From: Eledone cirrhosa
Taxonomy: Eukaryota
NCBI GenBank assembly: GCA_964016885.1
Contig: OZ024742.1
Span: 63,860,001-63,924,000 of the forward strand
DNA: 64,000 nucleotides
Reading direction: 5' to 3'
In this document: piece after piece, positions 1 through 64,000 of the stretch
Position numbering within the stretch: the first letter of the stretch is position 1
Layout: the number at the start of each line of letters is the position of its first letter
The notes under the pieces: generated by a model
Seen by the model: the letters and a program-made list of their open reading frames with translations, nothing else
Database searches by the model: none
Told to the model about the DNA's origin: nothing
Translations under genes and position numbers: made by a program

Positions 1-3000
1 GCAGATCTACACCAATGTAGACAACTGAACAACTACTGCAGATCTACACCAATCTAGAGAACTGCACAACTATTGCACATATACGCCAACTAGACAACTG
101 AAAAACTATTGCAGATCTACACCAATGTAGACAACTGCAAAACTACTGCAGATCTACACCAATCTAGACAACTGCAAAACTACTGCAGATCTACACCAAT
201 CTAGACAACTGCACAACTACTGCAGATCTACACCAATCTAGACACCTGCACAACTATTGCTGATCTACGCCAATCTAGACAGTTGCACAATTATTGAAGA
301 TCTACACCAATCTAGACAACTGCACAACTATTGCAGATCTACACCAATGTAGACAACTGCACAACTACTGCAGATCTACACCAATGTAGACAACTGCACA
401 ACTACTGCAGATCTACAACAATCTAGACAACTGCACAACTACTGCAGCTATACACCAATATAGACAACTGCACAACTACTGCAGATCTACACCAATCTAG
501 ACAACTGAACAACTATTGCAGATCTACACCAATCTATACAGTTGCACAACTATTGCAGATCTACACCAATCTAGACAACTGCACAACTACGGCAGATCTA
601 CACCAATCTAGACAACTGCACAACTATTGCAGATCTACACCAATCTAGACAACTGCACAACTATTGCAGATCTACACCAATCTAGACCACTGCACAACTA
701 CTGCAGATCTACACCAATCTAGACAACTGCACAACTATTGCATGCTACGCCAATCTAGACAACTGAAAAACTACTGCAGATCTACATCAATCTAGACAAC
801 TGCTCAACTACTGCAGATCTACACCAATGTAGACAACTGCACCACTATTGCAGATCTACGCCAATCTAGACAACTGCACAACTATTGCAGATCTACACCA
901 ATGTAGACAACTGCACAACTACTGCAGATCTACACCAATCTAGACAACTGCACAACTATTGCAGATCTACGCCAATTAGACAACTAAAAAACTATTGCAG
1001 ATCTACACCAATGTAGACAACTGCACAACTACTGCAGATCTACACCAATCTAGACAACTGCACAACTATTGCTGATCTACGCCAATCTAGACAGTTGCAC
1101 AACTACTGCAGATCTACACCAATCTAGACAACTGCAAAACTATTGCAGATCTACACCAATGTAGACAACTGCACAACTACTGCAGATCTACACCAATCTA
1201 GACAACTGCACAACTACTGCAGATCTACACCAATCTAGACACCTGCACAACTATTGCTGATCTACGCCAATCTAGACAGTTGCACAATTATTGAAGATCT
1301 ACACCAATCTAGACAACTGCACAACTATTGCAGATCTACACCAATGTAGACAACTGCACAACTACTGCAGATCTACACCAATGTAGACAACTGCACAACT
1401 ACTGCAGCTATACACCAATATAGACAACTGCACAACTACTGCAGATCTACACCAATCTAGACAACTGAACAACTATTACAGATCTACACCAATCTATACA
1501 GTTGCACAACTATTGCAGATCTACACCAATCTAGACAACTGCACAACTACTGCAGATCTACACCAATCTAGACAACTGCTCAACTACTGCAGATCTACAC
1601 CAATGTAGACAACTGCACAACTATTGCAGATCTACACCAATGTAGACAACTGAACAACTACTGCAGATCTACACCAATCTAGAGAACTGCACAACTATTG
1701 CACATATACGCCAACTAGACAACTGAAAAACTATTGCAGATCTACACCAATGTAGACAACTGCAAAACTACTGCAGATCTACACCAATCTAGACAACTGC
1801 AAAACTACTGCAGATCTACACCAATCTAGACAACTGCACAACTACTGCAGATCTACACCAATCTAGACACCTGCACAACTATTGCTGATCTACGCCAATC
1901 TAGACAGTTGCACAATTATTGAAGATCTACACCAATCTAGACAACTGCACAACTATTGCAGATCTACACCAATGTAGACAACTGCACAACTACTGCAGAT
2001 CTACACCAATGTAGACAACTGCACAACTACTGCAGATCTACAACAATCTAGACAACTGCACAACTACTGCAGCTATACACCAATATAGACAACTGCACAA
2101 CTACTGCAGATCTACACCAATCTAGACAACTGAACAACTATTGCAGATCTACACCAATCTATACAGTTGCACAACTATTGCAGATCTACACCAATCTAGA
2201 CAACTGCACAACTACGGCAGATCTACACCAATCTAGACAACTGCACAACTATTGCAGATCTACACCAATCTAGACCACTGCACAACTACTGCAGATCTAC
2301 ACCAATCTAGACAACTGCACAACTATTGCATGCTACGCCAATCTAGACAACTGAAAAACTACTGCAGATCTACATCAATCTAGACAACTGCTCAACTACT
2401 GCAGATCTACACCAATGTAGACAACTGCACAACTATTGCAGATCTACGCCAATCTAGACAACTGCACAACTATTGCAGATCTACACCAATGTAGACAACT
2501 GCACAACTACTGCAGATCTACACCAATCTAGACAACTGCACAACTATTGCAGATCTACGCCAATTAGACAACTGAAAAACTATTGCAGATCTACACCAAT
2601 GTAGACAACTGCACAACTACTGCAGATCTACACCAATCTAGACAACTGCACAACTATTGCTGATCTACGCCAATCTAGACAGTTGCACAACTACTGCAGA
2701 TCTACACCAATCTAGACAACTGCAAAACTATTGCAGATCTACACCAATGTAGACAACTGCACAACTACTGCAGATCTACACCAATCTAGACAACTGCACA
2801 ACTACTGCAGATCTACACCAATCTAGACACCTGCACAACTATTGCTGATCTACGCCAATCTAGACAGTTGCACAATTATTGAAGATCTACACCAATCTAG
2901 ACAACTGCACAACTATTGCAGATCTACACCAATGTAGACAACTGCACAACTACTGCAGATCTACACCAATGTAGACAACTGCACAACTACTGCAGCTATA

Positions 3001-6000
3001 CACCAATATAGACAACTGCACAACTACTGCAGATCTACACCAATCTAGACAACTGAACAACTATTACAGATCTACACCAATCTATACAGTTGCACAACTA
3101 TTGCAGATCTACACCAATCTAGACAACTGCACAACTACGGCAGATCTACACCAATCTAGACAACTGCACAACTATTGCAGATCTACGCCAATCTAGACAA
3201 CTGCACAACTATTGCAGATCTACACCAATCTAGACAACTGCAGAATTACTGCAGATCTACACCAATCTAGACAACTGCACAACTACTGCATATCTACACC
3301 AATCCAAACAACTGCACAACTATTGCAGATCTACACCAATCTAGACAACTGCACAACTATTGCAGATCTACGCCAATCTAGACAACTGCACAACTATTGC
3401 AGATCTACACCAATCTAGACAACTGAAAAACTATTGCAGATCTACACCAATCTAGACAACTGCACAACTATTGCAGATCTACGCCAATCTAGACAACTGC
3501 ACAACTATTGCAGATCTACGCCAATCTAGACAACTGCACAACTATTGCAGATCTACACCAATCTAGACAATTGCACATCTATTGCAGATCTACGCCAATC
3601 TAGACAACTGCACAAGTATTGCAGATCTACACCAATCTAGACAACTGCACAAATATTGCAGATCTACACCAATCTAGACAACTGCACAAGTATTGCAGAT
3701 CTACACCAATCTAGACAACTGCACAACTATTGCAGATCTACACCAATCTAGACAACTGCACAAGTATTGCAGATCTACACCAATCTAGACAACTGCAAAA
3801 CTATTGCAGATTTACACCAATCTAGACAGTTGCACAAGTATTGCAGATCTACACCAATCTAGACAACTGCCCAACTATTGCAGATCTACGCCAATCTAGA
3901 CAACTGCACAACTATTGCAGATCCACACCAATCTAGACAACTGCACAACTATTGCAGATCTACACCAATCTAGATCACTGCACAACTACTGCAGATCTAC
4001 ACCAATCTAGACAACTGCACAACTATTGCATGCTACGCCAATCTAGACAACTGAAAAACTACTGCAGATCTACACCAATCTAGACAATTGCACAACTATT
4101 GCAGATCTACGCCAATCTAGACAACTGCACAAGTATTGCAGATCTACACCAATCTCGACAACTGCACAACTATTGCAGATCTACACCAATCTAGACAACT
4201 GCACAAGTATTGCAGATCTACACTAATCTAGACAACTGCACAACTATTGCAGATCTACACAAATCTAGACAACTGCACAAGTATTGCAGATCTACACCAA
4301 TCTCGACAACTGCACAACTATTGCAGATCTACACCAATCTAGACAACTGCACAAGTATTGCAGATCTACACTAATCTAGACAACTGCACAACTATTGCAG
4401 ATCTACACAAATCTAGACAACTGCACAAGTATTGCAGATCTACACCAATCTAGACAACTGCACAACTATTGCATATTTACACCAATCTAGACAGTTGCAC
4501 AAGTATTGCAGATCTACACCAATCTAGACAAAAGCACAACTATTGCAGATCTACGCCAATCTAGACAACTGCACAACTATTGCAGATCTACACCAATCTA
4601 GACAACTGCACAACTATTGCAGCTCTACACCAATCTAGACCACTGCACAACTACTGCAGATCTACACCAATCTAGACAACTGCACAACTATTACATGCTA
4701 CGCCAATCTACACAACTGAAAAACTACTGCAGATCTACACCAATCTAGACAACTGCACAACTATTGCAGATCTAAACCAATGTAGACAACTGCACAACTA
4801 TTGCAGATCTACGCCAATCTAGACAACTGCACAACTATTGCAGATCTACACCAATGTAGACAACTGCACAACTACTGCAGATCTACGCCAACTAGACAAC
4901 TGAAAACTATTGCAGATCTACACCAATGTAGACAACTGCACAACTACTGCAGATCTACACCAATCTAGACAACTGCACAACTATTGCTGATCTACGCCAA
5001 TCTAGACAGTTGCACAACTACTGCAGATCTACATCAATCTAGACAACTGCACAACTATTGCAGATCTACACCAATGTAGACAACTGCACAACTACTGCAG
5101 ATCTACAACAATCTAGACAACTGCACAACTAATGCAGCTATACACCAATATAGACAACTGCACAACTACTGCAGATCTACACCAATCTAGACAACTGAAC
5201 AACTATTGCAGATCTACACCAATCTATACAGTTGCACAACTATTGCAGATCTACAACAATCTAGACAACTGCACAACTACGGCAGATCTACACCAATCTA
5301 GACAACTGCACAACTATTGCAGATCTACGCCAATCTAGACAACTGCACAATTATTGCAGATCTACACCAATCTAGACAACTGCACAACTACTGCAGATCT
5401 ACACCAATCTAGACAACTGCGCAACTACTGCAGATCTACACCAATCTAGACAACTGCACGACTACTGCAGATCTACACAAATCTAGACAACTGCACAACT
5501 ATTGCAGATCTACACCAATCTAGACCACTGCACAACTATTGCACATATACGCCAACTAGACAACTGAAAAACTATTGCAGATCTACACCAATGTAGACAA
5601 CTGCAAAACTACTGCAGATCTACACCAATCTAGACAACTGCAAAACTACTGCAGATCTACACCAATCTAGACAACTGCACAACTACTGCAGATCTACACC
5701 AATCTAGACACCTGCACAACTATTGCTGATCTACGCCAATCTAGACAGTTGCACAATTATTGAAGATCTACACCAATCTAGACAACTGCACAACTATTGC
5801 AGATCTACACCAATGTAGACAACTGCACAACTACTGCAGATCTACACCAATGTAGACAACTGCACAACTACTGCAGATCTACAACAATCTAGACAACTGC
5901 ACAACTACTGCAGCTATACACCAATATAGACAACTGCACAACTACTGCAGATCTACACCAATCTAGACAACTGAACAACTATTGCAGATCTACACCAATC

Positions 6001-9000
6001 TATACAGTTGCACAACTATTGCAGATCTACACCAATCTAGACAACTGCACAACTACGGCAGATCTACACCAATCTAGACAACTGCACAACTATTGCAGAT
6101 CTACACCAATCTAGACCACTGCACAACTACTGCAGATCTACACCAATCTAGACAACTGCACAACTATTGCATGCTACGCCAATCTAGACAACTGAAAAAC
6201 TACTGCAGATCTACATCAATCTAGACAACTGCTCAACTACTGCAGATCTACACCAATGTAGACAACTGCACAACTATTGCAGATCTACGCCAATCTAGAC
6301 AACTGCACAACTATTGCAGATCTACACCAATGTAGACAACTGCACAACTACTGCAGATCTACACCAATCTAGACAACTGCACAACTATTGCAGATCTACG
6401 CCAATTAGACAACTGAAAAACTATTGCAGATCTACACCAATGTAGACAACTGCACAACTACTGCAGATCTACACCAATCTAGACAACTGCACAACTATTG
6501 CTGATCTACGCCAATCTAGACAGTTGCACAACTACTGCAGATCTACACCAATCTAGACAACTGCAAAACTATTGCAGATCTACACCAATGTAGACAACTG
6601 CACAACTACTGCAGATCTACACCAATCTAGACAACTGCACAACTACTGCAGATCTACACCAATCTAGACACCTGCACAACTATTGCTGATCTACGCCAAT
6701 CTAGACAGTTGCACAATTATTGAAGATCTACACCAATCTAGACAACTGCACAACTATTGCAGATCTACACCAATGTAGACAACTGCACAACTACTGCAGA
6801 TCTACACCAATGTAGACAACTGCACAACTACTGCAGCTATACACCAATATAGACAACTGCACAACTACTGCAGATCTACACCAATCTAGACAACTGAACA
6901 ACTATTACAGATCTACACCAATCTATACAGTTGCACAACTATTGCAGATCTACACCAATCTAGACAACTGCACAACTACGGCAGATCTACACCAATCTAG
7001 ACAACTGCACAACTATTGCAGATCTACGCCAATCTAGACAACTGCACAACTATTGCAGATCTACACCAATCTAGACAACTGCAGAATTACTGCAGATCCA
7101 CACCAATCTAGACAACTGCACAACTACTGCATATCTACACCAATCCAAACAACTGCACAACTATTGCAGATCTACACCAATCTAGACAACTGCACAACTA
7201 TTGCAGATCTACGCCAATCTAGACAACTGCACAACTATTGCAGATCTACACCAATCTAGACAACTGAAAAACTATTGCAGATCTACACCAATCTAGACAA
7301 CTGCACAACTATTGCAGATCTACGCCAATCTAGACAACTGCACAACTATTGCAGATCTACGCCAATCTAGACAACTGCACAACTATTGCAGATCTACACC
7401 AATCTAGACAATTGCACATCTATTGCAGATCTACGCCAATCTAGACAACTGCACAAGTATTGCAGATCTACACCAATCTAGACAACTGCACAAATATTGC
7501 AGATCTACACCAATCTAGACAACTGCACAAGTATTGCAGATCTACACCAATCTAGACAACTGCACAACTATTGCAGATCTACACCAATCTAGACAACTGC
7601 ACAAGTATTGCAGATCTACACCAATCTAGACAACTGCAAAACTATTGCAGATTTACACCAATCTAGACAGTTGCACAAGTATTGCAGATCTACACCAATC
7701 TAGACAACTGCCCAACTATTGCAGATCTACGCCAATCTCGACAACTGCACAACTATTGCAGATCCACACCAATCTAGACAACTGCACAACTATTGCAGAT
7801 CTACACCAATCTAGATCACTGCACAACTACTGCAGATCTACACCAATCTAGACAACTGCACAACTATTGCATGCTACGCCAATCTAGACAACTGAAAAAC
7901 TACTGCAGATCTACACCAATCTAGACAATTGCACAACTATTGCAGATCTACGCCAATCTAGACAACTGCACAAGTATTGCAGATCTACACCAATCTCGAC
8001 AACTGCACAACTATTGCAGATCTACACCAATCTAGACAACTGCACAAGTATTGCAGATCTACACTAATCTAGACAACTGCACAACTATTGCAGATCTACA
8101 CAAATCTAGACAACTGCACAAGTATTGCAGATCTACACCAATCTCGACAACTGCACAACTATTGCAGATCTACACCAATCTAGACAACTGCACAAGTATT
8201 GCAGATCTACACTAATCTAGACAACTGCACAACTATTGCAGATCTACACAAATCTAGACAACTGCACAAGTATTGCAGATCTACACCAATCTAGACAACT
8301 GCACAACTATTGCATATTTACACCAATCTAGACAGTTGCACAAGTATTGCAGATCTACACCAATCTAGACAAAAGCACAACTATTGCAGATCTACGCCAA
8401 TCTAGACAACTGCACAACTATTGCAGATCTACACCAATCTAGACAACTGCACAACTATTGCAGCTCTACACCAATCTAGACCACTGCACAACTACTGCAG
8501 ATCTACACCAATCTAGACAACTGCACAACTATTACATGCTACGCCAATCTACACAACTGAAAAACTACTGCAGATCTACACCAATCTAGACAACTGCACA
8601 ACTATTGCAGATCTACACCAATGTAGACAACTGCACAACTATTGCAGATCTACGCCAATCTAGACAACTGCACAACTATTGCAGATCTACACCAATGTAG
8701 ACAACTGCACAACTACTGCAGATCTACGCCAACTAGACAACTGAAAACTATTGCAGATCTACACCAATGTAGACAACTGCACAACTACTGCAGATCTACA
8801 CCAATCTAGACAACTGCACAACTATTGCTGATCTACGCCAATCTAGACAGTTGCACAACTACTGCAGATCTACATCAATCTAGACAACTGCACAACTATT
8901 GCAGATCTACACCAATGTAGACAACTGCACAACTACTGCAGATCTACAACAATCTAGACAACTGCACAACTAATGCAGCTATACACCAATATAGACAACT

Positions 9001-12000
9001 GCACAACTACTGCAGATCTACACCAATCTAGACAACTGAACAACTATTGCAGATCTACACCAATCTATACAGTTGCACAACTATTGCAGATCTACAACAA
9101 TCTAGACAACTGCACAACTACGGCAGATCTACACCAATCTAGACAACTGCACAACTATTGCAGATCTACGCCAATCTAGACAACTGCACAATTATTGCAG
9201 ATCTACACCAATCTAGACAACTGCACAACTACTGCAGATCTACACCAATCTAGACAACTGCGCAACTACTGCAGATCTACACCAATCTAGACAACTGCAC
9301 GACTACTGCAGATCTACACAAATCTAGACAACTGCACAACTATTGCAGATCTACGCCAATCTAGACAACTGCACAACTACTGCAGATCTACACCAATCTA
9401 AACAACTGCACAACTATTGCAGATCTACGCCAATCTAGACAACTGCACAACTATTGCAGATCTACACCAATCTAGACAACTGAAAAGCTATTGCAGATCT
9501 ACACCAATCTAGACAACTGCACAACTATTGCAGATCTACGCCAATCTAGACAACTGCACAAGTATTGCAGATCTACGCCAATCTAGACAACTGCACAACT
9601 ATTGCAGATCTACACCAATCTAGACAACTGAAAAACTATTGCAGATCTACACCTATCTAGACAACTGCACAACTATTGCAGATCTACGCCAATCTAGACA
9701 ACTGCACAACTATTGCAGATCTACGCCAATCTAGACAACTGCACAACTATTGCAGATCTACACCAATCTAGACAACTGAAAAACTATTGCAGATTTACAC
9801 CAATCTAGACAACTGCACAACTATTGCAGATCTACGCCAATCTAGACAACTGCACAACTATTGCAGATCTAGGCCAATCTAGACAACTGCACAACTATTG
9901 CAGATCTACACCAATCTAGGCAACTGAAAAACTATTGAAGATCTACAGCAATCTAGACAACTGCACAACTATTGCAGATCTACGCCAATCTAGACAACTG
10001 CACAACTATTGCAGATCTACACCAATCTAGACAACTGAAAAACTATTGCAGATCTACACCAATCTAGACAACTGCACAACTATTGCAGATCTACGCCAAT
10101 CTAGACAGTTGCACAACTATTGCAGATCTACACCAATCTAGACAGTTGCACAAGTACTGCAGATCTACACCAATCTAGACAACTGCACAACTATTGCAGA
10201 TCTACACCAATCTAGACAACTGCACAACTATTGCAGATCTACACCAATCTAGACAGTTGCACAAGTACTGCAGATCTACACCAATCTAGACAGTTGCACA
10301 AATACTGTAGCTCCACACCAATCTAGACAGTTGCACAAGTACTGCAGATCTCCACGAATCTAGACAGTTGCACAAGTACTGCAGATCTACACCAATCTAG
10401 ACAACTGCACAATTATTGCAGATCTACACCAATCTAGACAACTGCACAAGTATTGCAGATCTACACCAATCTAGACAACTGCACAACTATTGCAGATCTA
10501 CGCCAATCTAGACAATTGCACAAGTATTGCAGATCTGTACCAATCTACACAATTGCACAACTATTGCAGATCTACGCCAATCTAGACAACTGCACAAGTA
10601 TTGCAGATCTACACCAATCTAGACAACTGCACAACTATTGCAGATCTACACCAATCTAGACAACTGCACAAGTATTGCAGATCTACACCAATCTAGACAA
10701 CTGCACAACTATTTCAGATCTACACCTATCTAGACAGTTGCACAAGTACTGCAGATCTACACTAATCTAGACAGCTGCACAACTACTGCAGATCTACGCC
10801 AATCTAGACAACTGCACAACTATTGCAGATCTACACCAATCTAGACAACTCCACAACTATTGCAGATCTACACCAATCTAGACAACTGCACAACTTCTGC
10901 AGATCTACACCAATCTAGACAACTGCACAACTATTGCAGATCTACGCCAATCTAGACAACTGAAAAACTACTGCAGATCTACACCAATCTAGACAACTGC
11001 ACAATTACTGCAGATCTACACCAATCTAGACAACTGCACAACTATTGCAGATCTACGCCAACTAGACAACTGAAAAACTATTGCAGATCTACACCAATGT
11101 AGACAACTGCACAACTACTACAGAGCTACACCAATCTAGACAACTGCACAACTATTGCTGATCTACGCCAATCTAGACAGTTGCACAACTACTGCAGATC
11201 TACACCAATCTAGGCAACTGCACAACTATTGCAGATCTACACCAATGTAGACAACTGCACAACTACTGCAGATCTACACCAATCAAGACAACTGCACAAC
11301 TACTGCAGATCTACACCAATCAAGACAACTGCACAACTACTGCAGATCTACACCAATCTAGACAACTGCACAACTATTGCAGATCTACGCCAATCTAGAC
11401 AGTTGCACAAGTACTGCAGATCTACACCAATCTAGACAACTGCACAACTACTGCAGATCTACACCAATCTAGACAACTGCACAACTATTGCAGATCTACG
11501 CCAATATAGACAGTTGCACAACTATTGCAGATCTACACCAATCTAGACAGTTGCACAAGTACTGCAGATCTACACCAATCTAGACAACTGCACAACTATT
11601 GCAGATCTACACCAATCTAGACAACTGCACAACTATTGCAGATCTACACCAATCTAGACAGTAGCACAAGTACTGCAGATCTACACTAATCTAGACAACT
11701 GCACAACTACTGCAGATCTACGCCAATCTAGACAGTTGCACAACTACTGCAGATCTACACCAATCTAGACAGTTGCACAACTACTGCAGATCTACACCAA
11801 TCTAGACAACTGCACAAGTACTGCAGATCTACACCAATCTAGACAACTGCACAAGTAATGCAGATCTACACCAATCTAGACAGTTGCACAAGTACTGCAG
11901 ATCTACACCAATCTAGACAACTGCACAAGTACTGCAGATCTACACCAATCTAGACAGTTGTACAACTACTGCAGATCTACACCAATCTAAACAACTGCAC

Positions 12001-12095
12001 AACTTCTGCAGATCTACACCAATCTAGACAACTGCACAAGTACTGCAGATCTACACCAATCTAGACAGTTGCACAAGTACTGTAGCTCTACAACA
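1..12095. repeat. 37-bp tandem satellite (consensus GCAGATCTACACCAATCTAGACAACTGCACAACTATT), ~325 units, runs off the window start
   Basis: Unit repeats head-to-tail with point variants and 1-bp deletions and no spacers. The 68-aa ORFs here are translations of the repeat (3 units = 37 codons). Confidence 0.98.
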
Positions 12096-12359
12096 ACAAA
12101 TATTTTAAAGTTAATTATTTATATGCCAAACTGTGTGAAATGGTCCGCTGTTTTACGGTACAAAACTGTATATTAATAATGGAGAAGTTAGTTATATTAC
12201 TAAATCCTATTAAAATATTAATTATTTTCAAAATTAATTAATATTCATAATCAGCGTCTTTCATTAGAAATATAGTAACGAAAGTGTAAATGTAGCCCTA
12301 ACCAAATCCGCTCTTTCTTTCCTTATCAATAACCCCAGAGGTACACATTTAGACACACT

Positions 12360-12530
<171 letters not shown>

Positions 12531-12716
12531 AGCGAGTTAACAGAGGAGCCTCTATGTGGTCAGGTGACCTGCAAATTCTCCCTCAACTCACACGGTAATG
12601 GCAGGACATGTGAGATAATGAACATCTTAGATACACTATGTTTGAAATATGATATGGAATGGTCATGGCTAGAATGGTTTTAATCATACGCCTGCAAGTC
12701 TCACTAATAGATAAAC

Positions 12717-12908
12717 ACTACTACTACTACTACTACTACCACTACCACCACCACCACTACCACCACCACCACCTTTACCGCCACAAGCACCACCACTAAC
12801 ATCATCACTAACAACATCATTACTAGCACCATCATCACAATCACTACCACCGCCGCAACCATCGACACCACCAGCACCAGCGCCGCCGTCGCTACCACCA
12901 CCACCATC

Positions 12909-12940
<32 letters not shown>
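12717..12940. repeat. Compound trinucleotide low-complexity tract (CTA/CCA/CAA)
   Basis: Direct sequence; the Gly/Val-rich ORFs are artefacts. Confidence 0.9.
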
Positions 12941-13044
12941 AAGCGATATCTCTCTTCATTACGTCAACAAGATGGAGAGCAACCTTTTACAAACCCCAGA
13001 GAAAAGAAAGAAGAAAGGATATATGTATGTTGAGGTTGGTGTGG

Positions 13045-13046
<2 letters not shown>

Positions 13047-13077
<31 letters not shown>

Positions 13078-13253
13078 TGTATGTATGTATGTATGTATGT
13101 ATGCATGTATGCATGTATGTGTGTGTGTATGTATTTATGTATTTAAGTATGTATGTATGTAGATATGTATGTACGTATATATATGCTATGTATTTATGTA
13201 TGTATGTACGTATGTATGTATTACGTATGTATGTATGTACGTATGTATGTATG
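13047..13253. repeat. (TATG)n microsatellite
   Basis: Direct sequence. Confidence 0.95.
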
Positions 13254-13453
13254 CGATAATTACTTAATATTTTCTCAACTCTGCTACAATTTTCGCTCGA
13301 GAAAAACCAGGTTAACTATGAACTTTTACAGACAAGAAAGATAAACACACCATTACGATCAACAAAAATAAATAAATAAATAGATAAATAAAGAAATGAA
13401 AATAAATAAAAAAATAAAAAAATAAAATAAATAAATATATATATATATATATA

Positions 13454-13625
13454 CAGTGAAATTACAACGAAATTCACAGGGTATAAAAAATTCGTTGTAA
13501 CGAAAAAATCTTTATAACGAGATCGACCTAATACATCGAGCGTGTGTCCGGCCAGGGATTGAAAAAAATACCGTTATAGTGAAGAATTCGTTAAAATGTT
13601 ATTCGTTATAACGGAATTTTACCTG
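13454..13625. mobile_element. Tc1/mariner-pogo (Tigger-like) MITE remnant
   Basis: ta|CAGTGAAAT...TTTTACCTG|ta ends with repeated internal (C)GTTATAACG motifs and TA flanks. Confidence 0.5.
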
Positions 13626-13689
13626 TACTTGTTGGAATTCGTCATTTTTGATAACGTTATGTCCCAATTGTTTGGATAACGGAAAAACC

Positions 13690-13830
13690 AGCTAGTGGAA
13701 TTAACGTACAAGGGCATCAGAATTCCACAGACATATGTACCCTTAATGTAGTTTTCAGGGAGATTCGGTGTCACACAGTGTGTGACAACGCTGGCCCTTT
13801 GAATCTCAGTTACGTCTTATTCTGACCAGA
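13690..13830 (-). mobile_element. SINE 3' fragment, same family as 55984-56445
   Basis: Reverse complement matches the aatctccctgagaactacgttaagg-ataca block at ~56331-56360. Confidence 0.6.
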
Positions 13831-14231
13831 ATAGTGATTAAGGATTTCCTTTCACAGCAACATAGTCCTGGGTGACATGGATTGTCACGTTCTGAGGCTA
13901 TTTCGGTCAGGTGATCGGGTCTTGCTAATATGTTTCCGATTGGTTTCTACGGACGGATGTCGTTCGTAATGTCAACTAAGTTACAGCGTGTATTAGAATC
14001 ATTTTATCGTAGTACCAGCACTGTCACTCTACAGAGTTTAGTGTTACTTTTTTCGTGAAACCAACACTACCACCCTACAAGGTGGACTGAGTGGTTTTTG
14101 TTGTGCTTATGTCCTGTAATTTAGCGGTTTAACAAAAAAGAAATCGATAAAATAAGTGCTCGATATGATCGACTAAATGGCCGTGTTTTTATTACTGAAT
14201 CCAGTAAAAGAGTAAAAGAGTAAACAGAGAG

Positions 14232-14280
<49 letters not shown>

Positions 14281-14411
14281 GATAAATCTACCAAAATATA
14301 CGGTAGTGTCCAATCCGTATGAAGAACTCAATGTAATCCAAATATCATGAAAAGAGAAGATGTATTCAAAATGTTTTCGATGAAAAACATAGGAAAACAG
14401 AGTCAAGATAA

Positions 14412-14785
14412 ATTAATAAAAATAATGAATAAAAGCAAAAAAACAGTTCCTTATATTAAAAAATTCATCATTTTACGATCGTTTCTAGGATATATATGTG
14501 TGCGTTGGTATATATATCATATAGATCTATGTAAAAATTTTACAAACTATCAGAGGGAATATACATACCTACACATATATATGCTGTCTTCAGAAATAAT
14601 TATTATTTCTGAAGACAGCATATATATGTGTAGGTATGTATATTCCCTCTGATAGTTTGTAAAATTTTTACATAGATCTATATGATATATATACCAACGC
14701 ACACATATATATCCTAGAAACGATCGTAAAATGATGAATTTTTTAATATAAGGAACTGTTTCTTTGTTTTTATTCATCATTTTTA

Positions 14786-14790
<5 letters not shown>
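14412..14790. repeat. Fold-back palindrome A (189-bp arms, 1-nt centre at 14601), Penelope-like terminal-repeat derivative, with a left-side tail 14278-14411; flanked by (TA)n
   Basis: Arms are reverse complements with a few distal mismatches; mirror ORFs 14347+ and 14550- are near-identical; hammerhead motif in each arm. Confidence 0.93.
14602..14735 (+). ncRNA. Type I hammerhead ribozyme motif with ~100-nt extended stem II (mirror copy on - strand, 14467-14600)
   Basis: Stem I ATTATTT/AAATGAT; CTGAAGA at 14609; stem II ATATATATGTGT/ACACATATATAT; GAAAC-GATC-GTA with palindromic loop III; predicted cleavage after 14728. Confidence 0.7.
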
Positions 14791-14819
<29 letters not shown>

Positions 14820-14827
<8 letters not shown>

Positions 14828-15216
14828 TAAGAGGAATTCCAACTTTGTCTGATTTACTCGTTTTATTTACAATCCTTTAAAATATATAATGGTATTATAA
14901 TGAAATAGTATGATAGAATATTAAATTCTAAGTGTTAATTGAACAAGTACTTTCATGCTTTCACAATCTTCAGGTTCATAGTATGTGGTGACAGTCAAGT
15001 TTGCAAGTTTCAACTGTGACAGTTGAAAATTGAAAACTTGACTGTCACCACATACTATGAACCTGAAGATTGCGAAAGCATGAAAGTACTTGTTCAATTA
15101 ACACTTAGAATTTAATATTCTATCATACTATTTCATTATAATACCATTATATATTTTAAAGGATTGTAAATAAAACGAGTAAATCAGACAAAGTTGGAAT
15201 TCCTCTTATTAATATA
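14820..15216. repeat. Fold-back palindrome B (~198-bp arms, centre 15018), abutting (TA)n, with a short right-side tail
   Basis: Arms are reverse complements with about 3 mismatches. Confidence 0.93.
15058..15096 (+). ncRNA. Minimal type I hammerhead ribozyme motif (mirror on - strand, 14940-14978)
   Basis: TGAAC-CTGAAGA-T TGC GAAA GCA T-GAAA-GTAC-TT-GTTCA: 5-bp stem I, GNRA-capped stem II, palindromic AAGTACTT stem III. Confidence 0.8.
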
Positions 15217-15255
15217 ATCTTCTATACACAATCATACACACCCGTGTATATTTAC

Positions 15256-15362
<107 letters not shown>

Positions 15363-15394
15363 AGAAAAACCATAGACCCTCCATCTCAACTCTA

Positions 15395-15430
15395 CTTTTG
15401 AAAAGCAGAAGAACTGCGAAACCGGTAAAG
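15395..15430 (+). ncRNA. Hammerhead-like motif with U3:A8 core, inside a ~135-bp repeat (15360-15495) that recurs at 25305-25436
   Basis: CTT-TTGAAAA-GCAG aagaa CTGC-GAAAC-CG-GTA-AAG. Confidence 0.6.
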
Positions 15431-15492
15431 GAACCAAATAAATATATATATTTTTTTTAAAAATAAGACTCCAGTTACATTTTCTATTTCAT

Positions 15493-15571
<79 letters not shown>

Positions 15572-15694
15572 GTAGAACACCGGAAGGTAATATCCGTAGT
15601 GGTAGAGCACTCAGTCCATAGGACGAGTTAGGTAGAAGTGGTTACACAACAGTTAGTTCACCATACCTCAGCTCGTAAGCTACGTAAAACATAT

Positions 15695-15755
<61 letters not shown>

Positions 15756-15756
<1 letters not shown>

Positions 15757-15867
15757 GGAAAAAAATGTATGACCCCGACGGCAGAGCTCAAGCCGTAACC
15801 ACTTATATATATATATATATATAAGTGGTTACGGCTTGAGCTCTGCCGTCGGGTCATACATTTTTTT

Positions 15868-15870
<3 letters not shown>
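15756..15870. repeat. Short fold-back palindrome C with (AT)9 at its centre; same family as 37662 and 54301
   Basis: AGGAAAAAAATGTATGACCCCGACGGCAGAGCTCAAGCCGT... and its reverse complement, one indel. Confidence 0.9.
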
Positions 15871-15926
<56 letters not shown>

Positions 15927-16069
15927 TTTACGATGACCTCCCCTTCCCGTTTGGGTACAGTGTGAAATTTCTTTTTGAAGGATTGCTGGACTTTCAAATT
16001 TTGGCGGTCATTCTAGCACTGACGGGGACCATCGCTGAATATTAATATCAATGTGGTTTTTTATATTGA

Positions 16070-16195
16070 TATTGCCTGATGAATTATAAGTGCCCACTTG
16101 TATGTATACCTATGGACTATATGCAAGCTTCTACATAACCTGGACATTATTTTCCCAATTTGTAGAAAACTTATAACGAAACGATCGTATGGAAA
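16070..16195 (+). ncRNA. Hammerhead-like motif with ~95-nt stem II and degenerate stem I
   Basis: CTGATGA at 16076; TTATAAGT/ACTTATAA stem; inner TTCTACA/TGTAGAA; GAAAC-GATC-GTA at 16178-16189, identical to palindrome A. Confidence 0.55.
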
Positions 16196-16370
16196 GAGAG
16201 ATTTATTTAATTATGTCTCATATAAAATAATACAACCGGCTATCCACAAAATACAATATAGTTAGCACCGCAAACATATAATTCGGATTATACTCAGGTT
16301 TATCCTAATGTTTGTTGAGTGAGATGGGAGTCGGTCGGAGTATCGCTTAAATCTTTCTCTGTTAATGTAT

Positions 16371-16415
<45 letters not shown>

Positions 16416-16419
16416 ATAA

Positions 16420-18590
16420 ATAAATAGTAAAAAGGAGAAAGGAAAAAAAATGTTCAGTAGAAAATGGTGGAGAGATTTTTCAGTATAATATCAAAACAAT
16501 TATTTATAAAGTGGGTATTTCCGCATTTGATAGTGGTACCGGTTTCAGCATTATATGCTTTTTCAACTGCGGATGTGCATAACGCAGTTAAGTTGCATAT
16601 TTATACGAATAATAAAAAGGGGAAGAAAAATTATTAGTTTTTACATACATATTTAGAGAGGAGAGTTCATATCTCTGTCCGTGGTTGTTCTTCGTTCTCT
16701 GTTAGTTGGCTAACAGTAGTAGTTTTAATTTTTTTGGTTCTGACTGCTGATTTTGACTGGTAGTATTGGAGGAGGAGAGGGAGAAGTGGTGAGGGGGCGG
16801 CGGAGATGGAGACAGGGGATAGGTGTGGTAGTAATCTGTTGTGGTTATAGACACTTTAAAAAATGGTAGGATTTGTTTGAATGGTTGAATGACCTTAGAG
16901 TTGACCGGGGAGGTAATTGTTTCTAAAAATATCTATCTTGGTATTCCTGTCTGAAAAACTGTCATTCTTAAATTGTTTTATCTTAGAAATAACCAACGTT
17001 GACTTTATAATTTTGCTACAAAAAAGATTCAGAATTACTGAAATACTAATTCGATCTTCAACACAAACTCCCAGATTCAGGGAAATGGAGAAAAAGGATT
17101 TCATCGATTCTATTACGGGAAAGCAACCAACCAACTATATTGTAGGCCCGTAAAGGAGGAAAAAGAAGGATGACATTGGTGGGATTCAAAGCTAAAACGT
17201 ACCGGGCCGTACATATTGTAAAACATTTACTTTGACACCTTAATGTTACTATTTATCCGATTATCTTCGTGAAAGTCCTCAAGAATCTTGGAGAATGATA
17301 CATTCCCAAAGGATTATTTTGTCTAGGGTGTTAATTTTAAAGTGTGCCAGCTGTAGTTTATTCCGAAGTGGATGCATTTAGAAGGGGTTTCGTATTTGGC
17401 GATAAATTATGATTCCTTGCTAATGCACTGGATGGGGGAAGCGTTGTCTTTAAACTTGTAGAGGGGGAACATTCTGAAATTGGCTTGTTCATTAGATGCG
17501 CAGGTCGCAATGTATTCACTCAGTGCTATCTTTCTGTATTCCGTATTTTAATTTGGGATCTATGGACGGTTATACGGTGAAGAAGGCTGTTTTAGTCTGT
17601 CCTATGTAGTGCTCTAGACAACCTGAGCAAGTCAACACATAAATCAGGTTTTCTGATGCGCATGTGAAATTGTATTTAACTGTAAAGTGTTGTCATTGTT
17701 TGAAGTGGAACTCCGATCCCTCTATTAGATTGGTACATATAACACAGGCAGGTCTTCCGCATTTTCTTACTGTAGGGTTCATTGTGAAGGTTGGCTGGAC
17801 TTTGGCCTGTGTAAGGATGTTTTTTATTGATTTGGGTTGTCTTTTGCTCTTTATAATGTTGTGTGTTTGAAGGATTTGATTCATCCTTATGTCTCTTTTT
17901 AGTAAAGGTGTGTTCTGGAGGATGGTGTCGAATTCCTCATTGTTATGGGGGTTGTATGTGGAGATATATGGTAGAATTTTCAGTTTCGATTCATTCTTTG
18001 GTTTGGGGTGTCTAACTAAGTTCCTGGATGTTGAGTTTTAGGGCACGTTGGAATCCATTGTTGATTAGGGATGGTGGGTAATTCCTGCTAATAAGTGTGT
18101 TCTTTAATTCTTCTAGTCGTATATAGCATGTGTATTTATCAGATACTATTTAGCAGATCCTTTTGGCTAGGTTGTAAGGAATTTTCATTTTGGTGTGTCT
18201 AGTGTGGCATGAGTTGAATGGAAGATACTGTTTGGAGTCTGTGGGCTTATAGTATATGTCTGTTTCTCGATAAGGATGTCGAGGAAAGGAAGCTGTTCAT
18301 GGCTGTATTCCATTGTAAATTGAATGTTTGTGTTGAGTCCATTTAGAAGTGTTTTAAATGCAATAAGCCTTTCTATACTTTCATGCCAGAGGATGAAACA
18401 ATCACCCAGACATCTCTTCCAGTTTTTTTCTGTATGGAGATAGAAGAGGTTTCCTTATTTATCTTGTACTTTTCGGTAGAGGGTGATTTCCAAGTACCCC
18501 ATAGCAAGGTTGGCGTAAGAGGGGTCCGTTTTCGTGTCCACGGCAGTGCCGGATTTCCGTCTGTAGAATTTGGCATCGAATTCTATCATG
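16420..18590 (-). mobile_element. Degenerate Penelope-like element (RT, thumb, Cys linker, GIY-YIG remnant, 3' region ending in (TA)n)
   Basis: Minus-strand frames give SGTAVDTKTDPSYANLAMGYLE, WKRCLGDCFILW, IQFTMEYSHEQLPFLDIL, YKPTDSKQYLPFNSCH, KCGRPACVIC and YIGQTK; frameshifted. Confidence 0.85.
16533..16570 (-). ncRNA. Hammerhead-like motif (U3:A8 core) near the 3' end of the Penelope-like element
   Basis: GCAG-TTGAAAA-AGCAT ata ATGCT-GAAAC-CG-GTA-CCAC on the minus strand; stem I imperfect. Confidence 0.55.
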
Positions 18591-19229
18591 TAATCAATGT
18601 TTCATTTCTGTTACACCTCATTTCTACCCCTCGCCCCTCTCTCTGTTTAGAATTAGAAGATTTCACCGTAACTAAGTCAAAGTTACAGGGAAATCTAATT
18701 CGATTGTCATACGTGCTTTTTATAGACAGATTTAATACTAAATTTATGAACAAGTCTGTCCGACCTGCCAACCTGTCACCATAATGGAGTTTATGTTATT
18801 TGTTTGTTGAGAGAGGTCAGACTTGGGTTCAGTAACCCATAGGGAAGACAGCCCGTCTAGAACAGTTACTTAGAACAAATAAAACTGTACAGTGTAGACT
18901 CGGACTCAATACGCCGATGGGAAGACAACCAGTCTATGAGAGTAGTCACTCCAAACAAATAAGAACACACGGAGTAGATACGACCAATCAGGTGAGCACG
19001 CAAACCAGGTTGTTTATTATAGCTCTGCAGACTGTAACATAAACGTTGATGACCTGGTTCTTATAGCTGAGGACGAGTGTGAGAAGAAATTCTTCCTATG
19101 AAAACAGAATTTAAAATAAAATCTAGCAAAGACACAAGTTTGGAAGAAGTATGAAAGTATGAAAGAAGACAAAACTCTGATTCGACTAGGGAAGTGGCCA
19201 TGCTCGATATATAGAACTCTACACGATGT

Positions 19230-19997
19230 ACATAATGTAACATATGGGTACACAAGAGGTGTAGTGGGATTGTAGGCAAGTTAACAGATTTTAAATGCGA
19301 CAGTTTCATTATAGACTTTACATGTGACAGTTTCACAAGCAACAGTGAAATAAATCTTTTCTAATCTCGAGAAAGTACCATAAATGTAGTTGATAGATTC
19401 TGCTACTTTGATGACCTAATTAGCACTGGAGAAGTTTGATCTGAAAGGTTACATAGTAGCTAGAACGAGAACAGATTGGAATAACTTCAGTAAACTACTA
19501 AATTTGTTGACGAAGAGATTTTCACACCGAGGGCAGGGTAGATTGAATGATGCCTGGGTGAGGAGTGCAATGTTGCATAGCACTGAGACATGGGCGATAA
19601 ATCCAATGGATATGCAGAGGTTGAGGAGAAATGAAGCGAGCATACTCTGCTGTATGTGTAATCTTAGTGTACATGAACAACGAGGCTTGGAGGAGTTGAG
19701 AGAAAAAAACTGGGTAGAGCAGAAATCAGATGTAGTGTGCTAAAGAGAAGACTGTACTGGTAAGGACATGCGATGCGCATGGATAATGATGACAGGGTGA
19801 ATAAATACCAGGAGCTCTTAACGGAAGGAAGCTACAGTAGAGGAAGGCTAAGGAAAACCTAATCAGAGGTGATTAGAGTCGATCTCAAAACGCTGAACTT
19901 CACAGAGCGGATGGTGAAGGAACGCAACGAGTGAAGGCAGGCGGTAGGCTGTGATGGAGAGGACTCGTCCAATCCATGCTAGCATGGTAAAATGGAC
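19230..19997 (+). mobile_element. RTE-clade LINE 3' fragment
   Basis: VVDRFCYF, GRLNDAWVRSAMLHSTETWA and RLRRNEASIL match typical RTE RT C-terminal motifs; disrupted. Confidence 0.8.
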
Positions 19998-20404
19998 GTG
20001 TAATAAAGGTAGATAGATAGACATACACACACACACATATATATCATATATATATATATATATATATATATGGAGAGAGAGAGAGAGAGAGAGAGAGGGG
20101 GGAGAGAGTGAGAGAGAGTGAGAGAGAGAGAAGAAAACCAAGGGACTGTTATATAACTGTTATATAAGAGGACTGTTATATAACTGTTATATAAGAGGTC
20201 TCGTTATTTGCAAGATGGCAACTAATAATCTAGCAACTATTAGCTTGGCTGAGATGTGCAAGAAAATTATTACATAAGAAAGTAAACATACACACATATA
20301 TATACACTCACATACACACAAATATACACACACCTACGCATATATAGACTACATTAGTGAGTAATTTTCCTCTCTTGTATGTACATTGAAACGTATAAAC
20401 GTAT

Positions 20405-20517
20405 GTGTGTACGTATGTATGTATGTATGTATGTATGTATGTATGTATGTATGTATGTATGTATGTATGTATGTATGTATGTATGTATGCGCGTATATAT
20501 GTATGTATGTATGCGCG

Positions 20518-20580
<63 letters not shown>

Positions 20581-20751
20581 GTGTGTATGTATGTATGTAA
20601 GTGTGTATGTATGTATGTATGTATGTATGTATGTATGTATGTATGTATGTATACATGTATGTATGCGTGAATACATGTATGTATGTATGTACATTGAAAC
20701 GTATATATGTATGTATATATGTATGTATGTATATGTATGTGTGTATGTATG

Positions 20752-20783
<32 letters not shown>

Positions 20784-20850
20784 TGTATGTATGTATGTAT
20801 GTATGTATGTATGTATGTATGCATGCATGCATGTATGTATGTATATACAT
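20405..20850. repeat. Long (TATG)n microsatellite
   Basis: Direct sequence; MYVC/HTYI ORFs are artefacts. Confidence 0.97.
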
Positions 20851-21067
20851 GTAAATATAAACATACACATACACACACATATATACCTAGATACGCACAC
20901 ATATGTATATAAAATGAGATAGAGTGAGTGGTTGGATTATATACGTCATATGTCTGTGTGTCATCTCAACTAATATGTCTCCTCTGTATATTTATTTGAA
21001 AATAAATACTTTCCAAATTGCAAACAACACACATATATGTTTGTATATATGTATGTATGTATGTTTG

Positions 21068-21101
<34 letters not shown>

Positions 21102-21356
21102 TGTATGTATGTATGTATGTATGTATGTATGTATGTTCTTCTGGTTTTATAATTTCACAATTTTTTCCCAATAGAGAGAGAGTCAGTTTCTAACATAGAC
21201 ACAAGACTCTCTCATTGGAATTTACACAACATCAACTAGGTAGATATGTATGTATGCATGTGTAGATATGGATGTTATTGTATGTGTGGATGTGCATGTT
21301 TTGAGCTGTATGTCTACATGTGTATATTCTTTGTGTCTGTACATGTGTATATGCAG

Positions 21357-24300
21357 TTATTCGATGCAAAACCTTTGGAATGTTTTACATATTTTTACTG
21401 TTCCATTAATGGATTGTACTAGTAATTTCCTAATTAGTTGTGTTCTTCCTGTTCCTGTGAAGCCTAGCTTCTCAAGATTTGTATTGAGGCAGTTACTAAC
21501 ATATCCCAGTGCCCCAATAATCACAGGCATAAATCAGATTTCTCATCAGTTCTGCATAAATATTCTCCTTTTCGCTGATCTTTGATATTATATTGGCATC
21601 TGCTGGGCAGCTAATTTCCACTACTGTGCATGCTTTCTTCTCCCTGTCCCATATAATATCTGGTCTGTTATGCCTGTATTTTATTGGGGTTTTTACTGGA
21701 ACATTCCACCAGTACTCTTTCATATTATGTACATGGATGTCTTCCACATTGCTGTAGCTTTTAATGTGTTTATTATCGGGGCTATATTTTTTACGGATTG
21801 CCTTGTACAGTGTTTTGGTCACTACATCATGCCTCATAGGTAGATAGTACCGCGATGACATCTTTGGACAGCTGCTGATGACATGGGTGATATCTTCGAT
21901 GTTAGTTCTGCAGAGTCTGCTCTTATTATCACATCTAGGTGTTTTGCCTGCATCCCTATCTCTTTTGTGAATCAGGTATTTCGTGTTAATTTCCTGTTCT
22001 TGGATTGCAAAAGCGTATCCTTCAAAGTGGGAGCCAATATAGCGGTTGTTGGTCCAAGATAGACTACTTTCCTTATCTATATTACTCTCACTCTGGAGCT
22101 TCTTGGCAACATATCGATGCATGATTTTTTGCTGATAAGCATACAGTTTTTCATCCATGGATTCACTGCGATACTGCTGAGCCCAGGGCGTGAGTTTTTG
22201 ATTATCACACGGAATATCTCTCGAGGAGTTCCTTCCCAACTCTAATGATCTTATCTGTTTCATGCAGATAGACTTGCTCGAGAGACGGGCTCCCACGCTT
22301 CGAGGTTCGTAGATGTTGTCGGAGGTATATGATGCGACATTCAAATGCTGTCTGGACTGATGTTAGGCCTCTGCCTCCCTGCTTACGTTTCAAGTAAAGG
22401 CAGTCTATGTCACTGTTGATGTGGAGGTTTCCGGTGTTGTTTAGTATTTTTCGAGTTCCAGCATCAACTGCTCGGATTTCGTCTATCGTCCAATTGAGTA
22501 TTCCAAACGTTGGTGTTAGGACAGGCACATCAAACACATTGTGAGCCACTGTTTTGGTTTGCGCAGAGAGTTCCGATGGCCAAATCTTTCTTAATCGGGT
22601 GTAGTATTCCCTGGTTACGCGTTCCTTATTACAAATACCATTATAGGATACTCATCTATCCCCAGGTATCTGTAGCAGTCTTCATCAGATATCGGTGAAA
22701 CAGTTAGGCCATTGAGGACAATGTTGCTAGATTGGGTTGTTGTTTTCCCCGCTTTACAGTCATATATGAGCATTTATCTTGGCCAAACTCCATTCCTATA
22801 TCCTTTGAGAACGTTGTAACCAAGTCAAGATTTTTCTTCATCCCATCCATGTTCTTGGCATAGAGTTTCAGATCATCCACAAAGAAATTATGGGTTAGGT
22901 TTGTATTTCTGTCCTTCTGTGAGCCAATGATATATCCTTCACATTTCTTGAGCAGAAAAGACAAGGGGTTTAATGACAAGATGAACAATATCACAGAGAG
23001 ACTGTCTCCCTGAAATATACCCCTGCGATATTTTATTTTATCAGTGAAAATAGAGTCCTCCCTCTCTGTCTTTAACCTTAGGATAGTAGCCCAAGAAGAA
23101 GACAGCCTCTCTATGGCTCTGACAATAATGTCTGGGACTTTAGCAAGTTGGAAGGCCTCTATCATCCAAGAGTGGGGAACAGAATCGAAAGCTTTCCTGT
23201 AGTCCAGCCAGACTGTAGCCATATTCCTCCTAAGTTGTCGCACCTCCGACATCGCAGTTTTGTTGATTAGGAGTTGTTCAGCACATCTCCAAACCCCTTT
23301 CTTTCCAGCTGCTTGTTCATCTGTGATGATGTTATTATTTTCACAGTGATCTTGGAGGAATAGGTTCAGGCAGTCTGTATAAATCTTATACATCAGGTTC
23401 TGGCATGCAATGGGTCGGTAGTTTTTTGCCAAGTGGGTGTCTTTGTTCTTGGGGACCAGTAATGTTTGTGCTAATGTCAACCATTCTGGTATAAATGTAT
23501 CTCCCTTAAGAACTTGTTGGTAAAGTCACTTATTTCGTATGTTTTTGCTGTAGTGTAGGAGCAATAGTTCTTTCGGATTTCTCTTAGCCACACTGCATCT
23601 TGGTTGAAATTCTTCTTTTCACCCCATATGTTGCACCAAAAGGAATCTATGTCTTTCTGGGATGGGGCCTCAATGACACTTATTATTTTGTTCTTCATAT
23701 CTCTATAGACTGATGTTTGGTTTCGTCTGAATCTTTTATTAAGCACTTTTCTCTCATCTACCTTCTTCGGGTATCGGCGTTTTTCGCTAACAGCTCTCAA
23801 TTCTTGTTTGAGGGTGATCAGCTTATATTGAAGAGTTCTGGTTCTACTGTTACCAAACATCGTCTCTATTTCATTTTTCACTCTCTGTTGGTGAGGAGTG
23901 AGGTTTTTTTGTGTTTGTTTGCATGTAAGGAGAATTGTCACATATCCTATGGTTTTTCGTAGGTCAGCAATCTTTTTTTCTATTTTAGTTATATATGATG
24001 GTATTTTTGGTGGTGTTTTATTCTTGTTAATATCTCTGCTATCACCAAGATAATGCTTCACTGTCATTGCTAGGGTATATAAACAGGCGTTGATTTGCCA
24101 AAATGTTGGGGTTTTTATCCGTCGTAAATATTCATCCCCTATTTCGTCAATAACACGTAATATTTCATTATTTGTTGTTTTTTTTATTAAATATTGTTGT
24201 TTTAATACGTTCAGCAAGAGAGATATTTATACATGAATTAATTTCTCTCTGGAAGATTTCGTTGAGGGAAATTTTAAATTGTTTATACTTTTGATTATTA

Positions 24301-24620
24301 TCATTATCGATAGTATTTTCCACAACAGTCGAAGTAGATGGTACACGTGGTGTCAAATTTCTTCGATTATTATTATTATTTCTTCGATTATTATTATTAT
24401 CGATAGTGTTTTCTCCAGCATTCGAGGTGGACTTAGATGGTACAGGTGGTGTCAAGTTTCTTACAGGCATAGTTGTTTCAAGGCGCTGTTCGACCTGGCT
24501 GCTAGGAAGTCTAGTAGCATGGCGACCTGTAGCATGTGTTGTTGATCCCATGTTTGTTGTGGGGGACTTACAATTAATAATATTTATCTTATTTTTACGT
24601 TCAACAAACGTCGTTTGTTG
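21357..24620 (-). mobile_element. Near full-length, frameshifted R4/Dong-like non-LTR retrotransposon (RT + zinc knuckle + restriction-like endonuclease)
   Basis: ORFs 23477-24217, 22704-23480 (NYRPIAC, LDYRKAFDSVPHSW, GIFQGDSLS, FVDDLKLY), 22205-22549 and 21496-22344 (RLC..EDITHVISSC, RHD, NRPDII, VEISCP). Confidence 0.9.
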
Positions 24621-25184
24621 GCGTAATTGTTTCGCTGTGAAATAATTTAGCTATGGGTGCATTTCGTCCCAGTGTAGCTTTATTCTGTTCATATAGCCAA
24701 TGCAGGGATTGTTTTTTGCCATTTTATAACAATTAAATAAATCATCATTAAGTTCGCAACTTCAAGAGAAATGCGATTTATAATTTCGGTTTCTTCTGTA
24801 GCTACAACCGAATAAAGTTTGTTTACCTTTCTTGTTGTTTGTCTTCGATACTTCCTTAACTTTGTTGTTGATGTTGTGTTCAGCCATGCTGTTTGTAGCA
24901 AATCCTTGTAAAATGAATTATGTATTTAGTCGGATATCTCTACGAATTCGAATAAAAGGTGTCTTCAGAAGATATAGTTAGAAGAATAACCAGTTATTCA
25001 ACATGACTGTAGTTGTGGCATCGCTGTCGGAGATAGTATTCATCTTAAATTTAATAAATCGTCTCCCACGCCAAAATATGCGATTGATCGCGTTGACTGT
25101 GTTAGATATGTATGGGCTTCTACAGGACTAGAACTGTTTCATTCAGTTCTAGTCCTGTAGAAGCCCATTTCTATTTGTTATGTA

Positions 25185-25292
25185 TAAATCCCGCCGAGGT
25201 TGACTTTGCCTTTCATCCTTACGGGGTCGATAAAATAAAGTACCAGTAATGCACTGGGTAATTGCTGGCCTTGTGCCTAACGTAGAAACAGT
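25185..25292 (+). mobile_element. 5'-truncated SINE of the abundant family with core GCCTTTCATCCTT.CGGGGTCGATAAAATAAAGTACCAG
   Basis: Core shared with about ten other copies in the window; resembles, from memory, the Nin/Deu-type SINE central domain. Confidence 0.8.
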
Positions 25293-25515
25293 TATGTATA
25301 TATATATGAAAAACCACAGACCCTCCATCTCAATTCTACTTTTCAAAAGCAGAAGAACTGCGAAATCGGTAAAGGAACCAAATAAATATATATTTTTAAA
25401 AAAAGACTCCAGTTGCATTTTCGATTTCATCTTCTTTCCTTACACTTTCACTCGTGTAGGACACCTCGGTTATTTTTCATTTTGTAAAAAAAAAAACCTC
25501 ACTTTCTAATATATA

Positions 25516-26413
25516 TCTATATATATAAAACTGAGGATGTCTGTCTGTGTGTGTGTGTGAGTTTGAATCCCTAAAACTAGAGAAGCACCCAACCGACTGT
25601 TTTCAAACTTTACACATGTAATACTTATATTTCAGGGAGTGTTCTGAGCAAAAAAAGAAATTCAAATTTTCAATGCCCTAGGGACCGCGTTAGGCGATTT
25701 AGCGATCTCTCTCTATAATTCTTAGTTTTCTCTCTTTTTAGATAGATACATACATATAACGTCGCACCCTTATAATATCTGTCTGTCTGCATTACGTCAC
25801 TTCTTTGAGGATGTCTGTCTGCGTGTGTGTGTGTGTGTCTGTGAGTTTGAATCCCTAAAACTCGATTTTTTTTTAACTTTACATGTGTACTGCTTATGTT
25901 TCAGGGAGTGTTATGCACATAAAAAATTCAACTTTTTTTTATCTCTTAGCGCCCGCATTAGGTGAAAAACTGCGTTTTTTAAGCTTTTTAGGGGTTTTTG
26001 AGGCGTTATGTCAGACCGATTTCCTTGAAATTGTAACTATGTATCAGTCAGTCTCTTCTTCATACCGTGAGCAAAGAAAATACAACTTGTTTATGGCCTA
26101 GGGCCCGCATTAGGTGAAACACTTCATTTTTTCAGCTTTTTAGGGCTTTTGGGAGGCGTTACGTCTAGCCGATTTTTCCCGAAATTTCAAGGCATATTAT
26201 GCACATAAAAAAATTATTTTCTTGATCCCCTAAGTGAAAACCTGCATTTTTCCTGCTTCATCGAGGAAAATCTTAAAGATTATCCATCCATCAGAGTATT
26301 CGGTTTATTTTCTTTACATATTGTCCAGGCATGCAATTTTTACACGATTAGGTCTGTTGGCGGCCCGCGTTCCAAAATACCTTATCGTGCAACTCCGGGT
26401 GGTACCATTGCTA

Positions 26414-26414
<1 letters not shown>
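25516..26414 (+). mobile_element. Non-autonomous Helitron
   Basis: Starts a|TCTATATATATAAAA followed by a CTGT/GT microsatellite; internal duplications; ends ...CCGGGTGGTACCATTGCTAG|t; A/T insertion site, no TSD. Confidence 0.7.
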
Positions 26415-26467
<53 letters not shown>

Positions 26468-26469
26468 TT

Positions 26470-28711
26470 ACCTACTTACCTAAGGCTTTCTTCTCAATCC
26501 CATCTGGTCACAAGTACCATAGTCTTATAAATAAAAACACCATTAAAATCTCCTACTCTACCACACCTAACATAGCATACCATATAGCTAGTAGTAATAA
26601 ACTACAAACCCTAATAACAATAATAACTACAAACCCTAATAACAATAGTAATAATAGTAATAACACTAATGAAATCAATAACATTAGGAACGACAACCAT
26701 CATAGCCCTAATGCAATACCTAGCAACCAGACTTCTACACAACATAATAACCGACAAGATATCATCCAAAATAAATGTAACTGTAGATCAAATAGAACCT
26801 GCCCTTTAGGTAACAACTGCTTAATCAAGGACATCATTTACTCATGCACGGTCAACACTAACAACTCTTCTGAAACCTATATAGGCTCTACTTCGAACTG
26901 CTTCAATACGAGATACAACTTACACCTCCATTCTTTCAAAAAACACAATCTAGCCAACTCCACTTCACTATCTAGCTACATACAATATCTGAAAACTAGG
27001 AATAGATCATATACACTTCAATGGGAAGCGGTAGGTAGGGCTGCATCGTATAAACCACCTAATAAATTGCGTAACATCTGTCTATTAGAGACCCATACTA
27101 TAATCTTTTCGAATCTTAACCTCCTTAATAAAAAAAATCGGAAGTGTTTGCATCATGCCAACGCCGCTTCCGGCACTCTTTCCAAAACTTTAAACCTAGT
27201 ATATAACAATGTCAGATTTGAACCCATCACCACCATTAGCACTTCACCTCTAGGTCTTGCCTTCCACCACTACATCACACTCTCTGATCCACCCTCTACA
27301 TAAATCATTTTATCTATAACTTTATACTCTAGAAATATCCTTATAATCACCATCTTTTAATATAATTACTTTAGATTACTTATAATTATATAGTGATTGA
27401 AATATAATACAGTTTATATAAACTTTAAATATTAAATGTAACAATGAATTATATATATACATTTATAATTAAATGTATAAATTAATAACATTGTATATAT
27501 AGGATTAATTTATTAATATAAGGGATTTGTCTAACTTATATGTAACAATGAATTATATATACATTTATAATTAAATGGATGGATTAATAACATTGTATAT
27601 GGAGCATGAATTTATTTACTCAAGAGCTGTATCTAATTTATCATGCAAACAGCTGTACGTTATTCCATAGCTTACCAAATATTGGGTAGACAAAAATCTA
27701 ATTGGACCTTTAATATGTTTTGAGGGTAGACTGTATTTAAGGCTAATTTAATATAAATATATAGCACTTTGTATGGGAAATTCAATTGTGGCACTATATA
27801 ATATTGGGTAGACAACTTTCTATTGAAACCTTTAATATATTATGAGAGAGTAGACTGTATTTAAAATTAAATATAAATATATAACTTTTTATATAAGGGA
27901 CTCAATTGAGGCACCATATAATGTCTAGTAGAGCAATGAATTTAATTATTATAATGAGCTAGTTACCTCCCCTTACGTATTAGCTCCCCTCAATTACATA
28001 CCCGCTTCCGGATATTGAACCGCTGTAAATTCTCGCAGCTGAAAGACCCTAATCTATAATTATGAATTAAATAACACTAAGTTACAATACATTACAATCC
28101 ATTACTATAACAAACATTCAATACAAATATATCGTAACTTATGTGATGGATGTGAAAACTGTAACTTTCTTTTTCTGCACACATACAAATTTGAACTATA
28201 CAGAAAATATCCTCTCATTGCAACTACCATAATACACTAACATATTCGCTTAAAGTGCTTGTATTTCATGTAATACCTTGCCATACAGTACTCATATATA
28301 CATGATACATTTGCTTGTTCCATCCCTTTATATATGACTAACGCATATACTATCTCTTTAATTTAATTATTAGACTATTCTCTTGCATTATCTGTATTAT
28401 CTTTCACATGTATTCCAACCTATGCTTTTAATGTTGTTTTTAAATTTAATTTTGATTTTAATCTTAATTTGAATTATTGTACAAATATAGTATAATATAA
28501 TATATGTCGCATCAATTCCACACTGTAAACATGAAACTGTTGTCCACAACATCAATATATATATATATGTATCTGTATGTTTCTTCGGTTGAGTAGGAGG
28601 TCAATTATATGTACAAACATTAACATTTCTCCGAAGACTCCAAGCCTAGGTTTGGAAGAAACAACTGTCAGCGAATAAATGTTTTAAACATAACTTTGAT
28701 TCTTGTGAATT

Positions 28712-28713
<2 letters not shown>
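26470..28713 (+). mobile_element. 5'-truncated Penelope-like element: GIY-YIG endonuclease (~26770-27170) plus long 3' region, between (TA)n tracts
   Basis: CNCRSNRTCPLGNNCLIKDIIYSCTV...TYIGSTSNCFNTRYNLHLHSF...TSLSSYI...ICLLE...LLNKK; hammerhead motif near the 3' end. Confidence 0.85.
28626..28674 (+). ncRNA. Hammerhead-like motif (CCGAAGA core) in the Penelope-like 3' terminus
   Basis: CCGAAGA-c TCCAAGC ctag GTTTGGA a-GAAAC-AACT-GTC-AGCGA; homologous to 61577-61625. Confidence 0.6.
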
Positions 28714-28779
<66 letters not shown>

Positions 28780-29208
28780 TCATACACACACACATACACA
28801 CACGCGCTCACACACACACACGCACAGGCATATACACATAAATTAGAGATTGTCACATGCAATCTTGATTAGAAAAATAACTTTCCATTTGTTTGTTCAA
28901 TCATACATGCATAACCAATTGACTAATATGTGTGTGTATGATTGGTAATTACCATAACATGAATACAAACAGAATTTCTCCAAACCATTGCTATTCACAA
29001 GCTCGAGCTAATATTGTCCATACACGTAAACTCAACCTAGCCTAGTTGATACAGACCACACTAGACATATGTAATACTAATCCTGCCCTTCAGAACTATA
29101 CCCTAAACACTTACATCGTATCAACAACCAAACTTCACCAATTACTCGTATAAGGCAACGCGCTTCATCTTGCTGCAACCATCGTATTCTATACACATAT
29201 GTTATCTC

Positions 29209-31017
29209 TTTCTCTTAATTTAGAGTATATTTTTTTTGACCGGCCACCTTCCTAGTGGCAAGGTTGTAAAAGAAAAGAAATTGTCATCCCTTGAATCGCA
29301 AGAATCTTTTGCAAATGTTGAAGGTGCCAGCTATCGCAGCCATTTGTAGACTATGAATCAGGGAGCTGCGCTCTTTGTCCGCAAATCCAAGTTCAGTCAT
29401 ACTTTGGTCCAAGCGGGTTGGTATATAACCCGTAGCTCCAATAATGATGGGTATGAAGCTAAAGGTGTATCTTGGATACTGGATTTGTAAACTCCTCATC
29501 GATGGTCCGTAGATGTCCTCCTTCTCCTGTATTTTTCTGACAACGTTTACATCAAGTGGGCAGCAGATCTCCGCAACAGAACACGTTTTCAATGTGTGGT
29601 CGCAAACAACAATATCAGGCCGCTTGCGCAAACAACAATATCAGCCGTTTGTTGTTAATTTTGTTTTCCGAAGTGCGTTCCAGATGGTTCTAGCTATCCC
29701 ATCGTGTCTCATGGGGAGGTAGTAGCGAGATGACATTCTTTCGCAGCTGGCAACAATGTGGCTTACATCCTCGATCTTTGTTTTACATAGCCTACATTTA
29801 TTGTCAGCTGATGGCCCTCCTCTTTTGTGCAGCAGATATTTGGTAGGGAGTTCTTGTTCCTGTATTGCATAGAGATATCCTTCAAGGTGTGATGTCATAA
29901 ACTTGTCGGAACTCCTTGCCAGGCTTTTTGAGTGGTTTATCCCCTCTATGATCTGTGTTTTACGTCTCAAGTATCCATGCACAACTTTTTCTGTAAATTG
30001 GTCAATTTTTTCATCTTGTTTGAACATTGAATAGGATCTTCCGATTTCCCTGGGTGAGAGATTTATATCAAGCTTTATTCCATATCTCTCCTCCAGATCA
30101 GTGGCTATTCTAATGATTTTTTTTTTCATGCTCATAAACCTGGACAAGATGGTTGCCAACCTTTTTTCCTCTGTTGAAGATGTTGCTTCAGTGTTACTAT
30201 CCGGGTCTCATATGATGTTAATATGGATTTTAGACCCCGGCCACCTTCCTTGCGTAAGAAGTATAGCCTATCCACATCACCATTGATGTTAAAGTTGCCA
30301 GTAACACTGAGAAGTTTGCGAGTTCTAACATCCATCTCACTTAGTTCTTGCAGTGACCAGTTCAGCGGGCCAAATGTTGGCGTTAGAATTGGCACAGCAT
30401 ATTGTGGGAAATGTATTTGTTGTACGCTGACAGTTCTGATGACCATATTTTCTTTACTCTTCTGAGGTATTCAGTTCTGGTTCTCTCCTTATTTATGGGT
30501 CCATCATATCTGACATTCTCATCCTGTCCAAGATATCTGTAGTTGTCACCTGACTGTAGATGTATTGTCAGGCCGTTCATCTCTAGATTTCTAGAGGGGG
30601 GCACAGCTCTTCCACGTTTTACTGCCAAATATGCACACTTGGACTCATCAAATTTCATTTTGATGTCTGTTGAAAATTGTGTAATGAGGTCCAATTGTTT
30701 CTTGATGTCATTGATATTTGGCCCATACAACTTCAGGTCATCGACAAAGAAAAGATGGGAGATACTTCTGGACCCACTTCTTTGTCCACCTTGTTTCCTG
30801 AGTAGGTAAGATAGTGGATTTAGTGAGAGAACGAAGAGTAGCACTGACAAGCTATCACCCTGAAAGATGCCCTTCTGGTAATGTATCTTATCAGTCTTAA
30901 CTTGCTCCTTCTCACCTCTAAGGATCAAATTGGTGTACCAGTTCTTGGTCAGACGTTCAACAGCAGATACCAGTGGTTGTGGGACTTTGGCTAACTGTAA
31001 AGCCTTAACAATCCAGT
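29209..31017 (-). mobile_element. 5'-truncated R4/Dong-like LINE (second subfamily)
   Basis: GIFQGDSLS, FFVDDLKLY, CRLCKTKIEDVSHIVASC, RHD, RPDIVV and EICCP in frameshifted ORFs. Confidence 0.9.
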
Positions 31018-31094
31018 ATGTATGTATATATGTATGTATGTATGTATGTAAAGCCTTAACAATCCAGTATGTATGTATATATGTATGTATGTAT

Positions 31095-31870
31095 GTATAT
31101 ATGTATGTATGTAAAACGTAAAACAAACAAATCATTGAATATTGGCTGTTGGAATGCACGGACACTGCTTGACAGTGATTCCTCAGAACGTTCTGAACGA
31201 AGGACCGCTCTTGTTGCGAAGGAGCTTCATCGTTATGATCTTGACATCGTTGCTTTATCTGAGACGAGGTTAGCTGGAGATGGTCATCTTACGGAATATT
31301 GTGGAAAAAAAACATTCCTTCGGTAAGGGGGAGATGAAGGGCTTATAAGAGAGGCTGGAGTATCATTTGCTGTTAAGACTGCTCTTGTGGATAAATTGGA
31401 AGAATTCCCAGTGGAGATTAGTGAGCGTCTTATGTCCATGAGAATTCCGTTGGACAAAGGAAGGTATGCGGCCCTGGTGAGTGTTTATGCTCCAACTAAG
31501 AATTCTATTGATGAGGAAAAAGTATCTTTCGACCATGCTTTGAAAGGTGTTATAAGAAATATCCCTCAGGCAGATAAGGTTATCGTGCTGGGTGACTTTA
31601 ATGCTAGAGTGGGTAGGAATTTTAACACATGGACTGTAATCGGAAGGCATGGGAGTAGGAAAGTGTAACAGCAATGGTGTGCTTCTGCTGCAGATGTGTG
31701 AGGAGCTGGATCTGTGTGTTACCAAACCATGTTTCAGCAAAAGAATAAGTTTAAGACCTCATGGATGCACTCTGCATCTAAAGAATGGCATCCTTGTCAG
31801 GGTGTGTGACAGACGGGATGTGCATTTTTTGCGATGCATGGTATTACTGACCATAGGAAAGTCCCCAGCA
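31095..31870 (+). mobile_element. RTE (BovB-like) LINE apurinic endonuclease fragment
   Basis: LNIGCWNARTLLD...ERRTALVAKELHRYDLDIVALSETR; VSVYAPT; VLGDFNARVG. Confidence 0.88.
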
Positions 31871-32022
31871 GTACTAAAAAGCCACGTCCGTGATGCTCAT
31901 GCTTAACTATCAAGCGATGGCATTACTTGAAATTGAGTTGCAGCCATCATGTATGAATGTAACTAGTACAATAAGTAAAACAAAGCTAACTATAACTTAA
32001 ATGTCTATACTAGATCTAAAAT

Positions 32023-32107
32023 ATCATCCATAATTCCTACCTCAGACATCATCCATAATTCCTACCTCAGACATCATCCATAATTCCTACTTCAGACATC
32101 ATCCATA
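32023..32107. repeat. 25-bp minisatellite, ~3.4 copies
   Basis: ATCATCCATAATTCCTACCTCAGAC repeated. Confidence 0.9.
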
Positions 32108-32459
32108 TTTTCTGACTCTTACTCCGTACACCCAACTACCAGCCTGAATACCGGTATGGAGGAGACAGACTTTTTAAAGCTGTAGCTGTCATATTACGCA
32201 ATTTCTCTATAATAATAAACAAACATTATTATCTGCACTGACTACGACCCGACTGCGTAATAATCTACAGCAACCAGACCTATTCCCCGTGACTAACAGA
32301 TAAATTTATTTTAAAATGTTAGGGCGCTATCCAGCTTAACAAACCGAAATCTCTGTAATCATCATTAGCCCCAAACAAACCCACCCAGAACCATTTGAAA
32401 TTACAAATAATTATTTAAGGCATAAAACGTAACTTACTTTAAAAAAAAAAGACACTATG

Positions 32460-32490
<31 letters not shown>

Positions 32491-32847
32491 GTATGTATGT
32501 ATGTATGTATGTATGTATGTATGTATGTATGTATGTATGTATGTATGTGTGTATGTGTGTGTGTGTGTGTGCGTTTGTGTGTATGTGTGTGTGTTTGCAT
32601 ATGCATGTGTGTGTTTGTGTGTAGTATGAATAAATACTTCGAAAATAAAACGAATTTAAGTATTTCAAATAGTAAAGTTTAGCAAAGGGCTCAGCGAAGA
32701 AGAAGCATGCAATTTCAGGGTGATAATATATATATTATATATAAAAAAAAGACTTAGGAGAAAGTTATAAATTAGAAGGGTCATACTGCCAATAAAAAAA
32801 CACAAGGCAGTGGAGTTTCCCTTCAGTTTTTATTATTAAATAGGTAA

Positions 32848-32960
32848 GGGCGATGGGTTGGCAGAGTCGTTAAAACATCGGATAAATGTTTAGCAGTATT
32901 TATTCTGGCTCTTTACATTTTGAGTTCAAATCCCGCCGAAGTCAACTTTGCATTTCACAT
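32848..32960 (+). mobile_element. SINE 5' part (tRNA-like head with GAGTTCAAATC B-box)
   Basis: tggcagagtcgt...gagttcaaatcccgccgaagtcaactttgc. Confidence 0.7.
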
Positions 32961-33152
32961 CATAATGTCTTTTTAAGATACGTTATATTCTATATTGCCC
33001 CAGTTCACCAGTAAGAATAAGGACAAGGTGCTCACCCAGTTTTAAAATTCCTTCCTTCCTTTCCACCAGTACCGTGAGTAGTGGCCACTGCCCTTCTCTC
33101 CCGCACTAAACAACATAAAAAACGCTTATATTACTTGTGATAGAGAGTTGTT

Positions 33153-33184
<32 letters not shown>

Positions 33185-33845
33185 TTCTCTTTCTGTTTTC
33201 TTTCTAAAGGTAGAGAGAGAGAGAGGAGGGGAGATCCTTATCTTCATGGTTCGATATCACTGAGTGGGCATTTTGGCAAGTGTTATTTACCATAGCCTAA
33301 GGTCGACTGACGCCTTGGATAAGTTTCTATAAACGGAAACATGCTGAATCTCCCTGAGAATTACATTATGGTTATATGTGTCTGTGGAATGCTCAACCAT
33401 TTACACGTTAATTTCATGAGCAGGCTGTTCTGCTAATCAAACGACTGCAACATTCATCATTGAAACCGACGGTGGCCCATTCCATCTTGAAGGAAATTTT
33501 TCTCCCATTAAAGGGCTTCTAGAATAATCATTTTTAGTTTAGACACAAGTAAATGACATTTGCTTAAGATGCCACCCACTAGGATCGAACTTATGAGCTT
33601 ATGATTGCAAAGTGAACTTCTTAACCATTCAACAATGGTGTATTCTGTGCATTAATAATGCCTTTATCTCTTCTTTAAGCTTTCAACTGTTTTGCTGTTT
33701 ACAATGTGTATATTGGTGTTGACTGCTGTATGTGTTTCATGTGTGTGCACATACATCTCACGTTGCTACTTTAGCGAGCAGTCTACCGCAGTATCCGTTG
33801 TCTACGCTTTGAAATGACCTTTAACCTGCTGTCTAACTTTTCATG

Positions 33846-34624
33846 AATGACTGGTCGATATAAAAGGGCAATCAACCCACATCAGTATCCTTCTCAAATT
33901 GAACCTGATAACATCAGTATAACACATTTTGCCTACAGACGTGTCATTTTAACAGAAAAAACAACAGTTGCATTTTTACTGGAAAACAATCTCTTGGATG
34001 CATCACAAAAATACAGCCCTCGAAAGGGGTGCCAAACTTCACGTTCTGTTCGGAAAGGAAACTCATTTTTCCAATACAAATACATCTACAACAAATTACA
34101 CTGCAGACGCAAGATTTGCTGGTCGACGGAAATACAATCGTGGGAGGATGCTAAATGGCGACAATGTTCCTCTCTCTGAAGATAGTGATGAAGATACACA
34201 AAACAACAAGAACCATGGACGTAAAGTTGATGGTCCTTGGGTCTTTGGTCTCAAACAAGGCTCTGAGTGTCGATACTTTTATGCGGAGCAGCGTGACAGA
34301 AACAATGTATTAACCATCATTGAGCAGGAATGTGAAAAAGGTTCAGTGATTCATTCGAATGAATGGCCTGCATATGGTAATCTAAATCGCCATTTTATTT
34401 TGAAACATCAAAAACATTATGTGGATCGAGTGAGAGGAACACACACTCAGGCTGTTGAACGATCATGGTTAGATTCCAAAACAAGAATTTTAAAGAAAAT
34501 GAGAGGCGTTAGTAGTGAGCATTTCCAGTCACACCTTGACCTCTTTTGTTGGAAAGTATTGAAACAAGATGCAACAGATTTGTCTCTGGCATTTTCAAAT
34601 GGTATACGAAGTATGTATCGTTAA
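33846..34624 (+). mobile_element. Merlin (IS1595/ISXO2-like) transposase pseudogene
   Basis: RRKYNRGR, GPWVFG, GSVIHSNEWPAY (catalytic D appears as N), H..YVD...GTHTQAVERSW; N-terminus frameshifted. Confidence 0.85.
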
Positions 34625-34659
34625 TTAAAGGATTTTTGATCAGTTATGAAGCACTGATA

Positions 34660-34805
34660 AATAATTGTTTCTACTTTAGGCACAAGGCCAGCAATTACCC
34701 AGTGCATTACTGGTACTTTATTTTATCGACCCCGTAAGGATGAAAGGCAAAGTCAACCTCGGCGGGATTTGAACTCAGATCGTAAAGGGACGTAACTATG
34801 CTGGA
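34660..34805 (-). mobile_element. SINE (GTCGATAAAATAAAGTACCAG family)
   Basis: Reverse complement of the family core. Confidence 0.8.
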
Positions 34806-35398
34806 TAAGCACTGATAAATAATGATTGCTAATGTTCTATTGTTTTGATTATTATGATTCTGGTTGTTATGATTTTTATGATTGGGTGTATGTTGTTAAT
34901 AATATTTTCATCTTGCAATATAAAGTTTTTGTTGTGAAGGTAGGCTACATAGTGAGGTGTAAAAGTGCTGGTAGACCGCACATTAAAGTGCAAATGGCCT
35001 GGTAAACCACACGCTATAGTAGCACCCATACCACTCTGAAAGATCTTTCACACACACACATACTCAAATACAGATACTTAAATACACAACATAGACACAG
35101 ATGCATCACATACTCTAATGCACACACACACATATATACTATATATATATATAAGTTGACGGGACTAGCATGGGTTTCACTGCTAGTACCGGTTGCATCT
35201 CAGCGTACTCAATAGGTAATGTTATGTAAAATCCCAGAGTAGACACATAGTTATTCGCTTCAATACAACACGCGTAAATGGGAACCTTCAATCTATACCC
35301 GAACTCGAGTTTCAGCCACACTTAATGTAGAGAGAGAGAGGGAGAGAGCATAATAGATAGAATGATAGAGATAGATTGGAAGATAGATAGATAGATAA

Positions 35399-35469
<71 letters not shown>

Positions 35470-36780
35470 TGTTTCTTTATTAGCCACAGGGGCACAAAAG
35501 AAGGGGACAAATACAAATGGGGAAGTTCACATACAATAAAAACGTGTAAAATGCTATCACAAATGTAATTTAAAAATTAATCGATTTTCCCCAATAGGGG
35601 GAGACATTTCATATGGGTAACACATACCCCAGAAAAAATGTGCAATAGATAGATAGATACATGGTAATATTGGGTTGAAGATTCATAGATATAAAACATT
35701 CAACGTACAGTTGGGGACGGGATGACTCCTAACATGTAGCTGAATAGTATATATAATGTCATATATAGCTTAGTAGACTGCTACTCGACTAATTCCTCCA
35801 TACGTACGTGTACACGTGAGGGTGTGTGTATGTGTATGGGGGAAATGTGTGCGTGTGAGTGTGTGCATGTGCTTGCGCCCGCATGTGCATTTGTCTACAA
35901 ACGCACGCACACATCCGTAAAAATATGTGTACGTTTCGTTGTACCATCTCTGGAATTACTGTAATGTATACATGACATAGTTTATCTAGCTCAAGAGTAC
36001 CGACAACACTCTATAAAATACACACATGCTTTAGATCATTAGAATACAAAAGTTATGCGGCATTTCCAGTATGAGAGAAGTTGTTATAGAAGGCCTAATA
36101 CCTTTACACATGTGCGTGTGTTCTCCATGTCTAATATGCCAAGATATACATATCGAACAGGAGATTTGTGTATTTAGTCTAACCTATGGCTCACACTTAT
36201 ACAAACTGCTATTGGAACCATCTTAGTGGACAGATTTCACGCCTCCTCTTTCCTGTATCAGTAACAATGAGGCGAACCATGGTTGGACCATTAGACACAA
36301 CTTTCGTTTCAAATTTCTCACCAATATAACTATTATTCACAAAATGTATGTAGTATATACACACATGTATATGTTTGTGTGTATGTTTTTATATCATCAT
36401 CACTATCATCATCACCATCGATTTTTTTTTTCAATGGGGTGTTTTGATGCAATGTTTTACAGTCGGATATTGTTCTAGATGCCAAAAAGTTTAGTCACGT
36501 GTTACGACGTGTTGGGATGCGGTGTGCCTATTCTAAAGACAAAGTATAGTAGCGAAGTCCGTTTTAGTCTGCAGTGGATGAAATTTCTCTAGTTTTGGTG
36601 TCACAATGGAACATACTCACCAAACCCTGTTAGGTGGTGGGCGAACAAACCAAGACAGCTAGGATAGAGGCGGCCCTTTGGTCTTGTCAAGGATTTGACA
36701 AACTCTCTAGTGTTGATGCCTCGATGCCAGCATCGAAAATAGCTGTAAAATTATAATATACATTCATACATACATAGATG

Positions 36781-37080
36781 ATGATGGCTGCCCCCTCGTT
36801 ATCGAGTATGGCCATTGCACGATATAACATTATTAATAATTATCAATTAATTCTATCGTGCAATGCCTGTGCGTGAAGATTTTTTTAAAGTGAGGAGAGA
36901 CTGTGCACTGAGCCAATCCCACTCTCTGAGCGACAGTAGCTATAACCCGAAAAGAAGAAAAGATCAACATCATCGGTAACTACTGAGCCGCAGTTTTTAT
37001 ATCGGAGTTAACCCAGTTTCCTGAGTTGCCTTCTCCTAGAACAATGCCCTGACAAAGGCTAGGGGCCCTTCACTCCCAGT
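36781..37080 (-). mobile_element. RTE-associated 5'-region fragment; related copies at ~37970-38575 (-) and ~63075-63480 (+)
   Basis: Shared blocks atg.tggctgcc..ctcgtt.tcgagta.ggcca and gagtt.ccttctcctaga...gacaaaggcta; RTE link is from recall. Confidence 0.5.
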
Positions 37081-37569
37081 GGTTTAATCGCACGATCGGG
37101 TATCCAGCCCGATTATTTCTATGACCTCGCGCATATATATACACATGCATACATGTATATACATATATACATATATATACATACACATGCATACATGTAT
37201 ATACATATATACATATATATATATATATACTATAAAGTATGTCCATAGAATCATTTGATAATATATATACACCATTTCCTCTCCCAATTAGTATAATTAA
37301 CCACACAAAAAATCAATTAGACCAGGCTATAAGATTAAAAGGCACCTATGAAGAAATAGTAAATAAATTCACGACAGCAATCTCTTCGCGGCCGACCTCC
37401 ATAGAATATTTACCCAACATTTCAACAGCACATAGAAATCGATTAAATATACAGTCAACCATACACAATTAGGTATAAAATTAAAGTTAGAAATGCTTAT
37501 ATACATACCAGGATTATATGTTTTAACGGTTTGTTCTCCTATATTTATTTACTCTATTTATTTCTCCAC

Positions 37570-37633
<64 letters not shown>

Positions 37634-37661
37634 GCATACATGTATATTCATATATACATAT

Positions 37662-37848
37662 ATAGGAAAATGTATGACCCCGACGGCAGAGCTCCAGCCG
37701 TTTCGACGGCTATTTCAGTCCAGAAATAGCCGTCGAAACGGCTTGAGCTCTGCCGTCGAGGTCATACATTTTCCTATTACCCACTCTACTACCCTAAGTA
37801 TTGAGTACTCTGGTACGTTATGGTCCATCTGGTTCCTTACCACAACTC
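37662..37848. repeat. Fold-back element (55-bp arms 37662-37716/37723-37777) plus ~70-bp tail, in TA-rich microsatellite
   Basis: Arms are reverse complements; tail matches 54233-54300 in reverse. Confidence 0.88.
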
Positions 37849-38699
37849 CTTCATTATATAGATATAGATATATACGTACACATGCATACATGTATATGCA
37901 TATATACATATATATATATATATATATACATACACATGCATACATGTATATTCATATTTACACATTTTTGGATGGCCGTTGACCCTTATGAGTTCTTCGG
38001 CCCTTTATCAGGTTTTGTTTTTTGTCCTGCAGGGTGTCCAAAATCACCCTCCTCACCAAGTAAACTTGGTGAGGTTGCCAGTTTAGTCGCCAATGACCCG
38101 ACCATGCGACAGTGGCACTCAAGCGTGACCCGACATGTACATACATGCATACATACATATATGGTGGCTGCCAACTCGTTTTCGAGTACGGCCACTACTT
38201 TATATCCATGTAGGAGAACCCCTACCGATGCGCTGAACGAGTGTGACTTTTTAGTCCAGCCAGCGACTTGAAAACTCTGGTACAAACACTACACTTGTGA
38301 CAATTATTGACACAAAGTGCTGGGCCCATGGTATCATGTGACGACAAATGCAGAGAGATCTCCAGATATAAAGCAATGCCTGTGTCGTGAAGCTTTTATA
38401 GTGAGAAAAGGCACTGCACAAAGCCAGTCCCACTCTCTTAACCAAGATGATATTTACCAAAAAGAAGAACAAGTCAACATCATTGGATACCATCAGGGTT
38501 GCAGGTGTTATATCAGAGTTTTCCTTCTCCTAGAATTCTGCCTTGACAAAGGCTAAGGGGTCATCTCTCCCGGACATGTACATACATGCATACATACATA
38601 CATACATACATACATACATACATACATACATACATACATACATACATACATACATACATACATTCTTACATACTGGTTGTCTGCTCAATGTAAAGCTTG

Positions 38700-40620
38700 A
38701 CCACTTCAGTGTACATGATGCTCAGTTCTGGCATAAGACCTTATGTAACTTTTTAGACTAGTTACACTTTTATAAAGCTGTCCACATAAATTGCATATTA
38801 TTTTTGGTGCAGTTTGGACTGCCTGTGTATCTTGATGAACCTTGAAATGTCTCTTTAGACCTCCTTGAGATTTGTAGATTTTGTCGCATATATGGCATTG
38901 ATAAGAGTGAACTGGTTTGTAAATTCTATAGTCAGTTGAATATTCTATGTGTGCTCTTATATGAGATTGAAGTTCAACCTCTGAGAGGAAGATTCTGTCA
39001 CAAACTGTACAAGTGGAGAATAGCTGGGTTTTTTTTTTCATACTTAATATTTACTTGCATTAGCCTGTTTTGCTGAAAGGTTTTCACACCAACCCATATT
39101 TTTGAATGCCAGGTAGGGCAATCCCCTATGAGACTTTCCAGGTTTCTGGGGTCAATTCCTACATTCTTCAAGTTTTCCTTCAATGCATCCTTGAACCTTT
39201 TCTTTGGTTTACCCAGTTGTCTTTTTCCCTGAGCAAGTTCCCCATAAAATAGTTTCTTAGGTATATGCTCATCTGCTATGTAGTAGACAATATGTCCAGA
39301 TCACCGCAGTTGGTCTTTCTAAATTATTGCCTGGATGGAACAAATACCAGATACAGCTAGAATGTTAGAATCAGGAGTGAATAAATTCCATTTTGTTTTC
39401 AGAATATGGCGTAAGCATTTTTGATGGAATTGTTCCAGGAGTCTAAAATGATATTTGTAACATGACCAAGTTTCAGAACAGTACAGAAGAGAGGATAACA
39501 CAAAGGATCAATAAACAGATATTTTTGTTTCATTCTTGATATATCGAGACTCTAAACTACCAAAAGATTTCACTGCCTTTTGAATCCTTAGAGATATTTT
39601 TGAATCCAATGTTCCATCTTTATTCACTTCACTCCCAAAGTAAATGAAGTATTCAATAAACTTTAAAAGGTTACCCTTCACACATATTTTGGGTTGCTGC
39701 ACAACTTGTCCAGGTGCAGGTTAACATAAAACTACCATTTTCTTTAAATTTATAGCCAAACAAAAGATATCAAATGCAGAAATTAACAATTGCAATCTCT
39801 GTTCAGTTTGACTGACAATTTCCCAGTCATCAGTAAGCAGTAGGTCTCTTATTAGTGAGGTGATCACTTTGCCCTTAAAGTTCATCCATGCTAAATTAAA
39901 GACATTTCCTGAGGAACGAAATCATACATATACGCCTTCATTGTTGTTTTGGAAAGTATGATAGAACACGGCAGAAAAGTATTTTACAAAGAGAGTAGGT
40001 GCATCAAGGTCTTCCTGTTTCACACATTTTCCCACTGCAAAAGGCTCAAAGAGTGTGCCCCAAAATTCTTTCTGGCTTTCATGCCTTCACGAAGACCTTT
40101 CAATATATTTACAAACTTTTGAGGGCATCCAAATTTAGACAAAACCAACCATAAGGCATTCCTATTAACAGTATCAAATGCTTTACTGAGATCAACAAAA
40201 TAATGGTACAGAGTGCGGTTCTGTTCAATACGTTTTTCCTGCAGTTATCTGATTGTGCAGATCATATCATTAGTGCCTCTGTACACAGGAAAACCACATT
40301 GTTACTCTGATACGACTCTTGGTACTATAAACTTATGAATCCGTTCAAAAAGGACACGTGCTAAAAGCATACCAACGACAGACAATAGGGAAATGCCAAT
40401 TACCACATTGGTCTTTGACACCGTACTTGAAAAGGGTGACTAGTATAGCATCAACTCAGTCTTGTGGTACTTCCTCCTTCCTCCAACAATGGAGTATTAC
40501 AGCATTAATACCATCCATTCCAGGATATTTATTGCTATTTAGTTTCTGTACGACAGAAGCAATGTCATTTCTAGTGGTTCTGATGCCATTTCATCTACAA
40601 TTGGGTAGTTTTTCATTGAT
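38700..40620 (-). mobile_element. RTE LINE RT and C-terminus with three C2H2-like zinc fingers, degenerate
   Basis: FVDLSKAFDTVNRNALW, LLYCSETWSCY, FHQKCLRHIL, KRFKDALKENLK; then CTVC..H...H, CHIC..H...H and CNLC..Y...Y. Confidence 0.88.
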
Positions 40621-40649
40621 TTAATAATGTTTATGTTGACATTAGATGG

Positions 40650-41646
40650 CCTGTTAAGGCTTATAAGCACGAAGGAAATAATATCATTAGGGTAGCCACT
40701 GATCTGGAGGAGAGATATGGAATAAGGCCTGATATCTCTCTCCCAGGGACATTGGAAGATCGTATTCAGCAAGAAACTCAAACAAGATTTTAAAATGGAC
40801 CAATTTACAGAGAATTTTGTGCATGGTCGCTTGAGACGAAAAACACAGACTATAGAGGGGATAAATCATTCAAAAAGCAAGGCATGGAGTTCCGACAAGT
40901 TTATGACATCCCACCTTGAAGGATACCTTTATGCAATACAGGAACAAGAAATCCTTACCAAATACCTGCTACACAAAAGAGGAGGGCCATCACACGACAA
41001 TAAATGTAGGCTTTGTAAAACAAAGATCGAAGATGTTAGCCACATTGTTGCCGACTGCGAAAGAATGTCGTTTCGTTACTACCTCTCTATGAGACACGAT
41101 GTGATAGCGAGGGCCATCTGGAACGCACTTAGGAAAACAAGATTAAAAACAAATGAGGAGGAATATGTTGAGATAGATTGCACTAAAGAATACTGGTGGA
41201 ACCTGAAAATAAAAACTGCCACCAAATTAAAACACAACCGGCCTGATATTGTTGTTTGAGACCACACATTGAAAACGTGTTCTGTTGTGGAGATCAGCTG
41301 CCCACTTGATGTCAACGTTGTCAGAAAAATACAAGAGAAGGAGGACATCTACGGACCATTGATGAGGGGTTTGCAGATCCAATATCCAAGATACACCTTC
41401 AGCTTCATACCCATCATTATTGGAGCTACAGGTTATATACCAACCCGCTTGGACCAAAGTATGACTGAACTTAGATTTGTGGACAAAGAACGCAGCTCCC
41501 TAATTCATAGATTACAAATGGCTGCTATAGCTGGTACCTTCAACATTTTCAAAACATTCTTGCGATTCAAGGATGACAATTTCTTTTCTTTTTCAACCTT
41601 GCCACCAGGAAGGTGGCCGGTCAAAAATGTACTCTAAATTAAGAGC
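40650..41646 (+). mobile_element. R4/Dong-like LINE 3' fragment, same subfamily as 29209-31017, opposite orientation
   Basis: ORFs 40795 and 41269 are near-identical to 29641-/29284-; same 3' UTR ...CCGGTCAAAAA..ACTCTAAATTAAGAG. Confidence 0.9.
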
Positions 41647-41929
41647 AACAGAAACATACTTACATATTTTATTTTCTAAGCAGAATCGTGGGAGACATCG
41701 AAATTTACATTCTAACCCACCAGTATTGATTACTCAATCAGTTAAGTTTGAATATTTTAAATACTATGGTATTTTAAACACTATGTCCTTGTATGTGTAT
41801 ACACATACAAGGACATAGAGCATCGGAGAGAGTTGAGTTCACGACCTTACGAAGCTAAGCCTTAACCTGCATAACGATAGTTCTGTGAAAGCAGTGTCTG
41901 CCGTGGTGTCGCCACGACACAATAAGACG

Positions 41930-42272
41930 ATAGTGGTGTTGGTAGTGGTGATGGCGATGGCGTTAGTGCTGTTAGTTGTGGTGTTGTTGTTGTTGTTGTT
42001 GGTGGTGGTGGTGATGATGTTGCAGGTGATGGTGGTAGTGGTGTAGTGGTGATGAGTGTGGTAATAGTGGCAGTGATGGCGGTGATTCTAACAGTGGTGG
42101 TAATGGTGGCGGTGGTGGTTGTCGTCGTCGTCGTGGTAGTGGTGGTTGGTAGGGTGGTGGTGGTGATGGTGCGGGTGGTGCTGGTAGTGGTGTGGTGGTA
42201 ACGATTGTGGTAATAGTGGCAGTGATGGCAGTGATTCTAACAGTGGTAGTGGTGGCGGCGGCGGCGACGGTG

Positions 42273-42304
<32 letters not shown>

Positions 42305-42360
42305 GGTGGTGGTGGTGGTGGTGGTGAGGGGGGTATTGGTGGTGGTGAGGGGTGGGGTGA
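41930..42360. repeat. (GGT/GTT)n low-complexity tract with an internal duplicated block
   Basis: Direct sequence. Confidence 0.85.
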
Positions 42361-42597
42361 GAGTTAAGTTGTTAAGTGAGTGAGGCTGTCTGTAGATGAT
42401 GCATTATTATACTCCAAGTAATCTACAGTTGTTTACTGCAAATTACTGAGAAAAATATTGATGTCAAGTAATAAAACAGATAGTTAACAGAAAATGATTG
42501 TAAGAAATGTTAAACATGTAATCAAGGTGCGTAGACATAACCATTCATAGGCTCTTAACTCTTACTGCAGTCGTAGGGACGTCGTCGAAACAACTAA

Positions 42598-42849
42598 CCC
42601 TTTCGTGGCCGTATTTCTAATGAAATACACTTTATTTCAACTAAGTGATGAAGAATTTTGAAAGATTTTTAAAGAATTTTTAAAGAATTTTGGAAGATTA
42701 TTATTTATTTTATTACTAAGATATTAACTTAACATATGGTTCTTATTCCAAATTGTTGGAATATTTTAATTTAATTATTAACCCTTTAACATGGATGGTT
42801 TTCTGTTATAAAACCAGAATTAGTTTTGGCTAGATTGGTATCAAAAGGG
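42598..42849. mobile_element. Possible piggyBac-type MITE
   Basis: ctaa|CCCTTTCG...CAAAAGGG|ttga: degenerate TTAA flanks and CCCT/AGGG ends. Confidence 0.4.
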
Positions 42850-42875
42850 TTGAAAAGGGTCTGATCATAGCCCTT

Positions 42876-43181
42876 GTGAGAGAGGGGGGATGAAAGAGAG
42901 AGGGGGAGTGGGAGAGAGGGGGATGAAAGAGAGAGGGGGAGTGGGAGAGAGGGGTATGAGAGGGGTATGAGAGAGAGGGAGTGGGTGAGAGGGAGTGAGA
43001 GCGAGGGGTTTGAGAGGGAGGGGGTGAGGGGTGAGGGGTATGAGAGAGAGAGGGGGTGAGAGAGAGGGAGTGATAGAGAGGGGTATGAGAGGGAGGGGGT
43101 GAGAGAGAGGGAGTTGGAGAGAGGGGTATGAGAGGGGGAAGTGAGAGAGAAGGGAAGTGAGAGTGGGTGAGGTAAAGAGGG

Positions 43182-43231
<50 letters not shown>

Positions 43232-43250
43232 AAGAGATATAGAAGAGAAA
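42876..43250. repeat. Polypurine GA/GGGG-rich tract
   Basis: Direct sequence. Confidence 0.9.
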
Positions 43251-43591
43251 TCAACCCCAGTACTGAAATGGTACTTTATTTATCGACATCGAAACGATAA
43301 AAGAAAAGTTGACCTTGGCAAGATTTGAACTCAGAGGGCAAGAACAAATACCGCAAAACATTCTAACCGATGTTTTAACGACTCTATTTACTGTAAATTA
43401 CTGAGAAAATGTTGCTGTCAAGTAATTTATGCAATTCTATCAACTAGATTGTTGAGTGATGATTGAACGAAATGTTAAACGTGTAGGTCGACATACGTAT
43501 ACATATGAAAACATGTGTAGAGCTATGTAGATATATGTATATGTAGAAGTATATGTATACGTATAGGTACATGTATGGTATATGCATATAC

Positions 43592-43633
<42 letters not shown>

Positions 43634-43744
43634 TTGTGTGTGTGTTTGTGTGTGTTTGTGTGAGTGTGTGACTGTGTGTGTATGTATGTGAGTTTTGGGG
43701 TATATATATATATATATATATGTATGTATATCGCAAAAGGAAAA

Positions 43745-43809
43745 GACTACTACAACTGCTGTTACTGCTGTTGTTACTACTACTACTACTACTACTGTTG
43801 CTGCTGCTG

Positions 43810-43858
<49 letters not shown>

Positions 43859-43866
43859 AAAAACTG

Positions 43867-43930
<64 letters not shown>

Positions 43931-44090
43931 AAAAACTGCTACCACTACTGCTGCTGCTGCTTTTGTTACTACTGCTGCTAGTACTATAATTGTTATTGTC
44001 ATTATTGCTGTTATTGTCATTGTTGTATATGTTGTTGTTTTGCCACTGTCGTTGCTGTTGTTGTCGTCGTCGTTGTTGTTGTTGTTGCTC
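43745..44090. repeat. (CTA)n/(GTT)n trinucleotide tract
   Basis: Direct sequence; the 268-aa Ser/Gln ORF is an artefact. Confidence 0.9.
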
Positions 44091-44197
44091 TTTTGTAACA
44101 GAATTGTAATATAATGTCACCGGGGTAGGATATAATTGTTTTGTTGAAACAAAAGATTTTGTGATTCTAATAGCTTTACAGTAAACATTCCAACCTC

Positions 44198-44770
44198 TTA
44201 AAACAAGCACAGAGCCCAATCTCTCTAAAACAAGCACAGAGCCCAATCTCTTTAAAACACGCAGCCCAATCTATCTAAAACACAGTCCAATCTCTCTAAA
44301 ACACACACAGTCCAATCTCTCTAAAACACACAGCCCAATCTCTCTAAAACACACAGCCCAACTTCTGTAAAACACATACAGCCCAATCTCTCTAAAACAT
44401 ACACAGCCCAATTTCTCTAAAACACACACAGCCCAATCTCTCTAAAACAGCCTAACGTCTGTAAAACACACACGGCTGTTCTTAGCAACAAAAGGAGAGC
44501 ACCCTCACGGTACCGTTTCTGATTCTTTAACCGACGTCAGAGAGGCATACTCCTCTGGTTGCTAAGACGAAATAAGCTAACAGCTTATAGTTTTTATGCT
44601 TATGAACATCCGCTAATGAAGCTCATTTGCATACAAAGCAAAAGCTGGCAACTTCTGTAAATCACAAAGATTCCAACCTCTGTAAAGCACACACATCCTA
44701 ACTTCTGTAAAACACACAAAGCCTAATCTCTGTAAAATACACACAGCCCAACTTCTATAAACACACAGAT
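44198..44770. repeat. ~22-26-bp minisatellite (AAAACACACAGCCCAATCTCTCT) in two blocks
   Basis: Tandem copies at 44198-44475 and ~44650-44770. Confidence 0.85.
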
Positions 44771-44939
44771 TCCAGTTTCGCTGCAGACATGTTGAACAAC
44801 ATTAGAAGAGAATATATAAGGAGAGAACGGCAAGTTGAATAAATAGAAAATCTAGAATGGGCCTACTGCAGCCATGTTAAACAACAACAGGTAATTAACG
44901 TCACAATTCTGGTAAAAGAGCGAAGATAAACGTCAAAGT

Positions 44940-45508
44940 TTGGAGGCTGACTCACCTTGAGTAGTGACAGAAGATTTCTACCTTCTACCGCTTACCTCAT
45001 TAATAGATCTCCAAGCCGCCGCATGTTCACCTGTTCTGTGACATTGTTGATTTTTTTCTTGAAGTAGCTCGGCAGTGACAGCGTCATATGCTTCTTGAAG
45101 ATCGTTTCGAGCTCTTTGAACTTTTGCTTTGTTTTGGCAAGTGTATCCTTTGCTTAGTAAAGTGGATTGAAACCATACTCTTTTTGTTGTTCTTTTATGT
45201 TTTGAGGGTCAATGAGTTAAGAAAAATATCCTCCGCACTCTCTTTGGTGAGATTGTATTTGACAATTGCATTTACATCTTCAGGGCATAGGGATGAGAAG
45301 CGATTAAATACGGAAACAACATAGTTGTTTGACAGGTTGTTATCATTGGTAACAGGATGCCAGTCAATGTGTTTCAAATGATTTCCTGGCAGCTATTTCT
45401 GTGATCGACAGCGAACTGATGAAAGAAGAGTAAGCATGGTAATTTTAATGCTGTTTATCCACTACCTTCGTACTAAGACATAATCCAACTGAGCTCTGCT
45501 TCCAGAAA
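44940..45508 (-). mobile_element. LINE endonuclease C-terminus/linker fragment
   Basis: Minus strand SRAQLDYVLVRR*WINSI, KKSMVSIH and EHAAAWRSINEVSGRR. Confidence 0.6.
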
Positions 45509-45511
45509 TTC

Positions 45512-46215
45512 GTCACCGATCTAGACTTTGCTGATGATTTGGCTCTTCCTTCAACCAGCAGCAAATTCCCAATCGTTCGTTCATGCACTGGAATCAGCTG
45601 CCGTTCATGCTGGACTGTATTGCAGTGACTAAAACAATGTTAGCATAGTTACAGTAAACAGAAAGCCCTTAAAGCAAGTAAAAGATTTTAAGTACCTTGA
45701 TTCCTTCATAATGAACTTAGAAAAGGACTTCCAAATAAGTAGAGTCCTGGCCTGGAATGCATTTAATAAGCTAGATAAAATATGGAAATCTAATATACCA
45801 AACAAACTTAAAATCAGCCTCTTTAGAATGACAACCTATCCATCGCTATGGTTCTGAGACTGGGACCTTGCACTCCCGTCTACAGGGCTGTTTAGATGGA
45901 TGTTACACTACCCTTCTGAGAAAGGCCCAAAATATTCTTGGCAGACTCATCCTACGCTTAATCAGATATACAGAAAAAACCCCAAAGTAATTACACGACT
46001 GATTGAACGTCGTACAAGGTTTGCTGATCACTGCTTCTGCGCAAGAAATGAGATGGTTTCAGGCGTGGGAGATCTCCTCTACTAGAAAGCTCAGATATCA
46101 GGATACCTTATCAAGAGACATTGGAATTGACAAGGAATATCAATAACCTTGATTGGAAACAGAAACTGTTGGCATGAACTTGTGCTTGATGTCTCGCCTG
46201 AGAGCGATGGATAAG
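45512..46215 (+). mobile_element. RTE-type LINE RT 3' fragment
   Basis: TDLDFADDLAL, KQVKDFKYLDS, AWNAFNKLDKIWKS, YGSETGTL, LDGCYT, RRTRFADHCF. Confidence 0.85.
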
Positions 46216-47009
46216 ATAAACGTCAAAGATAAAATGGGCAGGCCCAGAATATATGGCAAATGATAGAATACTGGTTCAAGAATCTCTCGCCTTTTACTAG
46301 TGAGATTTGATAATGTTGTCTGAAAAGAGCACTGGGTGTACAACTAGACGGAACCAAATAATTGTCAATTGCCATTGCTTCTCTCATTCCATCCCCACTC
46401 ACCAGAAAACTGAAAAAGAAACAAAAGAACGAACAAAAACTCAAAAAATCAGCCAAACTACCCAAGCTAAAAGTTACCGCCCACTATTTTCGCCAGGATA
46501 TTAAGCATAAGAGACAAACACTGGGTGTCTCCGTCTCTTATAAATATATAACGTATCATATCACCAACCGTTCACTCGTTCTCCTCGAGAAACAAATACC
46601 AATAATAACAACTATTAATAATACTAATAATGATAAATAAATAAAAATACACATATAGCTAACAGGAACGAGGGGGAGAGAGAAATTGAGAGAAAACAAA
46701 AAGGAATTGGATCTGAAAGTAACAATAGATCCACACACTCATAGGTAAAAAAAAGTTGAAGGTCACAAAAAAAAACGACTAATCAAAATATAAAAGAATG
46801 TTTTTTTTATATCTCAAACAAAAGAATGACTTTATATATCAAACCCAAAATAATCACTTTATATATCAGACTGACATGTAAAGACATTCACTATTTCTAT
46901 GGTTACTGAGAAATGTAATTAAGAAAGGAACGAACAAGACAAAACAAAAAGAAAGAGAGGAAGAATGTAACAGCTTTGCGTGTTCTTAAATTGTTAAAAT
47001 GTTTCTTAA

Positions 47010-47125
<116 letters not shown>

Positions 47126-47210
47126 AAAAATTAAACAAAAATAACAAAGCAAACGACACAGTATAATGAAGAAATATATTAGTTTAACGTTTGATATAGT
47201 AAGAAAAGAG

Positions 47211-47246
47211 TCTTAACGTTTCGGACACTATTCCTTCATCGGAAGA
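47211..47246 (-). ncRNA. Minimal hammerhead-like motif (CCGATGA core) between (TG)n and (GA)n tracts
   Basis: TCTT-CCGATGA-a GGA atagtg TCC-GAAAC-GTT-AAGA; palindromic AACGTT stem III. Confidence 0.6.
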
Positions 47247-47295
47247 TTGAATGAGAAATAAAAGATGGAATAGGAAGATAGATAGATAAATAGAT

Positions 47296-47373
<78 letters not shown>

Positions 47374-48084
47374 AACAAGCAGGAAAAGCGGACTTAAAAT
47401 GATGATATATATATTGTTGTCAAATTTCGTAATAAATATCCAAGTAGATAGTGCACTCAATCGGGCGAGTTGTGTTACATAAAATATTTTATTACATTAA
47501 TAATATATTATAAGGAAACGCGTGTTTCAGACTCTTAGATCCTAGTGAAACATGTTTTCGTATAATGTATTGTAATTATATATATATATTGGCCTTGATA
47601 GGCAATCTGTCAAACGAAATCCTGACTGGGTTAAACGACGACATAACCATTGTCTTTAAGGGAATAAAACAGTAATATTTAGTTAGATATTGGATCTTAA
47701 GAAAGCAGATTTACCATACAATAAAAAGACAAAACAAAAAGAATTTAGATAGATGTTGATCTTATAGATATGACAAACTAGGCTAGGAAACAATCAAATT
47801 ATCTCCCATTTTTCTATCTCCTTCTCCACTTCTTTTAATGAAAATTCTAACATTTGATTAGTCTAAATATCATCTACACAGCGAACACAACCAGTTCTTC
47901 ACCTTACAACCCTTTATGCATGTACATGGTATGGTCCCGTAACTCCTGATAGAGTCGTACGGGCGCTGTATTGACATACGGCGTTTTTTTTTTGGGGGGG
48001 GGGGGGCAGAGCCCATCCCTCTCAAAGCCTGAGTACAGCAGATTTCTTCCAGAGAGAAATAGAAAGTGAGAGAGAGATATAGAG

Positions 48085-48250
48085 GAAAAGTCGACTCCAG
48101 TACTTGACTGGTACTTTTTTATATCTACCTTGAAAGGATGAAAGGCAAAGTTGACCTCGGCGGGATTTGAACTCGGAGAGCAGAGAGTCAGAACGAATAT
48201 CATAAAGCATTTGGTCCGACTTTCTAACGACTCTGCCAATTTGCCGCCTT
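48085..48250 (-). mobile_element. SINE (GTCGATAAAA..GTACCAG family)
   Basis: Reverse complement of head plus core. Confidence 0.8.
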
Positions 48251-48589
48251 ATGCATGTTCATAATCATGTGTAATTAGCAGCAATATATTGATTAATGTT
48301 GATTAATCCTTTTCTAAGTATGTCGTCTCATTTGAGGCCATTGGTGTGCTGTGATAGAACCAAATCCTTATCTCTGTTTAGGCCCATATCTGTTCTCATA
48401 AATTTATTTTTAAGAGTGTCTTAAATCTGTCATACAGTGTATCATAGATAATCTCCCCGAGAATTACCTTATGGCTTCATGTATCTGTGGAATGCTCAGC
48501 CTCTTGCACGTTGATTTCACCAGCTGGCTGTTCAATTTATCAAACAACTGAAACATTTATCATCGAAACTGACGGAGGTCCATTTCCCC

Positions 48590-49215
48590 ATTTGTCTAAT
48601 TTGAGTATTATGCCAGATTTTTAATGTATATAAAACTCGGTAAATCTGCTACCAAGATCCTCAAAATATTTCGCCAGGCTTTTGTCAAAAATTCTTTAAA
48701 TCGAACAGTTTTTGTGGGCTGACATGCCGTCCAAAGCCGGCCAATTATTGGTTCAATATGTTAAAATTTCAGCGCGATCAATCTTTAACAAATTGCCAGA
48801 AAATGTGGAAAATTCCGTGAAGACATCCCTGAGGCGTGTCGCCGAGCAATCTATTAGATTTTTTTACATGATTGAAATCAGTTATGGGGTCTGTCAAGAA
48901 ATCCTCATGGAAAACCTAAATGTGTATCACGTAGTTGCAGATTTTGGCAAACAAGAACATGACGGTCGTTCTCCACACTCTCACTTCTCCACATGTAACT
49001 TTGCTGTGTCTTCTAAAACGAAATTAAAATTGAAGAAGTGACACTCCGAAACAGTAGTTTAAATTCATAAGAAATGGCAGGTGGTATTGAAAGGCCTTTA
49101 GGATGAGTACTTGAGCGGTGTTTTGAAAGCATGCACGAAGCGTTAGGATCGCTGTTCACATTCCGAAATAAATTGTTTCAGTGGAGATGGTGTTCAAATA
49201 TAAATGATATACGAA
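48590..49215 (+). mobile_element. Mariner transposase remnant; related 3' fragment at ~59385-59480 (-)
   Basis: KLGKSATKILKIFRQAF (mariner HTH); SPHSHFSTCNFAVSSKTKLKLK (decayed YSPDLAPCDF.LF..LK). Confidence 0.7.
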
Positions 49216-49221
49216 TAACAT

Positions 49222-49765
49222 TAGAGTTCAAATCCGGCCGAGGTTAACTTTGTCTTTCATCCTTACGGGTCGATAAAATAAAGTACCAGTAATGTACTGG
49301 GTAATTGCTGACCTTGAGCCAAAAGTAGAAACAATTATTTATTGGTGGGTTGGCAGTATCGGTAGAGGGTCGGACGCCATGCTTTACAGCATAGTTACGA
49401 CTCTCAATGTTCTGAGCTCAAATCTCACCGAGGTCAACTTTGCCTTTAATCCTACTGGGGTCGATAAAATAAAAGACCAATAAAGTACCGTGGCCAATAT
49501 AACGGATTTTCCTCATTCCTCAAATTACTGGCCTTGTTCCAATGTTAAAAACAATTATTTATTGAGGCACTGGTGTGAAATTATCGAGGCACGGTAGAGT
49601 GGCAGCGTTTTAACCCATCATACAAATGATTAGCAGTAGTTGTTCCGGTTCTTTACGTTATCAGTTCAAATCTATACTTTTAGGATCAATAAAATAAAGT
49701 ACTAGTTAATCGACTTCCTACTCACCACAAAATTGTTGGTCTTGTGCCTAAATAAGAAGTCAATA
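49222..49765 (+). mobile_element. Three SINE copies head-to-tail
   Basis: Each ends GGCCTTG.GCC..AA..TAGAAACAATTATTT and the next begins immediately. Confidence 0.75.
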
Positions 49766-50029
49766 TAATTATTTACGTGTGTGAGTGAGTGTGTACATCA
49801 TAATATATATTCTTTTAAAAATGTAGGCAACCCAAACGCATAACTAGTCGATTGCTAGAAAATCGGATAAAATACATCTATGGACGGAATAATGTGGCTA
49901 CTACGGGAACAAACTTCGCATCTCTCGGAATTCGATAGTTTATATAGAAAGTTGCAATGTATATAAATATATATGTGTGTGTGTGTGTGAGAGAGAGAAA
50001 GCGAGAGTGTGTGTCTATGTGAGTGTGTA

Positions 50030-50156
<127 letters not shown>

Positions 50157-50297
50157 AACTACAATGTAGAAATAACTAGCTTGAATCTTCATGGCTAACT
50201 CGGTCTACGGCGATCTCAGTATTTAGTTAAGGTGAGCGATGCCCCGCCAACTACTGTACTGCAGAACAAACATACAACCGTATCGCTCTATGTATCG

Positions 50298-50350
<53 letters not shown>

Positions 50351-50372
50351 GCATACATAGATACGCACACAC

Positions 50373-50441
<69 letters not shown>

Positions 50442-50592
50442 TTGCAAGAATGGTTTTTTTTCTCTCCATCTCGCTGTCTTGTTTGTCATTGATATATAAT
50501 ACTTCCACACAAAATGCCGTAATAGGATCGGCTTTCCCACAAGTTTGTCTTCTATCAGCTTACTTTCTCACAATACTCAAGTTATTGCTCTC

Positions 50593-50658
<66 letters not shown>

Positions 50659-50888
50659 TCTCTCTCTCTCTCGCTTTCTTCTTCTATTTCTCTCTTTACT
50701 TATTTATCATTTGTCTGTCTATCTATCGATCATCCTACTTACCTATAATTCTTCGTACCTATGTATGTATTTCGATATGAATATATATATATATATATTT
50801 AAGAGTTAAACAAGGTTCAATGAATACATCAAAGAATGAGTTTTACAATAGATTGGAAGCACTCAACAGCTGGTTTTCCAGAGTTATT

Positions 50889-51159
50889 AATATTAATTCA
50901 AAATATTAACGAAATAGATATTCTTGTGATCAATTATATTTTATTATACACATTTCAGAGGTACTGAGTTAAGTTCAACAGTACGTCCTCATCAGATAAA
51001 ATAAAATGATACATGACATACCCTGACATGGTAGATGGTTAATGAGGACGTACTGATGAGGACGTACTGTTGAACTTAACTCAGTACCTCTGAAATATGT
51101 ATAATAAAATATAATTGATCACAAGAATATCTATTTTGTTAATATTTTGAATTAATATT
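50889..51159. repeat. Fold-back element G (107-bp arms, 57-nt spacer, left-side tail) between (TA)n tracts
   Basis: 50889-50995 is the reverse complement of 51053-51159 with about 2 mismatches. Confidence 0.9.
50938..51002 (-). ncRNA. Type I hammerhead motif (mirror at 51053-51110 lacks the 5' strand of stem I)
   Basis: ATTTTAT-CTGATGA-..GTACTG...CAGTAC..-GAAA-TGTGT-ATA-ATAAAAT; 7-bp stem I. Confidence 0.7.
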
Positions 51160-51536
51160 TATATATATATATATATATATCTCGTCTGCGTCTTCACAGA
51201 ACTTATGTTTACCGAATTCGCAGACCAGACCCCTTCTTCTTCCCCCCGTTAGACCTGTGCGAAATTCCTTCCTTGCTCACATTTCAACCAGGTTTGATGG
51301 TCTTTATTCTCTAGTTCACGATTTTATCGAGTTTATATTCATAGAAATCTGGGACTTGTCTCTTTCTTCTCACTTTCTGTTGCTTAAACCATTTTGTTTG
51401 TTCACCCTAACGTTCTCTTTATTTACGTGTCCCAACGACTTTTTTTAGCCGTTGTTCGCACCAACCTGAGGTATATGGCCCTTAAAGCGATGAAATGCCT
51501 GGGACGGTTGGAGGGTCACTGATGAAGGACTCACTT

Positions 51537-51586
<50 letters not shown>

Positions 51587-51879
51587 ATACTTTGGGAGAG
51601 TCATGTTGCCAATAAGAAACACACGCACCAGTTGCTTTCACTTCAATTTATTATAATAAATTTATAAATTGAGGAATTTATAAATTTCCGGTTGGTTGGT
51701 TAGGTCCACAACCGGATGATTGTTTATATATTATCAAAGTTCTTTCGTCACACATTCTGTGACCTCTTCAGTGACTGAGGATTCTTTTCTTTGTTTTTGT
51801 GCCTCTCCTTTGTTCTGTCCTACGCCATTTTGTTTCTGTGTGTGTGTTGTGTGTTCAGTCTGCGCATGCGCCACATCAT

Positions 51880-53749
51880 GGGCAGTGACGCTGTCACGGG
51901 ACCACCAACACGGCCAGTCTGTGGAGCTAACATTGCTAGTAACTACAGACTGTCCTACTTCCTCTCCCTGATCATACGCCCCATCATTGAAATGTCCCCA
52001 GATGTATGTGACAGCACGGAGGACCTCCTCAGCAGAATCGGCGAGAGTAACTGATCTAGGGACCTAACAAACTGCATAATAGGTAGTATGGATGTTGTGT
52101 CCCTGTATCCATCTATTGACGTGGATTTTGCTGTGGAGAAATGCGTAGAAATGATCAGTGAGAGCAATGTTGAGTTCCGTAGGATTGATACCAGTGAGCT
52201 GGGACTCCTACTTAAACTTACCTATAGTAATAATTACTTAGACACATATGACTTTAGCAACCTGTGCCCTACAAGACCAGCAAGAGGCAGACCACCTACC
52301 ATTACCTCAATGGCCAAGAAAACCCACACAGATAGATGGAACGGGTGGACCAGAGCCATACGGACACCCGAAAACCACGATGAACTAAAGAAAATTATTG
52401 CACATGCGGTGGGGGGGGGGGGGGCAGCATAAAATTAACCCTTAAGGAACATATGTTCAAATTTAATGAAAAAACATATGCCCAAGAGGAAGGAGCAGCC
52501 ATTGGTGTTAGCATTGCAGGCGACATAGCTAACTTATTAATCGTATGGTGGGACAGTAGACTTAAACTTAAACTTAAAGAACAATTAGAAGACCCCTGAT
52601 AATGTACTCCCGCTACGTTGATGATATAAACATCGTAGTTAAGACACCCACACTAGAGAACAGTCAGGAACTAGAGAAAAACACAATGGAGAGCATCCAG
52701 CAAATAGCTAACTCCATCCACCAGAGTATTAGAGTTACTATAGACTACCCAAGTAAACACCCCAACCATCGATTACCTGTACGAGACACAGAGCTCTGGT
52801 TAGATACGATTAATAACAAAAAACAAATCCTCCATTCCTATTATGCCAAACCCATGACTTCCAAATATCTGATCCACCGAAACTCAGCTGTTTCGGACCA
52901 TACCAAAATAAACATACTGATTGCGGATTTGGTACGGGTGATGAGAAACGTGTCCCGCATGTGCAACCCCGAAGAACTAGAGAGACACATACAACACTTC
53001 ATGCACCGTATGCAGTTCTCTGGTTACAATCAGAGAGATAAAATCAGAGTGTATAAAGGAGCCAGAACCAAATGGGAAAAAATGGTAAATAATGACACAA
53101 ATGGGACCTGCCCCTTGTATAGGAGCAAATTTTGGAATAGAATAGAAAGAACTAGGAATAAGGCTAATAGAATAAACTCATGGTATGATAGCAATAAATA
53201 CCAGAGTGTAATGTTCATCGATACAACCCCTAGAGGTGAATTAACTTACAAATTTAGAAGGGCCCTAGATAAACATAAACTCAATATTAAGATAGTAGAA
53301 AGACCAGGTACCTCCGTAAAAACACTTATTAGCAAGACATACCCTTTTCAAAGCGCCCCCCCCCCCGTATAGATAAGAAATGTATAACCTGTAAATTAAG
53401 CCCCCATATTAACTGTAAAACTAGAAATGTAGTATATAGCATAAGATGTACTGAAGGACAATGTAGAGACAAAAATATAGTGTACATAGGTGAGACAGCT
53501 CGTATTGTAGGGGAACGGATAAATGAACACTGGCGAGACCTTCAAGATAGTAAAGAATCATCTGTACTCTACCAACATGCTAAAATAGAACATAAGGGTA
53601 AATTAGAGAACATAGAAATAAAAATAGAATCTACACACAGAAAAGACGCAATGTTTAGACAAATCACAGAGGCAATAAACATAAAAGAATTACAACCAAA
53701 ATTAAATAGAAAACATGAGTGGAACAGCAACATCACAACTTACAATTAA
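51880..53749 (+). pseudogene. Penelope-like RT + GIY-YIG endonuclease, interrupted by stops and frameshifts
   Basis: TRPVCG, MDVVSLYPSID, QEEGAAIG, YSRYVDDI, YYAKPMTS, NVVYSIRC, YIGETAR..GERINEH, EAINIKELQPKLN. Confidence 0.92.
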
Positions 53750-53952
53750 GGACAAAATGAAAACACACACGCACATAGAACAAACAACCAACCTGTAACA
53801 TGTAAATAAACAAATAAATAAACGAATATAAACACACACAGACACCCGGATGTGGCGCATGCGCAGACTGAACACACAACACACACACACAGAAACAAAA
53901 TGGCGTAGGACAGAACAAAGGAGAGGCACAAAAACAAAGAAAAGTATCCCCA

Positions 53953-53995
53953 GTCACTGAAGAGGTCACAGAATGTGTGACGAAAGAACTTTGAC
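53953..53995 (+). ncRNA. Type I hammerhead motif in the 3' terminal repeat (mirror 51733-51775, - strand)
   Basis: GTCA-CTGAAGA-g GTCACA gaatg TGTGAC-GAAA-GAAC-TT-TGAC. Confidence 0.8.
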
Positions 53996-54232
53996 AATAT
54001 ATAAACAACCATCCGGTTATGGAACCAACCAACCAACCGGAAATTTATAAATTCCTCAATTTATAAATTTATTATAATAAATTGAATTGAAAGCAACTGG
54101 TGCGTGTGTTTCTTATTGGCAACATGACCCTCCCAAAGTATAACAATATCGGTTTCAACACACGTTTTCAGATAAAGAATCTTGCTAAACAAATTCAGAA
54201 ACGATATATATATATATATATAACGAAAAAAA

Positions 54233-54365
54233 GTGTGGTAAGGAACCAGGTGGACCATAACGCACCAGCGTACTCGATACTTAGGGTAGTAGAGTGGGTA
54301 ATAGGAAAAGAGTCAGGACCCCGACGGCTGGAGCTCAGCCATCGGGGTCCTGGTTCTTTTCCTAT
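54233..54365. repeat. Tail plus 30-bp-arm fold-back (54301-54365), family of 15756 and 37662
   Basis: ATAGGAAAAG...CCGACGGCTG gagct CAGCCATCGG...CTTTTCCTAT. Confidence 0.85.
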
Positions 54366-54377
54366 ATATACATATAA

Positions 54378-55462
54378 TCTATAAAGCTCAGTGTGTGGTC
54401 ATGCTCCTTCGTTATAGAAATCTACGATATAGAATTTCTTCAATTGAAATTTACAACTCAGTAAGCGAAATAGTTTCGATTGCGTCTTGACGCAGATAAT
54501 TTTTTCAATTTCACCCACAATTACGCAAAAAATAGATAAAACTCAATATTTTACGATTTTTCTCTCTCATTTAAACTGCTGAACTCTTTCTACTACAATT
54601 CAAAATCTATACAACTTCATACTTTCTGCTACTTTCTCTTTCCAAGCTTGATGGTGATACTGTCCGTTCACACCATTCCCTACTGTCTTAAATTTAGAAA
54701 ACACATATCCACTATGAGGTTACTAAACCTGCTAGAAACAGCAGCTAACTCTCCCCCATATCACACCCCTCCCCACACCACTCCCTACTGTCTTAAATTT
54801 AGAAAACACATATCCTCTATGAGGTTACTAAACCTGCTAGAAACGGCAGCTAACTCTCCCCCATATCACACCCCTCCCTACTGTCTTAAATTTAGAAAAC
54901 TTATCTTCTATGAGGTCACTAAACCTGCTAGAAACAGCAGCTAACTCTCCCCCATATCACACCACTCCCTACTGTCTTAAATTTAGAAAACACATCCTCT
55001 ATGAGGTCACTAAACCTGCTAGAAACAACAGCTAACTCTTCCCCATATCACACCACTCCCTACTGTCTTAAATTTAGAAAACACATCCTCTATGAGGTCA
55101 CTAAACCTGCTAGAAACAACAGCTAACTCTCCCTCATATCACAACCCTCCCTACTGTCTTAAATTTAGAAAACACACAGACAACCATGCAGAACAACTCC
55201 ATCGCAGCTCTGTTGTTCGGCTGGCATCGTCTACGCGCGTGTTGCGCAAGTACTGTGAAACAATAAATTTCAACACTTTTTTGCACAGAGATAATATTCA
55301 TAGGCGAAACTACAATTGTCACTGCTGGCGCAGCTCATGCTTCCAGGTCTGCAATTGATTCACCCAGTGCCTGGCAGACAAAAAAGTGCTGCCATAAAAT
55401 GGGTGGTGCAACCTAACTTTGGTAACTTAATGACCCCGAGCAACGCCGGGCTTTAATGCTAG
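54378..55462 (+). mobile_element. Non-autonomous Helitron containing a ~91-bp tandem repeat (54669-55177)
   Basis: a|TCTATAAAG start; CCCG-AGCAACGC-CGGG hairpin then CTAG|t end; TACTGTCTTA recurs at 54681, 54786, 54879, 54970, 55061 and 55152. Confidence 0.65.
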
Positions 55463-55466
55463 TATA

Positions 55467-55502
<36 letters not shown>

Positions 55503-55568
55503 TGTATGTATGTATGTATGTGTGTATTTATACACGCACACACACACACACGCACACACACACACGCA

Positions 55569-55627
<59 letters not shown>

Positions 55628-55651
55628 GCATGCATGCACATATGTATATAC

Positions 55652-55682
<31 letters not shown>

Positions 55683-55983
55683 TGTATGTATGTATGTGTG
55701 TGTGCATGCGTGATTGTATGTATGTTTGTCTCTCCATCTAATCAGATCAGTTTAAGCTCTCACTACATAATTGCTCAGAGAAACCTACTGATTCTCACTA
55801 CAGCATCTCACCCCAACCTACCTCTACCAACCACCACTCACTTTAGTATCTCACTTTAACATCTCACCTTCATCCACCTCTACCTCCCCATCTCTGCATG
55901 CTTTCATCTCTGTTCTACAGTGTGGGAGAGGTTAACAGAGATGAGGTGAGCTTATGTATACTCATATTCGTATACGTATGTAT

Positions 55984-56445
55984 GGTGTAAAGGCGCACAG
56001 TTAAATGCAGGCATGAGCAATCTTTTTCGAGCAGTAGGCCGCATAGGATGTGGTTCATCATATGGAGGGCTGCACAACTAAAAACTTCAAGGCAATTTTA
56101 AAATTAGGTTTGCCCTTCAGAAAGCCAAACGGGCCGCATGCGGCTCACGAACCGCAGTTTACCCATGACCGGTTTAATGATTAGTGTATTCGGCTCAGGA
56201 TCGTAAGGTTCTGAGTTCGACTCCCGGTGGTGTGTTGTGTCCTTGATCACTTTAAGTCACGCCCACTTAGCTAGCAAGAATGAGTTAAACATGTAATTCA
56301 AAGGACACTATCGTACACTGAATCTCGTTGAATCTCCCTGAGAACTACGTTAAGGATACACAAGTCTGTAAAATGTTCAATCACTTGCACCTTAATTTCA
56401 TGAGCAGGCTGTTCCGTTGTACCAACAGGAACACTCGCCGTCGGT
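55984..56445 (+). mobile_element. tRNA-derived CORE-type SINE interrupted by a hAT MITE; 3' fragments also at ~33345-33480, ~48450-48585 and ~56940-57010
   Basis: GAGTTCGACTCCC B-box, GTTGTGTCCTTGA core and a shared 3' block. Confidence 0.7.
56008..56171. mobile_element. hAT-type MITE with 8-bp TSD
   Basis: GTTAAATG|CAGGCATGAGCAA...TTACCCATGACCG|GTTTAATG; internal GGCCGCA motifs. Confidence 0.7.
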
Positions 56446-56504
56446 ATGTGTGTATGTGTGTGTGTGTGTGTGTGCGTGTGTGTGTGTGTGCGTGCGTGTG
56501 TGTG

Positions 56505-56535
<31 letters not shown>

Positions 56536-56656
56536 ATTTACGGTATGCAATTCAATTCAAGCACTCTACGTACTTTTTCCACATAGGAATGACGGAGTAT
56601 ATTTAGAATGAGAAAATGCGAAGTAGTTTCAGATGTTAAAGTCCTTTATCGATAAG

Positions 56657-56731
56657 GCTGTGATACATATTTCAATGACGACAGTGGGTACGCAATTCTG
56701 CGTACCCAGTGTCATGATCTCATCAGACAGC
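56657..56731 (-). ncRNA. Type I hammerhead motif with ~19-bp stem II
   Basis: GCTGT-CTGATGA-gatc ATGACA c TGGGTACGCA gaat TGCGTACCCA c TGTCGT catt-GAAA-TATGT-ATC-ACAGC. Confidence 0.8.
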
Positions 56732-56834
56732 TTCTTACATAATAATGTTACGTTCTCGAGGCAATCAAAATTAAAACGACAATATATATATATCATTTAA
56801 TGTCCGTTTTCCTTGCTACATATATACACATACA

Positions 56835-56914
<80 letters not shown>

Positions 56915-57954
56915 TACATACATATATACGTGTGTGTGTTGGACCTCTGTTGGTTCCGATGACGAATGTTCTAGTTGTTTGATCCACGGAACTACCTATT
57001 CATGCAATTAAAAAATTCATATAAAAACATTAGTGTCTGCAGTTCTGTTCACAAGAGCAAGAATGAAGGGTTCATTCTACTGACATGGCTATAAAATAGA
57101 GGGTTGTTTGCATAATTGCAAACGAATCGAATGTTATTATTAATATTCGACAAACTCAGATTACATTTAAAAAATCCATATATAACTGTCAAAGTGGGAA
57201 ACAAACTAAGAGTGAAAACATTGCCTACAAACATAAAACAGGTTTCTCGTTGATAACTTTGCTCAATTGACTAAAGCAGGAAGTATTTCTGTAATTTCAA
57301 TTATCTCTATTTCTACATTATACTATACTAATATACATAGATACCATTTTTAAATAAATCTACCAATTTAGCCAAAGAGTGCGTCGAAATATTTTAAATT
57401 ATTCTTAAGTTCACCATGAGCCAAAAAAAAAAAAAAAAAATTGGAATCCACTAGTGTAGGCGGACGCTTCATATCCTAGAAGTAGCAGCCAAATTCCCTC
57501 AAATCACATCTTCCCGTAGTAAAAAAAAATAGAAGGGCATATTCGCCAATGGAGTCCTAGATATCGTCAAAGTGACAAGGTCGTTAGAATATCGGATAGA
57601 ATGATTTGTGATATTTTTCCGGCCCTCTGCCGTTCAAATCACACTACGATCGTCTTTGCCTTTCACCCTTTCGAGGTCGATAAATAAAATACCAGTTCAA
57701 TGCTAGGGTCGATTCTCCCCCCCCCCTCTCCCCACCTTTCTCTCTCTCTCTTGCTCCTACTCCTGACTCTGTGAAAGAAATAGGTTGTATTTATACATGG
57801 TGAGGGATGGGCTCCACGAAGTTTCAATGCACATGACATGCAAATACGATTCCACCAAATGTTAAGACCCCTTGGGTAGTTAATCATAGATAGACAAAAA
57901 TAAAACCGACATGATGGTCATGGTTGGCAGGGGCTAAACACAACTACCAACAAC

Positions 57955-58385
57955 AATAATGGTTTCTGATTTAGGCACAAGGCCTACAATTTTTTTGGGG
58001 GGAGGGGGTCGACTAAATCGACTCCAGTGCGTTACTGGTACTTTATTTTATCGATCTCGTAAGGATGAAAGGCAAAGCTAACCTCGGTGGGATTCGAACT
58101 CAGAATGTAAAAGGACGTAACTCAATGTCCTATGCTCTGCCGATACTCCCAATCAACAACAATAATTGTTTCTACTTTAGGCACAAGGCCAGCAATTTGA
58201 AGAGGAGAGAGAAAGTCGATTAAATCGACCCCAGTGCATTACTCGTGCATTATTTTATCGACCCGGTAAGGCTGAAAGGCAAAGCTGACCATGGCGGGAT
58301 TTGAACTCAGAACGTAAAGGGTCGTAACTCTATGTCGCAGAGCATGGTGTCCGATGCTCTACCCATTCTGCCAATCCACCACCCT
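57955..58385 (-). mobile_element. Two tandem SINE copies
   Basis: Two reverse-complement family cores joined head-to-tail. Confidence 0.8.
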
Positions 58386-59134
58386 CCAATCCACAACAAT
58401 AATAACAACATAAAAAGGCAACTAAGTCACACAGGTGTTTTCCCACTCGCTACAAAATTTCGATAATAAAGTAAACAGAAGCCATCACGAAATACATAAG
58501 CAGAAGACAAGACCTTATGTCATGGCTATAAAATATGGTTGGTTGACAGATAAGTTGCTATTAATATGCTTCTTATGTATATTTTGTTCCATCTCCCTTC
58601 CTTTTTACATCGTATTATTTACAATTGTTATATATTATGATGTTTTCATTGGTCCAGTTTTCGATCGTCATCAGATCAGGTGTCATAATTTGTGTGTGTC
58701 TGTGTCTGTGTACATATATATATAGATATATATATGTATGTGTGGGTGTGTGTGTGTGTGTGTGTGTATACGTGGGGTGGGGTGTACACACACACAAACA
58801 TTTAGTGCAAGTCAAGCGGCAATATAGTAGTTTTTACCTGTCGCCGAGTTTTTGACAGAGAGCCAGTTTCTCCAGGATAGAACGAAAGTCTATTGCATAT
58901 AACTTTCCCACGACGAAAAGGTTCAATACAATATAGAATGCAGTGTCTCACTGATGTCCACGTAAATGCCACACTACTACCGAACTAATTACTTTTTCTT
59001 AGCTAATTATTTACACCGTGTGTATAGTCTGATCTCTTAAGATCTACCGACAGACTGGATATGAACTCACGACCTTTTATATCGATCCTGCAATACCCTA
59101 CTGACCTAAAAAAGGTTCACCAGTGCCTCTATAA

Positions 59135-59355
59135 ATAATTGTTTCTAACATTAGCCCAATGCTAGCAATTTGGAGGAAGAGGAAAGTTCATTATATTGAC
59201 CACAGTATTTTACTGGTACTTTATTTTATCGCCCCCAGAAGGATGAAAGGCAAAGTTGACTTCGGTGGGATTTGAGCTCATAACATAGAGTGTCGTAACT
59301 AAATACCACAAATCATTTTATTCGACGCTTCACCGACTCTGCCATTCCACCGAAG
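59135..59355 (-). mobile_element. SINE copy
   Basis: Reverse complement of the family head, core and tail. Confidence 0.8.
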
Positions 59356-60177
59356 TAATGCCCCAATAAATAATGTTATCCATTTATCATTCATATTTGA
59401 ACACCATGTCCACCGAAACAATTCCCTTGGAAATGTGAACATGAGGATTTCTGGACAGACCCCATAACTGATTTCAAACTTATAGATTGCTCGGTGACAC
59501 TCCTCAGGGATGTCTTCGCGGATTTGTCCACATTTTCTGGCAATTTGTTAGTGATTGATCACCCAGAACTCTTACCATATTGAACCAACAATTGCCTGGC
59601 TTTGGGCGACATGTCACCCCGCAAAAACTGTTTAATCTTCGACTTTTGTCGAAGTCTGACGAAACATTTTGAGGATTTACTGGGATTCATATAAATTACA
59701 GAGCAGGAAAAATGATCAAATTCTTAATCTATCGTAAATCCCGCAGAGCGGCTCTAACACAACGTTTCAAAACTTCATATATTCAGTATATAGCAAGGAA
59801 ACTGTTTTAGACTTACTTAGTAGACTGGCTACCAATGATCATCAGCTATGCATACATTTCCATCGAAATACACCCAGTTTCTGTATATTTTAGTACCTGT
59901 CTAATTTATGTTTGTGTTTATATTTCTATATATTATCGTATATCAATCTAAATTCCTATTATAGTCTACTCCCGATAATTTGATGCTCAGTAGAGCTGCT
60001 TACATTGGTATATGAGTTGCGCTATGTTTAGCATTCCCGCCAAACCCGCTGCTACAATATTGTGACAGCTACTATGGCAACACCCTTGGAGTCCAGTATG
60101 TAGATAGCTGATATTTTGGGTGACTATTAGGACGGCCTACTGATGAAACAATTTGTCAGCATTTTCTATTCCGTTTA

Positions 60178-60220
<43 letters not shown>

Positions 60221-60224
<4 letters not shown>

Positions 60225-61664
60225 ATTACATGAATCAAAGTTCTGTTCAAACCATTTATTCGTTTACAATTGTTTCTTCCAAACCTAGGTTTGAAGTCTT
60301 CGGAGCAATTTTTCAATGATTGTTTACATACATGACCTCCTTTCCAACACAAGAGACATACAGAAACATATGTATATATTGATGCACAGTGGGTTGACAT
60401 CCATTATAATATTTTAGCATGGCAATTTACATTCAAAGATTAAAGTCATATTAAAAGAAAACAAAATTAAAGTTAAAATACAACATTGGCAGTTTACGAA
60501 GATAATGCAAGAGGATAGTTAGAAGTAGTTAGTGTATGCAATAGTTACACGTGGGGCATGCACGTGTGTCTTATTTATATAAGATTATAGTGCGGCAGGG
60601 TGTTATATGTAATACAAGCACTTTAAGCGGGAAATCAAGAGTACTATGGAGGTTGTATTGGTAAAGTATTTTTTTATATGTATGATATAGAAGCTTGTGT
60701 GCAGAGAAATATTAAACATATTAAAAATGAGGAGCAAAACAATGTTATGGTTTTCGTATACACCACCATTTTCACAATCCAGGAAACGTAATATATAGAT
60801 TATATGTCCTACACATAATCTACGATGATTCAATATTGGATGCTTGATGAATTAGGTTAGAATATTACAGCTTGTTGTTCTTTAATCCAATTTTATAGAG
60901 CAGGTTGTTTTTGTTGCGAGAATTAACATCGTATTATTTTCCGGAAAATAATACGATGTTAATTCTCGCAACAAAAACAACCTGCTCTATAAAATTGGAT
61001 TAAAGAACAACAAGCTGTAATATTCTAACCTAATTCATCAAGCATCCAATATTGAATCATCGTAGATTATGTGTAGGACATATAATCTATATATTACGTT
61101 TCCTGGATTGTGAAAATGGTGGTGTATACGAAAACCATAACATTGTTTTGCTCCTCATTTTTAATATGTTTAATATTTCTCTGCACACAAGCTTCTATAT
61201 CATACATATAAAAAAATACTTTACCAATACAACCTCCATAGTACTCTTGATTTCCCGCTTAAAGTGCTTGTATTACATATAACACCCTGCCGCACTATAA
61301 TCTTATATAAATAAGACACACGTGCATGCCCCACGTGTAACTATTGCATACACTAACTACTTCTAACTATCCTCTTGCATTATCTTCGTAAACTGCCAAT
61401 GTTGTATTTTAACTTTAATTTTGTTTTCTTTTAATATGACTTTAATCTTTGAATGTAAATTGCCATGCTAAAATATTATAATGGATGTCAACCCACTGTG
61501 CATCAATATATACATATGTTTCTGTATGTCTCTTGTGTTGGAAAGGAGGTCATGTATGTAAACAATCATTGAAAAATTGCTCCGAAGACTTCAAACCTAG
61601 GTTTGGAAGAAACAATTGTAAGCGAATAAATGGTTTAAACAGAACTTTGATTCATGTAATTTCT
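60221..61664. repeat. 1,444-bp zero-spacer palindrome F (722-bp arms, centre TTCC|GGAA at 60942/60943) with right-side tail 61665-61826, between (TA)n tracts
   Basis: Mirror ORF coordinates sum to 121885; only 2 mismatches seen, both distal; homologous to 28008-28713. Confidence 0.95.
61577..61625 (+). ncRNA. Hammerhead-like motif (CCGAAGA core; mirror 60260-60308, - strand)
   Basis: TTGCT-CCGAAGA-c TTCAAAC ctag GTTTGGA a-GAAAC-AATT-GTA-AGCGA; palindromic loop III. Confidence 0.7.
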
Positions 61665-61824
61665 ATATAACTGCTCTGTAGAACAACTGATGTTATTACA
61701 TTGAGCTATTTATCTTACTGGTAATAAGGTAGTCATAAATTACTGTCTTTCACTATTTAGGGTTTAAAATATATATAACTATAAAAGGTTTTAGTATATA
61801 CATAACCATAAATAGTATCCTTAA

Positions 61825-61879
<55 letters not shown>

Positions 61880-61882
<3 letters not shown>

Positions 61883-62223
61883 TGTACCCCCGGCATTCAC
61901 GGGCCCGGTTATTCGCGGAATTTTTCTAAGCACCTAACTAACAAGTGTTCGTGGAAACCACCACATATTCACGGAATCGTAAATAACTTCCGTGATTTTT
62001 TATGGCTTTTTCGTGGCATTATATATTTTTTCGCGCTTTTTAACGCTAAATTATTAATAACAAAATACCGTGTTTGCCGGCCTATATTTTACGTTATGTT
62101 TTGTCGTTTATAGGCATTTTTATGAACCACGTCCAATATTCGCGGTTTTTAATCTTCGTGGATGCTCTAGGAATAGGAACGTAAACCCCCCCCCCCCCCC
62201 CCGCGAATACCAGTGGACAATTG
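61880..62223. mobile_element. Tigger/pogo-like MITE
   Basis: ta|CAGTGTACCCCCGGCATTCACGG...CCGCGAATACCAGTGGACAATTG|ta: imperfect TIRs, TA flanks, repeated TTCGCGG motifs. Confidence 0.6.
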
Positions 62224-62482
62224 TATATGAATGTATGTGTGTGTGTGTAGTTTAGTATCTTTTTAGTTTAATGATTCAGTCTAAATGTCGACGACACTGC
62301 CACTTTTCTACTTATATATTTGAATGTTTTAAATACTACGAAATGTTAAACACATTTTCTAATATTTAATCTAATATACATATTTAGTTTAATATATATT
62401 TAGTTTAATGTGTAGTTTAATTTAATATATATTTAACTAAATAGCTATTTAGTTCAGTTGCTGTTTTAGCAACGAGGTGGAG

Positions 62483-62716
<234 letters not shown>

Positions 62717-63919
62717 GGGGGGGGGGAGGATGAGGAGGGGGAATCAATTGAATCGAGAAACGGTCAATGCTCGGAATCGAGCTGACGCTGCTGAATTCCA
62801 ATGCTATAAACTTTTATTCTTTATGGCACGGGATACTGGATCTTACTTCACGGGGAATTATGATAGTATCTCAAGGATATCTTGTTGATGACTGCACCTC
62901 GCATATTCCAGGTAATTTTTCATTCCGAATATTATTGTTCCATTGTCTAAGTGGTCTGATGGCGGGATTTGTTATGGAAAGATTAAATACCCAGACAAGA
63001 CTGGTATAGTCAATGAGGGTGAGTATGTTGTGGAGATGTTGCATTTAGTCCCTAGTATGTGTGTATGTATGTATGTCAGGTCGCTCTCGGGTGCTACTGG
63101 TAACATGTGACCCAGTACAACCTGTCTCATGGTTGGGTCGTCGGCGACTAAACTGGCAACCCCACCAAGCTCGATTGGTGAGGAGGATGATATTTGTACA
63201 CCCTGCAAAATGAATACAAGACCCAGCAAAGGGCGGATGAACTCAACAGTGTCAACGGCCATCAAAATAGTAATTTTTTTTTTTTTTCACCTAGCAGTGA
63301 AAGGCCCCCAGTTGTTGTCACAACACCTTTCTAGGAGAGGGAAACTCTGAAAATAAACCTGCAGCTTCGGAAGCATCCGATGATATTGACCAGTTCTCCT
63401 TTTCGGGTAGTGTTTTCGATACTCAGAGAGTGAGATTGGTCGAGTGCAAGGCCTCTCCCCACTTATAAAAACATTCAAAGTACAGGCATTGCTTTTCAGG
63501 ATATGTTATAGGTTTGTGTGACTGGCCGTAGCCTAAAGGTGCACCAAACTCTATAATCCTCCACGCAATTGTAGTACTGTTAACAGAGTTTGCAGTCATC
63601 ATATATATATATTTATGTATGTATGCAGCTCTATGCCTCCAATATTAGGTGAAACAACATGCATGGTGTGCAAAAAAAAATCTGCAAATCAATTTCTGGT
63701 CTTAAAAGGCATATGAGGTACATAAGGATTACATCCAGCAAACTGACCGAATTAATCCAGTTACATTTGCTGCAGACCGTGCAAATCTGCAGCTGGACTT
63801 AAAAGAGGCCACGAACAGACGTTTGGAGCTGGTGACGGTTTATGGGGGCGCATCGGGAGACGGCAATGATCTGTAAATATGAAGCAATCACTATGTATGT
63901 ATGTATGTAATATATGTAT

Positions 63920-63961
<42 letters not shown>

Positions 63962-64000
63962 CATGCACGCACACACACACACACACACACGCACACATAT

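Follow-up and report, generated by a model that had tools for sequence, protein, structure and literature searches.

Inverted insertions have been described in several groups of Penelope-like retrotransposons (PLEs). As far as the available parts of the published reports go, the Hydra clade is defined by a CxCX5C motif, the lack of CCHH, a hammerhead and (TA)n targeting, further traits being RWK and DKT in the RT, and CxxC and CxH near the conserved E and N of the endonuclease; an inverted 5′-truncated copy with a one-sided tail of 30-40 nt is stated to be the typical PLE arrangement, and Penelope-13_HM, in which each strand carries a hammerhead, contains a 966-nt inverted 5′-truncated copy (Craig et al. 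2021, PMC8557442, File S1). Palindromic head-to-head junctions are abundant in Penelope of the rotifer Adineta vaga, in which inverted pLTRs of 180-220 bp usually enclose the ORF, the junction palindromes are 18-38 bp, the tail stands on one side, and the structure was read as self-priming (Arkhipova et al. 2013, PMC3846280). In vitro, the purified Poseidon protein PAc cuts and extends both target strands, and two RT start sites, with a stem-loop at the start region, delimit a tail of 30-40 nt (Frangieh et al. 2024, PMC11167929). In Schistosoma, minimal hammerheads from truncated PLEs form opposite-strand pairs 100-700 bp apart (Cervera and De la Pena 2014, PMC4209133). How PLEs build inverted and tandem structures, and what the hammerhead does, are named as open questions (PMC8557442, PMC11167929).

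The locus described here lies in the window, which is the whole 64,000-nt stretch of DNA analysed, and its features are listed in Table 1. A preliminary description had claimed a 1.44-kb zero-spacer palindrome that is a doubled PLE 3′ end, and this was confirmed. Two arms of 722 bp met at 60942|60943 with a spacer of 0. Complementarity was unbroken for 679 pairs from the centre, and the arms differed at two positions only, 680 (60263T/61622G) and 695 (60248C/61637A). The junction base at position 723 was mismatched (60220C/61665A) and pairing was lost after position 727. The insertion was longer than the palindrome, with a 163-nt tail on one side that reached the second (TA)n run at 61828. No homology was found between the left flank and the relative described below, the tail or the right flank; against the reverse-complemented tail and right flank it scored 38 and 28, which is background. 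The longest stop-free frame of the right arm was 82 aa, and tblastn with 150 Hydra-type proteins gave no match to it. The arm is 3′ UTR/pLTR without coding remnant; the palindrome copy encodes no protein and is most likely inert. The identity of the locus as a PLE inverted insertion can be stated with high confidence.

Table 1 Coordinates of the palindrome locus, its unfolded relative and the other inverted insertions of the window
Feature	Position	Strand	Basis or remark
(TA)19 microsatellite, left target half	60182..60219	.	TA-run list
Left arm: inverted, tail-less copy of PLE 3′ UTR/pLTR	60221..60942	-	self-comparison, alignment with relative
Mirror hammerhead motif	60260..60308	-	60263 substitution breaks one stem I pair
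TTCCGGAA dyad at fold	60939..60946	.	upstream half present in unfolded relative, 28006-28009
Right arm: forward 5′-truncated copy of PLE 3′ UTR/pLTR	60943..61664	+	alignment with relative
Type I hammerhead-like motif, Hydra layout, U4C core CCGAAGA, palindromic stem III	61577..61625	+	pattern scan; predicted cut 61620|61621
One-sided tail	61665..61827	+	putative 5′ start of next tandem unit; distal part putative element or host flank
Bulged hairpin opening tail: RCTC / stem / 2-nt bulge / GAGY	61673..61706	+	common to other window tails and published Hydra consensi
(TA)26 microsatellite, right target half	61828..61879	.	TA-run list
Unfolded relative: 5′-truncated Hydra-type PLE between (TA)n runs, without inverted copy, without tail	26467..28713	+	
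Remnant ORF of relative: linker, Asn-rich insert, CxCX5C, GIY-YIG endonuclease	26467..27303	+	
Hammerhead-like motif of relative, same U4C core	28626..28674	+	predicted cut after 28669
Inverted insertion	14414-14788 (14277-14788 with tail)		arms ~189 bp, 1-nt spacer, near-perfect
Inverted insertion	14825-15211 (region to 15270)		arms ~194 bp, 1-nt spacer, near-perfect
Inverted insertion	15757-15869		folded around (TA)10 centre; 10 nt also found nearby at 15636
Inverted insertion	37662-37777 (to 37850)		fold probably in stem II
Inverted insertion	50889-51159 (50798-51159 with tail)		quasi-palindrome, canonical CTGATGA hammerhead core, ~50-nt spacer with short duplication, 91-nt one-sided tail
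Inverted insertion, PLE of another type, decayed	51583-54145 (to 54204)		297-bp inverted pLTRs, 96%, enclose RT-EN remnant
Inverted insertion	54301-54365 (from 54223)		fold in stem III

The right arm aligned over its full length to 28006-28712, the last 707 nt of an unfolded PLE elsewhere in the window (the relative), and 481 of 632 ungapped columns (76%) were identical. The score was 364, compared with 37±5 and a maximum of 53 in 200 dinucleotide shuffles, and when the conserved 3′ ~150 nt were left out, the middle part by itself still scored 189 (38±6 in shuffles). The earlier claim that the right arm is collinear with the last ~700 bp of a GIY-YIG element was thus upheld: every sequence block named as shared fell inside the alignment, and the pairwise comparison with 28000-28713, suggested at that time as a check, was significant (364 vs 37±5). 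The relative was rejected as an old palindrome about 28009 (score 62 vs 46±6, maximum 63).

The relative lies between TA runs at 26415-26466 and 28715-28766, so that insertion into (TA)n was found at both loci. A full HMMER search of 1.84 billion protein representatives with its ORF gave 3454 matches at E≤0.001 and 931 at E≤1e-10. The longest among the 150 matches listed was P0020 (696 aa), an RT that carries its endonuclease at the C-terminus and contains RLRW and DKT motifs. To the C-terminus of P0020 the ORF was 40% identical over 133 aa (E 1e-28); the relative itself is truncated within the linker region, and RLRW and DKT are visible only in this homolog. The CxCX5C motif was present as CNCRSNRTC. 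CCHH was absent, as the alignment with P0020 displayed a single Cys between the GIY and YIG equivalents, while CxH was present (KCLH) and the first Cys of CxxC was missing in the decayed copy. The endonuclease matched Pfam PF01541 (GIY-YIG) weakly, at an E of 0.013 that lies below the cut-off, and a word-indexed protein search with the endonuclease region gave nothing at E≤0.001 among 92 candidates. On these motifs the relative is a Hydra-clade PLE, like Penelope-13_HM and Hydra-1_Obim in its (TA)n target, C-terminal GIY-YIG, CxCX5C and lack of CCHH (PMC8557442), and the palindrome, which has no ORF, is assigned through the 76% DNA homology. The 3′ UTR of the relative, ~1.4-1.5 kb, was longer than those of the six new Hydra consensi published in the available part of that work, and contained two internal tandem duplications, at 27432-27641 (~105 bp) and 27678-27922 (~122 bp). 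The Asn-rich low-complexity insert in the ORF linker (26600-26780) recalls the N-rich inserts of rotifer Penelope (PMC3846280).

In structure, the palindrome matched the published inverted insertion form of PLEs. It differed from the Hydra-clade elements described in PMC8557442 in that no ORF lies between the arms and the one-sided extension, of which the first 42 nt carry a hairpin shared by the family, runs 163 nt to the next TA run, compared with a tail of 30-40 bp. No target-site duplication was discernible within the TA microsatellite. Like Adineta vaga Penelope it has head-to-head inverted pLTRs, a junction palindrome and a tail on one side, whereas here the palindrome comprises the whole 722-bp arm pair (PMC3846280). 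Poseidon PAc shares the use of two strands and two start sites but belongs to another clade, and inverted products are not modelled in the available part of that report (PMC11167929). Compared with the pairs of Schistosoma (PMC4209133), the two hammerhead motifs here are ~1.27 kb apart inside a near-perfect palindrome. The palindrome is a known PLE insertion form, in an unusually long and clean example.

Hammerhead-like motifs were located near the outer end of each arm. A pattern scan of 12.1-64 kb returned four matches, one of them at 61577-61625, and missed the left arm and the relative, in both of which stem I is imperfect. All three stems were present in the right-arm motif, stem III being an 8-nt palindrome, and its layout agreed by eye with the Hydra hammerheads of File S2 (PMC8557442), including the place near the 3′ end and the extra base before stem II and before GAA. 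Differently from this motif, none of the hammerheads in the available part of File S2 has the U4C core, and that of Hydra-1_Obim from Octopus bimaculoides differs in sequence, which places it in a different family. By its repeats, the host of the palindrome may be octopus-like. U4C is a known natural variant with reduced or low activity in vitro (PMC3088659). The core CCGAAGA was found in both arms and in the relative, so that the variant is older than their split. The motif was not the predicted minimum-energy fold (z -0.42). Rfam gave no hammerhead among the matches listed for 12000-64000 (150 of 184) and none among the four for 61450-61830; miRNA matches at the palindrome centre were below gathering scores and were rejected as reflecting the hairpin only. 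The tail-less left arm and the stand-alone relative ended at the same site, 44 nt beyond the predicted cut, which makes this a fixed end site of the lineage. A non-LTR retrozyme, defined as head-to-tail tandem units with a type I hammerhead each (bioRxiv 10.64898/2026.07.22.740005), was rejected, as the copies here stand head to head.

The preliminary description placed the fold at a TCCGGA dyad also present in the unfolded relative at ~28007, and read this as consistent with snap-back priming. The pre-existing dyad was borne out. The relative carries TCCGGA at 28007-28012, in register with the palindrome centre, and the register was set by the downstream sequence alone, with 53 of 76 identities at shift 0 and 17-28 at 12 other shifts. 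The four upstream bases of the relative complement the first four of the arm, after which the match stops; an equally good upstream match occurred at 8 of 626 aligned positions (1.3%), seven of which were A/T-only or nearly so. In the template, TTCCGGAA was thus most likely present before folding took place, the unfolded sequence being read from a relative that is 24% diverged and is not the true donor. The 8-nt dyad would form a stable intermolecular duplex (-9.4 kcal/mol) but would be unstable as an intramolecular hairpin (+2.1 kcal/mol). The fold also bypassed a better native hairpin, the centre of which lies ~4 nt upstream in the relative. A 10-mer, CCGCTTCCGG, occurred at 27164 and 28002 of the relative and nowhere else in the window, its second copy overlapping the fold site. 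We take it to resemble an ETS-type promoter motif, and the fold may thus lie near an internal transcription start.

Seven further inverted insertions in or beside TA runs were found by masked self-BLAST and inspection, giving eight in 52 kb; this count leaves out small inverted repeats at 20146, 25112 and 41781, which were also looked at. The surprise first attached to the palindrome was overrated, since PLE head-to-head copies, palindromic junctions and one-sided tails are published (PMC3846280, PMC8557442) and seven more lay in the same window. The palindromes at 14414 and 14825 were adjacent, in TA runs, and each had hammerhead-like motifs on both strands; in the former, stem II was very long, and the bulged hairpin was present in a one-sided tail of 137 nt. 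The insertions at 15757, 37662 and 54301 belong to one short family with half a hammerhead each and three different fold centres, which indicated that the inversion was made anew at each insertion. Those at 37662 and 54301 had a common tail (89% identity), which proves that this tail is element sequence. The decayed PLE at 51583, presumably Neptune-like by its motifs, had a 59-nt one-sided tail, and its junction showed 3-4 nt of microhomology beside a 10-bp dyad. Most of the inverted insertions had a one-sided extension; 15757 had none, and a two-sided tail was found in 0 of 8.

These features bear on two origins other than retrotransposition. Long terminal inverted repeats with TA on both sides would suit a foldback or MITE-type DNA transposon, or a non-autonomous family whose palindrome is fixed and is mobilised whole, with TA as target duplication, and palindromic families do exist, as in frog Harbinger (PMC5625713). 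The asymmetric tail, the hammerhead motif, the homology to a retroelement 3′ UTR and the different fold point in each copy of the short family make such an origin extremely unlikely. Inverted duplication after insertion, by host replication or repair through fold-back at a break or origin-dependent inverted-repeat amplification, is known to begin at short inverted repeats. Here, however, the duplicate ended at an element-internal site common to the relative, without host DNA, and the structure recurred only at PLE ends in TA runs; we regard the probability of this origin as next to negligible.

We lean towards a single Hydra-type PLE insertion in (TA)n, in which two 5′-truncated 3′ ends were placed head to head by two cDNAs annealing at TTCCGGAA. 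The RT/GIY-YIG protein would nick both (TA)n strands, and one strand would prime at a distal start site (the tail end), the other at a proximal site (the pLTR end). The two cDNAs would have the same polarity, and their 3′ ends could pair only at an inverted microhomology, where a dyad would yield a palindrome of zero spacer and one-sided tail; fill-in and ligation would complete the insertion. L1 twin priming is alike in that a nick in the second strand primes a second cDNA that is joined by microhomology, but L1 inversions are not known to duplicate the 3′ end.

Snap-back would give the same end product in sequence. One cDNA, started from the tail end, would stop at the dyad, copy itself to the TATA of the pLTR end and join the other target half by TA microhomology; in a variant proposed for rotifer Penelope, self-priming takes place on antisense RNA (Arkhipova 2013, PMC3846280). 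The absence of mismatches across the inner 679 bp favours this course, as identical templates come free with snap-back and are needed for two cDNAs, and a native TATATA at the arm end is able to pair with the target. Junctions at 54301, probably 37662, and 14825 lie at native hairpins, self-priming has been inferred from PLE junction palindromes (PMC3846280), and RTs can extend unstable hairpins. In R2, the 3′ end of the cDNA self-primes before joining and snap-back junctions are documented, although full-arm palindromes are not described in the available part of that paper (PMC11371274). On the other hand, the dyad hairpin is unstable, and self-copying through the tail might sometimes be expected, whereas none of the eight insertions had two tails. 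At 54301 the junction loop followed the orientation of the tail-less arm (2-3 vs 7-8 mismatches of 20), which is not what snap-back of a tailed cDNA would give, an argument drawn from a single old insertion, which belongs to another family and has arms that are 88% identical. Two-cDNA joining fitted somewhat better on account of the stable duplex and unstable hairpin, the better upstream hairpin left unused, the 54301 loop and the lack of any two-tailed insertion. Hence, while the dyad of the preliminary description stood, snap-back as the mechanism was not established, and we hold it as a possible but less probable course.

The positions of the arm mismatches were also considered. Both lay within the last 43 nt of the arm (P 0.0035 if uniform), the first of them 2 nt past the predicted ribozyme cut, and both were derived in the left arm as judged against the relative. 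In the palindrome at 14414, all three mismatches were confined to the outermost 29 nt of the 189-nt arm (P 0.0036), beyond its hammerhead. When five palindromes were pooled, 8 of 12 mismatches fell in the distal 45 nt (4.0 expected, P 0.008; this 45-nt window was chosen post hoc). Relative to the ribozyme cut, 7 of 12 were downstream (4.7 expected), which was not significant (P 0.13); without the two mismatches less than 20 nt from a centre the figure was 7 of 10 (P 0.06). This pooled test excluded 15757, 54301 and 51583, and the palindrome at 14825 ran contrary to the pattern with 0 of 3 downstream. Uniform mutation of identical arms, as left by snap-back, misfits the distal clustering here and at 14414 unless later arm-to-arm conversion is added, by which the snap-back reading would explain it. 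Arm-to-arm conversion is known from Y-chromosome palindromes. Conversion, polishing, or two templates differing past the cut could each produce such a distribution.

If the last of these holds, the palindromes preserve intermediates of double priming, in which two different templates are recorded. The tailed cDNA would start where a clade-wide bulged hairpin places the RT/endonuclease, copy the upstream pLTR to the hammerhead cut, and then cross to the downstream pLTR by a template jump or on a circular RNA; the tail-less cDNA would have the downstream pLTR as its only template. On this account the arms would agree as far as the ribozyme site, with differences only past that point, as here and at 14414. 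We consider this account rather doubtful; if true, it would be genomic evidence for PLE hammerheads acting in the transposition cycle in vivo.

A sequencing or assembly artefact was also considered, be it a chimeric read that folds back, the collapse of a spacer, or homogenisation of the inner arms during polishing. Mis-mapped polishing reads could leave arms that are perfectly identical inside and differ only close to the unique flanks, and assemblies are known to have trouble with tandem and inverted PLE structures (PMC8557442). However, the inversion ended exactly at the biological end site of the element, neither tail nor flanks were duplicated (scores 38 and 28), the centre lay on a dyad present in a separate relative, and seven other insertions, including older ones with diverged arms, had the same layout. 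An artefact is very unlikely on this evidence, in agreement with the preliminary description, which had argued against one.

The tail was compared with other tails and with published elements. Its opening hairpin pattern was present in four of seven tails (the main one, 14414, 37662 and 54301), 5-10 nt from the arm end; the strict motif was absent from 50889, which had a near-match, and from 14825 and 51583. A scan of the whole window gave six matches, compared with 1.0±0.8 in 40 shuffles, and four of the six were at tail starts. The motif was defined after the main tail had been seen, so the match there is circular, and two of the other three belong to one family. The tail hairpins were not individually strong folds (z -2.11, -1.11, 0.09 and -0.44). 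Among the six Hydra consensi of File S7 (PMC8557442), the hairpin was recognised by eye in three, Hydra-2_Amil, Hydra-1_Ajap (at the 5′ start) and Hydra-2_Ajap; Crog nearly matched, and Amil-1 and Obim did not. On this distribution, the initial 42 nt of the tail, at a minimum, probably correspond to the 5′ start of the next tandem unit. Local alignment found no meaningful homolog of the main tail elsewhere in the window, and the main and 14414 tails did not align past the hairpin. Neither the bulged tail hairpin nor the confinement of mismatches to the last 43 nt was found described in the openly accessible literature searched. If it holds up, the hairpin would be a candidate for a cis-acting signal used by Hydra-clade proteins.

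With eight inverted insertions in 52 kb, the genome offers many natural junctions for telling two-cDNA priming from snap-back. If transcribed, the palindrome would form a 722-bp dsRNA; siRNAs arise from Penelope inverted repeats in Drosophila (PMC3681739), and near-perfect dsRNA correlates with hyper-editing (PMC5625713).

Further repeats were observed in the window. In the left flank (60100-60181), CTGATGA followed by a stem III-like stretch stood immediately before the TA run and may be what decay has left of the 3′ end of an older PLE, which would mean serial insertion at one microsatellite. On the other side, a GC-richer element (61880-62220) that begins with CAGTG directly after the TA run resembled a small TA-targeting DNA transposon. 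Another decayed PLE-like RT and GIY-YIG remnant with an internal CxxC was located on the minus strand at ~16900-18800; self-BLAST detected no inverted copy, and the piece tested had no Pfam match. Decayed non-LTR retrotransposons (RVT_1, E 3e-24 and 1e-10) and an ISXO2-like transposase remnant (E 3e-11) were found among 21500-24650, 29200-31300, 40680-41660 and 33953-34624. Positions 1-12096 were occupied by a 12-kb array of a 37-bp satellite, with ~91% identity between offsets.
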